A stretch of DNA of 64,000 bases. It comes from Desulfobaccales bacterium. GTDB lineage: Bacteria > Desulfobacterota > Desulfobaccia > Desulfobaccales > 0-14-0-80-60-11. The translations under genes and the position numbers were made by a program. Positions 1-64,000 of this stretch are shown one piece after another. Positions within the stretch are counted from its first letter, which is position 1. Every line of letters begins with the position of its first letter. The notes beneath the pieces are model-generated. The model was given only the letters and a program-made list of their open reading frames with translations. It did no database searches and was not told the DNA's origin. The stretch covers positions 6,590 to 70,589 of the forward strand of contig JBKQLU010000048.1 in the NCBI GenBank assembly GCA_052326585.1. The letters run 5' to 3'.

Positions 1-1
1 A

Positions 2-523
2 GTGCTGGCGGTGGTGGAGTGCAATAGCTGCTTCGCCGACGGCATCCAGGTGGTGTGCGGCTGCACCTTCGGCAACAACGGCCTGATCTTCAAAGATTTG
101 GGGAAGACGGCGGTGACCGTGGCCCGGCGCCGGGATGGGGCCGCGGTGCGCCTGGCGCTGCAGGCGGATTTCCGGGAGGGCATGTTTGCCCGCTACCCGG
201 TCCTGGGCCCGTTGTTTGACCAGGTGGTGGCCCAGGGCCGGGGCACTGACGCGGAGCGGCACCGTTTCCAGCACCTGTGGCAGGCGGTGGCCCGGCGGGA
301 GTTGCTGGAAGTACCCCTTGAGGAACAGTTTCGCATCCAGCATCTGCAGATGCCGGCGCCTGGCCCGGCCCCGCGGTTTGCGACGCTTGCCTGCAGCCGT
401 TGCGGCGACGGGGTGCTGGAGCCCCGGCTCCGGGTGCAAGCCGGCAGGATGCTCTGCCTGGATTGCGCCGGTGAACCGCACAATGTCCTCACCGGACAGG
501 GGATCGCCTGCGCGCAGAAATGA
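2..523 (+). CDS. FmdE-family (formylmethanofuran dehydrogenase subunit E-like) protein, 5'-truncated by window edge
   Basis: The ORF is open from the window start. It has the Cys-rich core 'CNSCFADGIQVVCGCTFGNNGL' typical of FmdE/FwdE domains. The C-terminus carries a CxxC...CxxC zinc ribbon (CSRCGD...CLDCAG). Confidence 0.6.
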   Translation: MLAVVECNSCFADGIQVVCGCTFGNNGLIFKDLGKTAVTVARRRDGAAVRLALQADFREGMFARYPVLGPLFDQVVAQGRGTDAERHRFQHLWQAVARRELLEVPLEEQFRIQHLQMPAPGPAPRFATLACSRCGDGVLEPRLRVQAGRMLCLDCAGEPHNVLTGQGIACAQK

Positions 524-555
524 GGCCGGCCATGGTGGGACGGGCGGCTCCTAAC

Positions 556-1131
556 TCAACTCGCAAACCCTCGCCAGCAGACGATCGCCATCCCCATGGC
601 CATGGCTACCGCGTAGGGAATTACCTCGGATTTTTCTCGGGCCGCGGGGGCCGGCGCGCCGCGGGGGCCGGCGTGGGGACGCAATAGCACCCAGCCCACC
701 AGAAAGTCCCAGCCCCGCTTGATTCGGCTCCAGAGCGCCCCCCGCCACCAGAGAACCAGAATCACCAGGAACACTCCCGAAAAGGCCATATAAGCAAAGA
801 GAAAAAGGGTCTGCCAGACTCCCAGCCATGTCCCCAGGGCAGCCAGGGCCTTGACATCCCCGGCCCCCATACCGCCTTTCAGATAGAAGGGGATTAGCAA
901 TGCGAAGCCCAAAACCATCCCCAAAAGTCCATCGGTCAATCCGGCCAGGCCGTTAAACCCCAACTGATAGCCCAACCCCGCCAAGGCGCAGCACAGGTTG
1001 AGGTAATTGGGAATACGCCTGGTCCTGGCATCGTTCCAGCCCATAACCAGTGCGAATAACAGCGGCAGGACCAGCTGCGGGTGAGTCTTGGAGAGAGTGA
1101 GGCCTATCAGATTCAGCCATTCGGGGCGCAT
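556..1131 (-). CDS. A24-family type IV prepilin peptidase (CpaA-like)
   Basis: ATG at 1131. The protein is polytopic. 'WNDARTRRIPN' and 'GGMGAGDVKALAALG' match the two Asp-containing active-site motifs of A24 prepilin peptidases. Confidence 0.65.
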   Translation of the reverse strand: MRPEWLNLIGLTLSKTHPQLVLPLLFALVMGWNDARTRRIPNYLNLCCALAGLGYQLGFNGLAGLTDGLLGMVLGFALLIPFYLKGGMGAGDVKALAALGTWLGVWQTLFLFAYMAFSGVFLVILVLWWRGALWSRIKRGWDFLVGWVLLRPHAGPRGAPAPAAREKSEVIPYAVAMAMGMAIVCWRGFAS

Positions 1132-1354
1132 GTCAGATCCTGATCAGTTGGCCGACGGCCATTTATTCCTATCGGCGCAGGTAAACGCTATATTAATATA
1201 AAAGCCTGCGGCTCTGAACCTGAAAATCTTATATCAAGATAGTCCGAAAGCATGATGCCGGCCGGATTGAATAGTATCAAAGGGCGGGGCCGGTGGCAAG
1301 GTTCGCAGCTATCGCGGCCAAAAATTCCAAAAAATTATAATTGTCGGGGCGCCC

Positions 1355-1384
1355 TTGAAATCCTGCGACAAATGTAGATAAAAT
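1355..1384 (+). promoter_or_regulatory. sigma-70-like promoter candidate (TTGAAA-18 nt-TAAAAT) upstream of the 1434 gene
   Basis: TTGAAA at 1355-1360 and TAAAAT at 1379-1384, in an AT-rich intergenic region about 50 nt before an SD (GGAGGAG) and the ATG at 1434. Confidence 0.3.
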
Positions 1385-1433
1385 ATTGTTAAGGAATCTG
1401 CCTTGCCATTCCGCGGTCAGGAAGGAGGAGATT

Positions 1434-2048
1434 ATGAAACGTCTGCTGCCACTAGTTTTAGGGGTGCTGCTCTTAGTCGGCAATAGTTCCGGGGTCCTGG
1501 CGGCAAGCGCCAAGGCCCTGGCCCAGCGTCAAGCTCAGGGGCTGATCCCCTTCAACCCGCCCGAGAAGTTCCTGGACGGAAATTTCGTGGCCGATGAACT
1601 GAACCCCTCATTTATTTTCGGTCCGGTGAAAACCTTTGTCGCCTCTCGCAAATGTCCCACCGCCTGGCTTATCGAAAAGGGGGACCCTGATCGCCTGGCC
1701 AAGCCGGGCAGCGCCGATAAGCTGGCGGAGTACACCCTCTATCTGGAGGAGGACTGCCCGGATAAAGTGGTCTATTATGTCTTCATTGACCAGAGCGGCC
1801 TGACCCCCCAGCAGTGGATCGACTGGCGGGCAAAATTCCACGGGCAGAGCAAGACGGGACCTGAGTTTTCCGAGACCAAATCCAAACTGGATACAGCCTG
1901 CACCGCGGGTTGCGGGGTAGGCGCCGAGTTGCGTTTTATCGAAAAAGACGGGGAACTCCAGTCCAAATCTCCGGAAGCAGTTCTGCGGGATGAACTGCAC
2001 TTTGCCCCGATCTATGATCTGAACCGGCAGCAGAAGATGGCCCAATAG
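1434..2048 (+). CDS. exported hypothetical protein (signal peptide, 6 Cys)
   Basis: ATG at 1434 is preceded by GGAGGAG. The N-terminus 'MKRLLPLVLGVLLLVGNSSGVLAASA' is a signal peptide. I recognised no family motif. Confidence 0.6.
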   Translation: MKRLLPLVLGVLLLVGNSSGVLAASAKALAQRQAQGLIPFNPPEKFLDGNFVADELNPSFIFGPVKTFVASRKCPTAWLIEKGDPDRLAKPGSADKLAEYTLYLEEDCPDKVVYYVFIDQSGLTPQQWIDWRAKFHGQSKTGPEFSETKSKLDTACTAGCGVGAELRFIEKDGELQSKSPEAVLRDELHFAPIYDLNRQQKMAQ

Positions 2049-2069
2049 CGCTGCCCCAGCGGAAGCTTT

Positions 2070-3086
2070 ATGGCACAAAGGAGAACCAAGGTGGGTGCGG
2101 TGCAGAAGCGGACCGGCTACGGCATTATAGCCCTGCTGGGCTTGATCACTATCTGGCTGCTGTTTCAACAGGCCCGCTTCAACCCCGCGGTGCTCGTGGC
2201 CCTGCACCAGCCCCCGCCGCCAGGCCGGGCCCAGGCCGTCTCCGGCCAGGCCTTGCCGGCCACCGCCGCCCTGCTCCCCGAAGTCCCGGGCTTCAATCCC
2301 CTGGCCCCCATCGAGAGCTACGGCCCGGAAACCCTCTCCGACAAGATCGACGGCAAGGCTGATCTCTACCTGCCCGCGGGCTTCAAAGAGATGTCCTGCC
2401 GGAAATTCGGCCTGGATACCGGCGCCGAGAAGGCCTTCGTGGAAGTGTTTATCTATGATATGGGGTCGGCCGCCAATACCTTTGCCGTGTTCAGTGGACA
2501 ACGCCGTCCGGGTTCCCCCAGCATCCCCCTGACCGCCAATGCCTACGCCACCAGCAATGCCCTCTTTTTTACCCAGGGGCGTTATTATCTGGAGATTGTG
2601 GCTGACCGGGCCTCGGAAAAGCTGTCAGACGCACTTAAGGCATATGCCACCGCGCTCCTGGCCAAGATTCCCTCTGAGGGAGGACAGGCAAACCCGGCGT
2701 TGCTTTTTCCCAAGGAAGGTCTGGCGCCGGACACCGTGCGCCTGTTGGCCAGCGACGTCTTTTCCATGGAGGGCTTCAACGACGTGCTTACCGCAGAATA
2801 CCACCTGAAAAGCGGCAACGGCACGGCATTTATCGCCAGGCGCGGCGCCCCGGCCGAGGCCCGGGCCGAGGCGCGGCGTTATCTGGACTTCTTGGCCGCC
2901 AATGGTTACCAGAAAGTTCAGACTCCGGCCGCGGCCGGGGACATCTCGGTGCTGGCCCTGGATAATTCCTTTGAAGTGGTCTGGGTCCAGGGCCCGATCA
3001 TGGCCGGGGTGCATGACGCCACCTCGGTTCAGGCGGCCCTGGATCTCACCGCCCAATTGCGCCCCGCTCTCGAGGAAAAGCCGTGA
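2070..3086 (+). CDS. membrane-anchored hypothetical protein (single N-terminal TM helix, periplasmic body)
   Basis: TM segment 'GYGIIALLGLITIWLLF'. The stop overlaps the next gene's GTG (GTGA at 3083-3086). An alternative GTG start at 2091 has an AAGGAG SD. Confidence 0.6.
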   Translation: MAQRRTKVGAVQKRTGYGIIALLGLITIWLLFQQARFNPAVLVALHQPPPPGRAQAVSGQALPATAALLPEVPGFNPLAPIESYGPETLSDKIDGKADLYLPAGFKEMSCRKFGLDTGAEKAFVEVFIYDMGSAANTFAVFSGQRRPGSPSIPLTANAYATSNALFFTQGRYYLEIVADRASEKLSDALKAYATALLAKIPSEGGQANPALLFPKEGLAPDTVRLLASDVFSMEGFNDVLTAEYHLKSGNGTAFIARRGAPAEARAEARRYLDFLAANGYQKVQTPAAAGDISVLALDNSFEVVWVQGPIMAGVHDATSVQAALDLTAQLRPALEEKP

Positions 3087-4105
3087 AGCAACCCACGGAT
3101 GAAGAACGCCGGCTCTCCGGCGCCATGAACCGCCGGGATTTTCTGAAGCGCTTGGGGTACGCCTCGGTGGTGGCCCTGGCAGCCGGTGGCGGCGGACTGG
3201 CCCTTTATGACTCGAAAGGTCCGGCCTCTTCCGGGGCCCAGACGGTGTTGACCGGTTTGGGAGATTACAGCCTCCGGGGCAAATCTCCTGGGCCGGGGAA
3301 AATGGCCATCATCCGGGGCACTGACCGGGCGCTGATGTTCGAGCAGGGGGTGAAGGCCCTGGGAGGAATGGAGTCCTTTATCCAGAAGGGCGACCGGGTG
3401 CTCATCAAGGTCAACGCCGCCTTCGCCACGCCGCCCTCCTTAGGGGCCACCACCCACCCGGAAATACTCGCCGCGGTGGCCGGCCTCTCTATTAAGGCCG
3501 GGGCGGCCCAGGTGCTGGTTACCGATAACTCCATAAGCGATCCCGACAGTTGCTTCGAGATCAGCGGGCTGGCCGGCGCGGCTCGAACTGCCGGGGCCCG
3601 GATCATTGTCCCCCGGCCCTCCCTGTTTGCCCCCGTCAGCCTGCCAAAGGGCAAGCTTATCGAGGATTGGCCCGTTATGGCCGGGGTCTTCCAGGGAGTG
3701 ACCAAGGTCATGGTGGTGAGCCCGGTCAAGGATCACCACCGCGCCGGGGCCTCCATGATCCTGAAGAATTATTACGGATTCCTGGGCGGACGGCGCAACG
3801 TCTTTCACCAGGATATTAACGGCATCATCACCGAGCTGGCGCAACTTATGAAGCCCACTCTGTGCGTCCTGGACGGCACGGTGAGCATGATCGCCAACGG
3901 CCCCACCGGCGGTTCCCTGGCCGATTTGAAGGAGACTGGCACCATGGTGGTGTCCACCGACCCCGTGGCCGCCGATGCCGTAGGCGTGGAACTTTTGGGC
4001 CGTTCCCTGGCCGACGTGCCTTACATCCTCATGGCTGGCAAAGCCGGGGCCGGCCAGGCCGACTATCACCAGCTCAACCCGGTGCTTCTCAACGCTAGCA
4101 CTTAA
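3083..4105 (+). CDS. DUF362 domain protein with twin-arginine (Tat) signal
   Basis: 'MNRRDFLKRLGYASVVALAAGGGG' carries the Tat motif RRxFLK. 'GDRVLIKVNAAF...ATTHPEILAAV...AAQVLVTDNS' resembles the DUF362 core. The start could instead be the ATG at 3125. Confidence 0.65.
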   Translation: MKQPTDEERRLSGAMNRRDFLKRLGYASVVALAAGGGGLALYDSKGPASSGAQTVLTGLGDYSLRGKSPGPGKMAIIRGTDRALMFEQGVKALGGMESFIQKGDRVLIKVNAAFATPPSLGATTHPEILAAVAGLSIKAGAAQVLVTDNSISDPDSCFEISGLAGAARTAGARIIVPRPSLFAPVSLPKGKLIEDWPVMAGVFQGVTKVMVVSPVKDHHRAGASMILKNYYGFLGGRRNVFHQDINGIITELAQLMKPTLCVLDGTVSMIANGPTGGSLADLKETGTMVVSTDPVAADAVGVELLGRSLADVPYILMAGKAGAGQADYHQLNPVLLNAST

Positions 4106-4152
4106 GATAGTGCATACCTCATACACATATAAGGATTATAAATTAGGACAAA

Positions 4153-5373
4153 ATGACCAATCGAGTGACACTTGAGTGTGATTCATGTGGGACAAGGATA
4201 ATTACTAGGACTCAGATTGGATGGGGTGACTCCCAGATACACTCATTTCCATGTCCTGTCTGTGGCATAGGGATCACGTACAAGGTAATACTCGATCAAA
4301 AAAAAATTACTGTTAAATATGATCCCAAACCTGAGAATGCACATTGGGTCGATTCTGAAATCGGCGCTAATCATGTGGTTAATTTTAATGCTGAGTTACT
4401 AATACCTGAGTACGCAATAACGCATCCATTTTTAAGTTCATTTATTTCTGTTTGTCATCATTTCAAAAATTGGCCACATTTTCAACGTCAAGAATTGGCT
4501 AGGTTAAATTGGCGAAAAAATATTTGGCCCATTACAAAACGCTTACCAATACACTTTGAAAAAGGCAATTGGAAGTTATTTGATTCTGATGCCGCCAAAA
4601 TTGGCGAGTCAACCAAAGAAAATTCAATCATATCTCGCTTAGAGCTACTAAGGCATATTTACGATGTTCCCATCTCTTGGATGCTTTACCCTGATTTTTC
4701 TCGTCGCTCAAGAATAAGCCAGCGTATTGCTTTGGCTTCATCAATATCTGTGACTCTTATGAACCAGATTAGCTCTGATTTTAATGCATCTGGGCGTTTG
4801 AAGGAGATTTGGCGGCAACTTCAGCATTTTCATGATTCTTTCGTGAATTGCTTTCCATATTTGAGCCCTCTTCTTCAGCCAAAGATTTATTGGGGGGGAA
4901 AAGGCAATTTAGTTGACTATGTGGTCTGTGATAAACGTTTTGGTCCTTTAAAAAATTTTTATATTGAATGCTTTGAAACTTTTTGTCGTTTATCTGTAAT
5001 TGCATCATCTATTGAAGCAATTATATTCTATCAAAAATTAGAAATACCCACTAAAAAGGGTAGTCTTGATTTATGGTCCTTTGAAAAACTGCCTAATGCA
5101 AATAAGGGTAAGCATTTAATTAAATTCCCTATTGCTGACCTTTTTGTATCTTTTATGGATACCTCATTGCGTAATGGAATAGGACACAATTCCGCAAAAT
5201 ATGACTCTTCAAATGATGAAGTGGTGTGCATTCAACAATCTGGTAGTGCATTGATTGAGGAAAGAATACACTATACAATTTTTTGCGATAAAGTTTTGGA
5301 ACTCGCGTCGGTCCTTTTTCATAGTGAAGAATATTTTTTCACTTTATTAACAAATGCCGGCGGTATCTTGTAA
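4153..5373 (+). CDS. orphan zinc-ribbon protein with C-terminal HEPN-like RNxxxH motif (putative RNase toxin or defence protein)
   Basis: A 406-aa ORF fills an AT-rich insert (hand counts 23-47% G+C per 60 nt). The N-terminus has C9xxC12...C34xxC37. 'SLR340NGIGH345N' matches the HEPN Rx4-6H signature with Asn after Arg, and the motif lies in the C-terminal part of the protein (R340 of 406 aa). A weaker second match is 'R221QLQHFH227'. The ORF is clearly coding. The function is inferred. Confidence 0.7.
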   Translation: MTNRVTLECDSCGTRIITRTQIGWGDSQIHSFPCPVCGIGITYKVILDQKKITVKYDPKPENAHWVDSEIGANHVVNFNAELLIPEYAITHPFLSSFISVCHHFKNWPHFQRQELARLNWRKNIWPITKRLPIHFEKGNWKLFDSDAAKIGESTKENSIISRLELLRHIYDVPISWMLYPDFSRRSRISQRIALASSISVTLMNQISSDFNASGRLKEIWRQLQHFHDSFVNCFPYLSPLLQPKIYWGGKGNLVDYVVCDKRFGPLKNFYIECFETFCRLSVIASSIEAIIFYQKLEIPTKKGSLDLWSFEKLPNANKGKHLIKFPIADLFVSFMDTSLRNGIGHNSAKYDSSNDEVVCIQQSGSALIEERIHYTIFCDKVLELASVLFHSEEYFFTLLTNAGGIL

Positions 5374-5397
5374 GGGATATCCCATAGGCCAAAGTTC

Positions 5398-7134
5398 ATG
5401 CGCATCGTCACCGTCCGCCGCATCAGCCAGATCTTCTTCCTGGGACTCTTTCTCTGGTTCTGCATCACGGCCACCCTGGGGACCGCCTGGTGGCAGTTGC
5501 GGGGCTGGCCCATCAACTGGATACTGAGCCTGGACCCCCTTACCGCTCTGGCCACCATTCTCGCCACGCACACCTTCTACGCGCCCCTCACCTGGGCCCT
5601 GGCAGCCGCCATTCTGACCCTGTTCGTGGGCCGCTTCTTCTGCGGATTTGCCTGCCCCATGGGCACGATCAACCATTTTACCGGCTGGCTGGGGCGGCTG
5701 GGCCAGAACCCGGCGGCGCGGGAGGAGGCCAATCGCCACCGCCGGCTGCAGGCCTGCAAATATTACCTCTTGATCGCCCTGCTGGGACTGGCCTGCCTGG
5801 GCTCGGTGCAGACCGGAATTTTTGACCCGCTGCCCCTGGTGCACCGCAGCGTCAACCTGGCCCTGGCCCCCTTAGCCGATAACCGTCTGGGGGTGCTCAA
5901 CGACGTGCCCCGCTTTTACGCCTCGGCCTGGCTGCTGGGGGTCGTATTCCTGGCGGCGGTGGGCTTGAACCTGGCCCTGCCGCGCTTCTTCTGCCGCTTT
6001 CTCTGTCCCCTGGGGGCATTGTTCGGCCTGCTGAGCCGTTTCACGCCCTGGCGCATCGGCAAGGCCGCGGGCAACTGCGGCGATTGCCATATCTGTGAGC
6101 AATACTGCGAAGGGGCCTGCCGTCCCTCGGGAAGATTCATCGGCAGCGAGTGCGTCTTGTGCTTTAATTGCCTGGACCGCTGCCCGGCCGGCCGGGTCAC
6201 CTTTGCCACCAAACCCTCGGCTGCCGGGGAGGCCGGGTTGCCGGACCTCTCCAGGCGCGGCATGGTTCTGGGCGGGGCCGGCCTGCTGCTGGCCTCCATG
6301 TGGGGCGTCGGCCGGCTGGCCGGGACCGACCGCGATCCCCACCTCATCCGGCCTCCGGGGGCCCTGGACGAAGAGCGCTTCTTAAGCCGTTGCCTCCGTT
6401 GTGGCCAATGCATGCGCATTTGCCCCGGCAACATCATCCAGCCCGCCCTGTTCGAGGCCGGGGTGCAGGGGTTGTGGACCCCCGCGGTCAACTACCGGAT
6501 CGGCAGCAGCGGCTGCCTCGTCAATTGCATCGCCTGCGGCCAGGTCTGCCCCACTGCGGCCATCCGGCCCTTGAGTCTGGATGAGAAGAAAGGACTGGGC
6601 CAGTTCGCCAGCCAAGGGCCCATCCGTATGGGCATAGCCTTCGTGGACCGCGGCTGCTGCCTGCCCTGGGCCATGGACCGGCCTTGCCTGGTCTGCCAGG
6701 AATTATGTCCCGTGAGCCCCAAGGCCATCTTCACCCGCACCGTGTTCAACACCCTCAGGGACGGCCAGGCTGTGGCGGCCAAGTCCCGGGGACCCGCAGC
6801 AGTGGACCTGGAAGCCGCCATCCCGGTGACGGTTAATCTGGCCAGCGGAGACTACTACCTGCGCCCCACCGGCGACCTTGAGGCTGCCCTGAGACGCATT
6901 ACCGGCTCTGCCGGAACCAATCTGACCCTGGAGAGCCCCCTGCCCGGGAAGGGTCTTCCGGACACCGGGGGGCGGGTAGATATTTTGGTGCGCTTGCAGC
7001 GTCCTTTTGTGGACGCCGCCAAATGTACCGGCTGCGGCATGTGCGAGCATGAATGCCCGATATCGGGCCGGCGCGCCATCCGTGTTTACAGTGAGAACGA
7101 ATCCCGTTCCCGCCCGGGGCGCATGCTCATTTAG
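5398..7134 (+). CDS. membrane-bound polyferredoxin (NapH/MauN-like N-terminal domain plus multiple 4Fe-4S domains)
   Basis: N-terminal TM helices carry the CX3CP motifs 'CGFACPMG' and 'CRFLCPLG'. Six or more CxxCxxCxxxCP-type clusters follow (CLRCGQCMRICP, CIACGQVCP, CLVCQELCP, CTGCGMCEHECP and others). Confidence 0.8.
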   Translation: MRIVTVRRISQIFFLGLFLWFCITATLGTAWWQLRGWPINWILSLDPLTALATILATHTFYAPLTWALAAAILTLFVGRFFCGFACPMGTINHFTGWLGRLGQNPAAREEANRHRRLQACKYYLLIALLGLACLGSVQTGIFDPLPLVHRSVNLALAPLADNRLGVLNDVPRFYASAWLLGVVFLAAVGLNLALPRFFCRFLCPLGALFGLLSRFTPWRIGKAAGNCGDCHICEQYCEGACRPSGRFIGSECVLCFNCLDRCPAGRVTFATKPSAAGEAGLPDLSRRGMVLGGAGLLLASMWGVGRLAGTDRDPHLIRPPGALDEERFLSRCLRCGQCMRICPGNIIQPALFEAGVQGLWTPAVNYRIGSSGCLVNCIACGQVCPTAAIRPLSLDEKKGLGQFASQGPIRMGIAFVDRGCCLPWAMDRPCLVCQELCPVSPKAIFTRTVFNTLRDGQAVAAKSRGPAAVDLEAAIPVTVNLASGDYYLRPTGDLEAALRRITGSAGTNLTLESPLPGKGLPDTGGRVDILVRLQRPFVDAAKCTGCGMCEHECPISGRRAIRVYSENESRSRPGRMLI

Positions 7135-7166
7135 ACTGTGCCCGGAGCCCTTAGGAGGGGGCCATC

Positions 7167-8408
7167 ATGAGCCGTAGAACTAAAGGAACCGACCTTACCC
7201 GCAGGCAGTTCGTGACCACCGTCGGCCTCGCCGGCCTCGCCGGCCTCGCCGTCGCAGGAGCCGGCGCCACCGGAGCGCTTGCCGCCCCGGAGCCGCCGGC
7301 TGGAGCGGCCCAGGCCGAGACCATGCCCAAACGCCAACTGGGAAAGACCGGGGTGGACGTATCTGTCCTGGCCCTGGGCGGCATGATTGACACCATCAAC
7401 AACCAACTGCTCCTCAGGCAGGCCCTGAAATTGGGCATCACCTACTGGGACACGGCCGAGTCCTACGGCAACGGCCTGGGCGAGGAAGGCTACGGCCGCT
7501 TCCTGGCCCGCAACCCGGAGGCTCGCAAGGAGATCTTCCTGGTCACCAAGCTTCACCCCACTAGCGACCTCGCCGCGCGCCTGGATAGCTCTCTGAAGAG
7601 GCTGCAAACCAACTATGTGGATGCCTTATTCGTCCCCCACGGCCTCGCGGACATCGGAGAACTGACGCCGGCTATCAAGGATTTTGCCGCGGAGATGAAG
7701 AAGGCCGGCAAGATTAAATTCTTCGGGTTCAGCAGCCACAGCAACATGGCGGACAATCTGCTGGGCGCGGCCAAACTGGGCTGGATCGATGTGGTGATGA
7801 TGACCTACAATTTCCAGTTCTTGAACGACCCCAAGATGAAAGAAGCCATCGACGCCGCGGCCAAAGCCGGTATCGGGCTGGTGGCCATGAAGTCTCAGGC
7901 CGGCAGGCCGGGGAAGCATGAAATCGGCGACAAGGTCAAGGAAGAAATGATCCAGAGCTTCCTGCAGCGGGGCTTCACCGACAAGCAGGCCAAACTCAAG
8001 GTCATATGGGAGACCCCCCAAATCGCCAGTCTCTGCTCCCAGATGCCCAACCTGACCATCCTTTCGGCCAACGTGGCCGCGGCCCGGGACCTGACCAAAC
8101 TGGCCCGGGAGGACCTGGAATCCTTGCGCCGCTATGCCCTGGAGACGAAATCAGAATACTGCGCCGGCTGCGGCAAAATCTGCCAGGAGGCCCTGGGCGG
8201 GGCCGTACCCGTAAACGAGGTCATGCGCTGCCTCATGTACTACCGGGAGTACGGCGAGCCGGAACTGGCCAAACTGACCTTTGCGGGGCTGCACCCGGAG
8301 CTGCGGCAGCGCTTGGCCGAAGTCGATTACTCCCGGGCCGAGCAAGCCTGCCCCCAGGGACTGGCCATCGGCGAGCTCATGCGCCAGGCCCGCGAATTAT
8401 TGGCTTAG
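7167..8408 (+). CDS. aldo/keto reductase with Tat signal peptide and Cys-containing C-terminal extension
   Basis: Tat motif 'TRRQFVTTVGLAGLAGLAVAG'. AKR core 'GITYWDTAESYGNGLGEEGYGRFL'. C-terminal 'CAGCGKICQE...RCLMYYREYGE'. Confidence 0.8.
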   Translation: MSRRTKGTDLTRRQFVTTVGLAGLAGLAVAGAGATGALAAPEPPAGAAQAETMPKRQLGKTGVDVSVLALGGMIDTINNQLLLRQALKLGITYWDTAESYGNGLGEEGYGRFLARNPEARKEIFLVTKLHPTSDLAARLDSSLKRLQTNYVDALFVPHGLADIGELTPAIKDFAAEMKKAGKIKFFGFSSHSNMADNLLGAAKLGWIDVVMMTYNFQFLNDPKMKEAIDAAAKAGIGLVAMKSQAGRPGKHEIGDKVKEEMIQSFLQRGFTDKQAKLKVIWETPQIASLCSQMPNLTILSANVAAARDLTKLAREDLESLRRYALETKSEYCAGCGKICQEALGGAVPVNEVMRCLMYYREYGEPELAKLTFAGLHPELRQRLAEVDYSRAEQACPQGLAIGELMRQARELLA

Positions 8409-8419
8409 AACCATTTCTT

Positions 8420-8488
8420 GTCATTCTGAAGGGGCGGAGGCGACTGGAGAATCTTTAAATACGGGCGCTTCGCTGCGCTCAGGATGAC
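8420..8488. repeat. GTCATTCTGA...TCAGGATGAC inverted-repeat element (copy 1)
   Basis: The arms 'gtcattctgaag' and 'ctcaggatgac' are reverse complements and enclose GC-rich 'cgcttcgctgcgctc'. A related copy lies at 55129-55190. Confidence 0.6.
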
Positions 8489-8500
8489 AAAAGATGCAGA

Positions 8501-8516
8501 GTGGGCTCGAGCCCAC
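8501..8516. repeat. perfect 16-nt palindrome GTGGGCTCGAGCCCAC
   Basis: Read directly from the sequence, within the gene-free stretch 8409-8980. Confidence 0.6.
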
Positions 8517-8980
8517 CACTTTTCGAGTCAAAGGATAACCTGGGGTTGGGGGCGCCCACTCCATCTTTGCGTCTTTTGAAGGCTGAGGAGATGGCCGCTT
8601 CGGATAAAACCGGGGCGGCCATTTTCGTTCCATGGTCAGCGCCGCGTTTGACCGGGGCCGCGGCCAGACCCACCTCACCCCGCAAAATTAATCTGAGACC
8701 TAAAGTATTCGCTGGAATAAGCCGAATATCCAGCCTACGGGAGGTTCTCTTACGAACGGAGGGGAGCGCAGGCCTGGCAGCATCAGCATCTGACTGGAAT
8801 AACTACCGATTGTCGATTTCCTTTGCTTTTCAAGAAGTTAATTGGTATAGTGTATGAAATCTCAGCAGTCAGGCAGGGTAACCTGCTGACTCGCGCCTGT
8901 GAAACCGGATCTCCTTCTCGAGCTCGTGCCCCTTTAAATCACCACTGATTTCACCAAGTTCCGCAGGAGGTAATCTAACC

Positions 8981-9457
8981 ATGAAAACTCTCATTATATT
9001 TCTATGTTTGACCACCACAGCCTGGGCGCAACCGTGGCCCCAAACCCCTCCCAGGATAGGGAGGCTGGAACTGAAGCAGGAGTATTGGGACTGCATCAAG
9101 AAAGCTGCCAAGAAGTATCAAATTTCTCCGTACCTGATTCAGGCGGTATGCGCAATTGAAAGCCGCTTTAATCAAGAAGCGAGATCGTCTCATGGAAAAT
9201 GTGTTGGTCTTATGCAACTCCATGTTGGGACTGCTTCCGCATATGGAGTAGATCCATATGATCCGTATGATAATATCATGGGTGGAGCAGCGGTACTGGC
9301 CCACCTTATGCAAAAATATAACGGGGATATTCATCGGGTTTTACATGTCTATAATGCTACCTGCACCCGAGGCTATGAGCGGGAGGTTTTCCGGGCTTAT
9401 AGGCAGGCGCAGCTCGTGGAAACATCTTATTTGCCACCCGGCGGGCACAACAATTAG
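8981..9457 (+). CDS. exported lytic transglycosylase (SLT domain)
   Basis: Signal peptide 'MKTLIIFLCLTTTAWA'. 'AVCAIESRFNQEARSSHGKCVGLMQL' is the SLT catalytic-Glu motif (ES...GLMQ). SD AGGAGG lies upstream. The gene has visibly lower G+C than its flanks. Confidence 0.8.
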   Translation: MKTLIIFLCLTTTAWAQPWPQTPPRIGRLELKQEYWDCIKKAAKKYQISPYLIQAVCAIESRFNQEARSSHGKCVGLMQLHVGTASAYGVDPYDPYDNIMGGAAVLAHLMQKYNGDIHRVLHVYNATCTRGYEREVFRAYRQAQLVETSYLPPGGHNN

Positions 9458-9593
9458 ACTTGCATTCCCTTAAGGAGCGCTCCTGATCCCTCCTGGCAGC
9501 AGGAAAAAGAATGGTCGGAGGCCTTTATTGACCCGGCAGCCTGGCTGGGAGGGCATGACTTAAGCGAGGAGGCAAAGGCCAGAAGGGCGCAAT

Positions 9594-11018
9594 ATGCCAC
9601 TGCCGACCCATAAAACCAAGATCGTCGCCACCATCGGCCCGTCCTGTGAGTCTCCCGAAGTTCTGGGGAAGATAATCGCAGCCGGTATGAACGTGGCCCG
9701 GCTCAATTTTTCCCATGGCGATTTCGCCACCCACCGGCGTCTCATAGAGAACGTGCGGGCGGCGGCCGGGGCGGCGGGGCGGCGGGTGGCCATCCTGGCT
9801 GATCTCCCCGGCCCCAAGATGCGTATCGGCCAAATCTCCGGTGAGCCCATCGAGTTGAAGCCGGGGGATGCCTTTACCCTGACTACAGAGAAGATCACGG
9901 GCGACCAACGCCGCGCCGCGGTGACTTTCAGCCGCCTACCGGAGGTAGTGAAGCCCAGGGACACCCTGTTTCTGAATGACGGCCTCATTCAGCTAGAAGT
10001 TACCGATATTCATGGCAATAACTTGATTTGCCGGGTGATCGTCGGGGGCGAACTGCGCTCCAGGAAAGGCCTTAACCTTCCAGGCATCTCTTTGGGAATC
10101 AGCGCCTTCACCGACCATGACCGTGAGTGCTTGCAGCTGGCTCTGGAATGTGGGGTGGACGCGGTCAGCCAATCGTTCGTTGAGTCTGGCGAGGATGTTG
10201 CCGCGGTGCGGGAGGCCGCCCGGGCTCTCGGCCACCAGCCGTTCATCATCGCCAAGATAGAGCGCCGCAATGCCCTGAATAACCTGGACAGTATCCTCGC
10301 AGCGGCGGACGGCATCATGATTGCCCGGGGCGATCTGGGGGTGGAAGTCCCCATCGAGCAAATCGCCGGGGTGCAAAAACGACTCATGCGCCAGGCGAAC
10401 CTGCTGGGGAAACCGGTGATTACGGCCACCCAGATGTTGGAGTCCATGGTGGCCAACCCCCGGCCCACCCGGGCGGAGGCTACCGATGTAGCCAACGCCA
10501 TTTTGGATGGCACCGACTGCGTCATGCTTTCAGAAGAGTCGGCCATGGGCCAATACCCGGTAGAAGCAGTGGCCATGCTGGCCAAGATCGCGGCCGCCAT
10601 CGAACCTTTTCGGCCCGGAGAAGGGGTGAGAAAGATGCTCCGCCGGTCCGGAATGGATAGTCAAACCGGCTTCACGGATCTGATCGCCTTGAGCGTGGAT
10701 GCAACGCTGGAAAGGATCGCCCCAGCCGCGATATTCGTGCCCACCCGCAGCGGGGCTACGGCCCGGAGCCTCGCCCGTTTCCGGCCGCCGGTGTGGATCG
10801 TGGCAGTGAGTTCCCAGGAGGCCACCTGCCAGCAACTCCTCCTGACCTACGGGGTCCAGCCCGTCCACGAAGCGAACCACCCGGAGGACTGGAAAAACTA
10901 TGCGCGCCGCTATTTGCAAGCCAATGAGATGACTGGCGAAGTGGCGGTGCTGACCGAAGGCCCTTCCTCCAAGGATCCCGAGGCCAACAACCGCATGGAA
11001 CTCATTAACCTGCGATAG
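9594..11018 (+). CDS. pyk: pyruvate kinase
   Basis: 'KTKIVATIGPSCESPEVLGKIIAAGMNVARLNFSHGDF', 'MIARGDLGVEVP' and 'ATQMLESM' are canonical pyruvate kinase motifs. Confidence 0.95.
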   Translation: MPLPTHKTKIVATIGPSCESPEVLGKIIAAGMNVARLNFSHGDFATHRRLIENVRAAAGAAGRRVAILADLPGPKMRIGQISGEPIELKPGDAFTLTTEKITGDQRRAAVTFSRLPEVVKPRDTLFLNDGLIQLEVTDIHGNNLICRVIVGGELRSRKGLNLPGISLGISAFTDHDRECLQLALECGVDAVSQSFVESGEDVAAVREAARALGHQPFIIAKIERRNALNNLDSILAAADGIMIARGDLGVEVPIEQIAGVQKRLMRQANLLGKPVITATQMLESMVANPRPTRAEATDVANAILDGTDCVMLSEESAMGQYPVEAVAMLAKIAAAIEPFRPGEGVRKMLRRSGMDSQTGFTDLIALSVDATLERIAPAAIFVPTRSGATARSLARFRPPVWIVAVSSQEATCQQLLLTYGVQPVHEANHPEDWKNYARRYLQANEMTGEVAVLTEGPSSKDPEANNRMELINLR

Positions 11019-11099
11019 ATTGGCGGGGCCGGCAGGGCCCAAGGGAAGAGAGGCCGGCAACCCCGAGATTGCCAACCTCTGGTAATCCTTCCTTATTCG

Positions 11100-11137
11100 T
11101 GGTGGAGATGAGGGGACTCGGACCCCTGGCCTCCTGC
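11100..11137 (-). repeat. 38-nt duplicate of the tRNA-Ala 3' half (variable loop, T-arm, acceptor and CCA), att-like
   Basis: 'tggtggagatgaggggactcGgacccctgGcctcctgc' matches 14209-14246 at 36 of 38 positions. It has the same orientation as the intact tRNA. Confidence 0.7.
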
Positions 11138-11226
11138 CTCTCTGTGGACCCTCAGAGATTTTCGAAAAACCTGTCAAACCGTCAGAAATTTTTCCCAAGA
11201 AACGTGGTTACTGCCTGCTAGTGCCA

Positions 11227-12048
11227 CTACACGTAATTGCGGTAAATTAAGATAATCACCAACAGGTAGAGGCCTACGGACAAGGCCGTGAAGCCAAAGA
11301 TGAAATAAGCCACCCGGAACCAACGGGCCGGCGCCGGGACCATGGCTTCCTCAAGTTTTCCTTCTTCTTCCAGGCGCACAATCCACAGCGGCTTTTCCCG
11401 CCGTACCTCCTCCAACTCCACACTGCCGGCAAACATGCATTCATTCATGGGGAACATGCCGTGGCGCAGATGGCCCACGCTAAAGTGGATGATGAAGATA
11501 TAAAGCATCGCCAGCAGTGCTTCGGCCCGGTGCAGTAAGAGGGTCACATTGAGCACCCAGCCCGGCAGGAAATAGCTGGTGACCAGGGGATACATGAGCA
11601 GGAGGCCGGTGACCCCCAAAAGGGGCACCCCCCAGAAGACCGCCATGTAGTCGAACTTCTCCCAGTAAGTCCAGCGGTCAAAGGGCGGGGGCGGGCCCAG
11701 CCCGAAAAACCAGCGGATTTGCTGGCTTAGGTGGATGACATCCTGGGGCTGCGGCACCAGGGAATCCGGGTGAAAGAGGCTGTGCCGCAAGGATTTCCAC
11801 TCCACTTTCAGCAGGATATAGGCGATGTGGACCGCAAAGCCCAGGAGCATAGCCACGCCCACCCGGTAGTGGATGGTGGTGACGGACTCGTAACCGCCGA
11901 AAAAATCGGTAAGAGCTCTGCCCCAGGCAGTGGCGTAAAGCAAGCGGCAGAGACCGGTGACGGCCTGGATGAGAAAAGTGACCATGATGAACAGGTGAAA
12001 AAGCCGATGGATGACATTGAACCGGATTATGCGCACCTGGTCATTCAT
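11227..12048 (-). CDS. membrane cytochrome b (b561 / Ni-hydrogenase CytB-like) subunit
   Basis: Five or six TM helices carry conserved His residues (HRLFHLF, HYRVG, HIAYI, HRAEA, HFSVGH). The gene overlaps the upstream cytochrome c gene by 8 nt. Confidence 0.7.
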   Translation of the reverse strand: MNDQVRIIRFNVIHRLFHLFIMVTFLIQAVTGLCRLLYATAWGRALTDFFGGYESVTTIHYRVGVAMLLGFAVHIAYILLKVEWKSLRHSLFHPDSLVPQPQDVIHLSQQIRWFFGLGPPPPFDRWTYWEKFDYMAVFWGVPLLGVTGLLLMYPLVTSYFLPGWVLNVTLLLHRAEALLAMLYIFIIHFSVGHLRHGMFPMNECMFAGSVELEEVRREKPLWIVRLEEEGKLEEAMVPAPARWFRVAYFIFGFTALSVGLYLLVIILIYRNYV

Positions 12049-12751
12049 CTTCGGACTTTCTCTTTTTCTCGGTGTAGACGTGGTAAAGCTCCTTGCTCAC
12101 CCATACTACGGTGTGCGCCCCAAAGAAGGCCAAGGTGCCGACAATCAGGAGATGCATGAACCAGTCGGAGTAAAACAGGGAGGCGAAAGTCTTTCGGGTT
12201 TCCAAAGCCCCGGGGTCGGGTTCATGGACCACGTAAGTGGCAAAGGAGGCGCTGGCACCCTCGTGGCACTTGGAGCACACGTAAGCGTAGCGCCGGACGG
12301 GGTTCAGAGGGGAGAAGTAATGGGCGATGGAGGCAATGGGCTCACCGCCGTGGCACTGGCGGCAGGTAAGGTTGCCCCGGGTAGTGTGGATGCTCTTGGC
12401 CTCCTCCGCGTGGCAGGCTACACAGGCCTGGACATTGTAAAACAGGACGGCCCGATGGGAATCGGCCAGGTAAGTGTGGGGGATTGATGGGACCTGAGGG
12501 CTATAAGCGAAGGGGGGCCGGACCACCCCGGGGCCGCCCAAAAAAGAGCTAAAAGGATAGGGCTTGACTTCGGAGTCTTCGTAATACCCGGTCGAGGCCT
12601 CCTGGTCTTTGTATCGCCTCAACGAGGTGGTCACTTCCTCTTGGGCCGGGGCCACCACGGGTAATACCAGCAGGAGTCCCAGCCCTCCCAGTACCATCCA
12701 CAGGATGCTTCGCCTGAGAATCCGCCGCGACCTCATTGAGCTTCCCTTCAT
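12041..12751 (-). CDS. trihaem cytochrome c with C-terminal membrane anchor
   Basis: Signal peptide, three CxxCH motifs (CVACH, CRQCH, CSKCH) and a C-terminal TM segment 'FMHLLIVGTLAFFGAHTVVWV'. ATGA overlap with the upstream gene. Confidence 0.8.
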   Translation of the reverse strand: MKGSSMRSRRILRRSILWMVLGGLGLLLVLPVVAPAQEEVTTSLRRYKDQEASTGYYEDSEVKPYPFSSFLGGPGVVRPPFAYSPQVPSIPHTYLADSHRAVLFYNVQACVACHAEEAKSIHTTRGNLTCRQCHGGEPIASIAHYFSPLNPVRRYAYVCSKCHEGASASFATYVVHEPDPGALETRKTFASLFYSDWFMHLLIVGTLAFFGAHTVVWVSKELYHVYTEKKRKSEDE

Positions 12752-14079
12752 TTTTTCGGCGATTCTTTGGCGGCTTTCGGTTTCTCAGGCGTCACAGGCG
12801 TCGCTACCGGAGCCTCCACCTCGGGGATCGCCATCTTCACGGGTTGGCCCACCGGCACCGGCAGCTTAACCAGGGCATCCCAGGCAGCTGCCAAGTAGTC
12901 GAGACTCTCTCCCCGGTAAATGTGACAGCCCTCGCAGGAATTGGGGATGGCCGGGTTGGCTATGGAATCCTTGGGCAGCAGACAGGCGAAGGTATGGCTG
13001 TGCATATCCCCGGATTCGGCGCTGGTGACAATCCTGGGCATGTGGCAACCCACGCAGTTGCCGAAGGAGTGAATGGAATGGCCCATGTTTCTGTTGATGA
13101 TATCATGACAGGTGAGGCACTGCTTGGAGCCGGCCTGGATAGTTTGGGACCGGGTGGGGGGCATGCCGATCTGGTGCACGAAGTGGCAGGAGGTACAGGT
13201 CACCCCTTCTTTATAGTGCATAGATTGCTTCCAATCCAGATATTGCTGATGGTGGCCTTCGGTAAACTCCTTGGCATAGACGTCCTTCACGTCGCCGGCG
13301 GCAATGGTGGGCTCCTTGAAGAAAGGTCCGATGGCCTTGCCGGGCTGGTAGCCCACCGGCCAGTCAGCCCCCTTCACCAGGGTGGATTCGCCCCGGGTAT
13401 GGCAGGAGCCGCAGATCTGCACCGCTACCCCCATGGTAAGCTTGGACGGGTTGATGATGGTCTGGCGCTTCTCGAAGACCGCGGTCTTGGGCAGGGCCGC
13501 GTGCCAGGAACCCGGGCCGTGACAGGCTTCGCAGCCAACCCCGGGCTCGACAAAGGTGTTTTTCTCGATATTTACCCCGGTGGCGTGGCAGCCGCCGCAT
13601 TTGATGATCCAGGGTTTCTTATCCCAATCGGGGTCCCCTTCAGCATAAGGCATCCAGCGGTGGCTCTCAATATTATACTCGATGGGGGTAATGTATAGTT
13701 TCCCAGCCTTTTCCACCAGGTAGCGTTGTTTCCACTGGCTGCCCTGGGTATACTTGATATCGTCCTCTTTGGGGATGTAGACTTGGTCAACCGGTATTTT
13801 GAGCTTTGCTTTAGCCAAATCGGCGCGAATTACTTTTTCATCGATGGGGGCGACAATGGCGTCCCGGTTCGTTTGGGCGTCCTGGGTGGCGCGGGAATGA
13901 AGGGTCATCTTCCAGGAGTCGTAGTGCTCCAGGTGGCAGAGCTTGCAGGTATCCGAACCCACGTAGGTCTTGGGCTGTTTTTTCAGAGCCTCCACGTCGA
14001 GGGGCCTCTCGCCGCAGCCCGCCAGGGCCAGAAGCCCCAGCCCCGCCAGGAAAAATCTCGCCGGACCGTAACCGTTCAT
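12748..14079 (-). CDS. octahaem cytochrome c lipoprotein
   Basis: Lipobox 'LLALAGC'. Eight CxxCH motifs: CKLCH, CGGCH, CEACH, CGSCH, CTSCH, CLTCH, CVGCH, CEGCH. SD GGGAGGG precedes the ATG at 14079. Confidence 0.85.
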   Translation of the reverse strand: MNGYGPARFFLAGLGLLALAGCGERPLDVEALKKQPKTYVGSDTCKLCHLEHYDSWKMTLHSRATQDAQTNRDAIVAPIDEKVIRADLAKAKLKIPVDQVYIPKEDDIKYTQGSQWKQRYLVEKAGKLYITPIEYNIESHRWMPYAEGDPDWDKKPWIIKCGGCHATGVNIEKNTFVEPGVGCEACHGPGSWHAALPKTAVFEKRQTIINPSKLTMGVAVQICGSCHTRGESTLVKGADWPVGYQPGKAIGPFFKEPTIAAGDVKDVYAKEFTEGHHQQYLDWKQSMHYKEGVTCTSCHFVHQIGMPPTRSQTIQAGSKQCLTCHDIINRNMGHSIHSFGNCVGCHMPRIVTSAESGDMHSHTFACLLPKDSIANPAIPNSCEGCHIYRGESLDYLAAAWDALVKLPVPVGQPVKMAIPEVEAPVATPVTPEKPKAAKESPKK

Positions 14080-14208
14080 GCCGCCCTCCCGGGTGCGCGT
14101 GGATATTGAATTTGGCCAAGGGACAAGATCGCGGGGACCGCGGCGTCTGGTACTCCTGTTCTCCTCGGGTTCGGGAAGTTTAGTTTATTATATATAATAA
14201 AATATTAG

Positions 14209-14284
14209 TGGTGGAGATGAGGGGACTCGAACCCCTGACCTCCTGCATGCGAAGCAGGCGCTCTTCCAGCTGAGCTACATCCCC
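14209..14284 (-). tRNA. tRNA-Ala (anticodon CGC), CCA-encoded
   Basis: Reverse complement: GGGGATGTAGCTCAGCTGGAAGAGCGCCTGCTTCGCATGCAGGAGGTCAGGGGTTCGAGTCCCCTCATCTCCACCA. It folds as a 76-nt cloverleaf with the G3:U70 Ala identity pair and anticodon loop TTCGCAT. Confidence 0.95.
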
Positions 14285-14470
14285 ACGTGCCGCGATTATT
14301 TCGGCTCCAGGAGCCCTATAAAGCACAAACGCCGCTTCGCCCCGGAGCGCGCCGAACCATGCACGGGCTTTCCCCCAGTCTCGCCGCCTGCCTGGAGCAT
14401 CGAGCCGATGGCCCGGGGGAACTGGACCGATCGCCGGGCCAACCCGGGGTTGGCTGGCAGGGGCGCGGCC

Positions 14471-14704
14471 TTAAACGGCCTGGACTTGTTTGAGCCCCGG
14501 GACTTCCTGCATCAGGAGCTTTTCCACCCCCTGCTTCAGGGTCATCTGGGACATGGGGCAACCTTTGCAGGCGCCGGTAAGCCGGACTTTGACAATGCCG
14601 TCGGTCACTTCGACGAGTTCGATATCCCCGCCGTCCCGCTGCAGCATGGGGCGGATCTTGGTCAGGGCTTGCTCCACTGAAGCTTTCATATCGTTCACGG
14701 GCAT
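14471..14704 (-). CDS. NifU-like (Nfu C-terminal domain) Fe-S assembly protein
   Basis: 'IRPMLQRDGGDIELVEV...VKVRLTGACKGCPMSQMTLK' carries the Nfu CxxC motif. ATG at 14704 is preceded by GGGAGGA. The longer track ORF starting at 14767 is unlikely. Confidence 0.85.
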   Translation of the reverse strand: MPVNDMKASVEQALTKIRPMLQRDGGDIELVEVTDGIVKVRLTGACKGCPMSQMTLKQGVEKLLMQEVPGLKQVQAV

Positions 14705-14865
14705 CCTCCCAAGTTTGATTGAGTAAAGATAAACAGATAATGGCCGCTTGTAAAGGTCTGCGGCCAACGGTAGTCTCCTTTATCAGGACGCTACCTTGGC
14801 AAAGGCCAGGAAGGCGGGCGCCGGCAATTCCTAAAATTTGTCCGGGAGGCAAACCAGAACCCGCC

Positions 14866-15585
14866 TTAAGGTTCCAGCAGGAATACCGCCTGGACGCTGG
14901 CCGTGATCTCTTCTTCCCCCACCTCGATGGGAGTGGTGGGGGCGCCGGCGGCCAGCCGCATGGCCGCGGCCGGAGCCTCCAGGGGCAGGAAACGGATGCC
15001 GGTGGAGATCTTCTCCAGCCCTTTGATTCTGAGGCCTTGCGACTGGGCCAGGGCCTCGGCCAGGCGCCGGGCTCGCTCCAACGCCGCCACCGCGGCCTGC
15101 CGCTGCAGCTCCTCAGCGTGGGAATGTCCCCAGAACGGCCCGTTAATCCCTGAGGCGCCGTTTTTCAGGGCGAGATCGATGATGGCCCCCAGCCGGGCCG
15201 GGCCCTGGAGCTTCACCTGCAGGCGGTGCACCGCCTGGTAGCCCTTGATTTCCAGGGAACCGGATTTGACCTGGGGAGCGTAAACCGGCGAGAGATGGTA
15301 ACCCAGAGTCTTGACCTGGTCGCCGGGGCCCAGGGCCTGCTTCAGGGCAGTGAGCAGGGCCTCGGCCCGGCGGCTGTTTTCCTGGGCGGCGGCCTCGGCC
15401 TGGGGTGCCCGGGTCTCCACTTCCACGGTCAGCATGGCCAGGTCCGGAACCGCGGCGACCTTGCCCTCAGCCTCCACCGTAATGGTGGGGCCGGCCATGT
15501 CTGCTGCCGCGCTTTGCCCAGCAGCCGCCAGACAACCGGCCAACAGCAGCAACCATGTAAAACCCTTAGGTAGATTAGCGCTCAT
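14866..15585 (-). CDS. SIMPL/DUF541 family periplasmic protein
   Basis: Signal peptide. 'ITVEAEGKVAAVPDLAMLTVEVETRA...AEAAAQENSRRAEALLTALK' follows the pattern typical of SIMPL (26-kDa periplasmic immunogenic protein-like) domains. Confidence 0.7.
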   Translation of the reverse strand: MSANLPKGFTWLLLLAGCLAAAGQSAAADMAGPTITVEAEGKVAAVPDLAMLTVEVETRAPQAEAAAQENSRRAEALLTALKQALGPGDQVKTLGYHLSPVYAPQVKSGSLEIKGYQAVHRLQVKLQGPARLGAIIDLALKNGASGINGPFWGHSHAEELQRQAAVAALERARRLAEALAQSQGLRIKGLEKISTGIRFLPLEAPAAAMRLAAGAPTTPIEVGEEEITASVQAVFLLEP

Positions 15586-15696
15586 TTTCCCCCTCTCCGG
15601 CGCCGCCGCCGTCCTCTATCACTGTTGCCAATAAACTTTCAGTCATTATATTATTATGCATGTGGAGAAATTTGGCAAATCCGCCCTTCAGAGGTA

Positions 15697-17595
15697 ATGA
15701 TGGCCGATAACCCCCAAGCCAGCTCTCCGGCCCGCTATCTCATCTGGTACTTGCTGGCCGTAATCTTGATTTTGCTGGTTTTTCAAATTTATGGCGGCGT
15801 CAAACCGGCTACCCAGATCAGCTACAGCGAATTTCGCCGTTTGCTGGAAACCAAGGGAATCGACGACCTGACCATCTACCCCGGGAGCATCACCGGCGAG
15901 CTCCTGCCGGCCGGCGTCGAGCAACTGACCAAAGAGCGGAAAGAACCGGACCTGCCTAAAAAGTTGGCTCAATTGCCCGATAACAAGGAACCTAACTTCA
16001 CCGTGGACCGGGTGGAGGATAAGGACCTGGTGCCGCTTCTGGAAAAGCAAGGGATCAAGTACAGCGCCGCGCCGGATAGGACCGCGATCAACAACCTCCT
16101 CTCCTGGGGACTGCCGATTTTGCTGCTGGTAGGCATCTGGATCTATTTCTTCCGCAGGGTCGGCGCCAGTACCGGCGGCCTGATGACGGTGGGCAAAAGC
16201 CGGGCCCGGGTTTACGCCCAGGATGAGACCAAGGTCACCTTCCAGGATGTGGCCGGGGTGGATGAGGCCATTGAGGAACTCAAAGAGATCATCGAATTCC
16301 TGAAAAATCCCGCCAAGTTTCAGATGCTGGGGGGCAAGATCCCCAAAGGGGTGCTGCTGGTAGGACCGCCGGGAACCGGCAAGACCCTGTTGGCCCGGGC
16401 CGTAGCCGGAGAGGCCGGGGTGCCTTTCCTGAGCCTGACCGGCTCCGACTTCGTGGAGATGTTCGTGGGGGTGGGAGCGGCCCGGGTGCGGGACCTGTTC
16501 GCCACCGCCCAGGAGAAGGCCCCTTGCATCATCTTCATCGATGAACTGGACGCCGTGGGCAAGGCCCGGGGGGTGAGCCCCATGGGCGGTCCCGAAGAAC
16601 GGGAAAATACCCTGAACCAGCTCCTCTCGGAGATGGACGGCTTTGACACCCGCAAAGGCGTGATCATTATGGCGGCCACCAACCGCCCGGAGATCCTGGA
16701 CCCGGCCCTGATCCGTCCGGGGCGCTTCGACCGGCACATCCTGGTGGACCGGCCCTCCCTCCCGGGCCGGGAAGAAATCTTGCGGATTCATTCCCGGCAG
16801 ATCAAGCTCTCCGACAAGGTCGACCTCAAGACCCTGGCGGCCCGCACCCCCGGGATGGTGGGCTCGGACCTGGCCAACATCGTTAACGAAGCGGCCCTCC
16901 TGGCAGCCCGGAAGAATAAAGAGGCGGTGGAGATGGACGATTTCGAGGAGGCCATCGACCGGGTGGTGGCTGGCCTGGAAAAACGCAACCGGGTCATGAA
17001 CCCCCGGGAGAAGGAGATCGTCGCCTACCATGAAACTGGCCACGCCCTGGTGGCCGAGGCCCTGCCCACCGCCGACAAGGTGCACCGGGTCTCCATCATC
17101 CCCCGGGGCATCGGCGCCCTGGGCTACACCATGCAGTTGCCCACCGAGGACCGCTATCTGATGACCAAGACTGAACTGGAAGACCGCATGGCGGTTATGC
17201 TGGGAGGCCGGGCGGCCGAGGAGCTGGTCTTTCAGGAGATTTCCACCGGGGCCCAAAGTGATCTCTACCGGGCCACCGATATTGCCCGTTCCATGGTGCG
17301 GGAGTACGGCATGAGCGAGAAGCTGGGCCCCATCACCTTCGAGCGGGAGCGGCGGCCCCTGTTCCTGGACGGTATCATGCCGACCTCCGGCAAAGATTAT
17401 AGCGAAGCCACGGCCCAGGAGATCGATCAAGAGGTGGCGGACCTGATGGCCCTGGCCCACCGGCGGGCCAGGGAGGTCCTGGAGGCACAGCGGCCCACCC
17501 TGGAGAAGGTTGGCAAGATTCTCCTGGAAAGGGAGGTGCTGGAGGGCGAGGAGCTGCGGCAGATCTTAAATTCCATCACGCCGCCGCAACCCTAA
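15697..17595 (+). CDS. ftsH: ATP-dependent zinc metalloprotease FtsH (paralog 1)
   Basis: Walker A 'GPPGTGKT', Walker B 'IIFIDELD', SRH '[20 protein letters not shown]' and zinc site 'HETGHAL'. The ATG at 15697 follows GAGGT. Confidence 0.95.
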
Positions 17596-17814
17596 CCAAA
17601 AATTTTGCATCGGTTATGGTGGGCCCGGGCATTCTCCCCGGCCAGCCAAAACGGCGGGCCCAGCCTCCCCTATGAGCCCTGGAGTGAGGGGGTTTTCTAG
17701 GGCGGCCTATGGCCGCCGATTATCCGGGCTACTGCGTCACCCATAATTTTGCCGGCCCTGGGATTGGCCGTTAATCTCTTCAGCGTAATTAGGATGCCCG
17801 GCGGTTCGCAATCT

Positions 17815-20532
17815 ATGCCGTTCTTCCCCTCTGCTGCAGCCTTACAAGATTATCTCCTGGCCGAGGCCGGCCCCGGGACCCTGGTGTTGGTCCCGCAGCA
17901 ACGGCTGGCGCAGCAGTTGTGGCAGCGGGAACGCCGCGCCCAGCTTGAGTCCGGCGCCGCGGCCTGGGAGCCTTTGCCCCTGAAGACCTTCCAGGGCTGG
18001 TTGCCAGACCTCTTCCAGGCCCTCTGGCCGGAGGTGGCGCTAGCTCCTGATGTGCGGCGCCTGTCCCTGTGGCTCCGAGCCATCGCGGCGGCACCGGGCC
18101 TGGAGGGGACCGCCGCCGACCTTTCCTGGACTCAGGCCCTGGATGAGGCCTACGAGCTTCTGGCTCGCCACGCCCTGGTAGGTGGAGGCGCCCGCGCGGC
18201 CAGGTCTGCGCCATCGGCTGGGGCGCGGGATGAGGCGCCTCTGTTTGCCTGGCGCGGCCGGGTTATCCAGATCTTTAGCCAGATCCTGGCGGAGGGCGGC
18301 TGGTTGGCGCCGGCAGATTTGCCGGCCTTCCTCCTGGCCCGCTTGCAGGAAGGAAAGATCACCCTGCCGGGGAGGATCATGGTGGTGGGCCTGGAGAATC
18401 CGGCCCCGGCGGAGGACGCCTTCCTGACCGCCGTGGCCCGGCGCACCCGGGTAGAACACCTGCAGGTGCGGGGCCATCCCCAAGCGGTGCAACGGGCGGT
18501 GCTGCTCCCCGACCGGGGCCAGGAGCTGGCCTGGGTGGGCTCCCGGTTGGCGGAGCTGGCCGCCCGGGACGGCGTTCCCTTGCACCGGCTGGCGGTAACC
18601 TCCCCGGATCTGAATCACTATCTCCCCCAGTTAGCGCGGCTGCTCCCCGAGTTGCTGGGGCCGGCGCAGACCTCCGCCGGCTTTGCCTACAACATCTCCC
18701 AGGGGCCGCGCCTGGCGCAAACCCCCCTCTTTCTGGCCGCCACCCTGCCCTTGCGGTTCGTCTCCGCCGGGGAAGGCCGGGAAGATCTGATGTCCCTCCT
18801 GCTGTCGCCCTTTTACCGCGAACTCCGCCGCTACCGGGACCAGACCGCAGCTTGGGACCGTCTTTTCCGCGAACGGCGCCTGGACCAGGGCTGGTTCTAT
18901 TTTAAGGCAGCCATCACCGCTTCCGGTAAGGAGGCGCCTATACTGGCCCGGCTGGACCGCCTCTGGGCCAGCCTTAAGGCCCCCGGCGCCGGCCAGGAGT
19001 GGCGGCGGCGCCTGGATGAGGTCTGGCAAGGGCTGGGATTCGCCCCTGGGGCTGAGTTCGAGGCGGCGCAGTGGAAGGGCCTCGATTCCCTGCTCAAGGA
19101 GACGGCCGCCACCCTGGCCTCCCAACCCTTGGCGGCCGGGGAGTTCCTGGGCTGGCTGGAGCACGGGGCGAAACAGGTATTACTGCCGGGACCCGGAATT
19201 CAGGGGGCCGGCATTCAGGTCCTGGGCCTCCTGGAGATGCGCGGCCTGGAGTTTTCCCGGGTCTTTTGCCTGGGGATGAACTCCGGGACCTTCCCGCCGC
19301 CGCCCCGGTCCCTGCCCCTGCTCACCGCCGCGGAACGGCGCGCCGTCCTGGGCGGCACTTACCGGAGCCAGCACGAATTTTCCCGGGGGCTCTACGATAA
19401 CCTGCTGGGCGCCGCTCCGCACCTGATCCTTACCCGGCCCGGAGTGGTCGAAGACGAGGAGCGGCCCGGCAGCCCACTCTACCTGGGCCGCTGGGAATCG
19501 CAAGACATGCCGGTATTGAGCTCCCTCGATCCGGCCTGGCTGCGCAGTCCGGCCATCCGGGCCGCTTTTGGCGGCGCCTGGGCTCCCTTTGCCGGCCACC
19601 GCGACGGCCCGCTGTCCATCAATCTCCCCGACCGGCTCTCCGTGGGAAAGGCCGCCGCGGCGCTGAGCTGTCGGTGCCGCTTCCTGCTGGAGGGCATCCT
19701 GAGGCTCCAGGAACTGCCGGAGATAGAAGCGGGCCTGCCTCCCCGGGAGCGGGGCGAGCGGCTCCACCAGGTCCTGGCCCGATTCGTCAAAGAATTTAAG
19801 GAAATTCTGCAGGAACATGACTGGAACCACGACCAAGCCGAGAAGGTATTGGACCGCGCGGCGCGCCGGACGCTGGGAGACCTCTTACGAGACCCCCACT
19901 GGCAGGCAGAGCTTATGCGCTGGCTGGGCGCAGATGAAGGCGGCGCGGGCCTGCTCCGGGAATGGCTCCTCCGGGAGCGGGAGCGCTACCAGCAGGGTTG
20001 GCGCTGGCAATTCACGGAAGAGGGTTTCAGCGGGCTGAAAGATGAGGGCTGGCCCTTTGCCCTAACCGGCCGCCTGGACCGCCTGGACTACCACCCGGGG
20101 ACGCAGGAGGCCGTTATCTGGGACTATAAGAGCGGCAAGCTCCCCACCGCCAAAGAGGTGTTCGATGAGCTGCTGGAGTTCCAGTTACCCTGCTACCTGC
20201 TGGCGGTGGAGCGCGGCCTGACCGCGGCTCCCCGGGAGCGCCGGGGACTCCGGGCCGGGTTCATCGGACTCAAAAGCCTGCGACAGGGCCACCTGAAACA
20301 TGAGGATTTCCCCAGCCGGGCCCAAGACTGGCCCCGGGTGGCGGCGGCCCTGGCGGCCAGCCTGAAAGACCTGGGGGCCCACCTGGCGGCGGGAGATTTC
20401 AGCCCCCAACCCCAACCCGCCCCGGCCCCGGCGGGCAAAGAATTGGCGGCCTGTAAGTATTGCCCGTACGACCTGCTCTGTGGTTATACCGGCGCTCCCG
20501 CCCCGCCGGGTGAAGAGGAGTCGGAATCATAA
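17815..20532 (+). CDS. AddB-like PD-(D/E)XK nuclease subunit (no Walker A, Fe-S Cys cluster)
   Basis: C-terminal 'GRLDRLDYH...VIWDYKSGK' is a RecB-type nuclease motif, and 'CKYCPYDLLC' is the Cx2Cx5C Fe-S ligand set. The gene lies directly upstream of an AddA-like helicase. The start is uncertain (17749, 17794 or 17815). Confidence 0.75.
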   Translation: MPFFPSAAALQDYLLAEAGPGTLVLVPQQRLAQQLWQRERRAQLESGAAAWEPLPLKTFQGWLPDLFQALWPEVALAPDVRRLSLWLRAIAAAPGLEGTAADLSWTQALDEAYELLARHALVGGGARAARSAPSAGARDEAPLFAWRGRVIQIFSQILAEGGWLAPADLPAFLLARLQEGKITLPGRIMVVGLENPAPAEDAFLTAVARRTRVEHLQVRGHPQAVQRAVLLPDRGQELAWVGSRLAELAARDGVPLHRLAVTSPDLNHYLPQLARLLPELLGPAQTSAGFAYNISQGPRLAQTPLFLAATLPLRFVSAGEGREDLMSLLLSPFYRELRRYRDQTAAWDRLFRERRLDQGWFYFKAAITASGKEAPILARLDRLWASLKAPGAGQEWRRRLDEVWQGLGFAPGAEFEAAQWKGLDSLLKETAATLASQPLAAGEFLGWLEHGAKQVLLPGPGIQGAGIQVLGLLEMRGLEFSRVFCLGMNSGTFPPPPRSLPLLTAAERRAVLGGTYRSQHEFSRGLYDNLLGAAPHLILTRPGVVEDEERPGSPLYLGRWESQDMPVLSSLDPAWLRSPAIRAAFGGAWAPFAGHRDGPLSINLPDRLSVGKAAAALSCRCRFLLEGILRLQELPEIEAGLPPRERGERLHQVLARFVKEFKEILQEHDWNHDQAEKVLDRAARRTLGDLLRDPHWQAELMRWLGADEGGAGLLREWLLRERERYQQGWRWQFTEEGFSGLKDEGWPFALTGRLDRLDYHPGTQEAVIWDYKSGKLPTAKEVFDELLEFQLPCYLLAVERGLTAAPRERRGLRAGFIGLKSLRQGHLKHEDFPSRAQDWPRVAAALAASLKDLGAHLAAGDFSPQPQPAPAPAGKELAACKYCPYDLLCGYTGAPAPPGEEESES

Positions 20533-20635
20533 AGTGTCATAGCAGCCCCCCGCTGGCAATATTTTACCGTGCTGCAAGGGGGGGAGAAAATCGCTGCATT
20601 AATTGCGCCGGTTTTAACTAGACCGGGAGGATTTA

Positions 20636-23600
20636 ATGATAAGTCTGCCCGCCGATCAGGCTGTCCGGGAAGAGGCCCTGGACCCCCGGGGGAGCTTCCA
20701 CCTGGAAGCTCCGGCGGGTTCGGGCAAAACCTCGGTGCTCCTGGCCCGCTTCCTCACCCTCCTGGCCCGGGTGGAGGCCCCCGAGGAGCTGCTGGCCCTG
20801 ACCTTCACCCGCAAGGCCGCGGGGGAGCTGCGCACCCGGGTCATGGACCTCCTCTGGTCCAAGGGGAAGCCCCCTGAGTCGCCCTGGGAACAACGCCTGG
20901 TGGACCTGGCCCAACAAGTCCTGCGGCACTTCGGCGGCAAGTCGGAAGCCCTCCAGGAGTTGCTGGCGGCCGAGCGCCTGCCGGTCATGACCTTTCACAG
21001 TTTTTGCGCCCAGTTGCTGAGGCTGGCTCCCCAGGAGGGCGGGGTTGCCCTGGAATTTCGGCTCCTGGAAGATGATGAAGCCCGCCTCCTCAAGGAGGAG
21101 GCCCTGGAAGAGCTGCGCCGCAACCTGGCGGCCCGGCCCGCCCGGAACCCGGTGCGCCAGGCCCTGGTGCGGCGCCTGGTGCGCCTCAACAACGACTGGC
21201 CCCGCCTGGCCGGGGAACTCTTATCCTTGCTCTCCCGCCGGGACAGCCTCGGAGAATTCCTGGAGCTGGCCCGCCGCAGCAGCCAGCCGGAAGCCTACCA
21301 GCGCCTATTGCAGCAGCGTTACCGGCTGCTGCTACGGCCGCTTCTGCAAACCCTGGCGGACAGCTTCCGGGACGCAGCCCTGGGCCGGGAATGGCAGCGC
21401 CTCTGGCGGGAATTGGGCGGAACTTTCAATGGGGGGCCGCTCCCGCCGGACCTCCCCGGGACCGAGCCCGGGGATCTGCCGGCCTGGCAAGCCATCTCCA
21501 GCCTGCTCCTCACCCAGGGCGGCGAGCCCCGCAAACGGCTGAGCGAGAACTTGGGCTTCCCTGCCGGTTTCCAGAAGAGCGGTTGGCCGCCACTGTTCCT
21601 GGAACTGCCGCCTGCCTTGGCGCGACTCCTGGATCAATGCCGCCAACTGCAACCTGCCGCGGCCCAGCCCCAGGAGGCCCAGGCCCTCCAGGACCTGGTA
21701 ATCCTCCTGGGAGAGGCGCTGGCCGCCTACGAAGCTCTCTGCACCCGCAGGCAGGCCCTGGATTTCATCGCCCTGGAGCAGGCCACTCTACGGTTGCTGG
21801 GCGACCAGGACCCCAGTGAGATCCTGTTGCGCCTGGACCTCAAGCTGCGGCACCTGTTGGTGGACGAATTTCAAGACACCAGCCTGAACCAGATGGAGTT
21901 GCTGTGCCGTATCATGGCTGGCTGGCAGGCCGGGGAGGGCCGCACCTTGACCGCGGTCGGAGACCCGAAGCAGTCCATTTATGGTTTTCGGGACGCCAAA
22001 CCCTGGATTTTTGCGGAATCTCGCCAGGGCCTCTCCTGCCGGGCAGGCCGCTTTCCCCTGAAACCATTACAGCTCACCACCAACTTCCGGGCCAGCCGGA
22101 CCTTGATCCAATGGGCCAACGCGGTCTTTAGTGACGTCCTGGCCAAGGAAAAAGTCTCGGACTTGAGCTTCCACGCCGCCGCGGCCAGCCCCGGGGCCCC
22201 GGAAGGGGCGCCCCCGCTGCTGGCCCTCTTTGCCGGGCGCGGCAACCTTCCCGCCCAGGAGGCCCGGGAGGCAGAGGCCCGCTGGCTGGCCCGGCAGGTG
22301 GGCGAAGCCTGCTCCCAGCTAGCAGAAAAGGAGACAATCGGCATCCTGCTCTTCACCCGCAGCCACCTCTCGGTCTACCTCCAGGCCCTGGCGGCGGCCG
22401 GTCTGCCGGTCAAGGTGCGGCAGGGGCTGAAACTGGCGAAGGACAGCCTGGTGGTGCAGCATCTCCACAACCTGGCCCGGGCCCTGACCCGGCCCCAGGA
22501 CGACCTGGCCTGGGCCGCCCTGCTCCGGGGGCCCTGGGCCGCCCAATCTCTGGAGGTGCTGGCCCGGGTGGCCGGGAGCGCCCCGGGGGAATTGTGGCCG
22601 GAGAAGCTCTCGCGCTTCGCCGGGACCCCTGAATGCCCCGGGGATTTAGCCAAGCTTGCCAACAACCTGATGGCGGCCCTCGACCAGGTGGGGCGCCGGC
22701 CCCTGGCGGAGGTCGCCGGAGACTGGCTGGCGGCGGTGGAGGCCTGGCCCGGCATAGCCGCCTGGGAAGGCCCCTTGGGAGTGGCCTGCGCCCGGGCCTA
22801 TCTCGATCTCCTGGCCCAGGCGGAGGCCGGCCTGCCGGAGGCCACCTTTACCCAGGCCGACTTCTCCCTGCCGGAGGCCTTTCAGCCTCCAGATCCCAAG
22901 GCCCACGACTCGCGGGTGGAAGTGCTGACGGTGCATGGCGCCAAGGGGTTGGAGTTCACCCGGGTATTTATTCCATTTCTCGACTGGCAACCTTTGCCCC
23001 GGGAAAAACTGTCCTCCCCGCCCTTTCTGCTGGAAGAGATTGCCGTGCCGGGCGGCGGCCCTCGGGTTCCGGGCCTGGCCCTGGCCCGGCCTTACGTCCA
23101 GGAGCGCCAGGATTCCTTTTATCTGCTTCTAAAAAATTCGAGGGAGCGGCGCCTCCTGGAAGAGGCCCGGCGAGTCTTTTATGTGGCGGCGACCCGGGCC
23201 CGGCAGCACCTGACCCTGAGTTCCGCAGTGAAGACTGATAGCCGGGGGGAGCTGGCCATCCCTCTTGAAAGCCCCCTGGCCTGGCTGCTGGATCATTACC
23301 AGGCCAGCCTACCCCCGGCCGGCGCCGCGGTGACCTGGGCGGAGCCGGAACTCCAGGTGGAACTGCCGCAGAAACTCCCAGCTCCTGTCCCGATAACCCC
23401 CCCGACCCAAGAACTGCCGCCGGCCCTGAGCTTCAGCCCCGAAGCCCCGGGCTATCAGATAATCCACCCCTCCCAACTGGCCGCGGCTGGCCTTGACGAG
23501 GCCCCAGCCCCGGCGGCGCCCGGGGAAGATCCGGAAATCCCCCGCCTCCGGGGAGAGATTATCCATCGGGGCCTGGATACCCTGGCTCGGGGGGGAGAAC

Positions 23601-24040
23601 TGCCCGGGCTGGCCTCCCTGGCCGCGGCCTTGCGCCAGATGGGCCTGACTCCGGAAGCCGCCGCCGCCCTTGCCCCGGAACTCCTGGCGGAGCTTCAGGC
23701 CTGCCGCCTGGACCCCTGGCTGGCGCCCCTCCTCGACCCGGAGCGGCCCGGCGCAGTGAGTGAGTGGCTCCTGGAGGACCTGGCCGCCCCGGACACCCTG
23801 CGCCGGGGCAAGATCGACCGGCTGGTCTTCGACGGCCGGGACTGGTGGCTCCTGGATTACAAGAGCTCCAGGCCTGACGACCCGGCTGCCTGGGAGGATT
23901 TCATCGCCGGAGAATTGGTTAAGTACCGCTCCCAACTTCTGGCCTATCGCGAGATGGCGGCCCGGGCGAGGGGGCTGCGGTTGGAGGAGATCAGACCGGC
24001 CCTTTACTTTACCGCCTGCCAGCGCGCGGTGGAGGTGTAA
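20636..24040 (+). CDS. AddA/RecB-like UvrD-family helicase-nuclease
   Basis: Walker A 'APAGSGKTSVL', 'LLVDEFQDTS', 'TVHGAKGLEF' and 'VAATRAR'. C-terminal nuclease motif 'GKIDRLVFDGRDWWLLDYKSS'. SD GGGAGGA precedes the ATG. Confidence 0.8.
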   Translation: MISLPADQAVREEALDPRGSFHLEAPAGSGKTSVLLARFLTLLARVEAPEELLALTFTRKAAGELRTRVMDLLWSKGKPPESPWEQRLVDLAQQVLRHFGGKSEALQELLAAERLPVMTFHSFCAQLLRLAPQEGGVALEFRLLEDDEARLLKEEALEELRRNLAARPARNPVRQALVRRLVRLNNDWPRLAGELLSLLSRRDSLGEFLELARRSSQPEAYQRLLQQRYRLLLRPLLQTLADSFRDAALGREWQRLWRELGGTFNGGPLPPDLPGTEPGDLPAWQAISSLLLTQGGEPRKRLSENLGFPAGFQKSGWPPLFLELPPALARLLDQCRQLQPAAAQPQEAQALQDLVILLGEALAAYEALCTRRQALDFIALEQATLRLLGDQDPSEILLRLDLKLRHLLVDEFQDTSLNQMELLCRIMAGWQAGEGRTLTAVGDPKQSIYGFRDAKPWIFAESRQGLSCRAGRFPLKPLQLTTNFRASRTLIQWANAVFSDVLAKEKVSDLSFHAAAASPGAPEGAPPLLALFAGRGNLPAQEAREAEARWLARQVGEACSQLAEKETIGILLFTRSHLSVYLQALAAAGLPVKVRQGLKLAKDSLVVQHLHNLARALTRPQDDLAWAALLRGPWAAQSLEVLARVAGSAPGELWPEKLSRFAGTPECPGDLAKLANNLMAALDQVGRRPLAEVAGDWLAAVEAWPGIAAWEGPLGVACARAYLDLLAQAEAGLPEATFTQADFSLPEAFQPPDPKAHDSRVEVLTVHGAKGLEFTRVFIPFLDWQPLPREKLSSPPFLLEEIAVPGGGPRVPGLALARPYVQERQDSFYLLLKNSRERRLLEEARRVFYVAATRARQHLTLSSAVKTDSRGELAIPLESPLAWLLDHYQASLPPAGAAVTWAEPELQVELPQKLPAPVPITPPTQELPPALSFSPEAPGYQIIHPSQLAAAGLDEAPAPAAPGEDPEIPRLRGEIIHRGLDTLARGGELPGLASLAAALRQMGLTPEAAAALAPELLAELQACRLDPWLAPLLDPERPGAVSEWLLEDLAAPDTLRRGKIDRLVFDGRDWWLLDYKSSRPDDPAAWEDFIAGELVKYRSQLLAYREMAARARGLRLEEIRPALYFTACQRAVEV

Positions 24041-24101
24041 GAAACGGCTATTCAGGACCCCAGAGAGAGGCAGGACGCCTCTCCGGCGGGATGACGAAAA
24101 T

Positions 24102-24935
24102 ATGTTTCTGATCTCGACAGCGAAAACTAAATTGACTGGTTGGTTGCTGGCGCTGGCGCTGGCGTCCGTCGCCTCCAACTGCGCCATTCCTGCCTTTTCC
24201 CAGGAAATCCTGGAATCCCAGGGCCTCCGTTTTCGCCTCATTCCCGGCGGCTGCTACCGCCTGGGGAGCCCGGCGGGTGAAGCGGGCCGCTATGCCGACG
24301 AAGCATCTCCCCACCTGGTTGAGCTGGAAGCCTTTTATATGGCGGTTACCGACACCACCAACGCCCAGTACCAGCAATTTCTCAAGGCCGGCGGCCATAA
24401 GGCGCCCCTTTATTGGCAGGATAAACATCTCAACGGCCCCAGCCAGCCGGTGGTGGGGGTTACCTGGGATGACGCCGCGGCCTTTTGCCGCTGGCTGACC
24501 CAGCTAACCGGGGTGGAACACCGGCTGCCCACCGAGGCCCAATGGGAGGCCGCCGCCCGGGGTGGCCTGGACGGCCAGCCCTTCCCCTGGGGTGCGGAGG
24601 CCCCGGAGGCCGGCGGGGTCCGGCGGGCCAATTTCCGCCAAGCCGCCAGCGAGCAGGACGGTTATCGCTTCACCACCCCGGTGGGCTCCTTTCCGGCCAA
24701 TGGTTTCGGCCTGTTCGACATGGCCGGCAACGTCTCCCAATGGTGCCAGGATTCTTATAGGCCCCTGGCCGCCTCCGGACCCTTCCAGCCCGGCGGGCAG
24801 CGCCTGCTCAAAGGGGGCTCCTGGTTCTCCCAGGCCCGGGACCTGCGCGCCGCCGCCCGGCAAGCCGCGTCGCCCCGGTATGCAGATGGCTACATCGGCT
24901 TCCGGGTGGTGCGCCTGCCGCATCCTTCCCCTTGA
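24102..24935 (+). CDS. exported formylglycine-generating enzyme (SUMF1/FGE) family protein
   Basis: Signal peptide. 'PVVGVTWDDAAAFCRWL...HRLPTEAQWEAAARGG', 'GNVSQWCQD', 'LKGGSW' and 'GFRVVR' are FGE-sulfatase domain motifs. The track ORF start at 23760 overlaps addA and was rejected. Confidence 0.8.
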   Translation: MFLISTAKTKLTGWLLALALASVASNCAIPAFSQEILESQGLRFRLIPGGCYRLGSPAGEAGRYADEASPHLVELEAFYMAVTDTTNAQYQQFLKAGGHKAPLYWQDKHLNGPSQPVVGVTWDDAAAFCRWLTQLTGVEHRLPTEAQWEAAARGGLDGQPFPWGAEAPEAGGVRRANFRQAASEQDGYRFTTPVGSFPANGFGLFDMAGNVSQWCQDSYRPLAASGPFQPGGQRLLKGGSWFSQARDLRAAARQAASPRYADGYIGFRVVRLPHPSP

Positions 24936-25106
24936 GCTAAAAGTTCAGGGTGTAGTAGGACAAGATTCATTTTGCTTTTCACGGCAACCTGTTATGAGCC
25001 CCCACCCAAGGCGCGGAGTTTTCTATTTGCGCAAAATGATAAAATCCTTTAGAAAAGCAATTAGCGGGCCTAAGCGAGAAATGCCGAGGCAAGATGGTTA
25101 AGTCCG

Positions 25107-25129
25107 GGGGCGGTTTTAAAACCCGCCCC
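25107..25129. repeat. GGGGCGG-TTTTAAAA-CCCGCCCC palindromic element (copy 1)
   Basis: An imperfect palindrome read directly from the sequence. A related copy 'ggggtgggttttaaaccagcccc' lies at 39359-39381. Confidence 0.6.
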
Positions 25130-25223
25130 TACAGAACCGGCTACAGGGAGATAGACGCAGGCAAGATCGGGTAATTTAGGATGCGCGATCGGCACCGGAC
25201 GTCCAGCCAACCCTTTAAAAGAG

Positions 25224-25943
25224 ATGTCGCCGGCGATGCAGGACCCTGACGAAAAGAGCCTCAAAAGGGACAAACCCCATTACCTCGGGCACCGGCAACG
25301 CCTGCGGAATCGCTTTCTCCAGGGCGGGCCCCGGGCCTTGCAGGACTATGAGCTGCTGGAACTGCTGCTCACCTTCGCCCGCCCCCAGGCCGACCTCAAG
25401 CCCCTGGCCAAGGAGTTGGTCCAGCACTTCGGCTCCTTCACCCGGGTCTTGGACGCCAGCCCGGAGGCCCTGATGGAGATTAAGGGGGTGCGGGACAACT
25501 CCGCCACCCTTATCCGGCTGGTGAAGGCCTGCGCCGAGTACTATTTGAAGGAAGAGGTCCTGGAGCGGCCCAACATCTCCTCCCTTTCGGCCCTGGTGGA
25601 CTACTGCCGCACTGCCATGGGCGGCCTCCCGGATGAGCAGTTCCGGGTGATCTTCCTCAACAGCCAGAACGAGATCATCGCCGAAGAGGTCGTCCAGGAG
25701 GGCACCGTGAACCAGACGGTGGTCTATCCCCGCAAGGTCCTGGAGCTGGCCCTGAAACACAAGGCCTGCGGCCTGATCCTGGTGCACAACCACCCCAGCG
25801 GGAATCTGACGCCGTCGGCGGCGGACCTGGAACTGACCCGCTCCCTGGTGAAGGCCTCCCGGTCCTTCAACCTGACGGTGCACGACCACCTGATCATCAG
25901 CCGCCAGGGGTATTTCAGCCTGGCGGAGAAGAATTTGTTGTGA
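25224..25943 (+). CDS. radC: RadC-like JAB-domain protein (UPF0758)
   Basis: 'GHRQRLRNRF', 'YELLELLL' and the HhH region. The JAMM motif 'ILVHNHPSGNLTPSAADLELT' is present. Confidence 0.9.
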   Translation: MSPAMQDPDEKSLKRDKPHYLGHRQRLRNRFLQGGPRALQDYELLELLLTFARPQADLKPLAKELVQHFGSFTRVLDASPEALMEIKGVRDNSATLIRLVKACAEYYLKEEVLERPNISSLSALVDYCRTAMGGLPDEQFRVIFLNSQNEIIAEEVVQEGTVNQTVVYPRKVLELALKHKACGLILVHNHPSGNLTPSAADLELTRSLVKASRSFNLTVHDHLIISRQGYFSLAEKNLL

Positions 25944-25984
25944 GTGAGGCGTGACTTTGGGGAGGGGGCCAGGGCTTTTAGTGG

Positions 25985-26028
25985 CACCGGCCTCTGGCCG
26001 GTGAAAGGCCACAGGCTGGAAGCCTGTG
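25985..26028. repeat. cluster of GC-rich hairpins (CACCGGCC-tct-GGCCGGTG and CACAGGC-tggaa-GCCTGTG)
   Basis: Stems read directly from the radC-glcD intergenic region. The second hairpin is a short palindromic element of the same general kind as the two families above. Confidence 0.5.
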
Positions 26029-26134
26029 CCACCGGGTAAACCGGGGGCCGCAGGCCGCCATAGACAGAGAGCCCGATAGGCCGCCTGCTCCACATTTTTT
26101 TTTGCCAAAACACTGAAAACCGAAAACCACTATC

Positions 26135-27523
26135 ATGCGCTATGCTCTAATTAATGAGATCGCCGCCCTGATCGGCCCGGAGCACCTCCTCACCGCCCCC
26201 GAGGACTGCTGGACCTACGCCTATGACGCCACCGACCAGGCCCGGATGCCGGAGGCCGTGGTCTTTCCCGGCTCCGCGGCGGAGATCTCCCAAATCTTGC
26301 GCCTGGCCAACGAACATCGCTTTCCAGTCACTCCCCGGGGGGCGGGCAGCGGCCGCAGCGGCGGCGCCGTGCCCATAGCCGGCGGCGTGGTCCTGGTCCT
26401 CACCCGCCTGAATCGCATCCTGGAGATCGCCCCCGCCGACCTGGTGGCAGTGGTGGAGCCCGGGGTGGTTCTGGGGAGATTCAAGGCCGCGGTGGCGGCC
26501 CAGGGCCTCTACTACCCGCCGGACCCGGCCAGCGCCGACTTCTGTACCATCGGCGGCAACGTGGCCGAGTGCGCCGGGGGCGCGGTGGCGGTGCAATACG
26601 GGGTCACCCGGGACTACGTCCTGGGGCTGACCGTGGTCCTGCCCACCGGCGAAATCATCGAGGCCGGCAGCCGCACCATGAAAGGGGTGGTGGGCTACGA
26701 CCTCACCCGGCTCTTTTTGGGCTCCGAAGGCACCCTGGGGGTAATCTCCCGCATCATCCTCAAACTGGTACCCAGGCCCGCGGCCCGGCAGACCCTGGCC
26801 GCGGGCTTCGAAACGCTTACAGCCGCCGCCCGGGCGGTGAGCCAAATCCTCACCGCCGGTCTCGCCCCCACCGCCCTGGAATTCCTGGACCCGGTGACCC
26901 TGGGCTGCGTCCGGGAGATGCTGCCCTTTAAGGTTCCCGGCGAAGCCGCGGCCCTGCTGCTGGTGGCGGTGGACGGCCACCCCCATGACGTGGAAGAGCG
27001 GGCCGCCGGCATCGCCCACTTCTGCGAGGAGCAGGGCGCCCGGCCCGTCCTCCGGGCCAGGAGTATCAGCGAAGCGGAGGACCTCTGGAAGGCCCGCCAG
27101 GTCATCTCGCCGGCCATCCTCAAGGTTAAACCCCAAAAGGTGAGTGAAGACGTGGTGGTGCCCCTCAGCGTCATTCCGGACTTGATCGCCGGCCTGCAAA
27201 AAATTTCCCGGCGGCGGGGCCTGATCATCCCCTGTTACGGCCACGCTGGGGACGGCAACATCCATGTCAACGTCCTCTATGACCGCAAGATCGACCGGGA
27301 ACGGCAAGCGGTCAACCCCACCGTGGAGGACATCTTTGCCCTGGTGCGGGAACTGCGCGGCACCCTTTCGGGGGAGCACGGCATCGGCCTCACCAAGGCT
27401 CCATACCTCGGGATGGAGCTTTCCCAGGCGGCTATTGCCCTGCAAAAACGCCTCAAGCTGGCCTTCGACCCCCATGACATCATGAACCCGGGGAAGATCT
27501 TCCCGGGCCCCCGGGGCCGCTGA
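26135..27523 (+). CDS. FAD-linked oxidase (GlcD / D-lactate dehydrogenase family)
   Basis: FAD-binding PCMH domain 'PEAVVFPGSAAEISQILRLANEHRFPVTPRGAGSGRSGGAVP'. C-terminal 'GHAGDGNIHVN' and 'GTLSGEHGIGLTK'. Confidence 0.85.
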   Translation: MRYALINEIAALIGPEHLLTAPEDCWTYAYDATDQARMPEAVVFPGSAAEISQILRLANEHRFPVTPRGAGSGRSGGAVPIAGGVVLVLTRLNRILEIAPADLVAVVEPGVVLGRFKAAVAAQGLYYPPDPASADFCTIGGNVAECAGGAVAVQYGVTRDYVLGLTVVLPTGEIIEAGSRTMKGVVGYDLTRLFLGSEGTLGVISRIILKLVPRPAARQTLAAGFETLTAAARAVSQILTAGLAPTALEFLDPVTLGCVREMLPFKVPGEAAALLLVAVDGHPHDVEERAAGIAHFCEEQGARPVLRARSISEAEDLWKARQVISPAILKVKPQKVSEDVVVPLSVIPDLIAGLQKISRRRGLIIPCYGHAGDGNIHVNVLYDRKIDRERQAVNPTVEDIFALVRELRGTLSGEHGIGLTKAPYLGMELSQAAIALQKRLKLAFDPHDIMNPGKIFPGPRGR

Positions 27524-27634
27524 GGGGATGCGGCCCGAAAACCGGGGGCGGGCCCGGAGGCCGGAGAATCCCCTGCCGATTATAAGGTTTCCAGGTTTCT
27601 GAACGATGAAGACCCGGTTAGCAATTTTTATTGC

Positions 27635-27663
27635 TTGACAAAATTTTCACAATCACATATTTT
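27635..27663 (+). promoter_or_regulatory. sigma-70-like promoter candidate for dsrC (TTGACA-17 nt-TATTTT)
   Basis: A perfect -35 TTGACA at 27635-27640 and an A/T-rich -10 at 27658-27663, about 45 nt before SD GAAGGAGG and the ATG at 27709. Confidence 0.4.
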
Positions 27664-27708
27664 GAATCCAAAAACCGTGGACCAAATATTGAAGGAGGAT
27701 ATCTCGGC

Positions 27709-28026
27709 ATGGCAACAGTTGAATACGAAGGGAAGACTTTCTCGGTAGACGAAGACGGCTTCCTGGAAAATCTGGACCAATGGTCTCAAGAATGGGTGGA
27801 TTACGTGAAGGATTCCGAGGGCATCTCAGAACTCACCGAGGAGCATTGGAAGGTTATCCACATGCTCCAGGACTACTACAAGAAGAACGGCATCGCCCCC
27901 ATGGTGCGGATCCTTTCCAAGGTGACGGGTTTCAAACTGAAACATATTTACGAGTTGTTTCCTTCCGGACCGGGCAAAGGCGCTTGTAAGATGGCGGGAT
28001 TGGCGAAACCCACCGGTTGTGTCTAG
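27709..28026 (+). CDS. dsrC: DsrC (TusE/DsrC family sulfur-relay protein of dissimilatory sulfite reduction)
   Basis: 105 aa ending 'CKMAGLAKPTGCV', with both conserved Cys in the CX10C C-terminal arm. 'HWKVIHMLQDYY' is a TusE/DsrC core motif. A strong SD is present. Confidence 0.9.
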   Translation: MATVEYEGKTFSVDEDGFLENLDQWSQEWVDYVKDSEGISELTEEHWKVIHMLQDYYKKNGIAPMVRILSKVTGFKLKHIYELFPSGPGKGACKMAGLAKPTGCV

Positions 28027-28060
28027 GCTGATTCCTCCTTGTCCATAAGAGCTTGGGTCG

Positions 28061-28091
28061 GGGCAGATTCCCCCCGCCGGGGAATCTGCCC
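28061..28091 (+). terminator. stem-loop terminator candidate after dsrC
   Basis: A perfect 13-bp stem (gggcagattcccc / ggggaatctgccc) with loop ccgcc starts 35 nt after the stop. The tail 'tgcgtgtta' is only partly T-rich. Confidence 0.5.
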
Positions 28092-28126
28092 TGCGTGTTA
28101 AGATTTGGCTAGCCGTGAAGATTCGA

Positions 28127-28155
28127 TTGACATTTGCCTCGTTTTCCTTTACATT
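28127..28155 (+). promoter_or_regulatory. sigma-70-like promoter candidate (TTGACA-17 nt-TACATT) for the radical SAM gene
   Basis: TTGACA at 28127-28132 and TACATT at 28150-28155. Confidence 0.35.
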
Positions 28156-28283
28156 TTTCCGCATAGGATCATTCAATTCCAGTCCCACAGCAGTCACCTC
28201 CGCAACCTGACCACAGCGAGACGGCTTGGCGTGAGTCCTTGATTTACCACCTATTTTCGAAATAATGACACGAGGAGATGCCC

Positions 28284-30140
28284 ATGGCGCATCCCATGAA
28301 GAAGATTCTCTTTATAGAACCCCGGGCCCCCCGGGAGCATATCTTCAGCCGGGTGACCATTCCCCGCCTGGGTTCGCTGCTCCTGGGCACCATTCTGCAG
28401 CGCCAGGGGCGGGAGATCAAGGTGGTGGTGGAAGATATGGCCACCCCGGACTACGAGAGCCTTGCTTTTAAACCGGACCTGGTCTGCATCTCCAGCATCT
28501 CCTCCACCGCCCCCCGGGCCTATGAGTTGGCGGATTTTTACCGGGGCCGCGGCACACCGGTGGTCCTGGGCGGGGCCCATCCCAGTTTTCTGCCCCTGGA
28601 GGGACTGGAACACGCGGACTACGTCATCTGTGGCGAGGGCGAAGGCGCTTTGCCGGAACTGATAGCCGCCCTGGAAAACGGCGGCGACCTGAACCCCATT
28701 CAGAACCTCTGCTTTCGCCAGGGGGACGCCATCCGCCAGAATCCCTGGCGCCCCATGGTGCAGGACCTGGATGGACTGCCCATTCCCAATTATGACCTGA
28801 TCCACGGCAGGAATTCCAAGAAGCGCCTGCCCGTCGTCTCCATCTCCACCTCCCGGGGCTGCCCCTTTAATTGCAGCTTCTGTTCGGTGATCCTCATGTT
28901 TGGCCGCCAATACCGCGCCCACTCGGTGGACCGCATCATAGAGGAGATCCGGCAAAACGGCCTGCGGGCCCATCATATCTTCTTCTGTGACGACAATTTC
29001 ACGGCCAACCGGGCCCGCACCAAGGAATTGTGCGAGCGCATCCTTGCAGAAAATCTGAAGATCGAATGGAGCGCCCAGGTGCGGGTGGAGGCGGCCAAGG
29101 ACCCGGAACTCCTGGATCTCATGGCCAAGAGCGGCTGCTTCGCGGTCTTCGTGGGCCTGGAATCCATCAACCCGGCCACCCTGAAGGCCTACAACAAATC
29201 CCAGACGGTGGAGGGGATCAAGGAGGCGGTGGCCAATTTCCACCGGTTCGGCATCAATGTCCACGGCATGTTCGTCTTTGGCGCCGAAGAGGACCATTAC
29301 CAGGTGATCCGGGACACCGTCAAGATCTCGCGGCAGATGGACCTGGACTCCTTGCAATACCTGATCCTGACGCCGGTGCCGGGCACTCCCTTCTATAAGG
29401 AGATGGAGGCGCAAAACCGGATCATCTGCCGGGATTGGAGCCAGTACGACGGCCACCACACCGTATTCCAGCCCCGCCAGTTCTCTCCCTTTGAGCTGCA
29501 GATGGAAACCAACCGGGCCATGAAGAAGTTTTACTCCTGGCCCTCGGTGGTCAGGCGTCTCATCACCCTGGACCTGTTTTACGCCAAGCTCAAGGCCTAC
29601 GCCCGCTTGCTGTTATGGAAAACCAACGCTCCCCGGCGGAACCGCTACTTCCAGGAGCTCAGGGAGAAATTATTCACCCAGGCCCTTCACCTGCGCCACT
29701 GGCGCCCCAGCGGCCATCAACTGCCCCGGGTAGGCATCCCGGCGGCCATCTGGAACCTGGGCCCCTGGGAGAGCCGTCCCCGGGAATTCCTGCTGCACTT
29801 TCTGAAACGCCTGGGGGTGGAGGTGGTGCAGGATGCCGGCGACGCCCTGGGGGAGGCCGGCCCCCTGGCCGCGGTCAAGGGCGAAATTATCCGGCTGCAG
29901 GAAAAGGCCGACGTGGTGCTGCTGCCTATGTGGCAGGGCCTGGGAGAGGCGGCCCTGAAGCTGAAGGAGCTGCCCCAGGAACTGGCTCAGGAGACCATGG
30001 CCCGGTTTATGGCCCTGGAATTTAGCCCCGCCTGTTTCTACACCGCCTGCATGGAACTGGGCCTCTGCTTCCGGAAGCGTCTTTCCGGCGTTCGCCGCAT
30101 CTACTTCCAGACCCTGGCGGAGGTGGGCGGCGAGATTTAA
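28284..30140 (+). CDS. B12-binding-domain radical SAM enzyme with long C-terminal extension
   Basis: N-terminal cobalamin-binding-like domain ('DLVCISSISSTAP...VVLGGAHPS'). Radical SAM motif 'TSRGCPFNCSFCS'. About 200 aa after the core carry no motif I recognise. The ATG at 28284 has better SD spacing than the one at 28278. Confidence 0.85.
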   Translation: MAHPMKKILFIEPRAPREHIFSRVTIPRLGSLLLGTILQRQGREIKVVVEDMATPDYESLAFKPDLVCISSISSTAPRAYELADFYRGRGTPVVLGGAHPSFLPLEGLEHADYVICGEGEGALPELIAALENGGDLNPIQNLCFRQGDAIRQNPWRPMVQDLDGLPIPNYDLIHGRNSKKRLPVVSISTSRGCPFNCSFCSVILMFGRQYRAHSVDRIIEEIRQNGLRAHHIFFCDDNFTANRARTKELCERILAENLKIEWSAQVRVEAAKDPELLDLMAKSGCFAVFVGLESINPATLKAYNKSQTVEGIKEAVANFHRFGINVHGMFVFGAEEDHYQVIRDTVKISRQMDLDSLQYLILTPVPGTPFYKEMEAQNRIICRDWSQYDGHHTVFQPRQFSPFELQMETNRAMKKFYSWPSVVRRLITLDLFYAKLKAYARLLLWKTNAPRRNRYFQELREKLFTQALHLRHWRPSGHQLPRVGIPAAIWNLGPWESRPREFLLHFLKRLGVEVVQDAGDALGEAGPLAAVKGEIIRLQEKADVVLLPMWQGLGEAALKLKELPQELAQETMARFMALEFSPACFYTACMELGLCFRKRLSGVRRIYFQTLAEVGGEI

Positions 30141-30207
30141 GAAGAGTGGAGTTCAGTCTTCTTCCGGTTCCCAAGCCCGCGCTTGGGAACCTTTTTTTAT
30201 GCCAGGT

Positions 30208-31590
30208 TCAGCCCTCCCCCTCCTTCCCGGGTTCCAGGCCGTAAGCCTTGAGTTTCCGGTAGAGGTGGGAGCGCTCCAGGCCGACCTTCTCCGCCAGTAG
30301 GCTGACGTTGCCCTGGCACTCCGACAATTTGCGCCGCAAGAACTGCTTCTCAAAGAGGGCCCTGGCCTCCCTAAAGGAGGGCACCTGGAGAAAGGGGTCG
30401 ATAAAGCGGTAATCGGCCGCCGGCTCTGGCCCGGAGGCGGCCAGGGGCAGATCGGCTACATCCACCAGATCGAAGGGACTGAGGATGGCCAGGCGGAAGA
30501 CGAAATTCTTCAACTCCCGGACGTTCCCCGGCCAGGGCATGGCGGCCACGGCCATGAGGGCCTCGGGGGTAAAGGTCTTGGCCGGGGCGCCGTTCTCCTG
30601 GGAGAGCTCCTTTAAGAAGTGGGCCGCCAGCAGAGGGATGTCCTGCCGGCGCTCCCGCAGGGGTGGCACGCTGAGGGGAATGACGTTGATGCGGTGATAG
30701 AGGTCTTCCCGAAAGGCCCCCTTGGCGATCTCCTCTTCCAGGTTCTTATTGGTGGCAGCCAGCACCCGCACGTCCACCTGGATGGAGCGGCCCCCCCCCA
30801 CCCTCTCGAAACGCTGCTCCTCCAGGATACGCAGAATCTTGGCCTGGGTCTTCAGGCTCATATCGCCGATCTCATCCAGGAACAGGGTGCCTTCATGGGC
30901 CAAATCAAACTTGCCCCGGTGCTGGCTGGAAGCCCCGGTGAAGGCCCCCTTCTCGTGGCCGAAGAGCTCACTTTCGATAAGGTCTTCGGGAATGGCGGCG
31001 CAGTTCACCTCCACCAGGGGCTGGTGTGCGCGACGGCTCAAGGCATGCAGGGCCCGGGCCACCAACTCCTTACCGGTGCCGTTTTCGCCGATGATGAGCA
31101 CCGCGGCGTTGGTGGGGGCCACCAGGGCCAATTTCTCCCGAAGACGGAGGATGGCGGCGCTTTCACCAATGATCTCCTTGACCGGGGCCCGCTGTTGGCG
31201 CAGGCGCCGGTTCTCTTCGGCGAGCCGGGCCCACTCCAGGCCATTGCGCACCGATAGCAGGATCTTATCGGCGTTGGGCGGCTTTTCGATGAAATCGAAG
31301 GCCCCCAGACGGGTAGCCTTGACGGCGTTCTCCACCGAGCCGTAAGCGGAGACCATAATCACCGGCAGCAGGGGGTGCTGCTTCTTCAGCTCAGTAAGCA
31401 CCTCCAGGCCATCCAGGCCAGGCAAGGCAATATCCAGGAGGACCAGGTCGGGGGCCTCGGCAGCCACCATTTTGATGGCAGTTTCGCCGTCCGGGGCAGT
31501 GAGCACCTCGAAGCCCTCATCTTGCAAGACCCCGGTTACGGCGCGCAGAATCTGGGGCTCGTCGTCAACTACCAGCAAGGTTCTCGGCAT
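30208..31590 (-). CDS. sigma-54-dependent response regulator (NtrC/NtrX-like enhancer-binding protein)
   Basis: REC domain 'LLVVDDEP...DLVLLDIALPGLDG'. AAA+ motifs 'GENGTGKE', 'GAFTGA' (GAFTGA loop) and 'FLDEIGD'. C-terminal HTH. The ATG at 31590 overlaps the kinase stop. Confidence 0.9.
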   Translation of the reverse strand: MPRTLLVVDDEPQILRAVTGVLQDEGFEVLTAPDGETAIKMVAAEAPDLVLLDIALPGLDGLEVLTELKKQHPLLPVIMVSAYGSVENAVKATRLGAFDFIEKPPNADKILLSVRNGLEWARLAEENRRLRQQRAPVKEIIGESAAILRLREKLALVAPTNAAVLIIGENGTGKELVARALHALSRRAHQPLVEVNCAAIPEDLIESELFGHEKGAFTGASSQHRGKFDLAHEGTLFLDEIGDMSLKTQAKILRILEEQRFERVGGGRSIQVDVRVLAATNKNLEEEIAKGAFREDLYHRINVIPLSVPPLRERRQDIPLLAAHFLKELSQENGAPAKTFTPEALMAVAAMPWPGNVRELKNFVFRLAILSPFDLVDVADLPLAASGPEPAADYRFIDPFLQVPSFREARALFEKQFLRRKLSECQGNVSLLAEKVGLERSHLYRKLKAYGLEPGKEGEG

Positions 31591-33811
31591 AATCGGCCCT
31601 GTGCATGGGAAAGTCGATGATGAATTTGGTCCCCCGGGGGACATTGTCTTCTACCCGGATATGGCCCTGGTGCTCGGCCACGATGGAATTGACGATGGCC
31701 AGGCCCAAACCGGTGCCGCCCCGCTTAGTGGAGAAGTAGGGCTCAAAGATGCGCACCTTGTCATGGTCCGGGACGCCCCTGCCGGTATCAGCCACGCTGA
31801 GTTCCACCCTGCCGTCGGCCGGAGTTCTCCGGATGGAGACCAGGATAGTCCCGGCCCCGTCAATAGAGGCCAAGGCGTTATCCAGTAAATTGAGGAGCAA
31901 CCGCTTCACCTGCTCACGGTCCAGGAGTACGGGGGGTAGCTGGGGGTCGGGGTGAAATTCCAGGACCACCCGGGGCTGAATTTCCCGGTAGAGGAGCACA
32001 GTCTCCTGGACCAGGGCGTTAAAATCCTGGGGGGCCAGGGTCAGTTGGGGCAGGCGGGCGAAGCGGGCAAAGTTATTCACCAGGTTCTGGAGTTCCTCCA
32101 CCTGGTTGACGATGATCTGGGTGCATTCCTGGAAGACCAGGCCATCCTCCCCGAGGCGGTCGGCGTAGCGCCGCTGCAAGCGCTGGGCCGCCAGCTTCAG
32201 GGGGGTCAGGGGATTCTTTACTTCATGGGCAATCCGGCGCGCCACCTCGCGCCAGGCCGCCAGCCGCTGGGCCCGCTCCAGTTCCGTCAGGTCTTCGAAG
32301 ACTATGACCACTCCCAGGTCACGGCCGGCTTCATCCTTGAGCACTGTGGTCTTAAGCAACAGATAAAGGGTCTGGTTGGGCAGGATCAGATGCAGGGGCT
32401 TCTCCACCGTGCCCCGAGCTGCGGCGCGGGCCGCGGCCACCACCTCGAGCATGCGCTGGTATTCGGCCGGCGGCAGCAGCACCCGGGCCTCCCGGCCCAA
32501 GACCTCCTCCCTTTTCAGGCGCAGCATCTGGGCGGCAGAATCATTGATCATGGTGACCTTGCCCGCCGCGTCCAGGGCGATGACCCCCGCGGCCACGTTT
32601 TTCAAGAGGATCTCCATGTCCCGCTTCTGGGTGGAGATGAGTTCGTGGGAGACGCTCAACTGCCCGTAGGCCGCGGCTAACTGCGCCTTGCCCTGCTGCA
32701 GGTCCTGGGTCATCTTATTGAAGGATTGCACCAGAAAGCCGATTTCGTCCCGGCCTTCCTGGTGAATCTGGAAGTCGTAGTCCCCTCCCGCCACCTTCAG
32801 GGCGCCCTCGGCCAGTTCCCGGATAGGGGTGGTTAACTCCCGGGCCATGTAAAACCCCAGCCAGATGGCGGCCATCAGGGCAATTAAGGTGACGATGATC
32901 AGGCCCAGGTAATGGCTCACCTTCAGCGGGCTGAATTGCAAAAGGCGCTGGCGCAGCTCCTGAAGGCTGCGTTCCGCGGCAGCGACCCGCAGCAGGTGGG
33001 TTTCGGGAATGGTCTGACGCACCAGCAGGTAGCCTTGGATCTCGCCGGCGGCATCGGTCACCGGCGTCAGGAAACTCAAGAGTTCCTGTGTACCGAGCTT
33101 CTGGCGGAGGACCACCTCCGCCGGGGTCTTAGTGCCCGGGGGAGCAGGCTGCGGCAATTCGGCCCCGCGCAGCAGAGGATCGTAGCTGGCGGCCAGCGGC
33201 GTCCCGTGCCGGTCCAGGACCTCCAGGCCGGTGAGGTGATAATCGGCGCGGCGCCGCTCGACGAAGGATCGCAAGTGATCTCGATCCCCACCAGCCAAAT
33301 GGCCGCCATCCTTCAATTCCTCAGCCAGCATGCGGCCATAGGCCTTGAGGTTGTCCTCCACCTCCAGGGAGAAGGTGCGGGTCAGACCAACAGCCTTGTC
33401 CAGGGACTCCTCCACCTGCCGGTCCCAGGAGTAATCGACCTGGCTGGAGAGGAGTTGCCAGGCCATAAAAATGAAGAACAGGGTGGGGAGCAAGGTGAGG
33501 CTCATGAAGGTGAGGACCAGGCGGGTGCGCAGCCGGGAGCCGAAGACCTTGCGGCGCCGCTCCAGGAAGAGTTTGGCCAGGTGCCGGAAGATGAGAAAGG
33601 TGAAGAGCAGCAGCAGGAAGACGTTGATATTCAGGAGGCTAAAGGCCAACATACTGCCGGCCATCGCCTGGCCGCCCTGGTGCACCAGGCGTACTTCCAT
33701 GGTAGTGATGCACACCACCAGCGCCAGGGTGAGGGCGATGAGGAGCCTTTCCCGTCGGCGCTTGCGAGATTCCCTGAGTTGATCCGGAGTGGGAGCGCGG
33801 TTGGTTGGCAT
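31565..33811 (-). CDS. NtrY-like sensor histidine kinase (TM-HAMP-PAS-HisKA-HATPase)
   Basis: HAMP 'ARELTTPIRELAEGALKVAGGDYD', H-box 'IAHEVKNPLTPL', and N/G boxes 'LLNLLDNA', 'DTGRGV' and 'GGTGLGLAIV'. The ATG at 33811 forms an ATGA overlap with the upstream kinase stop. The track's longer N-terminus is an artefact. Confidence 0.85.
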   Translation of the reverse strand: MPTNRAPTPDQLRESRKRRRERLLIALTLALVVCITTMEVRLVHQGGQAMAGSMLAFSLLNINVFLLLLFTFLIFRHLAKLFLERRRKVFGSRLRTRLVLTFMSLTLLPTLFFIFMAWQLLSSQVDYSWDRQVEESLDKAVGLTRTFSLEVEDNLKAYGRMLAEELKDGGHLAGGDRDHLRSFVERRRADYHLTGLEVLDRHGTPLAASYDPLLRGAELPQPAPPGTKTPAEVVLRQKLGTQELLSFLTPVTDAAGEIQGYLLVRQTIPETHLLRVAAAERSLQELRQRLLQFSPLKVSHYLGLIIVTLIALMAAIWLGFYMARELTTPIRELAEGALKVAGGDYDFQIHQEGRDEIGFLVQSFNKMTQDLQQGKAQLAAAYGQLSVSHELISTQKRDMEILLKNVAAGVIALDAAGKVTMINDSAAQMLRLKREEVLGREARVLLPPAEYQRMLEVVAAARAAARGTVEKPLHLILPNQTLYLLLKTTVLKDEAGRDLGVVIVFEDLTELERAQRLAAWREVARRIAHEVKNPLTPLKLAAQRLQRRYADRLGEDGLVFQECTQIIVNQVEELQNLVNNFARFARLPQLTLAPQDFNALVQETVLLYREIQPRVVLEFHPDPQLPPVLLDREQVKRLLLNLLDNALASIDGAGTILVSIRRTPADGRVELSVADTGRGVPDHDKVRIFEPYFSTKRGGTGLGLAIVNSIVAEHQGHIRVEDNVPRGTKFIIDFPMHRADYAENLAGS

Positions 33812-35625
33812 CAGCCTTGCCGCGGCAGCCTGACGGTGAAGGTGCTGCCGGCCTCTGGAGCGGTTTCCAGATCGATGGCGCCGCCGTGGTCGGTGATGAT
33901 CTTGTTGACCACCGCCAGCCCCAAACCGGTGCCTTTCTCCTTGGTGGTGAAAAAAGGATGATAGATCCTGTTCTTGACTTCCGGAGTCATGCCTTTGCCG
34001 GTGTCCCGGATGGAAAACCACACCTGGCCATTCTCAGAGCCGCTGGCCAGGATGATGCCGCCATTAGGGCCGGTGGCCTCCACGGCGTTCTTGAGGAGGT
34101 TGAGCACTACCTGATTGAGCTGGGTGGGGTCGGCTTCGATCGAGGGCAGCTGGGAGTCGAGCCGCTCTTCCAGGGTGACGCCCTTGTCCTCGGCAGCCGG
34201 GCCCATCAAGGCCTGGACCTCCCGGATAATTTCATTCAGATTGACAGGGCGCTTTAGAGGATGCACCGGCCGCAAAAAATCCCGCAGATCGCCGAGGAAC
34301 GACTCCAGGCGCTTGACCTCCACTTGGATGATCCGGAGTTTATCCTGGTGGGCGGGATCGGTAAGATGCCGCTCCACCTGGCCGGCCAGGCCGCCGATAA
34401 CCATGAGAGGATTCTTGATTTCATGGCTGACGTAGGCCGCGGCTTCGCCCACCGCGGCAAAGCGCTCCGAATGCAGCAGGCGCTCCTGGGAATCCACCAG
34501 TTCCCTGGTCTTGATCTCCACCTGGCGGGCCAAGGCCCTGTTAAAACCCAGGGCGCTGGCGATCAGGACGCCGCTGGCCAGCACCACCACCACCAGGAAT
34601 AGACCCGCCATAAACAGCTCCTGGTGCATCACCTCCTGCACTTCACCGGAGACTTCCTCCACCGGGGCCACCACCGCCACACCCCAAAGGTTGTGGCTCG
34701 GGTCCTCCAGGTCGGTCGCCCCGGTGGTCGAGCCCTTGGCGAAGATGATGGGGGTGTAGGCCGCCAGCTTGGGCATCAGTCCCACCTTTTGCCGGTGCCA
34801 GCCGGAGTCGTATTCCGTCACCCCCTCCCTGCCCGCCAGAAGCGCGGCGTTGAGTTCCCATAGGCCCCGGAAGACGATCTTGGGATTCCGCTGGGTGCGG
34901 ACCTGCAGAGAATTGCGGCCCACAAAATCCTTTTCATAATGGGCCAGGAAGATCTGGTCCTGATCGATGATCCAGGCATAGCCCGTCTGGCCGGAGTGCA
35001 CCCCGGCAGTCGCCTTTTCACAGATGAAAAACGGATCCAGGAGAAATTCCACCACCCCGAAAAATACCTGGTCCCTCCCCCAATAAAGGGGAGTGAGGAA
35101 ACGCATGACCCGGCGCCCCTTCCAGGGGGGAGCGGCATAGTCGAAGGTCTTGCTCAGAAAGAGGCAGCCGCGATGGGCCGGGTCACGAGCCCACTGCAGG
35201 CAGGCGGCCGGCAGCGCCGGGTACCCGGCCGGCAGAGGGGAGGCCCCGGCGCTAAGGTCCTGCACCTCCTGCCCGGCGGCGTTGAAGCGGCGGATATCCA
35301 GGATGCCTAAGCGCCGGTGCCGGCTGAACCTTTCCGCCATGACCTCGCCCAGCTCCCGTTCCTGGGGCAGGGCGCTTTGAAATAATCCGGCATAGCCCCT
35401 CAAGGCATTATCCAGAAAGCCGAAATAGGATTCCACCTGGCCGCCGACCTCCCGGGCCAGCATCAGTTGCTGCTGGTTGAATTGGTCTTCCAGGATCACT
35501 TCTACTTTCAGATTGAGTTTCTGCCAGAAGAAATAGAAGAGGAGGGTGAGGACCGCGGCGACGGTCAGGATGAGGCCAATGATCACTGGCAGGGAGATGG
35601 CTCCCAGGCTCCGGCTGGCTTTCAT
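33811..35625 (-). CDS. sensor histidine kinase with periplasmic Cache-like domain
   Basis: Two TM segments flank a domain of about 300 aa. H-box 'VSHEIKNPL'. HATPase motifs 'LLKNAVEA', 'DTGKGM' and 'GTGLGLAVV'. Confidence 0.85.
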   Translation of the reverse strand: MKASRSLGAISLPVIIGLILTVAAVLTLLFYFFWQKLNLKVEVILEDQFNQQQLMLAREVGGQVESYFGFLDNALRGYAGLFQSALPQERELGEVMAERFSRHRRLGILDIRRFNAAGQEVQDLSAGASPLPAGYPALPAACLQWARDPAHRGCLFLSKTFDYAAPPWKGRRVMRFLTPLYWGRDQVFFGVVEFLLDPFFICEKATAGVHSGQTGYAWIIDQDQIFLAHYEKDFVGRNSLQVRTQRNPKIVFRGLWELNAALLAGREGVTEYDSGWHRQKVGLMPKLAAYTPIIFAKGSTTGATDLEDPSHNLWGVAVVAPVEEVSGEVQEVMHQELFMAGLFLVVVVLASGVLIASALGFNRALARQVEIKTRELVDSQERLLHSERFAAVGEAAAYVSHEIKNPLMVIGGLAGQVERHLTDPAHQDKLRIIQVEVKRLESFLGDLRDFLRPVHPLKRPVNLNEIIREVQALMGPAAEDKGVTLEERLDSQLPSIEADPTQLNQVVLNLLKNAVEATGPNGGIILASGSENGQVWFSIRDTGKGMTPEVKNRIYHPFFTTKEKGTGLGLAVVNKIITDHGGAIDLETAPEAGSTFTVRLPRQG

Positions 35626-35845
35626 CTTGGCATAATCCCTTAAACTTTATATATTTATCATTCTTGCGGGGCCTTGGCAAGCCTGGGCCGGGAGGGATGG
35701 GCTCAGGGTGGCGCGGGGCTCCATATGGCGGGGGAAAGAAGAGGCAGGCGGGGTAAAACCGGGAACTGGGACATCGGGTATTGCGGTGGATACGCTGATT
35801 GCCGCCCCGGATCTAAAAATCATCCATGCCACTAACGGCCGCTGC

Positions 35846-36664
35846 TCACTGGCCGCGGCCCGCAGCGGTCTTTTCTTGCTTGCTCGCCTCCCAGATGGCC
35901 TCCATCTCTTCCAGGGTGGCGGTCTCCGGGGTCTTGCCTGCCTTGGCCAGGGTGCGCTCCACCACGTGAAACCGTTTGATGAATTTGAAGATGGTGCGCC
36001 TCAGGGCCCTTTCGGAATCGAGGTCCAGAAAGCGGGCCACGTTTACCAGGGAAAAGAGGAGATCCCCCAGCTCTTCCTCCCGGGCGGGGTTGGCAGGGCC
36101 GCTGAGGGCCTGACGAAATTCCTGCCATTCTTCCTCCACCTTGTCCAGGGCCCCCTGCACCTGGGGCCAGTCGAAGCCCAGGCGAGCCGCGGCCTCACCC
36201 AGGCGTTGGGCCTGCACCAGGGCGGGCAGCGCCGGCGACACCTTGCCCAGAGCGCCCGGGGCCGCTTTGCCCTCCCGGGCCTTCGCCTGTTGCCAGAGGC
36301 GCCGCAGGTCCTCCTGGGTCTTGGCCTCTTCACCCTTAAAGACATGCGGGTGGCGGTGGATCATCTTGGCGGCGATCCCGGCCGCCACCTCCACCAGGGA
36401 AAAGTCGCCCCGCTCCTGGTAAAGATCGCTTAAGAAGACCAGCTGCAGCAGCAGGTCTCCCAACTCCTCCTTGATCGACTCCGGGTCGCCGCTCTCCAGG
36501 GCCTCGACCAATTCATAGGCCTCTTCGAGAACGTAGGTCTTCAGGGTCTCCGGGGTCTGGAGGGCGTCCCAGGGACAGCCGCCGGGGCCTCGCAGCCTTC
36601 GGACAATGGCGGCAAATTCATTGATCATGGCCCCGGGATCGGTAGCCTTCCGGTTCATCTTCAC
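35846..36664 (-). CDS. mazG: nucleoside triphosphate pyrophosphohydrolase MazG
   Basis: 'CPWDALQTPETLKTYVLEEAYELVEAL...EELGDLLLQLVF' followed by a second EExxE/D repeat 'EELGDLLFSLVNVARF'. Confidence 0.9.
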   Translation of the reverse strand: MKMNRKATDPGAMINEFAAIVRRLRGPGGCPWDALQTPETLKTYVLEEAYELVEALESGDPESIKEELGDLLLQLVFLSDLYQERGDFSLVEVAAGIAAKMIHRHPHVFKGEEAKTQEDLRRLWQQAKAREGKAAPGALGKVSPALPALVQAQRLGEAAARLGFDWPQVQGALDKVEEEWQEFRQALSGPANPAREEELGDLLFSLVNVARFLDLDSERALRRTIFKFIKRFHVVERTLAKAGKTPETATLEEMEAIWEASKQEKTAAGRGQ

Positions 36665-36714
36665 AAAGGTCCCTTCTCAAGCGCGATGGGCAGTCCCGGG
36701 AACGGCCGGAGCCT

Positions 36715-37281
36715 TCAAGCCCCCTGCCCCTCCCCGGCCACCGGCTCCTCGGAGGGTCTCTTCCGCTCCAACTGGTCTTGCCAGCGCTTCAGGTCGTCCT
36801 CGAGCCGCTTTTTAAAGCTCGGAGGCAGCAATTCCAGGGTCTGGCGGCTGATATTGGTGAGTTCCGGGGCGGTGCGGGATTCCTTGAGGAGCCGGGAATC
36901 CCGGGGCAGGAGCAGGGCGAGAGCCATTAAGCCGAAGCCGATGACCACCGCCCCTTTGACCAGGGCAAAGAGGGCCCCCATCAGACGCTCGAAAAAATCG
37001 AGGTTGAGGTAGTACAGGAGGCGTTGCAGGGCATGGGCCACCAGGAAGGTGACCCAATAGACCACCACCAGGATGACGGCAAAGGCGGCGATCCGGGCAT
37101 ACTGGGGATCGGTGATCCAGCGCGACAGGATCTCCGCCAGTTGCAGGTAGGTGTGGGCGGCGGCCACCACTCCCGCGGCCAGGCCCACCACCACCGCCAG
37201 TTCCTGGAACAGGCCCCGGTAATATCCCCGGATGGTAACCAACCCGAGCAGGATCAAGATCCCCAGGTCCAAGAGGTTCAT
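36715..37281 (-). CDS. cvpA: CvpA family membrane protein
   Basis: 'MNLLDLGILILLGLVTIRGYYRGLFQEL' is a typical CvpA N-terminus, and the protein has four TM helices. Confidence 0.8.
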   Translation of the reverse strand: MNLLDLGILILLGLVTIRGYYRGLFQELAVVVGLAAGVVAAAHTYLQLAEILSRWITDPQYARIAAFAVILVVVYWVTFLVAHALQRLLYYLNLDFFERLMGALFALVKGAVVIGFGLMALALLLPRDSRLLKESRTAPELTNISRQTLELLPPSFKKRLEDDLKRWQDQLERKRPSEEPVAGEGQGA

Positions 37282-37361
37282 GGGCGCACCTGTTCCACTA
37301 GATGAAGAGGAACTATCAAAAAAACCGGGAACCGTCAACCCTGGAGGATTTTAGTAGCATA

Positions 37362-39080
37362 TCAGCTCGGCCAATCCTGGGCCAGGCGGACGGCCCCGGC
37401 CAGGGCCTCCGGACCGTGGGCCCCCAAGGCCCGGGAGGGAAAATAGAGGAGCTGTTCCACCAGCCGGTCCTGGTCCGAGTGGCCCCGAATAAAGCGGATG
37501 CGGCCCCGGGCCAGCATGGCGGACAGGGCGGCCACCCGGCTCTCTCCGGCCAGGTGCGGGCTCACCCCCTGAAGGGGCGGACAGCCGCCCTCCTCCCGGC
37601 CCAGGCGCTCAAACTCCCGGAATAGCAGCCCCTGGAAGGGCGAATCGGCCACCCCCAGAATCCCATAGGGAGAGCGGCGGTGGCGCTGGCAGATGGACCG
37701 CAGGGCCTCCTCCAGGGTGGACCGGCAAAGGAAGGCGTCCATGACCCAAAAAGTCATCTGCCGCCGGTCCCAACCCACGGTGACCACTGCCCGGTGGCCG
37801 GCGCCGGCCCCGGCCCCCAGAGATGGCTCGAAGAAACCGGCCACCAGGAGCTGCCGGTCTTTGAGGATATCCGGATGATAGTAATGGATCCACTCTTCCC
37901 GGAACAGTCCCGCCTCTGGCAGCGGTTCGTTCATCTTCTCCCGGTTGAAGGCCACCCGGCCCAGGAAACGTTTCTGCAGCTTAAGGCGCTCCGCGGGATA
38001 GCGGGCCTCCCAGAGGGAGCTGCCGTCTTCCAGCACCGCCCGGTAGATGCGCCGCCGGAAATGGCGGAAGGGTTCCTCATCACCGGTGAGCATCAGGTGC
38101 AGGGCGCTCCGCCATCTGAGAATGGTCCCGAGGATCAACAGGTTGCCCCCGGCCTCCAGGGAGGGGAGCACCTCCAGCTTCACCCAGTCCAGGATCTGAC
38201 GGACCTCCCCGGGGCCGGCCGCCTTTGGTCGATTTTTTTCCCCATATTTTTCGTATTTCCGGTCAGGACCGGTTTCCGGATCGTCCAGGATCACCAGGTC
38301 GGGCCGGCATGACTGCCCTGAAGAAAACTTCAGGCCCCGGAGGCGCTGGCCCAGGCCCCGGGCCTTCACCCGGACGCCGTTGGCGGTGACGAAGTCGTCC
38401 ACCGGCCGCCCGGCCTTCGCCAATTCGCCGAAATCCTGGTGCAGCCTCTGATTGTAAAGCAGCTCCAGGTAGAGACGGCCGATGAGGTCGCTGGCCCGGT
38501 CCTCGCTGCCGCTCCCGGCGATGATGAAGCGCCGCCGCCGGAAGCAGATCTGGTGCAGCAGGTAGCCGAAGGCGGTCGTGGTCTTGCCGAACTCCCGGGG
38601 GGCGGCCACCACCGCCGGGTTCGCGGGTTTCGGGGTTCCTCCGCCCGCGGCCGCGCCATCCGGGCCAGCCGGCGGGTCGCCCCTACCTGCCGGGTCGTCC
38701 GGATGGGACTGCAGCTCCATAAGCTTTGCCAGTTCATAATGGAAAGGCGCCGATACCTGGGAGAAGTGATGCGGCAAATAGGTGCGGCAGAAATAGAAGG
38801 GATCGGCCGCGGCCTGCCTGAGCCGCTGCTGCTGTTTTTCTTCATTTTCCGGCCAAAACGGCGCTTCCAGGCTGAGCCGCACCAGCATCTCGTCGGCCCG
38901 CCGGCGGAACTCCGGTTGGGCCAATTTCTCTTTCAGGGTCTTTACCTCCGCCCCCGCTCTCCCGCGATTCATGTCTTTCTCCATTTCCCCGGCAGCCGGG
39001 GCCGGGCGGACCTTGGCCGGCCCGGAGCAGTCCGGCGGCTCCATCATAAAAAAGACCAAATTAAGAAAATTCCAGCTCAA
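37362..39080 (-). CDS. phage terminase large subunit (TerL)-like ATPase-nuclease
   Basis: Walker A 'VVAAPREFGKTTTAF' and Walker B 'PDLVILDDPE'. The C-terminal RNase-H-like region reads 'AVVTVGWDRR...YFPSRALGAHGPEAL'. A TTG start at 39080 overlaps the upstream small HTH gene. The first in-frame ATG codons (M12 and M13, 39047 and 39044) are alternative starts. Confidence 0.7.
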   Translation of the reverse strand: MSWNFLNLVFFMMEPPDCSGPAKVRPAPAAGEMEKDMNRGRAGAEVKTLKEKLAQPEFRRRADEMLVRLSLEAPFWPENEEKQQQRLRQAAADPFYFCRTYLPHHFSQVSAPFHYELAKLMELQSHPDDPAGRGDPPAGPDGAAAGGGTPKPANPAVVAAPREFGKTTTAFGYLLHQICFRRRRFIIAGSGSEDRASDLIGRLYLELLYNQRLHQDFGELAKAGRPVDDFVTANGVRVKARGLGQRLRGLKFSSGQSCRPDLVILDDPETGPDRKYEKYGEKNRPKAAGPGEVRQILDWVKLEVLPSLEAGGNLLILGTILRWRSALHLMLTGDEEPFRHFRRRIYRAVLEDGSSLWEARYPAERLKLQKRFLGRVAFNREKMNEPLPEAGLFREEWIHYYHPDILKDRQLLVAGFFEPSLGAGAGAGHRAVVTVGWDRRQMTFWVMDAFLCRSTLEEALRSICQRHRRSPYGILGVADSPFQGLLFREFERLGREEGGCPPLQGVSPHLAGESRVAALSAMLARGRIRFIRGHSDQDRLVEQLLYFPSRALGAHGPEALAGAVRLAQDWPS

Positions 39081-39250
39081 TCCACCTCGGCCAATTTCTC
39101 GTGCACCGCGCTGGCCAGGATTCTCAGGGTGCCACCGTTAAGCTTGACCCCCTTGAGCCGGCCCTCCCAGAACCAGCGATACACGGTGGACCTGGATACC
39201 GCCAGTTGCCGGGCCACGTCCCGGGGCCGCATCAACTCTTCTCGGTTCAT
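39077..39250 (-). CDS. excisionase-family (HTH_17/MerR-like) DNA-binding protein, possible small terminase subunit
   Basis: 'LMRPRDVARQLAVSRSTVYRWFWEGRLKGVKL'. A 4-nt overlap with terL gives a TerS-TerL-like arrangement. Confidence 0.6.
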   Translation of the reverse strand: MNREELMRPRDVARQLAVSRSTVYRWFWEGRLKGVKLNGGTLRILASAVHEKLAEVD

Positions 39251-39358
39251 CTTCACCCCTGCCTCCTTTCTGTTTCTCCAGCTCCCCTTCAAGATTCATG
39301 TCGTCCAGCAGGAGAGTTGTCCGCATCTGTCCCAAAATCGGCTCCACTAGCAACTGTC

Positions 39359-39381
39359 GGGGTGGGTTTTAAACCAGCCCC
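39359..39381. repeat. GGGGTGGG-TTTTAAA-CCAGCCCC palindromic element (copy 2)
   Basis: Related to 25107-25129 and read directly from the sequence. Confidence 0.55.
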
Positions 39382-39718
39382 GGCAAGCAAATTGAGACTC
39401 CTGGGAAAATCTCAGCAATCCCCTGAATAATCAAAATGTCTGTGGGGCGCCTGATGAGGTGCGAGCCCGGTGCAGCCCTCCGGTCACAACCCAAAAAATG
39501 ATCAAAAACCGCCTGGTGGGGATTTGCGGCGGAGGTTCGCACCTCGCGATTAGAACCCGAACCTGGAAATTGGCAGGGCGGCCACCAGGACGACGATTTC
39601 CGGGGCCTTCTCTTAACCCCTAGAATCAACGGCCAGATGGACCCCTAATTTAGGTAGGCTTTAGGAATGGCAGGATATTTTACCCATTATATTCAAATGT
39701 TATCCAGCAAGAGAGATT

Positions 39719-39734
39719 TGGCCCTGCATTTGCA
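39719..39734 (+). promoter_or_regulatory. sigma-54 (-24/-12) promoter candidate TGGCCC-N5-TTGCA
   Basis: 'TGGCCCTGCATTTGCA' has GG and GC with the canonical spacing (consensus TGGCAC-N5-TTGCW). It sits 52 nt upstream of the ATG at 39785. Confidence 0.45.
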
Positions 39735-39784
39735 ATCTTAAGCCGGCGATGACCCAACACTCATTCCACAGAGGAGATGAACGC

Positions 39785-39988
39785 ATGGATTTACTGCAGC
39801 CTAAACGGTTTTTCCGGCCGGATGAAGTAGCCGCCGTCCTGGCCCTTTCCCGCCGCACCATCTACCGCATGATCCGGGATGGGCGCCTGCCCGGGGTGAA
39901 ATGGGGCTCCGGCCCCTGGCGCATCCCCCGGGAGAGCCTGGACGGAATATTTCCCGAGGACCCGGATGCCTGGACGGCTAACCCTTAA
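39785..39988 (+). CDS. excisionase-family (HTH_17) DNA-binding protein
   Basis: 'FFRPDEVAAVLALSRRTIYRMIRDGRLPGVKWGSGPWRIPRESL'. The ATG at 39785 follows AGAGGAG. A GC-rich hairpin (agggcggg...ccccgccct) follows the stop. Confidence 0.65.
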   Translation: MDLLQPKRFFRPDEVAAVLALSRRTIYRMIRDGRLPGVKWGSGPWRIPRESLDGIFPEDPDAWTANP

Positions 39989-40185
39989 CGGTGCCACCGG
40001 GACTCGAAGGGCGGGCGGCGGTCCCTGCCCCGCCCTGAAACTTCCCTTACCGGAGGCTGCCTTGCTCCGGCCGGGTCAACATCAAGATTACCTTGCATTT
40101 TCTACAGATAAATTTAAAATAATAATTTGAACAAATCTAGTAACAGGTCAGAATGTCCATATCTGACCGCTTCTTAAGGACGATA

Positions 40186-42069
40186 ATGAATAAGCGCTTG
40201 AGCCCGTTTTCTAAGAATATCGCCTTGTGGCTGCTTATCACCCTGGTGATGATTGTGCTGTACAATTATTTCTCCATCGTCGAGAGCAACCGGGGTAAGT
40301 CCACCATCACTTACAGCAAGTTTGTGGAGATGGTGAAGGCTGACCGGGTGGCCAAGGTCACCCTGAAGGGAAATGAAATTACCGGGGAGTACTCTGACGG
40401 CAAGATCTTCAAAAGTTATGGCCCCGGCGACCCGGACATGGTGAAGTTGCTCGAGTCCAAAAAGGTGGAGATCACCGCTGAGAACAAGGATGACAGCTCC
40501 TGGTACGGGACTTTGCTGGCTTCCTGGTTGCCCATGATATTGCTGGTGGGCATCTGGATCTTCTTCATGCGCCAGATGCAGGCCGGCGGCGGCAAGGCCA
40601 TGTCCTTCGGCAAGAGCCGGGCTCGCCTGATGACCGAAAACACCGTGAAGATCACCTTCAATGACGTGGCCGGCATCGAGGAAGCCAAGGAAGAAGTATC
40701 GGAGATCATCGACTTCCTGAAAGACCCCAAGAAGTTTACCCGCCTGGGGGGACGCATCCCCAAGGGGGTCCTCCTGGTAGGGGCGCCGGGGACCGGCAAA
40801 ACCCTGCTGGCCCGGGCCATCGCCGGGGAAGCCGCGGTCCCCTTCTTTAGCATCAGCGGCTCCGACTTCGTGGAGATGTTCGTAGGCGTGGGCGCCGCCC
40901 GGGTGCGGGACCTGTTTATTCAGGCCAAGAAAAGCGCCCCCTGCATCATCTTCATCGATGAGATCGACGCAGTGGGCCGCCATCGGGGCGCCGGGCTGGG
41001 CGGCGGCCACGACGAGCGGGAGCAGACCTTGAACCAGCTCCTGGTGGAGATGGACGGATTTGAGGCCAACGAAGGGGTTATCCTGATCGCCGCCACCAAC
41101 CGCCCTGATGTGTTGGACCCGGCCCTGCTAAGGCCTGGCCGTTTCGACCGCCAGGTGGTGGTCCCGGTTCCGGACCTCAAAGGCCGGGAGGCCATCCTCA
41201 AGGTCCATACCCGCCGCACCCCTCTATCCGATTCGGTGGACCTCTCCATCCTGGCCCGGGGCACCCCCGGATTCTCCGGGGCCGATCTGGAGAACCTGGC
41301 CAATGAGGCCGCCTTGTTCGCCGCCCGCCGGGGTAACGAAACGGTGGCCATGGAAGACTTTGAGCAGGCCAAGGACAAGGTCCTCATGGGTACGGAACGC
41401 CGGAGCCTCATTCTGAGCGAGCGGGAGCGGCGCAATACCGCCTACCACGAAGCGGGCCACACCCTGGTGGCCAGGCTCAGCCCCGGCGCCGACCCAATCC
41501 ATAAGGTGACCATCATCCCCCGGGGGCGGGCCCTGGGTCTTACCCAGCAGTTGCCTCTGGACGAACGCCACACCTATTCCAAAGATTTCCTGATGTCCGT
41601 GCTCACCGTGCTTCTGGGTGGCCGGGCCGCTGAGGATCTGGTTTTTCAACAGTTTACCACCGGCGCGGGCAACGATCTGGAGCGGGCTACCGACCTGGCC
41701 CGGAAGATGGTGTGCAACTGGGGCATGAGCGATGAGCTGGGGCCGGTCACCTTCGGGAAAAAGGAAGAGCATATCTTTCTAGGCCGGGAGTTCGCCCAAT
41801 CCAAGGATTTTAGCGAGGATACGGCCCGCGTCATCGACGCCGCCATCAAAAATCTGGTATTAAAGGCCTCCGGGCAAGCGCAATCCTTGCTTTCCAAGCA
41901 CCGGGGGCAATTGGAAATCCTGGCCCAGGGCCTCCTGGAAAAAGAGACCCTGGACAGCCGGGAGATCGACAAGATCCTGGCTGTAGTTGAGCAACCGCAG
42001 GAAGAAGCCCCGGAACCCCAGGGGGAGTCGCGGGATCCCGACCAGTTTCCCTTGAGCCAGCGAGCTTAA
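40186..42069 (+). CDS. ftsH: ATP-dependent zinc metalloprotease FtsH (paralog 2)
   Basis: '[15 protein letters not shown]', Walker A 'GAPGTGKT', 'IIFIDEID', '[20 protein letters not shown]' and 'HEAGHTL'. The ATG at 40186 has SD AAGGA. It forms the conserved ftsH-folP neighbourhood. Confidence 0.95.
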
Positions 42070-42199
42070 CGGTTTGGCAATCCCGAGGTCGCGGAGAGAA
42101 ACCTGGGCCGGTTTCGGGGCCTGCCCCGATTTTTCGGGTCAGGGGCCAGCCTTGACGCCGCCCTCCATAGATGGCGCTCCGGGCCTTTCGGATTAGCCC

Positions 42200-43081
42200 A
42201 TGGCCGACACCTCTCCCTTCGCCACCTCCGTGCAGCTTCCCCCCGGCCGCCAGTCCTGGCCGGAGCTCTTGGCCTCCCGCCGCCCTCTGATCATGGGCAT
42301 TCTCAACGTCACCCCTGATTCCTTCGCGGACCACGGCCGTTTCTTCGACCATGACGCAGCCCTGGCCCAGGCCCGGAATCTGGTGGCCGCGGGGGCCGAT
42401 ATCCTGGACGTGGGCGGTGAGTCCACCCGCCCCTTTGCCGAACCGGTGTCTCTGGAAGAGGAACTACGCCGGGTCATCCCGGTCATCCGGGCCCTGGCCC
42501 CGGAAATTCCCATCCCGATTTCCATCGACACTTACAAGGCCCCGGTGGCCCGAGCCGCCCTGGCCGCCGGGGCCAGCATCATCAATGATATCAGCGCCCT
42601 GCGTTTCGACCCGGAGATGGCCCCCCTGGCCGCCGCCTCCGGGGTGGCGGTGATCCTGACGCACATGCAGGGCACCCCCCGAGACATGCAGCGGCAGCCC
42701 TATTACCACGACCTCCTGGGTGAGATCACCGCCTTTTTCCGGGAGCGCCTGGAGTTTGCCGAAAGCCGGGGCATCCTCCGGGAGCTGCTGGTCTTGGACC
42801 CGGGCCTGGGCTTCGGCAAGACTTGGGGGCATAACCTGGAGATCCTGCGCCGGTTGGAGGTCTTCCTTCAATTGGGTTGTCCCCTGCTGGTGGGGGCCTC
42901 CCGCAAGGCCTTCATCGGCAGGATCACCGGGCTGCCCAGCGGCCCGGAACGGGATGTGCCTACCCTGGCCGCCATGGCGGCCGCAGTGCAGGGCGGCGCC
43001 AGGATCATCCGCACCCATAACGTCGCCTACGCCCGCCAGTTTTTTGCGGTGTGGGAAGCGCTTTACCCAACTAATTTTTAG
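42200..43081 (+). CDS. folP: dihydropteroate synthase
   Basis: 'IMGILNVTPDSFAD', 'GADILDVGGESTRP', 'ISIDTYK', 'INDISA' and 'DPGLGFGK'. Confidence 0.92.
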   Translation: MADTSPFATSVQLPPGRQSWPELLASRRPLIMGILNVTPDSFADHGRFFDHDAALAQARNLVAAGADILDVGGESTRPFAEPVSLEEELRRVIPVIRALAPEIPIPISIDTYKAPVARAALAAGASIINDISALRFDPEMAPLAAASGVAVILTHMQGTPRDMQRQPYYHDLLGEITAFFRERLEFAESRGILRELLVLDPGLGFGKTWGHNLEILRRLEVFLQLGCPLLVGASRKAFIGRITGLPSGPERDVPTLAAMAAAVQGGARIIRTHNVAYARQFFAVWEALYPTNF

Positions 43082-43164
43082 CTTTACTCAGATAAAATTC
43101 CGGGTGATCATTTTTAAGAAAGGGCGCGGCCGGCAACCTCGCAGGCCTAATAATCGGTCCGACT

Positions 43165-43965
43165 ATGGGGCACATCTTTCAGAACCTGCGCTGGCAAGAC
43201 CTGGTGGACATCCTGCTGGTGGCCATCATCATTTACCAGGTGGTCCTGGCCCTGAAAGGCACCCGGGCCATCCAGGTCCTGGCCGGGCTGTTTCTGCTAT
43301 TTCTGGCCTATCTGGTGGCCCGCCGCTTGGAGTTCTTCACCCTGGAATGGCTCCTGGACATCATCGTCAAGAGCTTTGTCCTCATCATCATCATCCTGTT
43401 CCAGGCCGATATCCGCCGGTTGCTGGGCCGGATGGGGAAAAAAGCCCTGGCCCCGGGTGGGGAGCAACTTCCGGCGACCAGCGAAGAGGTCTGCAGCGCT
43501 ACGGAAACCATGGCCAGTCGCCACATCGGGTCCTTGATCGCCCTGGAACGCCATAACGGCCTCTCCGAATACCTGGAGGGGGCTATCACCTTGGACGCCG
43601 TGGTCACCAAGGAATTGCTCATCTCCCTCTTCTGGCCCCATACCCCCACCCATGACGGTGCGGTGGTCATCCAGAAGGATCGGGTGGCCGGCGCCGGGTG
43701 TCTGCTGCCCCTATCCAAAAACCCCAATCTCGAGCCCACCCTGGGCACCCGCCATCGCGCCGCGGTGGGGCTCAGCGAGCTAACCGATGCCGTGGTCCTG
43801 GTGGTCTCTGAAACCACCGGCCAGATCTCCCTGGCCCAGGGAGGCAAACTGCGCCAGAATCTCCGTCCCGCCGAAGCGCGCCGGGTCTTGCAGGATCTGA
43901 TGGAAACTCCCAATGAATCGAAAGGAACCTGGACTGAAAAATTGGCTCGGGCACTTTGGGCGTAA
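43165..43965 (+). CDS. cdaA: diadenylate cyclase CdaA (DisA_N/DAC domain, 3 TM)
   Basis: Three N-terminal TM helices. DAC motifs 'HDGAVVI' (DGA), 'TRHRAAVGLSE' (RHR) and 'VVLVVSETTGQISLA'. Confidence 0.9.
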   Translation: MGHIFQNLRWQDLVDILLVAIIIYQVVLALKGTRAIQVLAGLFLLFLAYLVARRLEFFTLEWLLDIIVKSFVLIIIILFQADIRRLLGRMGKKALAPGGEQLPATSEEVCSATETMASRHIGSLIALERHNGLSEYLEGAITLDAVVTKELLISLFWPHTPTHDGAVVIQKDRVAGAGCLLPLSKNPNLEPTLGTRHRAAVGLSELTDAVVLVVSETTGQISLAQGGKLRQNLRPAEARRVLQDLMETPNESKGTWTEKLARALWA

Positions 43966-44851
43966 CAAAGGCCTCAAGCTCCTGTCGCTGCTGCTGGCGC
44001 TGGCCTTGTGGTTTGCCGTCAGCGGTGAAGAGCGCACCGAAACCAGCCTGCACGTGGCCCTGGAGTTCGCCAACCTGCCGACCCAGATGGCGATCGTCGG
44101 CGAAGTCCCCTCCGAGTTGCAGGTTCGGGTTATCGGGCCTCAGTCCGTGGTCAACCGGCTATCCGAAAGCCACCTGACCCAGAACATCGACCTGGCCAAT
44201 TATAAGAGCGGCTCCCACACCTTTTACCTGGGGCCCAGCAGCTTCTCCTTTCCCCAGGGGGTGCTGGTGCTCCGGATTCAGCCCAATCCCATATTCCTCC
44301 GCCTTTCCCCCAGCATCAGCGCCACCTTGCCCATCAGGCCGGTGCTGGCCGGTATTCTTCCGGAAGGTTATGAACTGAAGAGCCTCGACACCAAGCCGGC
44401 GGAGGTCACGGTCAGCGGTCCCGAAGAGGAACTCAAGGATCTCAAATTTCTGCCCACCCATCCCATCGAGCTGAGCGGCCTCACGGAGCCAAGCACCGTG
44501 CGCACGGACCTCGATTTTAAGAACCTCCACCTCACCTTGAAGGCTCAGGTCCCCATCCTGGCGGAACTGGTGATCCAGCCCAAGACCTTGACCCGCACCC
44601 TCTCCGGAGTTCCGGTGATCCCGGAGCCGAACCCGGCCAGGCTGCAGCCACCCCAGGTGGCCGTCACCGTCCAGGGCTCCTGGTTCCAGATGAAGGAGCT
44701 GAAACCTGCCGAGATCCAGGCCCGGGTAGATACCGGAAATCTAGGTCCAAGACGGTCGCGGCTCCGGGTGGCCATCGGCCTGCCCGAGGGGGTCGGCCTG
44801 GTACGGGTGGAGCCCGCCTGGGTGAACGCCACCCGGCCGGGGGCGCATTGA
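43913..44851 (+). CDS. cdaR: YbbR-domain protein CdaR (CdaA regulator)
   Basis: N-terminal TM segment 'LKLLSLLLALALWFAV'. Repeated YbbR-like beta segments. The gene overlaps the cdaA 3' end, as in cdaA-cdaR operons. Confidence 0.78.
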   Translation: MNRKEPGLKNWLGHFGRNKGLKLLSLLLALALWFAVSGEERTETSLHVALEFANLPTQMAIVGEVPSELQVRVIGPQSVVNRLSESHLTQNIDLANYKSGSHTFYLGPSSFSFPQGVLVLRIQPNPIFLRLSPSISATLPIRPVLAGILPEGYELKSLDTKPAEVTVSGPEEELKDLKFLPTHPIELSGLTEPSTVRTDLDFKNLHLTLKAQVPILAELVIQPKTLTRTLSGVPVIPEPNPARLQPPQVAVTVQGSWFQMKELKPAEIQARVDTGNLGPRRSRLRVAIGLPEGVGLVRVEPAWVNATRPGAH

Positions 44852-44919
44852 TTTTCTGAGTCGGCCAAACTTGATACCTTGATAAACCGCCGGGCAATAT
44901 TTATAAGAATCTAACCCCC

Positions 44920-45924
44920 ATGGATAATTCTGCCACCCCCTACCTCAAACACCGCCTCATCGCCATCTCCGCCTCCGTGGCCATCGGCCTGGGGTTGATG
45001 GTGCTGAAATTCGTCGCCTTTTGGATCACCGACTCCGCCGCCATCCTCTCCGATGCCCTGGAGTCCATCATCAACGTGGTGGCCGCTTCTTTTGCCCTGT
45101 GGAGTATCATCTATGCCGCCCGCAGCCCCGATCCGTCGCACCCTTACGGGCACGGCAAGATGGAATATTTTGCCGCCGGCTTTGAAGGTGCCCTCATCAT
45201 CCTGGCGGCCCTGGGCATCTTCTATGAGGCGTGGCCCCGGCTTTTGCATCCCAAGGCCATCTCCAGCCTGGCCAGCGGACTCTATCTCATCCTGGCGGCG
45301 GCGGCGATCAATCTCATTTTGGGCCTGGCTTTGGTGCGCGTGGGCAAGCGCACCGGCTCCCTGGTCCTGGTGGCCGACGGCAAGCACATCCTCACCGATG
45401 TCGTCACCACCGCCGGGGTGGTGCTGGGCCTGGCGGGGGTCATGGCCACCGGCTGGAACTGGCTGGACGGCGGCGTGGCCATCCTGGTAGGGTTGAGTAT
45501 CCTGATTACCGGGGCCCTGCTGGTGCGGCAATCCTCGGCTGCCTTGCTGGACACCTCGGACCCCGAGCTTTTGCAAGATATCTGCGGAGTCATCGCCCGG
45601 CATCGCCGGATTGCATGGATCGACGTCCACCAGCTTCGGGCCCGCCGCTCCGGTTATCATGTCTTCATGGACTTCCACCTTATTTTGCCCCGGGACCTGA
45701 GCCTGGAGGCCAGCCACGATGAAGTCAAGAAACTGGAGAAGATCTTGAATGATCACTTTGAAGGGCGGGCGGATATCCTGATCCACGCCGATCCCTGCGC
45801 CGACCCGGAGTGCCCCATCTGCGGTCACGCTCCCTGTGGACATCGCCGGGAAGACCACACGAGGCAGCGCCTCTGGACCCAAGAGAACCTGACCTGCGGC
45901 GACCCGACGGGCACCAGACGTTGA
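44920..45924 (+). CDS. cation diffusion facilitator (CDF) family metal efflux transporter with Cys/His-rich tail
   Basis: 'SAAILSDALESIINV', 'HPYGHGKMEYF' and 'ADGKHILTDVV'. C-terminal 'HADPCADPECPICGHAPCGHRREDH'. Confidence 0.88.
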   Translation: MDNSATPYLKHRLIAISASVAIGLGLMVLKFVAFWITDSAAILSDALESIINVVAASFALWSIIYAARSPDPSHPYGHGKMEYFAAGFEGALIILAALGIFYEAWPRLLHPKAISSLASGLYLILAAAAINLILGLALVRVGKRTGSLVLVADGKHILTDVVTTAGVVLGLAGVMATGWNWLDGGVAILVGLSILITGALLVRQSSAALLDTSDPELLQDICGVIARHRRIAWIDVHQLRARRSGYHVFMDFHLILPRDLSLEASHDEVKKLEKILNDHFEGRADILIHADPCADPECPICGHAPCGHRREDHTRQRLWTQENLTCGDPTGTRR

Positions 45925-46058
45925 AGCCCGGACGGCCTCGTGATAAAATGGAGCAGTAGCGAGGACGGGGTGGCTTAAGGCGCGGCTCGCCCGCAACTCC
46001 AATGAACCAAACAGCCAAAATCTCCCGGCTCGATCCCAATTCAAGGAGCAGCGTTTTT

Positions 46059-46331
46059 ATGAAGATGCTCAAAATCCTGGCCGTTTTCCTGGTAGTCCTG
46101 GCCCTGGCCGCCGGCCCGGTCCTGGCTGCAGAGTCCCAGCCCCAGACCGTCTGCCCGGTATTGGGCGGCAATATCGATAAAAAAGTCTTTACCGATTATC
46201 AGGGGAAGCGCATCTACTTCTGCTGCGCCGGCTGTCCCGCGGAATTCAAAAAAGACCCGGAAAAATACCTGAAGAAGATGGAGGCAGAGGGGGTTACCCT
46301 GGAAAAGTGCCCTGAGACCAAGGCCAAATAG
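46059..46331 (+). CDS. exported YHS/TRASH-domain metal-binding protein
   Basis: Signal peptide 'MKMLKILAVFLVVLALAAGPVLA'. 'CPVLGGNIDKKVFTDYQGKRIYFCCAGCPAEFKKDPEKYL' is a YHS-type motif. Confidence 0.75.
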   Translation: MKMLKILAVFLVVLALAAGPVLAAESQPQTVCPVLGGNIDKKVFTDYQGKRIYFCCAGCPAEFKKDPEKYLKKMEAEGVTLEKCPETKAK

Positions 46332-46432
46332 AAAGGGCCCAATCCAGAGAGGCTTTTTGATGTGACCTTAATGCTCCCAGGCAATCTTGCCCTGGTTAAA
46401 TTATCCTGACTGAGATCAGGCGGCTTTCTTCT

Positions 46433-47041
46433 TTATTTACTCTGTACAGAGAAAACCAGGACCGCGGCTGCCCCTTCCGTTTCATTAACCAAGTGCAACA
46501 GATAATCTGGGGGCAGCCGGTGTTCGTAGCTGGTTTGTTTCCCCAGGTAAGTCAGGTATCCCGGGGTCGGCTTTTCAGGTAGCTTGGGTATCTCCGCCCG
46601 CCGTTGAATTATGGTCATGGTGGAGGTGCCTTGGAACTGGATTTCATTGATAAGGTCGGTGGTTTCCCCGTCCCTGGGGGCAGGGAGTCCGGCCAGGAGG
46701 AAGCTCTTGGCAATGTCCCGGGCGAAGACTCCTTCCCGGGGGTCATCAATGAAGGACCGGGCCAAAGCCATCTCCAGGGCCAGGATGCAGCCGGCAGCGT
46801 CAGTGGTGACCTTAACCGTCACCAGGGGGCGGAACTTTTCGCCGCTGGGCTTGAAGGCAGTCACGGTGCTGCCATCGCTTTTGCTCACCTGGCTCTGCTC
46901 CAAGTGAAAAAAATGGAAAAAATCTGTTTGTTTGGCCTGCTCCAGGGTCTCCCCCAGGTTTCCGAAGGATGCCGCGATCAGGGGCGCGGCGAGACCCAGG
47001 GGAACGAGCACCTTCGATAGAATGCCGCGAAGTTTGCCCAT
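46433..47041 (-). CDS. exported hypothetical protein
   Basis: 'MGKLRGILSKVLVPLGLAAPLIAASFG' is a signal-like N-terminus. I recognised no family motif. Confidence 0.5.
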   Translation of the reverse strand: MGKLRGILSKVLVPLGLAAPLIAASFGNLGETLEQAKQTDFFHFFHLEQSQVSKSDGSTVTAFKPSGEKFRPLVTVKVTTDAAGCILALEMALARSFIDDPREGVFARDIAKSFLLAGLPAPRDGETTDLINEIQFQGTSTMTIIQRRAEIPKLPEKPTPGYLTYLGKQTSYEHRLPPDYLLHLVNETEGAAAVLVFSVQSK

Positions 47042-47137
47042 TAAAAAAATGCCTCCAAAAAACAAGACCCCCGGCGCGGCTCCGCAGGCCAGCGCCGAAA
47101 CCATGGAGGGGATTAAACTACCAATGAACCCCAGCCC

Positions 47138-47632
47138 TCATAAATCGAGGCGGTAGGCCAGGGGTCCAGGCTCCCGGGGCTCGAAGTCCGGGGCTCGTTT
47201 AAAGCCCAGGTTCTCGTAGATATGCTGGGCCGCCAGCATGAAGCGGCCGGTGTATAAAAAGATGGTGGGGAGCTTCAGCTCCCGGGCCCGGCGCAGGCAC
47301 TCCCGGGTCAGCCTGGTGCCCAGGCCTTGGCCCCGGGCCTGGGCACGCACTGCCAGCAGGCGGATGGTGCCGGACCCCGCCGGCCAGTGGCCCTGGCTGG
47401 AGCGGCTGGCGTCAGGGTAGAACTGCACCACCCCCTGGATGGCCCCTGCCACTTCAGCCACCAGCAGCAGCCCGGCTCCGGTGTGAATAGCCTGGCTGAC
47501 GCTCTCCATCCACTTCTCCCAGCCCTCTGGGGGGACCAGTTCCCGATATTCCAGGTAGGCGCCCTTCACCAGGGACTCCACGGCCTCCAAGTCTCCGGCC
47601 CCGGCCTCCCGGATCACTAGGTTAACGCTCAA
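47138..47632 (-). CDS. GNAT family N-acetyltransferase
   Basis: The acetyl-CoA-binding motif 'RAQARGQGLGTRLTRECLRRA' (R/QxxGxG/A) sits in a protein of about 160 aa. Confidence 0.8.
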   Translation of the reverse strand: MSVNLVIREAGAGDLEAVESLVKGAYLEYRELVPPEGWEKWMESVSQAIHTGAGLLLVAEVAGAIQGVVQFYPDASRSSQGHWPAGSGTIRLLAVRAQARGQGLGTRLTRECLRRARELKLPTIFLYTGRFMLAAQHIYENLGFKRAPDFEPREPGPLAYRLDL

Positions 47633-47649
47633 GGTCTCTCTATTCCCGT

Positions 47650-48252
47650 TTAGGGTTTTTCCACTACCGTGGCCTTGACGATGACCACCGGGGTCAGCGG
47701 CACGTCCTGGTAGCCGTCCCGAGTTCCGGTGGGTACGGCCTTGATCTGGTCCACCACCTCGCGGCCCTGGACTACCTTGCCAAAGACCGCGTAGCCCCAG
47801 CCCTGGGGAGTCTTGGCAGTATGATTAAGGGATTTGTTGTCCGCCACATTGATGAAGAACTGGGAGGTGGCGGAATTGGGGTCGGAGGTCCGGGCCATGG
47901 CAACTGTGTAAGGCTGGTTGGTCAGGCCGTTGTCAGCCTCATTCTGAATGGGCGCCCGGTTGGGCTTCGGGTTCAGGTTGGCATCGAGGCCGCCGCCCTG
48001 GATCATAAAACCGTTGATGACCCGGTGAAAGACGGTCCCGTCATAAAAACCTTCCCGGACGTATTGCAGAAAATTGGCCACTGTGGCCGGGGCCTTATCC
48101 GGATACAACTCCAAGGTGATCTCTCCCAAGCTCGTTTCCAGTCTTACCAAGGGATTCCTCCTTTCCGCCCTGGCCGAGGTCCCGATAAGCGTGATCAGGG
48201 CCAGCATCATTAAGCACGCCAGCGCCAGCTGGCCATAAATTTTGGTTGGCAT
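47650..48252 (-). CDS. ppiA: periplasmic cyclophilin-type peptidyl-prolyl cis-trans isomerase
   Basis: Signal peptide. 'KAPATVANFLQYVREGFYDGTVFHRVINGFMIQGGG', 'SATSQFFIN' and 'GYAVFGKVV'. Confidence 0.9.
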   Translation of the reverse strand: MPTKIYGQLALACLMMLALITLIGTSARAERRNPLVRLETSLGEITLELYPDKAPATVANFLQYVREGFYDGTVFHRVINGFMIQGGGLDANLNPKPNRAPIQNEADNGLTNQPYTVAMARTSDPNSATSQFFINVADNKSLNHTAKTPQGWGYAVFGKVVQGREVVDQIKAVPTGTRDGYQDVPLTPVVIVKATVVEKP

Positions 48253-48460
48253 AATCATCCCCTCTAATAGCCTTATTCCGGCAGGATCTCCAGATACCGC
48301 GATTCGGCCCAGTGTAACAAATCGGTGGTCCCAGAGCAAATCCAGGATGCATAGATCTTCAGGAGGCTAAAAATCCGGGGGGGGGTATTGGGTTCAGGAG
48401 GACTGGCGGGCGAGGTTTGCCATCTGCGGTGATCTTAGGGCGATAATGTCCACCTCTACT

Positions 48461-48871
48461 TCATTCAGCCGCCCTGGTTTTCACTCGCCGGGATTGCTGC
48501 GGGTAATGCCTGTCCAGAACTTCGGCCACCACCGCCTTCAGATGATCCGTATCTCCTTGCTTTTCCAGAAAGGCGGCAGCCTGGGGAACCGTCAGGCGGG
48601 TCGGATATTCCGGCAAAAAGGTGTGGATCACCACCGGCAGCGGCGGCTGGCGGTCCTGGAGCCGGGCCCAGATTTCCAGCTCTTCCAGGTAGGGGATCTC
48701 CAGGTCCAGGATCAAGAGGTGCAGCGGTTCGCCGCTGCTCAATAGAGTCAGGAGCTCCCGGCCATCCCCGGCCACCACCACTTGATAACCCTCAGCCCCT
48801 AACTCCCGGCGCAGAAATTCCCGGACGTGCCGGTTGCGATCCGCAATCAAGATTTTGCAAGGCTCGGCCAC
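48461..48871 (-). CDS. single-domain response regulator (receiver only)
   Basis: 'KILIADRNRHVREFLRRELGAEGYQVVVAGDG...LLILDLEIP'. I place the start at the GTG at 48871 (SD GAGGGAAG) because a near-consensus sigma-54 promoter lies inside the longer track ORF. Confidence 0.7.
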   Translation of the reverse strand: MAEPCKILIADRNRHVREFLRRELGAEGYQVVVAGDGRELLTLLSSGEPLHLLILDLEIPYLEELEIWARLQDRQPPLPVVIHTFLPEYPTRLTVPQAAAFLEKQGDTDHLKAVVAEVLDRHYPQQSRRVKTRAAE

Positions 48872-48899
48872 CGCAGGATCTTCCCTCGGAACATAAATC

Positions 48900-48915
48900 A
48901 GCAACGGGCGTGCCA
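48900..48915 (-). promoter_or_regulatory. sigma-54 promoter TGGCAC-GCCCG-TTGCT
   Basis: The minus strand reads 'TGGCACGCCCGTTGCT', a full match to TGGCAC-N5-TTGCW, about 30 nt upstream of the GTG at 48871. Confidence 0.6.
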
Positions 48916-49017
48916 AACCCCGGGCTGAGGTGGCCTGATGCAACTAATTTATAATATTCTCTTTTTTCCGGAAGCACGCCCTACCCTCCCCCTTCCTGCC
49001 AGCGCGGTGACTGTCGC

Positions 49018-49044
49018 TATTTTTTACAGTTTGTAAAAGAAGGC
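49018..49044 (-). promoter_or_regulatory. putative enhancer (UAS) site A: GCCTTCTTTTACA-AAC-TGTAAAAAATA
   Basis: A perfect 6-bp inverted repeat TTTACA/TGTAAA lies about 115 bp upstream of the 48900 promoter. It matches site B at 55022-55050 over most of its length. Confidence 0.4.
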
Positions 49045-49139
49045 GTGGCTACTGGAGAGGGAGAAGACTAAATAACCTCACCTGGTGCGGCCAGTAATCG
49101 TGCAGCCAGGTTAGGGACGACCCTTAAAAAAAACGCCGG

Positions 49140-50579
49140 TTAAGGCCCTTCCATTCTGATGGAGGTCTCGAACTTCAAGCGGTATTTATCGATTTTGGAG
49201 AGCAGGGTGGGCCGGGAAATGCCCAGGAGCCGCGCAGCCCGGCTGCGGTTGCCGCCGGTGAGGTCCAGGGCCTCCGTGATGAGCAGCCGGGCGCAGCGGT
49301 CCATGACGGTATCGAACAGGTCTTTGCCGTCCCCTGACACCAGGGAGCGCCGCAACCATTGGCGGATGACCTCATCGGCCCCCTGGTCCCCCTCCACCCC
49401 CCTGGCCGGGCCTTCAAGGCCCATGGCCCGGGTGAGGTCCTCCGGGTGGATGGGATAGCCCCGGCTGAAGATCAGGGCCTTCTGCATGGCGTTGGCCAGC
49501 TCGCGGACGTTGCCGGGCCACGGGTAATTATGGAGCATGGCCTTGGCCGGCGCGTCCATGCCGGGATTGTCCAGTCCCATCTCCTTGGCGAACCGGGCCA
49601 GGAAATATTCCGCCAGCAGGGCCAGGTCTTCGGGGCGCTCCTTTAAGGGTGGCAGCCAGATAGTCACCACCTTGAGGCGGTAATAGAGGTCTTCCCGGAA
49701 CTTGCCGACGGCCAGGGCGGCCTCCAGGTCCCGGTTGGTGGCCGCAATGATGCGCACGTCCACCGGGATAGGGTCCCGGCCGCCCAGGCGTTCGATGCTC
49801 TTCTCCTGCAACAGTCTCAGTATCTTGGCCTGGATGCTGAAGGGCATATCGCCGATTTCGTCCAGAAAGACGGTGCCACCGTGGGCCTGCTCGAACTTGC
49901 CCACCCGGCGATTGACCGCCCCGGTGAAGGCCCCCTTTTCATAGCCGAAGAGTTCGGACTCCAGCAGGGTCTCCGGGATGGCCACGCAATTGATGACCAG
50001 AAAGGGTTTGGCACCTCGCAGGCTGTGCTGATAGGTGGCCCGGGCCACCAGCTCCTTGCCGGTGCCGGATTCCCCCCGGATGAGGACGGTGGCATCGGTG
50101 GGGGCCACCCGGCCAATGGCCTTATAGACCTCCTGCATGGGCTTGCTGCGGCCGATGATGGCCTCCGCGGCCGCGGTGGTCGGCGCCACGTCCAACTCCA
50201 CCCGGGAGCGCATGAAACGCCCGGCCTCCAGGGCCTGGCCGATCAAGGCCAGCATATCCGGAAATTCAGGGGGCTTGAGGACGTATTCAAAGGCCCCCAG
50301 CTTGGTGGCCTCGATGGCCGTCTCGGTCGTGCCATAGGCCGTCATGACGATCACCGGCAGCTTGGGCTCCATCTCATGGATGGCCCGGAAGGCCTCCAGG
50401 CCGTCCATCCCCGGCAGGCGCACGTCCATGATCACCAGGTCGGGGGTTTCGGCCTTGACCAGGGCCAGGGCCGCCTCACCGCTGGAGGCGGTCTTCACGT
50501 GGTAGCCATCCTCGGTCAAGAGCTTTTCAAAGCTTTGCCGCAACTGCGGGTCGTCGTCCACGATTAAGATTTTGCCCAT
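49140..50579 (-). CDS. sigma-54-dependent response regulator (NtrC/AtoC family)
   Basis: REC 'ILIVDDDP...DLVIMDVRLPGMDG'. AAA+ motifs 'GESGTGKE', 'GAFTGA' and 'FLDEIGD'. Fis-type HTH 'AARLLGISRPTLLSKI'. Confidence 0.92.
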   Translation of the reverse strand: MGKILIVDDDPQLRQSFEKLLTEDGYHVKTASSGEAALALVKAETPDLVIMDVRLPGMDGLEAFRAIHEMEPKLPVIVMTAYGTTETAIEATKLGAFEYVLKPPEFPDMLALIGQALEAGRFMRSRVELDVAPTTAAAEAIIGRSKPMQEVYKAIGRVAPTDATVLIRGESGTGKELVARATYQHSLRGAKPFLVINCVAIPETLLESELFGYEKGAFTGAVNRRVGKFEQAHGGTVFLDEIGDMPFSIQAKILRLLQEKSIERLGGRDPIPVDVRIIAATNRDLEAALAVGKFREDLYYRLKVVTIWLPPLKERPEDLALLAEYFLARFAKEMGLDNPGMDAPAKAMLHNYPWPGNVRELANAMQKALIFSRGYPIHPEDLTRAMGLEGPARGVEGDQGADEVIRQWLRRSLVSGDGKDLFDTVMDRCARLLITEALDLTGGNRSRAARLLGISRPTLLSKIDKYRLKFETSIRMEGP

Positions 50580-52048
50580 GCCTGTCCGTCCTTGAGGGGC
50601 AGGGTGATCATGAAGGTTGCCCCCTCCCTGGCCGCGGCGGCCAATTCCAACCTGCCGCCGTGGTCCTCGATGATCCGGGTGGCGATGCTCAAGCCCAGGC
50701 CGGTGCCCTCCTCCTTGGTGCTGAAAAATGGCTGAAAGACCTGGGGCCGGATAGATTCGGCGATGCCCGGGCCGGTGTCACTCACCCCGATGACCACTTC
50801 CTGCTCCGAGGCCGGAGACCGCCGGGCCTCCTCCCGGATGGTGATAACCCCGCCATTCACCATGACTTCGCAGGCGTTGACCAGCAGGTTGGCCAGGACT
50901 TCCTTGAGCTGGTCCGGGTCACCCAGGATTTCCGGCAGTCTTTGGGAACGCAGCAACTTCACCTGCACCCCGTAGGATTCGAGGCGATGGCGCAGCAGTT
51001 GCAAGGCTCCGTCCACCACGTCGGAGGGACTGATGTTTTGCATCTTGAGCTTGGGTGGCCGGGAGAATTCCAGAAAATTCCGGACAATGGCGTCCAGACG
51101 GCGGATCTCTTCGGAGATCACCTCGAAATCATCCCGCTGGGAAGAGGTCATTTTTAGGGAACGCTTCAGGGAAAAGAGGCGCATGTTTACCGAGGTCAAG
51201 GGGTTGCGGATGCTGTGGGCCACCCCGGCGGCCAGTTTTCCCACCAGGGCCCATTTCCCGGTTTGCAGCAGGTGCTCCTGGCTGCGTTCCAGTTCGCTCT
51301 GGGCCTGGTCCACGTTCTCGATGAGGCTGTGCACCCGGCGGCTCAGGGTTTTGACTTCATCCAGACCCGGCTTCTCGCCACCGCCGGGCCCGGTCTCCAG
51401 GGCCAGCCGGCGAATGGGCTCCAAAATCTGCTTGGAGAGAATATAGGCCAGCAAAATTCCCAAGGCCGCCACCCCTGGCAAGACCGCCAGGGCCAAGGCG
51501 TTGATAAACCTGGCCTGGGCCTGGCTCGTAAGGCGCACCCGGGAAATGGCATACTGCTGCATCAGCTTATATCGTTCGCACAGTTGCAAGAGGGCGGCAA
51601 ATTGGCGGCGCAGCTCCCAGTGCAACCTGGCCCCGGCTTCCCGCTGCCCCCGCGCGTACAAGTCGATCACCTGTTGCCGGGATTGGCCATAGGCGCCGTA
51701 GCCGGCATCAATCTGCCGGATAAGCTCCGCCATGGGCTCCGTATCGGCGGATTTTCGGGCCTTTTGCAGCCATTCGACAAAGTCCTGCTGGTGCTGCTCC
51801 ATCTGCTTGAGCCAGTCGGGGTTGCCGTCCAGGAAATGATAGGTGAGGAAACCTCTTTGACTCAACAGAGAGGCGGTCAGCTCCTCCGCCGCCTGAAAGG
51901 AGGCCACGTCCTTGTCGATGAGGGAGGCCAGGAGGGCGTCCATGGCGCGGGTGTGCCAGAGGGTGACCAGGCCGCCCCCCAAGGTGGCGCCCACCAGGGC
52001 AGTCAATAACAAGAAGATGCGGGCCCGCAGGCTGAGCCGTTTCCACAT
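50564..52048 (-). CDS. sensor histidine kinase (TM-HAMP-HisKA-HATPase)
   Basis: H-box 'VAHSIRNPL'. 'LLVNACEV', 'DTGPGI' and 'GTGLGLSIA'. A 16-nt overlap with the downstream regulator. Confidence 0.88.
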   Translation of the reverse strand: MWKRLSLRARIFLLLTALVGATLGGGLVTLWHTRAMDALLASLIDKDVASFQAAEELTASLLSQRGFLTYHFLDGNPDWLKQMEQHQQDFVEWLQKARKSADTEPMAELIRQIDAGYGAYGQSRQQVIDLYARGQREAGARLHWELRRQFAALLQLCERYKLMQQYAISRVRLTSQAQARFINALALAVLPGVAALGILLAYILSKQILEPIRRLALETGPGGGEKPGLDEVKTLSRRVHSLIENVDQAQSELERSQEHLLQTGKWALVGKLAAGVAHSIRNPLTSVNMRLFSLKRSLKMTSSQRDDFEVISEEIRRLDAIVRNFLEFSRPPKLKMQNISPSDVVDGALQLLRHRLESYGVQVKLLRSQRLPEILGDPDQLKEVLANLLVNACEVMVNGGVITIREEARRSPASEQEVVIGVSDTGPGIAESIRPQVFQPFFSTKEEGTGLGLSIATRIIEDHGGRLELAAAAREGATFMITLPLKDGQAWAKS

Positions 52049-52348
52049 AGCTAATAAGTGATGTTACCACAAAAATAAGGGAATCGCCCCGGCCTTATCG
52101 AACTTCCCCGGGGGGTGGTCCCCTAAATTCCAAAGCGGGCGGTGGTTCCAGCCGCAGATTTTATGGTTAGCCCCAGCCGGCGGCCCGAAAGCAAATCCTG
52201 CTGTCCCGGAAAATGACAATCTGGTATATTTCTAGATAGCAGGAAACGTCCCTGGAGGAAGGCGATTACAGGTTGGAGCCGGGTGCAGGGCGGAAGTTCC
52301 CGGCCGCGCCTTGAAAAACTTAAATAATATCTGAGGATATAAACAAAG

Positions 52349-52585
52349 ATGAAATCCTTAACCGACAGCTACCGGGAACAATCCCTGAAGATTCACGGCA
52401 TGGTCTGCGCCAAATGCGGCCGGGAATTCACCCAGAAGAACCGGAATCTCCTGACCGTGCACCACAAGGATGGCAACCACCGGAATAATCCCAGGGATGG
52501 GTCCAATTGGGAGAATCTCTGCATCTACTGCCATGATGACGAGCACAGCCGAAAACTTCTGGCTGACTATCTCAGCGGTAAATGA
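52349..52585 (+). CDS. yajD: YajD-family HNH endonuclease
   Basis: 'CAKCGREF...LTVHHKDGNHRNNPRDGSNWENLCIYCHDDEH' is collinear with E. coli YajD as I remember it. Confidence 0.85.
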   Translation: MKSLTDSYREQSLKIHGMVCAKCGREFTQKNRNLLTVHHKDGNHRNNPRDGSNWENLCIYCHDDEHSRKLLADYLSGK

Positions 52586-52755
52586 CGGCGCTGCCTTTCG
52601 TAAAACTGGGCCTCCGGCCTGGCCGCGGCCCGCGATCTTTTTCCCCGTGCAGCTTCTCTTCCCAGGCCGCCGCGATCTTCAACCGCAAAGGCCAGCCCTG
52701 CCGCCGGGACCGGTCGTGATCCTGGGGTGAAAATCCAAGTCCCGGCAGCTTCAGC

Positions 52756-53151
52756 CTAATGAGAGCCCGGGCCTTCCTGGACCAGCTTTCTGGCATAGGC
52801 CTGGCGCACCTTTTCCAGCAACTCATCCAGGGCTATCGGCTTCATGAGGTAATCGAAGGCCCCCAATTGCATCCCCTGGATCCCCGTCTCCACCGAGGCG
52901 TGGCCGGTGAGCATGATGACTTCCGTCAGGGGCTTCTTCTTTTTGATTTCCCGGAGGGTCTCGATGCCGTCCATGCCCGGCATCTTGACGTCCAGGATGA
53001 TGACGTCCGGCGGGCTGCTGTCCAGGGCTTCCAAGGCCCGATAGCCGCTCTCCACCCCGCTCACGTCGATATCGCGGGCCCGGAGCCTCTTGACTATGGT
53101 CTCCAGAAAATCGGCTTCATCATCTACAATCAAAACCTTGAACTTTTCCAT
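52756..53151 (-). CDS. CheY-like single-domain response regulator
   Basis: 'KVLIVDDEADFL', 'DVIILDVKMPGMDG', 'VIMLTGH' and 'DYLMKP'. Confidence 0.9.
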   Translation of the reverse strand: MEKFKVLIVDDEADFLETIVKRLRARDIDVSGVESGYRALEALDSSPPDVIILDVKMPGMDGIETLREIKKKKPLTEVIMLTGHASVETGIQGMQLGAFDYLMKPIALDELLEKVRQAYARKLVQEGPGSH

Positions 53152-53167
53152 GACGCCCCCTTTCGGC

Positions 53168-54823
53168 TTATCTGACCGGGAAATATATGGTGAAGGTAGT
53201 GCCCTGGCCCTCCTCGCTGGCCACCATTATCCGGCCCCCCAATTTTTCCACGATACTGTAGGAAATGGAAAGGCCCAGGCCGGTGCCCTTGCCCGCCTCC
53301 TTGGTGGTGAAGAAGGGATCGAAGATCTTGTTCAGCATCTCCCTGGGGATGCCGGGGCCGCTATCGCTAATCTCTATGCCGATCTCATTATTTTTGGCCA
53401 GATGCCTGGTCTGGAGATGGACCTCACCATCCTTGCCAATGGCGTCGATGGCGTTATTGAGGATATTGAGAAAGACTTGCTGCATCTGCGCCGAATCGCT
53501 GTTAGTCATGGGAAGATCGGGGGCATAATCGGCCTCGATCTCGATCTTGCGATAGCGGGCCTCATTTTCCAAAAAGGCCGCGCTCTCGGCCAGGACGGTG
53601 TTGATATTGAGGACCTCGGTGACCGGCTCCATTCGCCGGGCAAAGCCCAGGAGACGGTGGGTTATCGTCTTGGCGCGGTTGATATGATACTCAATCTTGT
53701 TCACCGCCGCGTCTATTTCCTGAAAATCCTCGTTCTTGGAGATATCTACCCTAGTTAGCAAGTCTTTAATCCAACCGGCCTTTTCGCCGATGACCGCCAA
53801 AGGATTATTGATTTCGTGGGCAATGCCGGCGGCCATCTTCCCCAACGCCGCCATCTTGCTTTCCTGCAGGGCCATCTCCTCGCTGGCGGCCTTCTTCCGT
53901 GCCATGTCGATCATTTCATTCATCATCGAGCGGGTGGCGAGCACCGCGCCGATGACAATCAACGCCACTCCCCCCAGGGCAATCAAGACCATCAGGGACT
54001 TGGTGCGCAGCAGGGGGGTCAACTGGTCCCCGGGGTCTTCCCGGATTACCAGCGCCCATTTCTTCAGTTTGACGATGCCGGCGGCGAAAAGCCCTTCAGC
54101 GCCATGGACCGTGAGTTCCTCGGCCTGGGGAACGCTGGCCTTGGAGAAATCCGGCCCCGGCGCCGGTTGCAGCACGGCCCCGGCAAACCGGGGCTTGGTT
54201 TGCAAAATATCCTGGTCGTTAATGAGAAAGGCATCCCCCTTTTTGCCGACCCAGGCGGCCCGCACCATGTTCTCAATAGTGTCCGAATCGATGGTGGCCC
54301 GCAGGATCCAGCTCTGGCTCCCTTCCCGCACCAGCACCGCAATGATAAAATGCGGAATCTTGCGAAATCCCAGAAACACGTCGCTCACATAAACGCCGGT
54401 GGACATCACCGCGTGGAACCAGTCCTCGTCCTTATAATTTGCCGATTTCATGAGGGAGTAATACGGCCCCACGTAGGCCAGGTGCCTGCCTTCCTGATCG
54501 ATAATCCCCAGATCCAAATAAGACCTGGAACGGGCCTGGATGATGTTGAACACCTTTTCCAGGTAGGCTTCATCCCGCAGTTTTTCCGGGGGGATGATAT
54601 GAGCCAGACTGGTGAGCTGGGAGATGCGTTCGTCCAAAAAGAGATCGATGGAACTGGAACGGTTTTCCGCCAGGGTCTTCATATCCTCCATGATCTTGGT
54701 GTAGTAGGATTGGCTGAACTGGTAATAGATGAAGGCTCCCAGGATGAGCAGCGGGATTACCGAAAAGGCCAAAATGGTCAGGATAATCTGCCGCCATAAT
54801 TTTTTATAGTATTCCCGCTGCAT
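53168..54823 (-). CDS. sensor histidine kinase with extracytoplasmic Cache-like domain
   Basis: Two TM segments flank a domain of about 250 aa. H-box 'IAHEINNPL'. '[11 protein letters not shown]', 'DSGPGI' and 'GTGLGLSIS'. Confidence 0.88.
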
Positions 54824-54913
54824 CCCGATGACCGCCTCTCGAGGGCCGAGATCTTTTCTGAGATAGCCCGATCCGCCGGGTTCCAGAGACCGGGGCTCGT
54901 CGAAACTTAGCCA

Positions 54914-54929
54914 AGCAATAGCCGTTCCA
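54914..54929 (-). promoter_or_regulatory. sigma-54 promoter TGGAAC-GGCTA-TTGCT
   Basis: The minus strand reads 'TGGAACGGCTATTGCT' with canonical GG/GC spacing, about 90 nt upstream of the ATG at 54823. Confidence 0.55.
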
Positions 54930-55021
54930 AGGGAGAGCCGCCTGGTTAACCAAATGTAATCATTTAATTAACTTATCGAAGCCGCCTGGCTTCCGGGAAA
55001 AATACGGGACCTACATGTCAA

Positions 55022-55050
55022 TATTTTTTACAGGGTTGTAAAGGAAGGCC
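55022..55050 (-). promoter_or_regulatory. putative enhancer (UAS) site B: GGCCTTCCTTTACA-ACCC-TGTAAAAAATA
   Basis: It has the same TTTACA/TGTAAA inverted repeat and flanks as site A, and lies about 105 bp upstream of the 54914 promoter. Confidence 0.4.
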
Positions 55051-55128
55051 ACGCCCCGTGCCTTTCTGGTATAATAACAGCTAGCGTGGCCGGAGATGCC
55101 ACCCGATTATGGCCAAGATAGCAGAATT

Positions 55129-55190
55129 GTCATTCTGAGCGAAGCAAATAATCGAATTCTTTTTAACGCCGCCGCGCTCGGTTCAGGATA
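55129..55190. repeat. GTCATTCTGAGCGAAGC...TTCAGGATA inverted-repeat element (copy 2, degenerate right arm)
   Basis: 'gtcattctgagcgaagcaaataatcgaattc ... gcgctcggttcaggata' is related to 8420-8488. Confidence 0.55.
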
Positions 55191-55415
55191 ATCTTGAATC
55201 TCTCCGCCTGATCGGCTAACATTTGAAGATAAGGCAACTTTCCCGGCTGGGCCCCGGCCGGGTGAAACCGGAGACCATGTCCAGAAAGCGCCACCAGGGT
55301 CCGCATTGGACCGAAAGGTCACCGGGGAGATCCGCGCTGGCCCTCACCGGTACTGGAGAGGTGCGTGATTTCCTGTCCTGGGGAGCGCCGGCTCGCCCCA
55401 AGGTTTTCTGAACCT

Positions 55416-56861
55416 ATGAAACGCCTGAATCTGCGAACTATTTGGATGCGACCGGACCAAGACCTGAACCCCTTCGGCCTGGTAAAATTCTTTTCTTTGC
55501 CGGGTTTTATCGTCATCACCATCGTCACCGGCATTCTGGTGGTTTTGCTGACTCTCCGGGCCCAGCAGATGATCATGAAGAAGAACGAAGCCTACCTGGA
55601 GTTACTGGCGGCCAACCTGAACCACCAGATCTTTCAGCAGTTCGTGCTGCCTACTGCCTTCGAAAGGGGCGGCCGGATTACCTTATCCGACCCAGAGCAG
55701 TCCCACCGCCTGGATGAGGTGGTGCGCACCACCATCCACGGGTTTCACGTGGACGAGTTGAACCAGTACGATCAAGAGGGGGTCTTTTCCTACAGCACCG
55801 CCCACCTGCCCCTGGGCAAAAAGTCCGCTGACCTTCCCGGGGTTCAGAGGGCCCTGGCCGGGGAGAACTATTTTGAGGTGCCCGGCTACGGTCCCCTTAG
55901 CGTCCTCTGGCCTCGCAGCACTCAGTCGAAGCACCTCAAGGCCTTCATCCCCTTCCGCCTGGAGAAAGAGTTAACCACCCCCTCGGGGCCGGTTATAGGG
56001 GTCTTTGAGATCACCCAGAACATCTCCGGCGATCTGGCGGAAATCAATAAATTTCGCCTCCTGATCATGGTCATCCTGGTGGTGATTATGGGCTGCCTTT
56101 TTATTGTCCTGCGCCAGATCGTCAAGCGGGCTGGCCTGATTCTGGCCCGGCGCCAGGAGGAGCAACGGTCCTTGGAGGCCCAGTTGCACCAGTCGGAGCG
56201 TCTGGCGGCCCTGGGGGAGATGACCGCAGGGGTGGCCCATGAAATCCGCAACCCCTTGGGGATCGTCAGCTCCACCGCCGAACTGCTGCAAGAGCGCCTG
56301 GCCCGCTACGAGCCGCAAAACCGCCTGGCCTGGATTATCGTGGAGGAAGCCAACCGCCTCAATGAAAAGGTCACGGAATTCCTCGATTTTGCCCGGCCTC
56401 GGGTGCCCCAGTTGCGCCCCTGCGACCTGGAGGCGGTCCTGGACCGGGGTCTTGAGTTCCTGGAGCCGGAGATCCAGCGCCTGGGAATAGAGGTCAACCG
56501 GGATTACCATCTCCGGGGCCGGGCCCTGGTCGCGGACCCGGACCTGTTGTACCAGGCCTTCCTGAACCTGCTGCTCAACGCCATCCAGGCCATGCCCGGG
56601 GGCGGCCGCTTCACTGTGTCCACCCAACCGGGCCCCCAGGGCCGCGGCGGCGAGATCCGCTTTGCCGACAGCGGCGAAGGCATTGAGCCGGAAAGCCTCA
56701 AAAAGGTCCTCAACCCTTTCTTCACCACCAAGGTAAGAGGCAGCGGCCTGGGTCTGCCCATCGTCAAGAGCATTATCGAAACCCATCAAGGCACCATGAA
56801 GATCGACAGCGCCGTGGGCCAGGGCACGGTGGTAGCCATCACCCTGCCGAGGTTGCAATAA
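55416..56861 (+). CDS. sensor histidine kinase
   Basis: Two TM segments. H-box 'VAHEIRNPL'. 'LLLNAIQA', 'DSGEGI' and 'GSGLGLPIV'. The ATG at 55416 is preferred over the track start at 55365. Confidence 0.85.
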   Translation: MKRLNLRTIWMRPDQDLNPFGLVKFFSLPGFIVITIVTGILVVLLTLRAQQMIMKKNEAYLELLAANLNHQIFQQFVLPTAFERGGRITLSDPEQSHRLDEVVRTTIHGFHVDELNQYDQEGVFSYSTAHLPLGKKSADLPGVQRALAGENYFEVPGYGPLSVLWPRSTQSKHLKAFIPFRLEKELTTPSGPVIGVFEITQNISGDLAEINKFRLLIMVILVVIMGCLFIVLRQIVKRAGLILARRQEEQRSLEAQLHQSERLAALGEMTAGVAHEIRNPLGIVSSTAELLQERLARYEPQNRLAWIIVEEANRLNEKVTEFLDFARPRVPQLRPCDLEAVLDRGLEFLEPEIQRLGIEVNRDYHLRGRALVADPDLLYQAFLNLLLNAIQAMPGGGRFTVSTQPGPQGRGGEIRFADSGEGIEPESLKKVLNPFFTTKVRGSGLGLPIVKSIIETHQGTMKIDSAVGQGTVVAITLPRLQ

Positions 56862-56921
56862 TGGCTAGGCTGGGGCCGGGGACGGCCGCCCTCCCAAAAA
56901 TCCAAACTCGAAACTCTTGTT

Positions 56922-58289
56922 ATGGATACCATCTTAGTCGTTGACGATGAAATCAATTATTTGACGGTCATGGAAGCCCTGCTGGGAGGGGAGGGCTACG
57001 AGGTCCTTACCGCCCCCAGCGCCCCGGAGGCCTTGAAGGTCGCCGACGCCGCTGACCTGGACCTGGTGCTCACCGACATGAAGATGCCCAAGATGAGCGG
57101 CATCGAGCTCCTGGAAGAGCTGCGCCGCCTCTATCCGGACCTGCCGGTGATCATCATGACGGCCTTCGGCACTGTGGAACTGGCCGTCACCGCCATGAAG
57201 AAAGGGGCCTTCGACTACATCCTGAAACCCTTTAAAAATGAGGGGATCCTGGCGACCATCGCCAAGGCCCTGGAGCACCGCCACCTCCTCCTCGCCAACC
57301 GGCTGTTATACCAGGACTTGGACAAGAAATACGGCTTTCCCAACATCGTCGGGGAATCCCGGGTCATGGCGGAGATCCTGGCCCTGGTCAAAAGGGTGGC
57401 CACCTCCAAGGCCACCGTCCTGGTCACCGGCGAAAGCGGCACCGGCAAAGAGCTGATCGCCCGGGCCACGCACCAGTGCAGCAACCGGGCGCAGCGGCCA
57501 TTCATCTCGGTCAACTGCGCCGCGCTTACCGAAACCCTGCTCGAAAGCGAGCTCTTCGGCCACGAGCGGGGCGCCTTTACCCACGCGGTGGCCATGCGTA
57601 AGGGGCGCTTCGAACTGGCCGACGGCGGCACCCTGTTCCTGGATGAAGTGGCGGAGATGTCCCAGGCCCTCCAGGTGAAACTGCTCCGGGTCCTCCAGGA
57701 GATGGAGTTCGAACGGGTCGGGGGCAACCGCTCCATCAAGGTGGACGTGCGGGTGGTGGCTGCCTCGAATCGGGACCTGAAGGAAGAGGTGGAGGCCGGC
57801 CGCTTCCGTGAAGACCTGTTCTACCGCCTCAATGTGGTTCATCTGCATATCTCCCCCCTGCGCCAGCGCCCGGAGGACATCCCCCTGCTGGCGGTCCACT
57901 TCATCAAGAAGTACGCCCAGGAAAACACCCGGGGCAAGATCCGCCTCACCCCGGAGGCCTTGAAGTTGCTGGTGCAGTACCCCTGGCCCGGCAACGTCCG
58001 GGAGCTGGAAAACGTCATGGAGCGGGCCGTGATCCTCTGCGCCAATAACCTGATCACCCCCGAGGACCTGCCCGGGGAAATGGCTCCCGCCGCCGGGGGT
58101 AAACTGGACATCGACCATTTCGTCCCCCTGCATACCCCCCTGCCGGAGGCCCTGGAGGCCATTGAGGAACAGATGATTCGCCGGGCCCTGGAGCAGAGCG
58201 GCCAGGTGCAGGTGCGGGCCGCCGAGATGCTGGGCATCACCAAGAGCCTGCTGCAATACAAGCTGAAGAAGTATCATCTGACTACATAA
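56922..58289 (+). CDS. sigma-54-dependent response regulator (NtrC family)
   Basis: REC 'ILVVDDEINYL...DLVLTDMKMPKMSG'. 'GESGTGKE', 'GAFTHA' (GAFTGA variant) and 'FLDEVAE'. HTH 'AAEMLGITKSLLQYKL'. Confidence 0.92.
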   Translation: MDTILVVDDEINYLTVMEALLGGEGYEVLTAPSAPEALKVADAADLDLVLTDMKMPKMSGIELLEELRRLYPDLPVIIMTAFGTVELAVTAMKKGAFDYILKPFKNEGILATIAKALEHRHLLLANRLLYQDLDKKYGFPNIVGESRVMAEILALVKRVATSKATVLVTGESGTGKELIARATHQCSNRAQRPFISVNCAALTETLLESELFGHERGAFTHAVAMRKGRFELADGGTLFLDEVAEMSQALQVKLLRVLQEMEFERVGGNRSIKVDVRVVAASNRDLKEEVEAGRFREDLFYRLNVVHLHISPLRQRPEDIPLLAVHFIKKYAQENTRGKIRLTPEALKLLVQYPWPGNVRELENVMERAVILCANNLITPEDLPGEMAPAAGGKLDIDHFVPLHTPLPEALEAIEEQMIRRALEQSGQVQVRAAEMLGITKSLLQYKLKKYHLTT

Positions 58290-58449
58290 CTGGTGGCACC
58301 GGCGTCCCGCCTGTGACAGAAATGGACTTTTGGGGGCAGGCCGGTGGTGGCGGGCCTCCGGGCCCGCCAAACAATCGGCGGCCACAGGCCGCCCTATATC
58401 TGAGACACAAGCAAGACCGGTTTGTAAAAAGCTATTATCCGGAGGCCCC

Positions 58450-59916
58450 TTGAAACCCGAACAATTTCCCGACGATATCCGGCCCTTTCTCATCCCGAAG
58501 CCGGAAGGGGATCTGGTCTATCGCTGTCTCGAATGCGGGGCGGAGTATGACATCAGCCGGCTCCTCTACACCTGCCCCAAGTGCCGGGGCCTCTTCCTCC
58601 TGGAGGATAAGGCCGCCGGCCGCCTCCAGCAGCGCTCCGGGGCCTTTTGGCGCCGGTTGTTCGATTACCGCAAGATGCTCAACCTGCCGGCCCTGAAAGG
58701 GGTCTTTCTCTTTTATGAACTGATTGCCCCGGTCATACCCCTGGAGGATATCATCTACCTGGGGGAAGGCCACACCCCTCAGGTGGCCGCCAACGAGGCG
58801 TTGCAGGCGGAAGTCGGCGGGGCCTTTTATTATAAAAACGACGGCCAGAACCCCAGCGCCTCTTTCAAAGACCGGGGCATGGCCGCGGCCTTGAGCTATC
58901 TCAACTATCTGGCGCGCCAGTCCGGGGCCGGCAAGATCCTGGCCATCTGCGCCTCCACCGGCGACACCTCCGCGGCCGCGGCCCTTTACGCCGCTTACCT
59001 GGGAAGCCGGGTGGCCTCCGCGGTCCTCCTGCCCCACGGCAAGGTCACCCCCCAGCAACTGGCCCAGCCCCTGGGCCACGGCGCCAGGGTATTAGAGATC
59101 CCCGGGGTCTTCGACGACTGCATGAAGGTGGTGGAGTCCCTGGCGGACCACTACCAGGTGGCCCTGCTCAACTCCAAGAACGCCTGGCGCATCCGGGGCC
59201 AGGAGTCATTCGCCTACGAGATCGCCCAGTGGTTCGACTATGACCTGGCCGGCAAGGTCGTGGTGGTGCCCATCGGCAACGCCGGCAACATCACCGCCAT
59301 CATGCAGGGCTTCCTGCGCCTCCACGGCCTCAAGATCATCGACACCCTGCCCCGGATCATCGGGGTCCAGTCCCGCCACGCCGACCCGGTGTTCCGCTAC
59401 TATCTGGAGCCGGACCCGGCGAAACGGGTCTTCAAACCGGTGACCGTGCAACCCAGCGTGGCCCAGGCGGCCATGATCGGCAACCCGGTATCCATGCCCC
59501 GGGTCATCCGCCTGATGGCGGAATACCACCGCGCCGCCGGCGCGGGCTCCGTGGCCGTGGTCCAGGTGCGCGAACAGGAGATCATGGACTCCATGCTGCT
59601 GGCCAACCGCCACGGCCACATCGCCTGCACCCAGGGGGGCGAATCCCTGGCCGGCTTCCGGGCCGCCTTGAAAGAGAGGCTGGTGGAGCCAGGAGAAACC
59701 GCGGTGCTGGACGCCACCGCCCACCATCTCAAGTTCATCGGTTTCCAGCAGATGTACTTTGAGGACTCCTTTCCGCCGGAGTTCGAGGTGGTCCCCAAGG
59801 CCGAGTACCGCAATCGGCCGCAGTTGCTGACCCCCCGGACCGCTGACCCGGGAGAGCAGACCGCCGATTTGGCGGCACAAATCGCCGCCTTGTTAGAATT
59901 GACCCCAAGGGAGTAA
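58450..59916 (+). CDS. thrC: threonine synthase with N-terminal zinc-ribbon
   Basis: 'YRCLECGAEY...YTCPKCRG' forms the zinc ribbon. The PLP-Lys motif is 'NPSASFKDRGMA'. 'PIGNAGNITA' is also present. The start is assigned to the TTG at 58450 (SD GGAGG 4 nt upstream) and is uncertain. Confidence 0.85.
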   Translation: MKPEQFPDDIRPFLIPKPEGDLVYRCLECGAEYDISRLLYTCPKCRGLFLLEDKAAGRLQQRSGAFWRRLFDYRKMLNLPALKGVFLFYELIAPVIPLEDIIYLGEGHTPQVAANEALQAEVGGAFYYKNDGQNPSASFKDRGMAAALSYLNYLARQSGAGKILAICASTGDTSAAAALYAAYLGSRVASAVLLPHGKVTPQQLAQPLGHGARVLEIPGVFDDCMKVVESLADHYQVALLNSKNAWRIRGQESFAYEIAQWFDYDLAGKVVVVPIGNAGNITAIMQGFLRLHGLKIIDTLPRIIGVQSRHADPVFRYYLEPDPAKRVFKPVTVQPSVAQAAMIGNPVSMPRVIRLMAEYHRAAGAGSVAVVQVREQEIMDSMLLANRHGHIACTQGGESLAGFRAALKERLVEPGETAVLDATAHHLKFIGFQQMYFEDSFPPEFEVVPKAEYRNRPQLLTPRTADPGEQTADLAAQIAALLELTPRE

Positions 59917-60117
59917 TGCCGGACTCGGTAACTAGTATTTATCAAATCAAATGAAAAACCTGAGTTCCGGGGGTATTAAAGTCCCATTTTGTCAAAGGCG
60001 GGTTCAAGAACCGCGGTTGGAAATGTCCTGGCAATTATGGAGCGCCACACTCCCGAGGTTGCTTCTCCGTTGGCCCGATCTTACCTTTTCTCCGAGACCG
60101 GAAAAGGAGAAGGGAAG

Positions 60118-60537
60118 ATGCAGAAAGCAAGGTCATGGCTGCTGCTGGTGGCGCTCAGCCTGATGCTGGCGATCCCTTGGTCATGTTCCAGCGCCCAGGC
60201 CCCCGGACCGGAAGCCCCGCGTCTGGCCCCCGAAACTCTAAAAAGCTGGCTCTCCGACCCCCAGGTACTTATCCTGGATGTGAGGCAGCCTCCGGAATGG
60301 GCCAGCAGCGATAAAAAAATCGCGGGCGCGGTGCGCCAGGATCCCAACGATGTCAAGACCTGGGCCACGGGCCTGCCGAAGGAGAAAAAAATCGTCCTGT
60401 ACTGCTCCTGACACAACGAGGGCACCAGCGCCCGGGTGGCGCAGCAATTGCTAGCAATGGGCTTCCCCCAGGTTTGGGCCTTGAAAGGCGGCTGGACGGA
60501 ATGGGAGAGGAGGGGCTACCCCACCGATTCGCAATGA
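60118..60537 (+). CDS. exported rhodanese-like protein, predicted selenoprotein (in-frame UGA = residue 98)
   Basis: The track ORF stops at the TGA at 60409-60411, in the middle of the rhodanese active-site loop ('KKIVLYC96-S-TGA-HNEGTSARVAQQLLAMGFPQVWALKGGWTEWERRGYP'). The same frame stays open for 41 more codons that complete the domain (GGW..W..GYP). A GC hairpin with a CGGGU loop lies 16 nt downstream. SD AAGGAGAAGGG precedes the ATG at 60118. Confidence 0.6.
60428..60442 (+). promoter_or_regulatory. SECIS-like hairpin (GCGCC-CGGGU-GGCGC)
   Basis: A 5-bp GC stem with a G/U-containing apical loop starts 16 nt after the UGA. This is within the spacing range reported for bacterial SECIS elements. 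It was not evaluated with a covariance model. Confidence 0.35.
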
Positions 60538-60695
60538 GAACCGTGGTGGCAGGTGGGGGTTATAAAGGGTTCCGGATTATGCCGGCGTCGAGCCTGGCGG
60601 CAAAGTGCTAATGTGGTATTTCCGCAGAACTTCTAAAGAGAGTTTCACGGAAAGCATTGCCAACTCAAGGGGTTGTCCTTGGTGATATTTTCATT

Positions 60696-61154
60696 ATGAC
60701 GATTAAGCTCCCTACCGCCGGCGACGCCCCGGCGCCGACCCCCATGGCCGACGACTACTGCTTCGTCTGCGGCAAGGACAATCCTCGCGGCTTTAAGATC
60801 GCAGTGCGCTATACGGAGGCGGAACTGGCGGCGGAGACCGAACTGACCATACCCAGGGAATACCAGGGCTGGGCGCAGGTGATCCACGGCGGCATCCTCT
60901 CCACCCTGCTGGATGAACTGATGGCCCACGCGGTGTGGCGCTTTGCCGGCCCCGGTCTAACCTTGAGCATGGAGGTGCGCTTTCACCAGCCCTTGAAACC
61001 CGGGGAGCCCATCCGGGTGCGGGGGGTGCTCCACACCAAAAATGGCAGCCGCCGCCAGGCCGAAGGGGAGATCATCCGCATTGCCGACGGCAGCCGCATC
61101 GCCTCGGGTAAGAGCCGCTTTCTCCTCCTCCCGGGAAATGGCCCGGAACCTTGA
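60696..61154 (+). CDS. PaaI-family (hotdog fold) thioesterase
   Basis: 'CFVCGKDNPRGFKI...GWAQVIHGGILSTLLDELMAHA...VRFHQPLKPGEPIRVRG' is the PaaI/4HBT-type pattern. Confidence 0.8.
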   Translation: MTIKLPTAGDAPAPTPMADDYCFVCGKDNPRGFKIAVRYTEAELAAETELTIPREYQGWAQVIHGGILSTLLDELMAHAVWRFAGPGLTLSMEVRFHQPLKPGEPIRVRGVLHTKNGSRRQAEGEIIRIADGSRIASGKSRFLLLPGNGPEP

Positions 61155-61241
61155 GTCCGCTTAGGCTCGAGGCCTACGCCGCCTTCTGGCGGCCGCGGGG
61201 CCTCCTATGATCTGGTTTCCCTCCGTATCCCGAGCCCTGGC

Positions 61242-61712
61242 ATGATTCAGATGACTGTCCTGATGGTGGGCAAGACCCGGGAAGGGTTCATTCAGGAAGG
61301 CCTGGACTTTTACGGCAAACGCCTTCTGCCCCTGGTGCGGCTCACCCTGAAGAGCGTCCGGGAGGAAAAGGAGGCCGGAGGCTTAACCCCGGAAATCATA
61401 AAAATGAAAGAAGGCCAACGCCTCCGGGCCGGGACGCCGCCCCGGGCCTGGGTGACGGCCCTGACCCCCGCCGGCCGGGAGTTTACCACCGAAGAATTCG
61501 CCGCCTGGCTCCGCAAGCGGCAAGAGCTGGCCCGGCCCCTGGCCTTTCTCCTCGGCGGCCATTGGGGGCTGGCGGACACTTTATTGGCTGCGGCCGACGA
61601 ACAATTATCTCTCTCCCGCCTCACCATGACCCATGAACTGGCCCGCCTCGTCCTGCTGGAGCAGCTCTACCGGGCCTTGACCCTCAATCTGGGGCACCCC
61701 TACCACGTCTAA
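61242..61712 (+). CDS. rlmH: 23S rRNA (pseudouridine1915-N3)-methyltransferase RlmH
   Basis: 'VGKTREGFIQEGLDFYGKRL', 'FLLGGHWGL' and 'LSLSRLTMTHELARLVLLEQLYRA' are SPOUT/RlmH motifs. Confidence 0.92.
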   Translation: MIQMTVLMVGKTREGFIQEGLDFYGKRLLPLVRLTLKSVREEKEAGGLTPEIIKMKEGQRLRAGTPPRAWVTALTPAGREFTTEEFAAWLRKRQELARPLAFLLGGHWGLADTLLAAADEQLSLSRLTMTHELARLVLLEQLYRALTLNLGHPYHV

Positions 61713-61743
61713 GGAGCGGGCTGAACCAGCTCCGGCCGGTTCC

Positions 61744-62409
61744 TCATTCAATCCAGCGCACCAACTTCTCCAGCGGCTCCCGCTCGGTCCGGTAGGCATT
61801 GGCCGGCGCCTGCGCATCGGGGTAGCCCAGGGCGATGCCCACTACGATCTTGTGGACCGGCGTGAGGCCCAGGTGCCGCCGGATAATATCCGGGTACCTG
61901 GCTATCTGGGCGGTGATGCAGGTGCCCAGGCCCAGGTCATGGGCCGCCAGGCAGATGGCGTGGCTGATGGACCCCAGGTCGAACATGGAGTAGGGCTCGC
62001 CCAGGTCCGCATTGAAAATCACATAGATGATCACCGGCGCCCCGAAGGCCCGGGTCATATTATCCAGGTGGGCCCAGCGGCAGGCCTTGTCGCCCCGGGC
62101 CACCCCCATCTTGTCGAACAGCCCAGCCGCGCAGGCCATATAGCGATCCTTGTAGGCATCGGGAAAAGTGTCCGGCATGGCCACGTCGGTGTTCATCGCC
62201 AGCCTCTGCTGCAAAGCCGCCGACATCTCCCCGGCCAGTTCCCGGAGCTTCTCGCCTTGCACCACCACCAGCTCCCAGGGCTGCGTATTCCCCCAGGAGG
62301 GGGACCAACGGGCCGCATCGAGGATGCGGGTGATGAGTTCCCGGGGAACTGCCTTGGGCTTATAGCCGCGGGTGCTCTTTCTGGTCTTCAGGGCTTCCAA
62401 AAGTTCCAT
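61744..62409 (-). CDS. nitroreductase family protein
   Basis: 'LEALKTRKSTRGYKPKAVPRELITRILDAARWSPSWGNTQPWELVVV' is a classic nitroreductase N-terminus. Confidence 0.85.
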   Translation of the reverse strand: MELLEALKTRKSTRGYKPKAVPRELITRILDAARWSPSWGNTQPWELVVVQGEKLRELAGEMSAALQQRLAMNTDVAMPDTFPDAYKDRYMACAAGLFDKMGVARGDKACRWAHLDNMTRAFGAPVIIYVIFNADLGEPYSMFDLGSISHAICLAAHDLGLGTCITAQIARYPDIIRRHLGLTPVHKIVVGIALGYPDAQAPANAYRTEREPLEKLVRWIE

Positions 62410-62624
62410 GGACTCCTCCTTGTATCTCCGGTTTTCTTAGGATATTAATAGTTATATAAGAGTAAGACTGTCAAATAATTTTTCCGGAAGCCAGATGGTT
62501 TTGCCGGTGGTTATTTAGCCGCGGCCCATAAGCCGGTCATGGTCAAGAACCGCTTGGTGGCTCCGATTTTCTGCGGCCGCATCTACCCCACTCTTTGCTA
62601 AAGGACGACAAAAGCGGTGACCAG

Positions 62625-63578
62625 ATGACAGCAGCCCGGCTCGTGGCCTTCCCTTTGATTCTCCCCTGGCGGCAGGAGTTTTGGAGCCTCCCTCTCTATT
62701 TTCCCTATCTCCAGGTGGGAGTGATCCCGGGGTGGCCGGCCCAACTGCCGTACCAGGGAATGCCGTTACCGGTGGAAGCCCAGCCCCCCTCCCCCGGGCT
62801 CAAGCACTATAAGCCCGGTGACTTCCTGCAGTGGCAGGCCTTTGCGGAGTATCAGAAAGGTCAGGAAGACGGGGGCGATCTGCTCCAGGCCCTGCGCAAT
62901 TACGGCCGGGCGGAGGCGCCGGGGCAGGCTGCTTCCCCGGACCCCTGGTCTCTGGCCTGGCAGTTGGAAAAGCTCCAGGCCGACCAGGAGGCCCAAATGT
63001 ATCTGGTGGACCAAGGTCAGGAATGGCTCAAGGAAGTCCTGGCCCCGGAACCCTGGGAGCAGGCCTCGGGTCTCGGCCCGGTTCCCGGGATCCCGGAGAT
63101 GGTGGACCCGGAACTGGCCAACCTGCGCTACCGGCTCTGGCAGCGAGTTATGGGCCCCCAGTTGCAAGACCCCTGGGTTCCCTTTTTATTGGGCCGCACC
63201 GCCCGTTCCCTGTTCCTCACCTTGAGGGGCTGGCCGGAGCAGGCCGAGCCCAAAATGGTGCAGCTCTCCCTGCCCGGCTGCCGCAGCTCCCAGGAATGGT
63301 CAACGGTGCGCGGCAACGGGGAGGCGCTCCCCTGGCAGGCTCAGTTCCAGGAACGATTGGCTGCTTTGCTGGATGCCGCCGCCGCTGCCGGGGACCTGGA
63401 GGCTGCGGCCCGGGAACTGGCCGAATTTGTGGCCGACCGGGTAGCGGCCTCCTGGCCGCTGCCGGTAATCTGGGACCTGGAATTAGAGGTCTGGCTTCCG
63501 GACCCTGGGAAGAATATTTCGTCGCCGCCGGTGCTCTGCTGGTCCGGAGCCGGGGCCGCCGATGTCTTGCCGGGATAG
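62625..63578 (+). CDS. hypothetical protein (Trp/Pro/Gln-rich, no TM segment or signal peptide)
   Basis: A 317-aa ORF starting at the ATG at 62625 with no motif I recognise. Its G+C looks typical of the window's coding regions by eye. No competing ORF explains the region. Confidence 0.5.
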   Translation: MTAARLVAFPLILPWRQEFWSLPLYFPYLQVGVIPGWPAQLPYQGMPLPVEAQPPSPGLKHYKPGDFLQWQAFAEYQKGQEDGGDLLQALRNYGRAEAPGQAASPDPWSLAWQLEKLQADQEAQMYLVDQGQEWLKEVLAPEPWEQASGLGPVPGIPEMVDPELANLRYRLWQRVMGPQLQDPWVPFLLGRTARSLFLTLRGWPEQAEPKMVQLSLPGCRSSQEWSTVRGNGEALPWQAQFQERLAALLDAAAAAGDLEAAARELAEFVADRVAASWPLPVIWDLELEVWLPDPGKNISSPPVLCWSGAGAADVLPG

Positions 63579-63720
63579 GAGAAGATTAGCCGGTTGGGCG
63601 GGTTTTCTGTAAAGGGCGGACCCGGGTGTCCACCCGTAGCGGCTTGGTTTCTGGTCGATCGCAGACTGGGCCGGAGTCCCGGAGAGTCGAACCTTACCGG
63701 TGCCGGCCACTGGCTAAAGA

Positions 63721-63963
63721 TTACTCCCCAGTCTCCGGCAGTAGTTTGGCCTCTGCGGTCTCCTCCAGGGTTGGCAAGGGCTTGGCGGCGATGATCTTGC
63801 CGGCGGCGATTTCCCGCATGGCCATGACGATCTCTTTATTGTCCCCCTTTACCAATACTGGGGCGCCCCGGTAGATCTGTTGCACCCGCTTGGCGGCCAG
63901 GTGGACCAGGCCGAAACGAGTGGGAACCCTTTGCAGGCAATCTTCGATGGTAACGCGCGCCAT
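63721..63963 (-). CDS. rpoZ: DNA-directed RNA polymerase subunit omega
   Basis: '[30 protein letters not shown]...[12 protein letters not shown]' is a canonical RpoZ sequence. Confidence 0.92.
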
Positions 63964-64000
63964 AAAATCCCTCCTCCGGGATGGGCTGGATGAAATCGAT

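What the first reader, a model, noticed from the sequence alone, without database searches (positions are those of the whole stretch)
4106..5397. AT-rich 1.3-kb single-gene insertion inside a GC-rich redox operon: zinc-ribbon plus HEPN-like (RNxxxH) orphan, candidate stand-alone defence or toxin gene
Composition: hand counts of 60-nt lines inside 4200-5040 give 23-47% G+C. A flanking line (3961-4020) gives about 72%.

Placement: the low-GC block begins right at the stop of the Tat-DUF362 gene (4105). It ends 24 nt before the ATG of the NapH-like polyferredoxin (5398). One gene has therefore been dropped precisely into an intergenic gap of a co-directional operon.

Protein features:
- The 406-aa product has an N-terminal C9xxC12...C34xxC37 zinc ribbon.
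- In the C-terminal part of the protein it has 'SLR340-N-G-I-G-H345-N'. This matches the HEPN RNase signature Rx4-6H with the usual polar residue after Arg, as seen in Abi, Cas13 and toxin HEPNs.
- A weaker Rx5H match (R221QLQHFH227) could hint at a second motif.

Context: I see no partner gene (antitoxin, ATPase, methylase), integrase or obvious target-site duplication. The only junction feature is a weak imperfect inverted repeat, CTTAAGATA at 4101-4109 versus TATCTTgtAAG at 5364-5374.

I do not recognise the protein as a named family.
Basis: partly seen in the sequence, partly recalled or inferred. Interest (0 to 1): 0.8.

Follow-up and report, generated by a model that had tools for sequence, protein, structure and literature searches.

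The report
Orphan zinc-ribbon, HEPN-like RNase gene insert
A single AT-rich foreign gene sits between two genes of a GC-rich redox operon; it encodes an uncharacterised protein with a zinc ribbon and a probable HEPN-type RNase centre (likely a stand-alone toxin or anti-phage gene), and it is old, well conserved, and present in only a few relatives, always at exactly the same spot.

Summary
A 406-aa ORF (4153-5373) lies in a 1272-bp block (4115-5386) of 36.5% GC, against 62% elsewhere in the window (z = -7).

It is a true insertion. Sixty related metagenome loci have the DUF362 gene followed directly by the polyferredoxin gene, typically across a 13-20-nt spacer. Five lineages carry the gene, always with the same junctions, and a 4-5-bp GGGCA duplication flanks the insert.

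It is not recent. Its dS equals or exceeds that of the flanking gene in all six pairs, and dN/dS is 0.14 against 0.22-0.24 for the flanks. GC3 is 0.27-0.30 in the two copies measured. Each occupied locus has a closer empty relative, so there were at least five gain or loss events.

The protein family has about 250 clusters, no Pfam or PADLOC match, and no conserved partner gene. Members occur in prophages, IS-rich plasmid regions and defence-like islands.

C12, C37, E275, R340, N341 and H345 are invariant down to 16-20% identity. E275-x3-R279 plus R340-N-x3-H345 at a helix end matches published HEPN criteria. Sequence links to HEPN families are only marginal, and Foldseek finds no PDB neighbour for a pLDDT-95 model.

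Best reading: a new HEPN-like stand-alone toxin or abortive-infection gene, architecturally analogous to RAZR. The second motif and the junction inverted repeat are rejected.

The parts
4115..5386 (+). Inserted 1272-bp AT-rich block: 38-nt leader, ORF, 13-nt tail
   Evidence: Boundaries come from aligning occupied junctions (window, L008, L009, L006, L086) with 60 empty sites. GC is 0.365 against 0.619 elsewhere, z = -7.
4110..4114 (+). Left copy of the 5-bp junction repeat (GTGCA here; TGGCA in L009, AGGCA in L008 and L086)
   Evidence: The empty-site spacer GTCAC-GGGCA-ACCCCTC is split, so xGGCA lies on both sides of the insert.
5387..5391 (+). Right copy of the 5-bp junction repeat (GGCCA here; GGGCA in L008 and L009)
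4145..4148 (+). Shine-Dalgarno-like AGGA, 4 nt upstream of the ATG
   Evidence: Read directly from the sequence. The leader AGGACAA(A/G)-ATG is conserved in L008 and L009.
4153..5373 (+). ORF of 406 aa: uncharacterised family, zinc ribbon plus HEPN-like centre
   Evidence: There are 81 close and about 251 representative homologues. dN/dS is 0.14. The AF2 model has pLDDT 94.9 and pTM 0.93.
4153..4392 (+). N-terminal beta-rich domain (residues 1-80) with a Cys4 zinc ribbon (C9, C12, C34, C37)
   Evidence: C12 and C37 are invariant and C9 and C34 are 47/48. DSSP shows strands 2-79. Weak hits to zinc-ribbon families HVO_2753/DUF1610 and Lar-like phrog_6422.
4408..4788 (+). Central all-helical domain (residues 86-212), no detectable relatives
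   Evidence: DSSP helices 86-212. No family or fold hits.
4795..5355 (+). C-terminal HEPN-like domain (residues 215-401): helices 215-246 and 263-293, an insert, helix 337-344, a beta-hairpin 349-373, helix 374-401
   Evidence: DSSP. The layout matches the HEPN description in PMC3710099. Marginal Pfam hits to HepT-like and pEK499_p136. hhalign P = 5e-4.
4975..4989 (+). E275-T-F-C-R279: Ex3[KR] motif on the long helix 263-293
   Evidence: E is 48/48. R/K at +4 is 44/44 in the core family and 28/48 in the deep set.
5170..5187 (+). R340-N-G-I-G-H345: Rx4H motif with Asn after Arg, at the end of helix 337-344
   Evidence: R, N and H are 48/48 invariant down to 16-20% identity. DSSP.
3083..4105 (+). 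Upstream operon gene, DUF362 family
   Evidence: Pfam PF04015, E 3.6e-36.
5398..7134 (+). Downstream operon gene, membrane polyferredoxin (Fer4_5 and other Fer4 domains)
   Evidence: Pfam.

Best explanation
The block 4115-5386 is a horizontally acquired single-gene cassette. It entered the 17-nt spacer between the DUF362 and polyferredoxin genes of a conserved operon in an ancestor of several Desulfobaccales-like lineages, duplicating about 5 bp (GGGCA).

Its product is a stand-alone conflict-system protein with three parts:
- an N-terminal Cys4 zinc-ribbon/beta domain and a central helical domain, inferred to act as sensor or regulator;
- a C-terminal divergent HEPN-type domain whose E275-x3-R279 and R340-N-x3-H345 residues are inferred to form a metal-independent RNase centre, composite across a dimer.

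By analogy with RAZR and other HEPN abortive-infection or toxin proteins, it would be held inactive until a trigger (probably a phage component) is sensed. It would then cleave RNA and arrest the cell.

Shown here: foreign composition, exact insertion site, age, strong purifying selection, presence/absence polymorphism, invariant residues, no partner gene, and mobile or defence-like contexts of homologues.

Inferred: the HEPN fold, RNase activity, the trigger, and the defence phenotype.
For: Insertion:
- Sixty empty sites against five occupied ones, all with identical junctions and an xGGCA repeat on both sides.

Age and selection:
- dS of the gene is 0.39-1.16 against 0.28-0.84 for DUF362 over the same six pairs, in nearly the same rank order.
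- dN/dS is 0.14 against 0.22-0.24 for the flanks.

Family:
- 81 homologues by word search and about 251 representative clusters, all about 400-460 aa with the same architecture.

Catalytic-type signature:
- C12, C37, E275, R340, N341 and H345 are invariant in 48 sequences down to 16-20% identity. Ex3[KR] holds in 44/44 of the core family.
- The AF2 model is very confident (pLDDT 94.9), and the motif sits at the end of a helix followed by a loop, a hairpin and a last helix. This matches the HEPN definition in PMC3710099. A hairpin directly after the motif has precedent in Csx1.

Weak sequence links, all to HEPN families:
- HepT-like, E 9.5e-4.
- pEK499_p136 is the only family hit by more than one C-terminal domain.
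- hhalign against a pEK499_p136 alignment scores 29.8, against 13.6 +/- 2.8 for column shuffles (0/100 reach it).

Context:
- No conserved neighbour.
- Homologues lie inside a prophage between structural genes, next to TIR and AAA_15/21 genes, near Mrr nucleases, methyltransferases and PADLOC candidates PDC-S46 and HEC-03B, beside tandem serine recombinases in viral contigs, and in IS-rich plasmid regions.
- Full-length match to phage family phrog_13366, E 1e-9.

Analogue:
- RAZR is a zinc finger plus divergent HEPN single-protein abortive-infection system (PMC13017515).
Against: - Foldseek finds no HEPN, and no neighbour of any kind, in the PDB for either the full model or the C-terminal domain model (best E 0.3, TM below 0.3), and none in BFVD.
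- No HEPN Pfam family reaches its threshold. No PADLOC model matches at E up to 10.
- hhalign probability is only 31%, and 2 of 100 block shuffles that keep short motifs reach the real score. The signal is essentially the motif region.
- A C-terminal profile search of 5.8 billion proteins found only the same family.
- The neighbourhood census is heterogeneous, not a clean defence-island enrichment, and includes housekeeping genes.
- In the window's own clade the gene sits in a metabolic operon and has been kept for a long time, which is unusual for fast-turnover defence genes.
- No experiment exists.
Confidence: 0.55

Rival explanations
1. The protein is the enzyme of its own mobility. On this reading it is a new kind of single-gene mobile element (homing-endonuclease-like or transposase-like) that inserts into, and excises precisely from, one specific spacer. 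The zinc ribbon would recognise DNA and the E...RNxxxH centre would cut nucleic acid.
For: - A 5-bp duplication flanks the insert.
- At least five presence/absence transitions occurred at exactly the same nucleotide position. Each occupied locus is closer to an empty one than to another occupied one.
- The closest occupied/empty pair (dS 0.13) shows no dip in flank identity at the junction, so no diverged DNA was co-imported.
- Family members sit as lone genes between conserved phage structural genes, as free-standing homing endonucleases do.
Against: - The copies are at least as diverged as their hosts' genes, with a congruent rank order, so there is no sign of recent spread.
- There are no terminal inverted repeats.
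- No DDE, HUH, Ser/Tyr recombinase, HNH, GIY-YIG or LAGLIDADG family is hit.
- There is one copy in the 64-kb window. Other family members occupy unrelated sites.
- The invariant residues fit a metal-independent RNase better than a DNA transposase.
- Exchange of presence and absence alleles by homologous recombination among close relatives explains the patchiness without any element-encoded activity.
Confidence: 0.1
2. The C-terminal domain is not a HEPN homologue. It is a new helical fold carrying a convergent E...RNxxxH centre. The protein may still be a toxin or nuclease of a conflict system, but it belongs to no known superfamily.
For: - A very confident model (pLDDT 94-95) has no Foldseek neighbour in the PDB or BFVD.
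- The family is isolated in profile searches.
- The hhalign signal is confined to about 29 columns around the motif.
Against: - Four independent HEPN criteria from PMC3710099 are met together: Rx4H, Asn after Arg, Ex3R on the preceding long helix, and the motif at a helix end before the last helix.
- The only recurrent marginal Pfam hits, out of about 24,700 models, are two HEPN families.
Confidence: 0.2
3. A phage-derived moron with a non-nucleolytic role. For example, a zinc-ribbon anti-restriction (Lar-like) or regulatory nucleic-acid-binding protein, in which the conserved R/N/H residues bind a ligand rather than catalyse cleavage.
For: - The N-terminus resembles Lar-like restriction alleviation proteins (phrog_6422, E 0.001) and small RNA-binding zinc ribbons.
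- The family occurs in prophages and viral contigs.
- Some HEPN domains are non-catalytic binding domains (PMC3710099).
Against: - Non-catalytic HEPN domains typically lose the Rx4-6H motif (PMC3710099). Here R, N, H and the upstream E are strictly invariant.
- The Lar-like match covers only the roughly 50-residue ribbon.
Confidence: 0.1
4. An accessory subunit or maturation factor of the DUF6599-DUF362-polyferredoxin-aldo/keto-reductase redox operon.
For: - It is co-directional, tightly spaced and co-inherited with the operon in five lineages, under purifying selection.
Against: - It is absent from 60 of 65 informative related operons, including the window's closest relatives.
- Homologues in other phyla have no such neighbours.
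- Its composition is foreign.
Confidence: 0.03

Closest known systems
RAZR / PD-T7-4 (ring-activated zinc-finger RNase; Nature 2026, PMC13017515)
   Same: Both are single-protein systems with an N-terminal Cys4 zinc ribbon followed by a divergent HEPN-type domain carrying conserved Arg and His. Both stand alone without a partner gene and are found on mobile or accessory DNA. RAZR's HEPN was itself recognisable only by remote methods.
   Different: - RAZR is about half the size, with a short linker (residues 66-79). This protein has an extra helical domain of about 125 residues.
- RAZR's catalytic pair is R146...H154 in a DUF4145 domain. Here the motif is Rx4H, with no DUF4145 or PADLOC match.
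- The trigger, oligomeric state and activity are unknown here.
pEK499_p136 HEPN family (PF18736; Anantharaman et al. 2013, PMC3710099)
   Same: It is the best profile-profile partner. LRNGIGH aligns with LRHSIAHF, and the following strand(s) and a conserved Phe before the last helix are collinear. It is the only Pfam family hit by more than one C-terminal domain. It is also a plasmid and defence-context family.
   Different: - p136 proteins are about 160-aa single-domain proteins without a zinc ribbon.
- The matches are far below Pfam's threshold (E 0.02).
- hhalign probability is 31%.
HepT (DUF86) toxins of HepT/MntA type VII toxin-antitoxin systems
   Same: They carry an Rx4H(xY) motif with Asn after Arg. 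One family member gives a marginal Pfam hit (E 9.5e-4). They are HEPN RNase toxins.
   Different: HepT is small and always paired with an MntA nucleotidyltransferase antitoxin. No partner gene is conserved here, and the Tyr follows at +5 rather than +2.
Free-standing homing endonuclease genes of phages (established knowledge)
   Same: Both are a lone AT-rich gene inserted in an intergenic gap between conserved co-directional genes, patchily present among close relatives at an identical position.
   Different: There is no match to any homing-endonuclease family. The copies are as old as the host lineages. The junction shows a duplication rather than a clean homing junction.

Membership tests
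HEPN superfamily (criteria from PMC3710099) | Conserved Rx4-6H motif | tested here: met
   R340 and H345 are invariant in 44/44 and 48/48 sequences, down to 16-20% identity.
HEPN superfamily (criteria from PMC3710099) | Polar residue (N, D or H) immediately after the Arg | tested here: met
   N341 is invariant, 48/48.
HEPN superfamily (criteria from PMC3710099) | Upstream conserved acidic residue in helix 2, typically Ex3[KR] | tested here: met
   E275 is 48/48. R279 or K is 44/44 in the core family and 28/48 in the deep set. It lies on helix 263-293.
HEPN superfamily (criteria from PMC3710099) | Motif at the end of helix 3 running into the loop, followed by a final helix, with an insert between helices 2 and 3 | tested here: met
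   DSSP of the AF2 models shows helix 337-344 with H345 as the first non-helical residue, an insert at 294-336, a hairpin at 349-373 and a helix at 374-401. A hairpin after the motif has precedent in Csx1. This rests on secondary structure only; coordinates could not be inspected.
HEPN superfamily (criteria from PMC3710099) | Four-helix up-down core that superposes on known HEPN structures | tested here: inconclusive
HEPN superfamily (criteria from PMC3710099) | Significant profile match to an established HEPN family | tested here: inconclusive
   HepT-like E 9.5e-4 (1 of 44 members). pEK499_p136 E 0.02 (2 of 26). hhalign P 5.3e-4, probability 31%. Column shuffles reach the score 0/100 times; 8-column block shuffles 2/100.
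HEPN superfamily (criteria from PMC3710099) | Metal-independent RNase activity from a dimeric composite site | not testable with these tools
   Needs biochemistry.
RAZR / PD-T7-4 | C-terminal DUF4145-type HEPN domain | tested here: not met
   No DUF4145 hit at E up to 10 for the protein, for 44 homologues or for 26 C-terminal domains. No PADLOC model hit at E up to 10. That PADLOC 2.0.0 holds a PD-T7-4 model rests on my own knowledge.
RAZR / PD-T7-4 | N-terminal Cys4 zinc ribbon | tested here: met
   C9, C12, C34 and C37 are conserved 47-48/48. Weak zinc-ribbon family hits.
RAZR / PD-T7-4 | Two-domain protein with a short conserved linker (residues 66-79) | tested here: not met
   This protein is 406 aa, with a helical domain of about 125 residues between the ribbon and the HEPN-like domain.
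RAZR / PD-T7-4 | Activation by phage ring-forming proteins; abortive infection | not testable with these tools
   Needs experiments.
Type II/VII toxin-antitoxin module | Conserved adjacent partner (antitoxin) gene | tested here: not met
   All-against-all clustering of +/-5 neighbours in 27 loci (25 with the gene located) found no cluster shared across lineages.
Insertion sequence / transposon | Target-site duplication | tested here: met
   xGGCA lies on both sides in L009, L008 and L086 (left side only for L086), and is decayed in the window. Occupied spacer halves total 20-22 nt, against 16-17 nt for empty spacers. A 4-5-bp microhomology cannot be excluded.
Insertion sequence / transposon | Terminal inverted repeats and a recognisable transposase or recombinase | tested here: not met
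   No terminal inverted repeat. No transposase, recombinase or nuclease family hit.

The most novel reading that the evidence does not exclude
The gene may be a new kind of minimal mobile or selfish unit. It would be a single ORF that toggles precisely in and out of one 17-nt operon spacer (at least five transitions, a 5-bp duplication, no diverged flanking DNA co-imported). It would also be actively held at GC3 0.27-0.30 inside genomes with GC3 0.71-0.83 over dS of about 1. That would imply either a precise insertion/excision activity encoded by the zinc-ribbon E...RNxxxH protein itself, or selection on AT-richness linked to its function, for example self-limiting cleavage of its own AU-rich mRNA or xenogeneic silencing of a toxic gene.
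Probability: 0.1. Interest if true: 0.85.

Novelty: new variant of a known kind. Interest (0 to 1): 0.5.

Why it matters
If the HEPN reading is right, this defines an uncharacterised family of single-protein RNase toxin or anti-phage genes. The family has about 250 clusters and is spread thinly across at least seven phyla, mostly in environmental metagenome-assembled genomes, and in prophages. Its architecture is new: ribbon, then a helical domain, then a HEPN-like domain. Foldseek found no PDB neighbour for its very confident predicted structure. It would broaden the 'zinc-finger sensor plus HEPN effector' theme just established by RAZR.

Separately, the locus is a clean natural experiment in gene gain and loss. 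The same cassette sits at one nucleotide-exact site and is as old as its host lineages. It is strongly conserved yet repeatedly present or absent, and it is still about 26 GC points below its hosts. That bears on how long defence or toxin genes persist, whether presence/absence polymorphisms are maintained by selection, and why some foreign genes do not ameliorate.

Tried and rejected
- **Second HEPN motif R221...H227:** not conserved (R221 is K in 20, R in 16; H227 is R in 32 of 44).
- **Junction inverted repeat CTTAAGATA/TATCTTgtAAG:** the left arm overlaps the DUF362 stop and differs in L009, L006 and L008. The right arm is the coding 3' end. This is chance.
- **Own promoter or terminator:** consensus scans found no more sites than in shuffles.
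- **Recent insertion:** rejected by synteny in five lineages and by dS.
- **Remnants of the gene in enlarged 'empty' spacers:** no similarity (best tblastn E 0.25). They hold other small repeats.
- **Recombination tract at the L008/L037 junction:** none seen.
- **Polarised substitution test for amelioration:** AT>GC 53 against GC>AT 16 at third positions, but the GC-rich control gene shows the mirror image (9 against 26). This is the common-to-rare parsimony artefact, so the test is inconclusive.
- **Sequence searches:** PDB by sequence and by profile gave nothing beyond a zinc ribbon. The C-terminal profile search found only the same family.
- **GenBank phages:** no tblastn hit.
- **Literature:** no paper mentions the RNGIGH motif as a protein motif, or phrog_13366; the single text hit was an unrelated paper.
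Full report
**1.

The window has an ATG-initiated ORF at 4153-5373 (+) encoding 406 aa. Composition:
- GC in 300-nt windows is 0.31-0.43 across 4051-5400, against 0.60-0.70 on both sides.
- The finding interval 4106-5397 is 36.5% GC. Equal-sized windows elsewhere average 61.9% (sd 3.6%, minimum 52%), giving z = -7.0.
- No other 1-kb bin of the 64 kb falls below 0.53.

The neighbours are as described: DUF6599 (2070-3086), DUF362 (3083-4105), a polyferredoxin with Fer4_5 and other Fer4 domains (5398-7134), and an aldo/keto reductase (7167-8408), all co-directional. The two CxxC pairs, R340-N-G-I-G-H345, R221QLQHFH227 and the two junction strings are all present.

**2. It is a true insertion, with nucleotide-exact boundaries**

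I searched JGI metagenomes with the DUF362 protein and retrieved 80 related loci.
- In 60 of them DUF362 is followed directly by the polyferredoxin gene.
- The gap is typically 13-20 nt, with the recurrent spacer TAA-GTCACGGGCAACCCCTC-ATG.
- One further locus (L086) carries the gene.
- With the window and three contigs found through the protein itself (L006/L007, L008, L009), five lineages are occupied.

All five share the same junctions. In L009 the left side keeps GTCACTGGCA and the right side keeps GGGCAACCCCTC. The two spacer halves total 22 nt against 17 nt in empty sites, so xGGCA is present on both sides. L008 and L086 show the same pattern (left side only for L086); the repeat has decayed in the window (GTGCA and GGCCA). 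The inserted block in the window is therefore 4115-5386 (1272 bp): a 38-nt leader with an AGGA ribosome-binding site, the ORF, and a 13-nt tail. There are no terminal inverted repeats.

**3. It is old, constrained and polymorphic**

| Measure | The gene | Flanking genes |
|---|---|---|
| dS, window vs L006 (NG86) | 0.89 | 0.82-1.04 |
| dS, all six occupied pairs | 0.39-1.16 | 0.28-0.84 (DUF362) |
| dN/dS, window vs L006 (NG86) | 0.14 | 0.22-0.24 |
| dN/dS, window vs L006 (YN00) | 0.066 | 0.10-0.12 |

The rank order of the six pairs is nearly the same for the gene and for DUF362. So the copies are at least as old as the splits between their hosts and are under strong purifying selection.

Occupancy nevertheless does not follow the host tree. 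Every occupied locus has an empty relative closer than any other occupied locus:

| Occupied locus | Nearest empty (dS) | Nearest occupied (dS) |
|---|---|---|
| L008 | L037, 0.13 | window, 0.28 |
| window | L039/L040, 0.18-0.19 | L008, 0.28 |
| L009 | L057, 0.16 | L086, 0.36 |
| L006 | L080, 0.47 | L009, 0.64 |
| L086 | 0.31-0.33 | L009, 0.36 |

At least five presence/absence transitions therefore occurred at one identical site. Between L008 and L037, flank identity does not dip at the junction, so no diverged DNA came in with the change.

The simplest account is one ancient insertion kept as a long-lived presence/absence polymorphism. Alleles would be exchanged among close relatives by homologous recombination, or lost by deletion between the short repeats. 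Repeated site-specific reinsertion is the alternative.

L008's copy has a 1-nt deletion in a T-run that removes the last 17 residues. This is either early decay or an assembly error.

**4. The composition has not drifted towards the host**

The gene is 35.5-37.4% GC in all four complete copies. GC3 is 0.30 in the window and 0.27 in L006, against 0.71-0.83 for the flanking genes. With dS near 0.9 between the window and L006, neutral host-like pressure should have raised GC3 noticeably (my estimate, not computed rigorously).

A polarised count gives 53 AT>GC against 16 GC>AT third-position changes. The GC-rich control gene gives the mirror image (9 against 26). This is the known parsimony bias, so the test is inconclusive.

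Homologues in other phyla are also below their surroundings in nearly every locus examined, by 0.03-0.22. A Pyrinomonadaceae copy is 0.39 in a 0.61 locus. This is unexplained. Possibilities include selection for low expression or silencing of a toxic gene. That is inference only.

**5. The protein family**

- No Pfam, PADLOC or informative NCBIfam match.
- A full-length match to phrog_13366, of unknown function (E 1e-9).
- The word-indexed search found 81 homologues. One is an identical protein from a Desulfobaccales MAG.
- The exhaustive representative search found 251 clusters at E up to 1e-3. Full-length members are about 400-460 aa with the same end-to-end architecture.
- Genome hits come from Myxococcota, Gemmatimonadota, Acidobacteriota, Binatia and Verrucomicrobiota MAGs, from IMG/VR viral contigs, and from Bacillus and Streptomyces plasmids.
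- No neighbour is conserved across lineages, so the gene stands alone.

Contexts of homologues:
- a prophage, where the gene sits between structural genes on the opposite strand;
- a Myxococcota island with TIR_2 and AAA_15/21-DUF3696 genes;
- viral contigs, where distant 480-509-aa members follow tandem large serine recombinases;
- Mrr-type nucleases, methyltransferases, IS21 and PADLOC candidates PDC-S46 and HEC-03B;
- IS-rich plasmid regions.

Housekeeping genes also occur nearby. This is a mobile or accessory signature rather than a formal defence-island enrichment.

**6. HEPN or not**

Conservation:
- In 44 homologues, R340, N341, G342, G344 and H345 are invariant, and the four Cys are at least 90% conserved.
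- In 48 sequences reaching 16-20% identity, the invariant set is C12, C37, E275, R340, N341 and H345.

Structure prediction:
- AlphaFold2 gives pLDDT 94.9 and pTM 0.93. The C-terminal domain alone gives pLDDT 94.4.

Here:
- E275-T-F-C-R279 lies on helix 263-293. E is 48/48. R/K is 44/44 in the core family.
- An insert occupies 294-336.
- R340-N-x3-H345 ends helix 337-344.
- A hairpin (349-373) and a long last helix (374-401) follow.

All sequence and secondary-structure criteria are met.

Homology evidence is weak but points one way:
- One member hits HepT-like (E 9.5e-4).
- The only Pfam family hit by more than one C-terminal domain is HEPN pEK499_p136 (E 0.02).
- I built that family from plasmid pEK499. 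hhalign aligns LRNGIGH with LRHSIAHF, with P = 5.3e-4 and probability 31%.
- The score is 29.8, against 13.6 +/- 2.8 for column shuffles (0/100 reach it). Motif-preserving block shuffles reach it 2/100 times.

Against:
- Foldseek finds no PDB or BFVD neighbour at all (best E 0.2-0.3).
- A C-terminal profile search retrieves only the same family.

I put the probability of a HEPN-superfamily domain at about 0.65-0.7.

The proposed second motif at 221-227 is not conserved. That is unproblematic, because HEPN sites are normally built by dimerisation.

**7. Mechanism and comparison**

The closest functional analogue is RAZR/PD-T7-4 (PMC13017515). There a Cys4 zinc-finger domain senses phage ring proteins and a divergent DUF4145-type HEPN cleaves RNA, causing abortive infection.

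The present protein shares the logic of ribbon, HEPN-like domain and no partner gene. It is not a member of that family:
- it has no DUF4145 or PADLOC match;
- it is twice the length;
- it has an additional helical domain;
- its motif is Rx4H rather than R146...H154.

I therefore propose a stand-alone sensor-effector RNase (toxin or abortive-infection type) as the most likely function, with confidence about 0.55 for the composite claim. Rivals:
- a new fold with a convergent centre (0.2);
- a self-mobilising nuclease (0.1);
- a non-catalytic phage moron (0.1);
- an operon accessory factor (0.03).

**8. Verdict**

This is a real, well-delimited foreign gene, and its family is uncharacterised. 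I found no paper that describes it. I classify it as a new variant of a known kind (zinc-ribbon plus HEPN-like single-gene conflict systems).

Its evolutionary behaviour is unusual and unexplained: ancient, constrained, toggled at a single site, and not ameliorated. Interest is moderate at 0.5. The biochemical class is expected. The fold isolation and the population genetics of the locus are the surprising parts.

Noticed in passing
L039/L041 (324 nt), L064 (250 nt), L061 (82 nt), L058 (710 nt) and about 15 other loci: the spacer between the DUF362 and polyferredoxin genes: The same intergenic spacer holds other lower-GC fillers (GC 0.40-0.66, most below 0.57) in about 20 'empty' relatives. 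Those inspected directly (L039/L041, L064, L061) carry CCCCTCACCCC...GGGG-type repeats unrelated to the gene. The site looks like an insertion hotspot.
   Followed up: partly
L025:10001-11233 (Pyrinomonadaceae MAG): A 28%-identical homologue in an unrelated phylum is also strongly AT-rich (GC 0.39 in a 0.61 locus). In nearly every locus examined the gene is below its surroundings.
   Followed up: partly
L008:2981-4222: The orthologue has a 1-nt deletion in a T-run near the 3' end, giving a premature stop that removes the last 17 residues. This may be incipient pseudogenisation or an assembly error. Its sister lineages L037 and L100 lack the gene.
   Followed up: partly
L033, L034, L035, L036 (IMG/VR contigs), match near 10001: Distant 480-509-aa family members sit immediately downstream of two to four tandem large serine recombinase genes at the edge of viral contigs.
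   Followed up: partly
L001:4897-9856 (Myxococcota MAG): The 59%-identical homologue lies just after a TIR_2 protein and an AAA_21/AAA_15/DUF3696 ATPase with a 168-aa partner. This is a defence-island-like cluster that I did not classify.
   Followed up: no
window 8700-9500: A second, milder low-GC patch (0.47-0.50) contains a 158-aa ORF (8981-9457) with an N-terminal hydrophobic segment. Not analysed.
   Followed up: no
window 1050-1500: A GC dip to 0.49-0.50 lies in the divergent intergenic region upstream of the operon (between ORFs ending at 1131 and starting at 1386). It is possibly a promoter region. Not analysed.
   Followed up: no
L119:3680-3985 (Streptomyces plasmid): A trypco2-family gene and several IS elements lie within 4 kb of the Streptomyces homologue. 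This is another conflict-system-type context.
   Followed up: no

What the first reader, a model, noticed from the sequence alone, without database searches (positions are those of the whole stretch)
11100..14284. Intact tRNA-Ala(CGC) and a 38-nt copy of its 3' half bracket a 3-kb cytochrome b / trihaem / octahaem operon (att-like geometry, no integrase)
Positions 11100-11137 repeat 14209-14246 at 36 of 38 positions, in the same orientation. The repeated segment covers the tRNA variable loop, T-arm, acceptor strand and CCA.

The copy lies on the 3' side of the tRNA. This is the arrangement left by elements that integrate into tRNA 3' ends: attL reconstitutes the tRNA and attR is the displaced 3' fragment.

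The bracketed segment holds only three translationally coupled genes: an octahaem cytochrome c lipoprotein, a membrane-anchored trihaem cytochrome c and a cytochrome b. An extremely AT-rich junction next to the tRNA (14181-14208, 'tagtttattatatataataaaatattag') completes it.

This suggests a respiratory or extracellular electron-transfer module acquired on an integrative element that has since lost its integrase. The two mismatches argue for an old event.
Basis: partly seen in the sequence, partly recalled or inferred. Interest (0 to 1): 0.6.

Follow-up and report, generated by a model that had tools for sequence, protein, structure and literature searches.

The report
Cytochrome operon inserted at tRNA-Ala hotspot
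A three-gene respiratory cytochrome operon was inserted into the 3' end of a tRNA-Ala gene in a Desulfobaccales bacterium, at a site where related genomes carry other islands with integrases; this is a clean but ordinary integrase-less genomic-island remnant.

Summary
tRNA-Ala(CGC) lies at 14209-14284 (-). A same-orientation copy of its last 38 nt lies at 11100-11137, matching at 36 of 38 positions, with none expected by chance.

The insertion reading is supported by comparison with related Desulfobaccales contigs.
- Relatives share AddA-AddB-FtsH-SIMPL-NifU-tRNA-Ala at 87-90% nucleotide identity. The homology stops exactly at the tRNA 3' end.
- In one relative (L185) the intact tRNA is followed directly by the 47-nt trailer and terminator hairpin that in the window follows the displaced fragment. 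L185 is therefore an empty site.
- Other relatives carry different islands at this tRNA. Some have an intact P4-type tyrosine integrase about 180 nt after the tRNA, and others have that integrase cut to about 83 codons.

The octahaem-trihaem-cytochrome b cassette occurs in about 85 other loci, never beside tRNA-Ala. The window copy lacks sequence at both edges that the relatives share.

The AT-rich 'junction' is the cassette's own conserved upstream box. Composition and synonymous divergence point to a donor within the same clade. The two mismatches need not mean the event is old.

No integrase homologue exists in the 64 kb. Whether one was ever on board is inferred, not shown. This is a new member of a known kind.

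The parts
14209..14284 (-). Intact tRNA-Ala(CGC). It is the integration target, now regenerated as attL.
   Evidence: ARAGORN and Rfam at 69.8 bits. It is conserved, with NifU-SIMPL-FtsH-AddBA synteny, in relatives L179-L185.
14209..14246 (-). attL identity block, covering tRNA positions 39-76. The repeat finder extends it to 14203.
   Evidence: Homology to all relatives on the NifU side ends at 14208/14209.
14295..14322 (-). Promoter-like site upstream of the tRNA (TTTATA-16-AATAAT). It could read through into the cassette.
   Evidence: Consensus scan only. No terminator-like site lies between the tRNA and the octahaem gene.
14080..14208 (-). Retained part of the cassette's upstream region (leader plus AT-rich box). 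Relatives share at least 100 further upstream nt that the window lacks.
   Evidence: 91.6-93% identity to L095-L100, reaching 14197-14207. Alignment A1 shows relatives sharing upstream sequence absent here.
14184..14201 (.). Perfect 18-nt palindrome TTTATTATATATAATAAA inside the AT-rich box. It belongs to the cassette's conserved upstream element, not to the junction.
   Evidence: Self reverse-complement match. The TGTATATATAAA box is conserved upstream of the cassette in relatives.
12748..14079 (-). Octahaem cytochrome c lipoprotein (443 aa).
   Evidence: 8 CxxCH motifs. Pfam multihaem families. Best solved relative is OcwA, 6I5B, E = 5.8e-17. Homologues at 65-92% identity occur in about 85 loci.
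12041..12751 (-). Trihaem cytochrome c with N- and C-terminal hydrophobic segments (236 aa).
   Evidence: 3 CxxCH motifs. His213, inside the C-terminal hydrophobic segment, is invariant in 57 distinct homologues.
11227..12048 (-). Membrane cytochrome b (273 aa).
   Evidence: PF01292 at E = 2e-6, below the cut-off. Weak matches to the formate dehydrogenase gamma subunit. His18, 60, 74, 173, 188 and 193 are invariant.
11211..11226 (-). Last 16 nt of cassette homology after the cytochrome b stop codon. Relatives share a further 25-100 nt that the window lacks.
11138..11210 (-). 73-nt orphan segment between the cassette and the tRNA fragment. It is either the element's right arm or the donor's own downstream sequence.
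   Evidence: No match in any fetched locus, in the rest of the window or in viral contigs.
11100..11137 (-). Displaced 38-nt copy of the tRNA-Ala 3' end (attR), carrying U47C and U55C. The repeat finder extends it to 11094.
   Evidence: It is identical in nine population contigs.
11051..11099 (-). Original tRNA-Ala trailer with its terminator hairpin, now separated from the tRNA by the insertion.
   Evidence: Homologous to the sequence directly after the intact tRNA in L185. In L185 the hairpin is followed by TTTTTCATTTT.

Best explanation
A 3.1-kb piece of DNA was inserted into the 3' half of the chromosomal tRNA-Ala(CGC) gene by a single reciprocal crossover of the kind catalysed by tyrosine integrases.

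The inserted DNA consisted of three parts:
- a copy of the last 38 nt of tRNA-Ala;
- the octahaem-trihaem-cytochrome b operon with about 128 nt of its upstream region;
- 73 further nt.

The incoming tRNA end regenerated the gene (attL, 14209-14246). The other copy of the tRNA 3' end, together with the native trailer and terminator, was pushed 3.1 kb away (attR, 11100-11137, followed by 11051-11099).

This tRNA is a hotspot in the lineage. Sister genomes carry other islands there, with a P4-type integrase next to the tRNA. The window element has no integrase, so it is now an integrase-less island remnant of the CIME (cis-mobilizable element) type.

The cargo most likely encodes a bc-type menaquinol:cytochrome c oxidoreductase, analogous to CbcBA, that feeds a periplasmic octahaem lipoprotein.

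Shown: the repeat, the empty site, the hotspot with integrases, and the truncated, relocated cassette.

Inferred: integrase catalysis, former presence of an integrase on the element, and the biochemical role of the cargo.
For: Repeat geometry:
- A 36/38 direct repeat covers tRNA positions 39-76, with none expected by chance.

Empty site:
- L185 aligns its tRNA 3' half plus the next 47 nt to window 11137-11051 at 89.7% identity, E = 1e-26. The flank alone gives 91.7% over 48 nt. The alignment is shown.

Breakpoint:
- Seven related contigs are 87-90% identical to the window from AddA to the tRNA. All lose homology at 14208/14209.

Hotspot:
- L179-L181 have a 408-aa integrase (Arm-DNA-bind_3, Phage_int_M and Phage_integrase domains; PRK09692 at E = 2e-86) about 180 nt after the tRNA, followed by a type I-E CRISPR-Cas island.
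- L183 and L184 share only the first ~544 nt of that region with L179, up to about codon 83 of the integrase gene, and then carry other cargo.
- L185 has no island at all.

Cassette is a relocated unit:
- About 85 loci carry the same three genes in the same order. None lies next to tRNA-Ala or to any window flank gene.
- The nearest copies match only window 11211 to 14197-14207, at 91.6-93% identity.
- Relatives share extra sequence on both sides that the window lacks.

Literature:
- The signature of a regenerated tDNA plus a displaced fragment defines tDNA-integrated islands (PMC4383910).
- Integrase-less att-flanked remnants are called CIMEs (PMC5704250).
- They are also reported for respiratory islands at ssrA in Dehalococcoides (PMC3146451).

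Cargo:
- 8 and 3 haem motifs, an invariant His in the trihaem C-terminal hydrophobic segment, and six invariant His in the cytochrome b.
- This parallels the CbcBA architecture (10.1101/2021.04.15.440034).
- The octahaem protein is related to OcwA.
Against: - No integrase homologue or remnant exists anywhere in the 64 kb (tblastn E > 0.2).
- The attL-side arm differs from the island arm shared by L179-L184, so this is not a simple deletion derivative of those islands.
- On the tRNA side the cassette's own upstream sequence abuts the CCA end within about 0-12 nt, leaving no room for element-specific DNA. If an integrase gene was once there, a deletion ending exactly at the att core is needed.
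- The anticodon-loop bases next to the fragment do not match, so the crossover point cannot be placed.
- attR ends of the relatives' islands lay outside the fetched DNA, so the natural size of the att site at this hotspot is unknown.
- Composition and dS give no independent sign of foreign origin.
Confidence: 0.72

Rival explanations
1. The element never carried an integrase. A small circular DNA holding the cassette and a tRNA-Ala 3' half integrated in one of two ways: through an integrase supplied in trans by a co-resident island that uses the same hotspot, or through RecA-dependent Campbell-type recombination across the 38-44 nt of homology.
For: - No integrase remnant is present.
- Cassette sequence abuts the tRNA end directly.
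- The whole insert is only 3109 nt.
- Both the attL copy and the fragment carry G57, whereas relatives have A57. This fits a donor att copy from the same lineage.
- Integrases that use this tRNA circulate in the clade.
Against: - No circular form or second copy of the unit has been seen.
- In the about 85 other loci the cassette is not flanked by tRNA fragments, so there is no sign of it travelling as an att-flanked unit.
- To my knowledge, 38 nt is short for efficient RecA-dependent recombination.
Confidence: 0.2
2. The cassette was acquired from a phylogenetically distant donor, as a foreign respiratory module.
For: - It differs in location from every relative.
- Its GC content is slightly lower than the window average: 0.577 against about 0.61.
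Against: - The tetranucleotide distance is z = +1.24, inside the range of core segments.
- The nearest copies are 92-93% identical in nucleotides.
- dS to those copies is 0.10-0.18. This equals the range of FtsH, SIMPL, NifU and AddB against the nearest Desulfobaccales relatives, 0.10-0.27.
- The best protein hits are annotated as Desulfobaccales or Deltaproteobacteria.
Confidence: 0.05
3. The 38-mer is not an att site. It is a chance or dispersed tRNA-derived repeat, or the stump of a second, tandem tRNA-Ala gene that decayed.
For: The same T-arm and acceptor sequence occurs in other tRNA-Ala isoacceptors and in a tmRNA in unrelated viral contigs.
Against: - There are only two copies in the 64 kb, with none expected by chance.
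- The fragment includes the anticodon-stem strand and variable loop of this particular tRNA.
- It is followed by the very trailer that follows the intact tRNA in L185.
- No 5'-half remnant lies beside it.
Confidence: 0.03

Closest known systems
tDNA-integrated genomic islands as defined by Islander (Hudson, Lau and Williams 2015, PMC4383910), with sublocation classes described by Williams 2002 and summarised in 10.1101/2020.11.02.365908
   Same: - A regenerated tRNA gene is paired with a same-orientation displaced fragment of its 3' end, and the two mark the ends of the insert.
- The identity block runs to the CCA end.
- Alternative islands occupy the same tRNA in sister strains.
- The hotspot is served by tyrosine integrases.
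   Different: - The island encodes no integrase, so Islander's integrase filter would reject it.
- At 3.1 kb it is only just above Islander's 2-kb lower limit.
- Its cargo is a single operon whose own upstream region touches the att core.
CIMEs (cis-mobilizable elements): decayed ICEs or IMEs that keep attL and attR but have lost their integration and transfer genes (PMC5704250)
   Same: The insert is flanked by both att copies, has no integrase and no transfer genes, and sits at a site where integrase-bearing elements arrive.
   Different: - Descent from an ICE or IME is not shown.
- No accretion partner lies beside it.
- Whether the att sites still recombine is unknown, and attR carries two substitutions.
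Dehalococcoides ssrA genomic islands carrying reductive dehalogenase (respiration) operons (McMurdie et al. 2011, PMC3146451)
   Same: - Respiratory operons are moved by site-specific integration into the 3' end of a small stable RNA gene, leaving a direct repeat.
- Fifteen of those islands also lack an integration module and were proposed to be cis-mobilizable.
   Different: - The target there is tmRNA, with a 20-bp repeat and a serine recombinase (DsiB).
- Here the target is tRNA-Ala, with a 38-nt repeat, and the neighbouring lineages use tyrosine integrases.
- Those islands are low-GC and codon-biased, whereas this cassette is compositionally native.
Geobacter CbcBA bc-type inner-membrane quinol oxidoreductase (Joshi et al. 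2021, 10.1101/2021.04.15.440034)
   Same: - A membrane b-type cytochrome is encoded next to a multihaem c-type cytochrome that has a C-terminal membrane anchor containing a conserved histidine.
- In relatives the cluster sits near sigma-54-type response regulators (L098) and porin-cytochrome genes (L090).
   Different: - The anchored c subunit has three haems, not seven.
- An extra octahaem lipoprotein is encoded first in the operon.
- Sequence homology to CbcA and CbcB was not tested.
- The window copy has lost its upstream regulatory neighbourhood.

Membership tests
tDNA-integrated genomic island (Islander criteria) | An intact tDNA plus a fragment of its 3' part, in the same orientation on the same replicon | tested here: met
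   36 of 38 positions match, in direct orientation, 3109 nt apart.
tDNA-integrated genomic island (Islander criteria) | A tyrosine integrase gene encoded between the tDNA and the fragment | tested here: not met
   Only three cytochrome genes lie between the repeats. tblastn with three integrases finds nothing in the 64 kb.
tDNA-integrated genomic island (Islander criteria) | An unoccupied site, or alternative islands, at the same tDNA in related genomes | tested here: met
   L185 is an empty site with a matching trailer. L179-L184 carry other islands at the same tRNA.
tDNA-integrated genomic island (Islander criteria) | The fragment does not overlap a conserved coding domain, and the length is 2-200 kb | tested here: met
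   The fragment is intergenic, between pyk and the cytochrome b gene. The length is 3.1 kb.
CIME (cis-mobilizable element) | Retains attL and attR but lacks integration and transfer genes | tested here: met
CIME (cis-mobilizable element) | Derived by decay of an ICE or IME, and still mobilisable in cis after accretion | not testable with these tools
   No remnant genes are present. Integrase decay is seen at the same site in L183 and L184, but not in this element. Recombination competence needs an experiment.
Islands of the L179 type at this hotspot (P4-type integrase) | The shared left arm directly after the tRNA CCA end (CCATTAAATCCAATATC...) | tested here: not met
   The window reads CTAATATTTTATT... 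at that position. blastn finds no similarity beyond the tRNA.
CbcBA-like bc-type quinol oxidoreductase | A b-type cytochrome membrane subunit with conserved haem-ligand histidines | tested here: inconclusive
   PF01292 scores 28 bits, below the 30.1 cut-off. Six invariant His are present. Ligand roles are not shown.
CbcBA-like bc-type quinol oxidoreductase | A multihaem c subunit anchored by a C-terminal helix that carries a conserved histidine | tested here: met
   The trihaem protein has a hydrophobic segment at 198-219, and His213 is invariant in 57 homologues.
CbcBA-like bc-type quinol oxidoreductase | Sequence homology to Geobacter CbcA and CbcB, and a role in low-potential extracellular electron transfer | not tested
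   Geobacter sequences were not compared. Function needs genetics or biochemistry.

The most novel reading that the evidence does not exclude
The 3.1-kb unit is not a dead remnant. It is a minimal att-flanked respiratory 'mini-cassette' that moves in trans, using the P4-type integrases of the larger islands that compete for the same tRNA-Ala hotspot.

Insertion also places the operon between the tRNA promoter and the tRNA's own displaced terminator. The operon would then be expressed by read-through instead of by its lost native regulatory region.
Probability: 0.1. Interest if true: 0.6.

Novelty: new member of a known kind. Interest (0 to 1): 0.3.

Why it matters
This is a well-resolved example, in an uncultivated Desulfobaccales lineage, of a whole membrane electron-transfer module being relocated by tRNA-targeted integration. 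An empty site and alternative occupants of the same hotspot are both available for comparison.

- It shows that multihaem respiratory modules can move as single-operon units within a clade. This bears on how extracellular or periplasmic electron-transfer capacity spreads among sulfate-reducer relatives.
- Pipelines that require an integrase between the tDNA and its fragment would miss such cases.
- The mechanism itself is textbook, so the value is as a documented case rather than as a new principle.

Tried and rejected
- **Synteny through pyk.** The genome-collection scan gave only 63-68% identical pyk genes, with no shared neighbours and no tRNA. Closer pyk relatives (88-90% amino-acid identity) share only the pyk gene itself, window 9580-11036. 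The NifU/SIMPL side gave the answer instead.
- **tRNA genes or fragments beside the cassette in 85 other loci.** None was adjacent. Two loci have a tRNA-Arg 5-7 kb away, and the one examined (L098) has no integrase among its neighbouring genes.
- **Composition.** Tetranucleotide distance and GC do not single out the cassette. The strongest outliers in the window are the low-GC stretch at 2.5-7 kb and the high-GC AddAB region.
- **Synonymous divergence.** The cassette against its nearest copies falls in the same range as core genes against their nearest relatives. There is no incongruence.
- **The 73-nt orphan segment and the attL junction.** Neither matches anything in any fetched locus, the rest of the window or viral contigs.
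- **tRNA-Ala 3' end in viral contigs.** There were seven hits, all in complete tRNA-Ala or tmRNA genes and none an attP-like fragment.
- **Integrase remnants.** tblastn with the L179, L183 and L176 recombinases against the window found nothing.
- **RNA elements.** Rfam finds only the tRNA, plus sub-threshold tRNA-like hits on the fragment. An RNAalifold run on 74 upstream regions gave no consensus structure.
- **Tandem tRNA duplication or a retro-type origin for the fragment.** I considered both and rejected them. The orientation and the L185 trailer match fit only an insertion that carried its own tRNA 3' half.


Full report
**1. The observation**

The window holds one tRNA gene, tRNA-Ala(CGC), at 14209-14284 on the minus strand (Rfam 69.8 bits). 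Its last 38 nt (14209-14246 on the plus strand) recur in direct orientation at 11100-11137 with two mismatches. These are the only two matches in the 64 kb at up to three mismatches, and none occurred in 100 shuffles. The repeat finder extends the pair to 44 nt at 93% identity, 3109 nt apart.

In tRNA numbering the block covers positions 39-76: the 3' strand of the anticodon stem, the variable loop, the T arm, the acceptor strand and CCA. The mismatches are U47C and U55C. No similarity to the 5' half of the tRNA lies beside the fragment. The fragment is identical in nine contigs of the same population (99.2-100% identity) from independent assemblies.

**2. What lies between the repeats**

Three overlapping minus-strand genes lie between the repeats.
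- An octahaem cytochrome c lipoprotein at 12748-14079, with 8 CxxCH motifs and an LAGC lipobox.
- A trihaem cytochrome c at 12041-12751, with N- and C-terminal hydrophobic segments.
- A cytochrome b of the PF01292 type at 11227-12048.

The flanking genes are pyk (9594-11018, +) on one side and NifU-like, SIMPL, FtsH and AddB/AddA on the other. The best database names place the organism in Desulfobaccales.

**3. The cassette elsewhere**

The octahaem protein has many homologues at 65-92% identity. In about 85 fetched loci the same three genes occur in the same order. None of these loci lies beside tRNA-Ala, and none shares a window flank gene.

The closest copies (L095-L100, labelled as JGI metagenome contigs) match the window at 91.6-93% nucleotide identity, but only over 11211 to 14197-14207. 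Among themselves, the relatives share at least 100 further nt upstream and 25-100 nt downstream that the window lacks. The window copy is therefore a segment cut out of a longer conserved context.

In several relatives the cassette neighbours a MtrB/PioB-type porin-cytochrome cluster (L090; shared with L097, L103 and L107). In others it neighbours two-component or sigma-54 regulators (L092; L098).

**4. The decisive comparison**

The pyk side gave nothing. Genome-collection hits were only 63-68% identical and not syntenic. Closer pyk relatives (about 90% nucleotide identity) share only the pyk gene itself, window 9580-11036.

The other side was informative. Seven contigs with SIMPL at 83-87% identity keep AddA-AddB-FtsH-SIMPL-NifU at 87-90% nucleotide identity. 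In the six that contain the whole tRNA-Ala(CGC) gene, homology to the window ends at 14208/14209, the 3' end of the tRNA. The seventh, L182, ends inside the tRNA gene.

What follows the tRNA differs between relatives.
- In L179, L180 and L181 a 408-aa tyrosine integrase starts about 180 nt after the tRNA. It has Arm-DNA-bind_3, Phage_int_M and Phage_integrase domains and matches PRK09692 at E = 2e-86. A type I-E CRISPR-Cas island follows it.
- In L183 and L184 the same left arm and the first ~83 codons of the integrase remain, followed by ROS/MucR and polysaccharide genes.
- In L185 there is no integrase. The tRNA is followed directly by TGAATTAGGAATGATTACCAGAGGTTGGCAATCGGGGTTGCCGGCC and a T-run. 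This is the sequence that follows the displaced fragment in the window (CGAATAAGGAAGGATTACCAGAGGTTGGCAATCTCGGGGTTGCCGGCC).

The L185 alignment covers 87 nt at 89.7% identity, E = 1e-26, and the flank alone gives 91.7% over 48 nt. L185 is thus an unoccupied site. Window 11051-11099 is the original tRNA trailer with its terminator hairpin.

**5. Interpretation**

The data fit the standard signature of integration into a tDNA. The incoming DNA carries a copy of the tRNA 3' part that regenerates the gene, and the other copy of that part marks the far end of the insert (PMC4383910). The site is a hotspot used by tyrosine-integrase islands in sister lineages, and integrase decay is directly visible there in L183 and L184.

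The window element has no integrase. tblastn with three recombinases finds nothing in the 64 kb. It therefore corresponds to an integrase-less, att-flanked remnant: a CIME in the terminology of PMC5704250. Such remnants were also proposed for respiratory islands at ssrA in Dehalococcoides (PMC3146451).

**6. What remains uncertain**

- The attL-side arm (CTAATATTTTATT...) differs from the arm shared by L179-L184, so the window element is not a simple derivative of those islands.
- The cassette's own upstream sequence reaches to within about 0-12 nt of the CCA end. No element-specific DNA survives on that side. If an integrase gene once lay there, a deletion ending at the att core is required. 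Alternatively the unit never had one, and integrated using an integrase supplied in trans or by homologous recombination over the 38-44 nt.
- The 73 nt between the cassette and the fragment (11138-11210) match nothing. They may be the element's right arm or the donor's own downstream sequence.
- The crossover point cannot be placed. The anticodon-loop bases beside the fragment do not match, so the crossover lay within positions 39-76 (sublocation concept from 10.1101/2020.11.02.365908).
- If the crossover lay 3' of position 55, the two substitutions could have been present in the element's att copy. In that case they say nothing about age.

**7.

- The AT-rich stretch is not a junction feature. 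A TGTATATATAAA box sits at the same distance upstream of the cassette in relatives that have no tRNA nearby. In the window it forms a perfect 18-nt palindrome at 14184-14201.
- The cassette is not compositionally foreign. Its tetranucleotide distance is z = +1.24 and its GC is 0.577, against about 0.61 for the window.
- Its synonymous divergence from the nearest copies is 0.10-0.18. That equals the range for FtsH, SIMPL, NifU and AddB against the nearest relatives, 0.10-0.27. The donor was therefore the same clade, or the event was a relocation within the genome.
- The insertion post-dates the split from the L185 lineage (about 88% identity) and pre-dates the diversification of the sampled population (at least 99.2% identity).

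**8. Function of the cargo (inferred)**

- The octahaem protein's best solved relative is OcwA of Thermincola potens (6I5B, E = 5.8e-17). OcwA is a nonahaem terminal reductase whose fold resembles nitrogen- and sulfur-cycle multihaem enzymes (10.1101/641308).
- The trihaem protein has an invariant His213 inside its C-terminal hydrophobic segment. The cytochrome b has six invariant histidines.
- This matches the logic described for Geobacter CbcBA, in which a b-type membrane subunit works with a c-type cytochrome whose C-terminal helix supplies a haem ligand (10.1101/2021.04.15.440034).
- I therefore read the cassette as a bc-type menaquinol:cytochrome c oxidoreductase that passes electrons to a periplasmic octahaem lipoprotein. 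The neighbours in relatives suggest a further path towards an outer-membrane conduit.
- dN/dS of 0.28-0.45 for the octahaem and cytochrome b genes, and intact reading frames in every population contig that covers them, argue that the genes are kept in use.
- No terminator-like site lies between the tRNA and the octahaem gene, and the tRNA's own terminator now follows the cassette. Read-through from the tRNA promoter-like site at 14322-14295 is possible but untested.

**9. Verdict**

The thing itself is a known kind: a tRNA-integrated island remnant without an integrase. It is notable only for being reduced to a single respiratory operon and for how cleanly the comparative evidence resolves it. 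Interest is modest.

Noticed in passing
window 4098-5396 (ORF 4153-5373, +): A 1.3-kb low-GC stretch (GC 0.37-0.43) holds one 406-aa ORF with no Pfam or PADLOC match. It is present in the window and in L081 but absent from population contigs L082 and L085, so it is a presence/absence polymorphism within the population.
   Followed up: partly
window 9580-11036; L175, L176: In the closest pyk relatives (about 90% nucleotide identity), homology covers only the pyk gene, ending 10-18 nt past its stop codon, and both flanks differ. In L176 a XerC/D-like tyrosine recombinase (378 aa) lies directly upstream of pyk. Only about 14 nt separate the pyk block from the native tRNA trailer in the window, so this stretch is a mosaic of short blocks.
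   Followed up: partly
L179 11239-20647; L180; L183 11248-20732; L184: The same tRNA-Ala(CGC) in sister lineages carries a type I-E CRISPR-Cas island behind an intact integrase (L179, L180). In L183 and L184 it carries a ROS/MucR plus polysaccharide-export island behind an integrase cut to about 83 codons.
   Followed up: partly
window 11227-14079 compared with 9594-11018, in L084 and L086: Within the population, the cassette carries 22 differing codons in each of these two contigs (27 synonymous and 13 nonsynonymous in total). The adjacent pyk gene carries 0-1. This may reflect recombination with related cassette copies or chimeric metagenome assembly.
   Followed up: partly
L090 6747-11772; L103; L107; L097: In several relatives the cassette lies next to a MtrB/PioB-type porin gene with multihaem cytochrome genes. 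This suggests a link to an outer-membrane electron conduit. No such cluster adjoins the cassette in the window.
   Followed up: partly
window 7167-8408; L092 211-1443: An aldo/keto reductase with a twin-arginine-like N terminus lies 3 kb from the cassette in the window. It has a 68% identical homologue 4 kb from the cassette in L092, in a different arrangement. This may be a functional link or a coincidence.
   Followed up: no
window 12041-12751: The trihaem subunit evolves much faster than its partners. Against L095, L096 and L099 its dN/dS is 0.75-1.0, compared with about 0.3-0.45 for the octahaem and cytochrome b genes.
   Followed up: no
window 17000-17926; L081: Population contig L081 is nearly identical to the window up to about 17 kb. 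It then shows 38 SNPs in 17.0-17.6 kb, a break in alignment at 17622-17763, and 92% identity beyond. This is a variable segment between FtsH and the AddB-like gene.
   Followed up: no
window 8500-9500: The SLT lytic transglycosylase gene (8981-9457) sits in a locally low-GC stretch (0.50-0.52). A 35-nt piece of it (9056-9090) matches island DNA in L183 and L184 at 91% identity. This may be another trace of mobile DNA.
   Followed up: no

Follow-up and report, generated by a model that had tools for sequence, protein, structure and literature searches.

A probable 26-bp upstream activator site shared by two predicted sigma-54 promoters and its conservation across the Desulfobacterota

Two sites resembling sigma-54 promoters are found in a 64-kb stretch of DNA from a Desulfobaccales bacterium (the window), each with a copy of the same motif upstream. 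This raises the question of whether the two belong to one enhancer-dependent regulon and, if so, which activator would control it. The elements concerned are as follows.

48915-48900, minus strand: sigma-54 promoter A, TGGCACGCCCGTTGCT, with GG-N10-GC spacing
48941-48953, minus strand: IHF-like site A, TATAAATTAGTTG, one mismatch to WATCAANNNNTTR, within an AT-rich tract
49012-49037, minus strand: upstream activator site A, TTTACAAACTGTAAAAAATAGCGACA, with half-sites TTTACA, TGTAAA and GACA, at about -148 to -123 from the predicted start
54929-54914, minus strand: sigma-54 promoter B, TGGAACGGCTATTGCT
54957-54969, minus strand: IHF-like site B, AATTAAATGATTA, one mismatch to WATCAANNNNTTR
55016-55042, minus strand: upstream activator site B, TTTACAACCCTGTAAAAAATATTGACA, at about -139 to -113 from the predicted start
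55067-55075, plus strand: TGgTATAAT, an extended -10 element adjoining site B on the opposite strand

The two -24/-12 elements placed here by the first-pass annotation are confirmed, with GG and GC exactly 10 nt apart in both. Promoter A is a full match to YTGGCACG-N4-TTGCW and promoter B departs from it once. The loose pattern TGG-N8-TTGCW is unspecific when taken alone, with 11 matches in the window against 5.2 expected; the stricter TGG[CA]A[CT]-N5-TTGC[TA] matches only promoters A and B. The predicted transcription starts are at about 48889 and 54903. There is no rpoN gene within the 64-kb window.

The sequence TTTACA-N3/4-TGTAAA has exactly two matches in the window, against 0.00 in shuffled sequence, and TGTAAAAAATA likewise has two, against 0.17 expected. 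Both copies of the motif are present where the same annotation had marked them, at 49044-49018 and 55049-55022 on the minus strand, and are unique in the 64 kb. The extent given to them was too short, however, as the element reaches GACA at 49012 (A) and 55016 (B), and the gccttc prefix of the motif as first marked is not conserved in other genomes. The complete element is a 26-bp asymmetric site, yTTTACA-nn-CTGTAAAAAA-n4-GACA, which can also be written TTTACA-N3-TGTAAAAAA-N4-GACA and has its centre about 125-135 bp upstream of the start. The TTTACA/TGTAAA palindrome that had been stressed is there, but a TGT-N11-ACA dyad to its right is equally conserved. This 17 bp dyad, with the inverted TTTACA half-site 3 nt upstream, has a symmetry that suits a Fis-type HTH dimer. 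A second full dyad is absent from the composite site in a position frequency matrix built from 120 sites. TGG lies 122 nt from the motif start at A and 113 nt from it at B; from TGT to TGG the distances are 113 nt and 103 nt. The first spacer of site B is N4, one extra C compared with the orthologous sites at three other genome loci (L033, L111 and L079), and this one-base insertion between the first two half-sites could weaken the site. The TGgTATAAT element is conserved and is probably part of the promoter of a divergent HK3-EBP3 operon and is the neighbour of the enhancer, not a part of it.

The IHF-like sites are centred about 58-60 bp upstream of the predicted starts. Perfect WATCAANNNNTTR sequences occur in 19 of 120 enhancer-promoter spacers of the family, against 0.8 expected; the centre lies 31-35 nt ahead of TGG in 17 of these and about 10 nt nearer to it in the other two. 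The one-mismatch sites of both window loci occupy the main position of the family. Besides the IHF-like site, no other conserved element was found in the family sites between 150 nt upstream and the promoter. Both loci are probably classical enhancer-dependent sigma-54 promoters with one activator site in common.

Conservation of this arrangement was assessed by a scan for the motif only, using one genome per species, with a strict -24/-12 element then sought 95-165 nt downstream. Such a promoter follows 77 of 81 matches in the Desulfobacterota compared with 1 of 36 from other phyla (Fisher p = 3e-24). The motif is therefore not a dispersed repeat lying away from sigma-54 promoters, a reading against which the first-pass annotation had asked for its proposed shared enhancer to be tested; the shared enhancer itself is supported by the conserved pairing, and the other computational tests agree with it. 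The orientation is fixed: the promoter lies beyond the GACA end in 75 of 79 sites, and in none of the 79 does it lie beyond the opposite end. The base before ACA is G in 110 of 120 sites, although it was left free by the search. Distances from TGT to TGG across the family have a main peak at 110-116 nt and side peaks at 100-104 and 90-93 nt, and are thus helically phased.

Orthologous loci show the same pairing in greater depth. Site A is kept at the orthologous position in six genome loci (L003, L004, L005, L052, L114 and L147), and orthologous loci have promoter A as TGGCACGGCGGTTGCT, at an unchanged distance and with the same gene downstream. In L003-L005 there are two places where TGGCACGG..TTGCT follows the motif at 120-121 nt, the first between EBP1 and the receiver gene, as in the window, and the second ahead of a Usp-DVU0150-TauE-DUF4881-...-HK1-EBP1 gene run. 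Promoter B is likewise conserved: L033 and L111 both have TGGAACGGCCATTGCT, and L079 has TGGAACGACCATTGCT. In these site B orthologues only the motif, the AT-rich block and the promoter are kept; the AT-rich block is partly conserved, a block GTTATTATA(A/C)CAGAAAGG is retained beside site B, and the flanks have diverged. The motif-promoter pair has thus been maintained at both loci despite diverged flanks. In all, the layout of activator site, putative bending-protein site and sigma-54 promoter is present at more than 100 distinct promoters across the Desulfobacterota. This architecture and its conservation are the directly observed part of the explanation, and recurrence on this scale argues that the layout marks a genuine regulon, conserved and mechanistically ordinary.

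Three sigma-54 activators had been reported near these sites and Pfam confirms all of them. Together with the sensor kinase gene they are as follows.

30208-31644, minus strand: REC-AAA+-HTH activator (Pfam)
49140-50579, minus strand: EBP1, an NtrC-family response regulator with REC, AAA+ with GAFTGA, and Fis-type HTH (PF00072, PF00158, PF25601, PF02954)
50564-52048, minus strand: HK1, the cognate sensor kinase (4HB_MCP, HisKA, HATPase; Pfam), its gene overlapping the EBP1 start
56922-58289, plus strand: EBP3, a REC-AAA+-HTH activator with GAFTHA (Pfam)

The regulon is most likely run by the neighbouring two-component activator, EBP1. Orthologues with 61-92% identity lie directly upstream of the motif in at least 13 genome loci, and the HK1-EBP1 pair is kept in L003-L005 and many other loci. 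Beside the motif there are 13 activator genes of the EBP1 type, each immediately upstream of the site and sharing its strand; no other activator type recurs among the flanking genes. Eleven of the 13 are intact and have the common domain GGNRSxAAKLLGxSRPTLxSKIxKY, while the remaining two (L026 and L114) are interrupted ORFs assigned by tblastn identity of 85-89%. In a motif-blind sample, with loci drawn by the DNA-binding domain only, motif and promoter were nearby for 21 of the 39 closest EBP1-family members and for none of 41 more distant DNA-binding-domain relatives, including those like DVU0118 (p = 6e-9). The motif was not found in the DNA covered around the other 18 family members, which tells against the link. 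A Bacteroidota activator (L022), with a DNA-binding domain about 50% identical to the EBP1 type (counted by hand), lies 15 nt upstream of tandem TGTAAA-N5-TTTACA palindromes. The first-pass annotation had named no favourite among its three activators; these associations point to EBP1 as the probable binder of the sites, ahead of the activators at 56922-58289 and 30208-31644.

EBP1 is not the nitrogen regulator NtrC/NR(I) proper, the name given to homologues by JGI. It scores 498.2 with TIGR01818, below the cut-off of 558.6, it reaches no NCBIfam equivalog, and its gene context is unrelated to nitrogen.

The sites may be genuine sigma-54 enhancers with a different binder, either an activator like DVU0110/PrsR or, for site B, perhaps EBP3, leaving EBP1 as the mere neighbour of one target. 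In Desulfovibrio, a DVU0110/DVUA0057 site, TGTAAAAAAAGCTGACA, has been predicted ahead of DVU0132-0133, a TSUP permease operon (Kazakov et al. 2015, PMC4641369; Rajeev et al. 2011, PMC3333781). Its 17-bp core, TGTAAAAAA-N4-GACA, is identical in form to the core here (window copies TGTAAAAAATAGCGACA and TGTAAAAAATATTGACA), its promoter is sigma-54-dependent, a TSUP/TauE permease is likewise frequent behind the Desulfobacterota motif, and the region upstream of DVU0132 was shifted by DVU0110 in vitro. The published site, on the other hand, has the right-hand 17 bp only and lies about 210 nt from the annotated promoter, and its attribution is computational, joint with DVUA0057, the motif never having been validated. 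The DNA-binding domain of DVU0110 agrees with that of EBP1 at about 13 of 42 residues (counted by hand). The DVU0110 and DVUA0057 domains differ from that of EBP1 even though the cores are equal, and the identity of the binder is therefore something that we infer. A DVU0110-like domain is seen next to none of about 80 Desulfobacterota sites, compared with the EBP1-type genes that flank at least 13, and where loci were drawn blind to the motif, it is the EBP1 family that has it nearby, while related families do not.

By its DNA-binding domain EBP1 does not look like an orthologue of DVU0110 or DVUA0057, its best match among D. vulgaris activators being DVU0118 (25/42 residues of that domain). 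This favours a different binder, since DVU0118 has a different validated motif, ATGTTCCC-N4-GGGAACAT, unlike the present element; neither the window nor L003-L005 contains the DVU0118 motif. As for EBP3, it and HK3 divergently adjoin site B in the window and in L033, but neither is beside the site B orthologue in L079. The EBP3 domain matches that of DVU3305 (29/42), whose validated site GTTGC-N5-GCAAC does not occur near site B, and EBP3 has GAFTHA where EBP1 has the canonical GAFTGA. Binding by an activator other than EBP1 is on balance unlikely.

Factors of the CRP/FNR type also use TGT-N10/11-ACA dyads. The motif could then be a site for such a factor or for a repressor, or a bent A-tract accompanying sigma-54 promoters, with the true enhancer elsewhere. 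The A6-7 tract would be expected to bend DNA, and there is a single composite site per promoter where many activators use two full dyads. Against this, from 150 nt upstream down to the promoter nothing besides the motif is conserved but the IHF-like site; looping by an activator calls for just such a constant orientation and helically phased spacing from the -24 element; and the motif goes closely with a single family of activator genes, so that a role other than activation is very improbable. Chance, a dispersed repeat or a duplicated intergenic remnant without regulatory meaning can be dismissed with near certainty: the motif is AT-rich and the loose -24/-12 pattern is common in the window (11 against about 5), but zero motif matches are expected by chance, regions A and B cannot be aligned outside the motif, AT block and promoter, the elements of each locus outlast their flanks in orthologues, and 120 distinct sites in many genera share one architecture.

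If EBP1 is taken as the activator, the genes that it would control in the window are the following.

48461-48871, minus strand: target gene 1, a receiver-only protein of 136 aa with a GTG start (Pfam), also called as a gene in L001
52756-53151, minus strand: target gene 2b, a CheY-like response regulator of one domain, sharing an operon with the Cache kinase (Pfam, synteny)
53168-54823, minus strand: target gene 2a, a dCache-HisKA-HATPase sensor kinase (Pfam)

Target gene 1 belongs to a conserved atypical receiver family and has 'ADRNRHVREFLRRE', in which a single acidic residue replaces the two of CheY; in the family alignment it retains the phospho-acceptor Asp, the Thr and the Lys. Orthologues of target gene 2a with 69-89% identity have the same motif and promoter ahead of them in L033, L111 and L079, and more distant dCache kinases lie behind the motif in about 20 loci. 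Across genomes, the genes found most often behind the motif are those for receiver proteins and those of Cache-kinase/CheY operons; this agrees with the regulatory cascade first suggested for this locus. Elsewhere the motif precedes genes for Usp, TSUP/TauE and DASS transporters and CBS proteins, and in the Desulfobaccales it is also ahead of an operon ending in HK1-EBP1 itself.

That EBP1 binds the sites, that transcription needs RpoN and IHF, where it starts and what the signal is are all inferred. In the proposed mechanism HK1, a kinase with a periplasmic four-helix-bundle sensor, would phosphorylate EBP1, dimers of which would fill the TGT-N11-ACA dyad and the adjacent TTTACA half-site and build the active ring. 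This ring would reach the sigma-54 polymerase through IHF-assisted looping and the promoter would be opened by ATP hydrolysis. The targets in the window would be the atypical receiver-only protein just downstream of EBP1 and the Cache-kinase/CheY operon, which would mean that one two-component system controls further signalling modules. In related genomes the same site would drive TSUP/TauE and DASS anion transporters, Usp and CBS proteins, and in the Desulfobaccales HK1-EBP1 as well.

The textbook enhancer-dependent sigma-54 promoters are NtrC at glnAp2 and the NifA upstream activator sites (TGT-N10-ACA) with IHF. The present loci are like these in having a dyad site 100-150 bp upstream, a GG-N10-GC promoter with a putative IHF bend between the two, a REC-AAA+(GAFTGA)-Fis HTH activator with a histidine kinase, and the 17-bp TGT...ACA dyad geometry. 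They differ in the recognition sequence, in having one composite of three half-sites rather than at least two full dyads, in strictly fixed orientation and phased spacing, and in targets that are signalling proteins and anion transporters instead of nitrogen genes. A partial parallel is the DVU0803/DVU0804 pair of D. vulgaris, which is followed by the sigma-54-dependent DVU0805-0806 with a CheY-like receiver (Rajeev 2011, PMC3333781; Kazakov 2015, PMC4641369). In both cases a kinase-activator pair is directly ahead of a receiver operon, and the binding fragment of D. vulgaris has TGTAAA and TTTACA half-sites. These are arranged as GTAAAC-N5-GTTTAC, however, the DNA-binding domain is unlike that of EBP1, and orthologues are reportedly limited to a few Desulfovibrio species.

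For Desulfobacteraceae and other sulfate reducers, passages of a recent paper describe a conserved cluster of DASS-type sulfate transporters in which Cache kinases, response regulators and CBS proteins are numerous, and propose the Cache kinases as sulfate sensors (Sci Adv 2025, PMC11887813). The families behind the motif match the content given there (DASS, dCache kinases with their receiver partners, and CBS), and in L024 a DASS-CheY-dCacheHK-CheY run is directly behind a site. The genes behind the motif therefore appear to be the gene set of this conserved putative sulfate-uptake cluster, although there is no TSUP gene and no DASS gene in the window. In those passages sigma-54 promoters, this enhancer and a 4HB-sensor kinase/activator pair do not figure for the cluster.

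The mechanism itself is textbook and the genome of the window is of the sulfate-reducer type. How sulfate uptake is regulated in sulfate reducers, and with it the Cache-type kinases clustered with DASS/TSUP transporters, is a standing question. A tentative answer is that HK1-EBP1 may be a conserved top-level switch of the putative sulfate-uptake network in sulfate-reducing Desulfobacterota, with one rigid enhancer-IHF-sigma-54 module licensing Cache kinases/CheY, TSUP, DASS, Usp, CBS and, in some lineages, its own genes. If true, this would be a hierarchical, self-reinforcing two-component cascade under a single four-helix-bundle sensor system; no description of such an HK1-EBP1 cascade was found in the literature searched. 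Because the promoter partner and a candidate activator are also identified, the 26-bp site defines a concrete, testable regulon, which covers cultivated strains such as Desulfosarcina alkanivorans PL12, Desulfonema magnum and Desulfobacca. It also shows, in a clean natural case, an enhancer whose orientation is constant and whose spacing is helically phased, and this helps in the annotation of sigma-54 regulons in metagenome-assembled genomes.

The two -24/-12 elements and two motif copies described in the first-pass annotation were confirmed by sequence inspection, all on the minus strand and at the coordinates claimed. Site A (49012..49037) and promoter A (48900..48915) lie ahead of a receiver gene, and site B (55016..55042) and promoter B (54914..54929) ahead of a dCache kinase/CheY operon. 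TTTACA-N3/4-TGTAAA matches only at these sites in the 64 kb, compared with 0.00 in shuffles, and TGTAAAAAATA occurs twice in the window against 0.17 expected. The loose -24/-12 pattern is common (11 matches, 5.2 expected); a stricter pattern matches at promoters A and B only. Likeness between the two intergenic regions is confined to the block GCCTTC.TTTACAA.CTGTAAAAAATA..GACA, an AT-rich stretch and the promoters, with TGT-to-TGG distances of 113 nt at site A and 103 nt at site B. The relevant genes, assigned with Pfam, are:

30208-31644, minus strand: EBP2, REC-AAA+-HTH sigma-54 activator
48461-48871, minus strand: receiver-only protein
49140-50579, minus strand: EBP1, NtrC-type sigma-54 activator (REC, AAA+, HTH_8)
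50564-52048, minus strand: HK1, kinase paired with EBP1 (4HB_MCP, HisKA, HATPase)
52756-53151, minus strand: CheY-like receiver
53168-54823, minus strand: dCache kinase
55365-56861, plus strand: HK3, kinase paired with EBP3
56922-58289, plus strand: EBP3, REC-AAA+-HTH sigma-54 activator

The protein encoded behind promoter A is from a conserved family of atypical receivers, 'ILIADRN(R/P)xVRxFLxRE', with orthologues in the retrieved homologous loci L003-L005, L052, L114 and others; it has one acidic residue where CheY has two, whereas the Thr, the Lys and the phospho-acceptor Asp are all present. A plus-strand hairpin and T-run at 49004-49017, overlapping site A, was rejected as a terminator because terminator-like matches are at chance level (8 vs 8.1) and the T-run is the motif A-tract. 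An Rfam search of 47000-57000 gave no matches. The stretch ahead of TTTACA shows no conservation, and a second, degenerate left half-site there was rejected. The sigma-54-like match at 60437-60452 is not a promoter, as it falls within a rhodanese-like reading frame (59989-60538, plus strand). This ORF has an in-frame TGA at 60409-60411, directly after 'KIVLYCS', and read-through restores the rest of the domain; the TGA could encode selenocysteine or result from a sequencing error, and the sequence after it forms no convincing hairpin (fold z = 0.9). A dispersed, intergenic 17-mer, CTTCGCTCAGAATGACA, is present at 55128-55144 (minus) and 8473-8489 (plus) in the window and, in related genomes, at 11621-11637 in L003 and at 6273-6289 in L007.

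Many EBP1 homologues have 82–96% identity, the named ones being from Desulfobaccales, and the same locus as in the window was found in two metagenome assemblies. The HK1-EBP1-receiver order is shared by three long Desulfobaccales contigs (L003-L005), and each of them has two copies of TTTACA-N3-TGTAAAA-N7-ACA, one after the EBP1 stop codon and before the receiver gene and one ahead of a Usp-DVU0150-TauE-DUF4881-262aa-HK1-EBP1 run, both 120–121 nt upstream of TGGCACGG..TTGCT. The window lacks the Usp and TauE genes of these contigs. Where its relatives have approximately 7 kb encoding PPDK-like, Usp, DVU0150, TauE, DUF4881 and 262-aa proteins ahead of HK1-EBP1, it has instead a 78-aa HNH endonuclease gene (52349-52585, plus strand), within the 52049-52755 gap between the CheY gene and HK1. 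No minus-strand terminator-like site was found between these two genes, so it is conceivable that transcription from promoter B might extend through to HK1-EBP1.

Orthologues of the Cache-kinase operon were found at three loci (L033, L111 and L079; kinase identity 69–89%). Their site B retains TTTACAA-CCTGTAAAAAATATTGACA, the AT block and TTGGAACGxCCATTGCTT, while the remainder diverges. Site B in the window has one C more than these orthologues, so its N4 spacer reflects either an insertion specific to this lineage or an error in the assembly; the spacing within TGT-N11-ACA is unaffected. Flanking site B is a conserved extended -10 sequence, TGgTATAAT (plus strand, 55067-55075, in the block 55061-55080), which points to HK3-EBP3 and is probably the promoter of this divergent operon. 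An activator on site B would then lie approximately 40–65 bp upstream of the HK3-EBP3 start.

One genome per species was scanned with TTTACA-N2/3-CTGTAAAAA-N6-ACA, a pattern that does not include the promoter, and at least 120 stretches matched. Among the matches listed, 83 are from Desulfobacterota: Desulfobacterales, Desulfobaccales, Desulfomonilaceae, Desulfatiglandales, one MAG labelled Syntrophobacterales and one Desulfohalobiaceae. Cultivated carriers among those listed are Desulfosarcina alkanivorans, Desulfonema magnum, Desulfonema limicola, Desulfosudis oleivorans, strain NaphS2 and Desulfobacca. A strict TGG.A.-N5-.TGC. lies 95–165 nt downstream in 77 of the 81 listed Desulfobacterota matches with enough downstream sequence, and three of the remaining four have a variant promoter, whereas only 1 of the 36 listed matches from other, mostly AT-rich, phyla has the strict promoter (Fisher p = 3e-24). 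The promoter is on the GACA side in 75 of 79 sites and on the opposite side in none of the 79.

From all DNA retrieved, 120 distinct motif-plus-promoter sites were pooled, giving the consensus yTTTACA-nn-C-TGTAAAAAA-n-yy-GACA, with nothing conserved upstream of TTTACA. The position before ACA is G in 110 of the 120, though the search pattern left it free. TGT-to-TGG distances peak at 110–116 nt, with side peaks at 100–104 and 90–93, approximately one and two helical turns shorter. A perfect IHF consensus, WATCAANNNNTTR, is present in 19 of the 120 spacers against 0.8 in shuffles; 17 of these are centred 31–35 nt upstream of TGG, in a conserved AT-rich tract, and the other two approximately 10 nt closer. 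The window has IHF-like sites at the same position, with one mismatch each (48953-48941 and 54969-54957).

In the motif-selected loci, 13 activators encoded directly upstream of the motif, on the same strand, are of the EBP1 type (61–92% identity), and no activator of another type recurs beside it. Eleven of the genes are uninterrupted and have the domain GGNRSxAAKLLGxSRPTLxSKIxKY in common; in L026 and L114 the ORF is interrupted and its assignment is from tblastn identity. Metagenomes were also searched blind to the motif, using an alignment of the EBP1-type C-terminal domain. Motif and promoter were present in 21 of the 39 closest loci, mostly within a few hundred nt past the stop codon, and in none of 41 remoter DNA-binding-domain relatives, DVU0118-like proteins included (p = 6e-9). 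Since the EBP1 DNA-binding domain resembles that of DVU0118, its best Desulfovibrio vulgaris match (25/42), the DVU0118-type motif (TGTTCC...GGAACA) was sought; neither the window nor L003-L005 contains it, and the validated DVU0118 motif differs from that of the window.

In the Bacteroidota locus L022, two tandem TGTAAA-N5-TTTACA palindromes, 3 nt apart, lie 15 nt downstream of the gene for an activator whose domain is approximately 50% identical to the EBP1 type by manual count. This suggests that the Desulfobacterota site may be read as one full dyad and the proximal half of a second. Tandem 17-bp palindromes of this kind, 3–4 nt apart, are found in Bacteroidales/Bacteroidota at L073 (406-432), L074 (5157-5183), L092 (~3204, minus) and L022 (7237-7274, directly following the activator gene), and in three of the four TGGCACGGGTAATGC lies 82 nt downstream. 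These loci appear to carry an analogous enhancer, in a different phylum.

A less likely alternative to EBP1 is a DVU0110-like binder. The 17-bp core is identical to TGTAAAAAAAGCTGACA, a site predicted ahead of DVU0132, a TSUP permease gene, and attributed jointly to DVU0110 and DVUA0057 (Kazakov et al. 2015, PMC4641369); however, this attribution is computational, and according to Rajeev et al. 2011 (PMC3333781) neither regulator has a validated motif. EBP3 is encoded next to site B, yet its DNA-binding domain matches DVU3305 (29/42), its loop reads GAFTHA where GAFTGA is canonical, and EBP3 does not adjoin the site B orthologue in L079. The DVU3305-type motif (GTTGC-N5-GCAAC) is absent near site B. 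EBP2, whose domain matches DVU3023 (LurR, the D. vulgaris lactate-utilisation regulator; 28/42), is unrelated to the motif.

The first gene behind the site was classified for 110 sites:

receiver or receiver-CBS proteins: 28 sites
Usp: 16 sites
dCache kinases: 13 sites
Na_sulph_symp/CitMHS (DASS) transporters: 7 sites
CBS-pair proteins: 5 sites
cytidylate-kinase-like proteins: 4 sites
TauE/TSUP: 3 or more sites

Single or rare first genes encode DVU0150-like proteins, a porin, a DAC cyclase and a PBP-like binding protein, and kinase-CheY arrays in tandem and PPDK-like genes frequently lie near the sites. None of the further regulon families sought in the window (DASS, TauE, Usp, CBS, PPDK-like and others) was found there. 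The genes behind the motif match in content a conserved DASS/two-component/CBS cluster proposed in 2025 to govern sulfate uptake (PMC11887813). The study's section on the cluster makes no mention of its control by sigma-54, and a term search of the study returned sigma54 once only, in a passage on catabolic regulators. The D. vulgaris DVU0150-0146 operon, containing DVU0150 and a TSUP gene, is sigma-54-dependent and has been assigned to a different, one-component activator.

The shared-enhancer interpretation is thus supported by sequence architecture, conservation, phasing and linkage to the EBP1 family, all directly observed, and its best-supported reading is textbook enhancer-dependent sigma-54 activation by EBP1. 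Phosphorylated EBP1 would bind the composite site, IHF would bend the spacer, and the activator ring would contact sigma-54 polymerase and open the promoter. For the window we infer EBP1 binding, dependence on RpoN and IHF, starts at ~48889 and ~54903, an HK1 signal and a physiological role. As both window targets are signalling proteins, this would be a transcriptional cascade between two-component modules. This kind of system is already well known and the 17-bp core is in a published supplement; a full-text search for the motif strings found no relevant paper. That core excepted, the literature searched does not describe this particular site, the rigid geometry it has, how widely it is distributed in Desulfobacterota or its link to the putative sulfate-uptake cluster.
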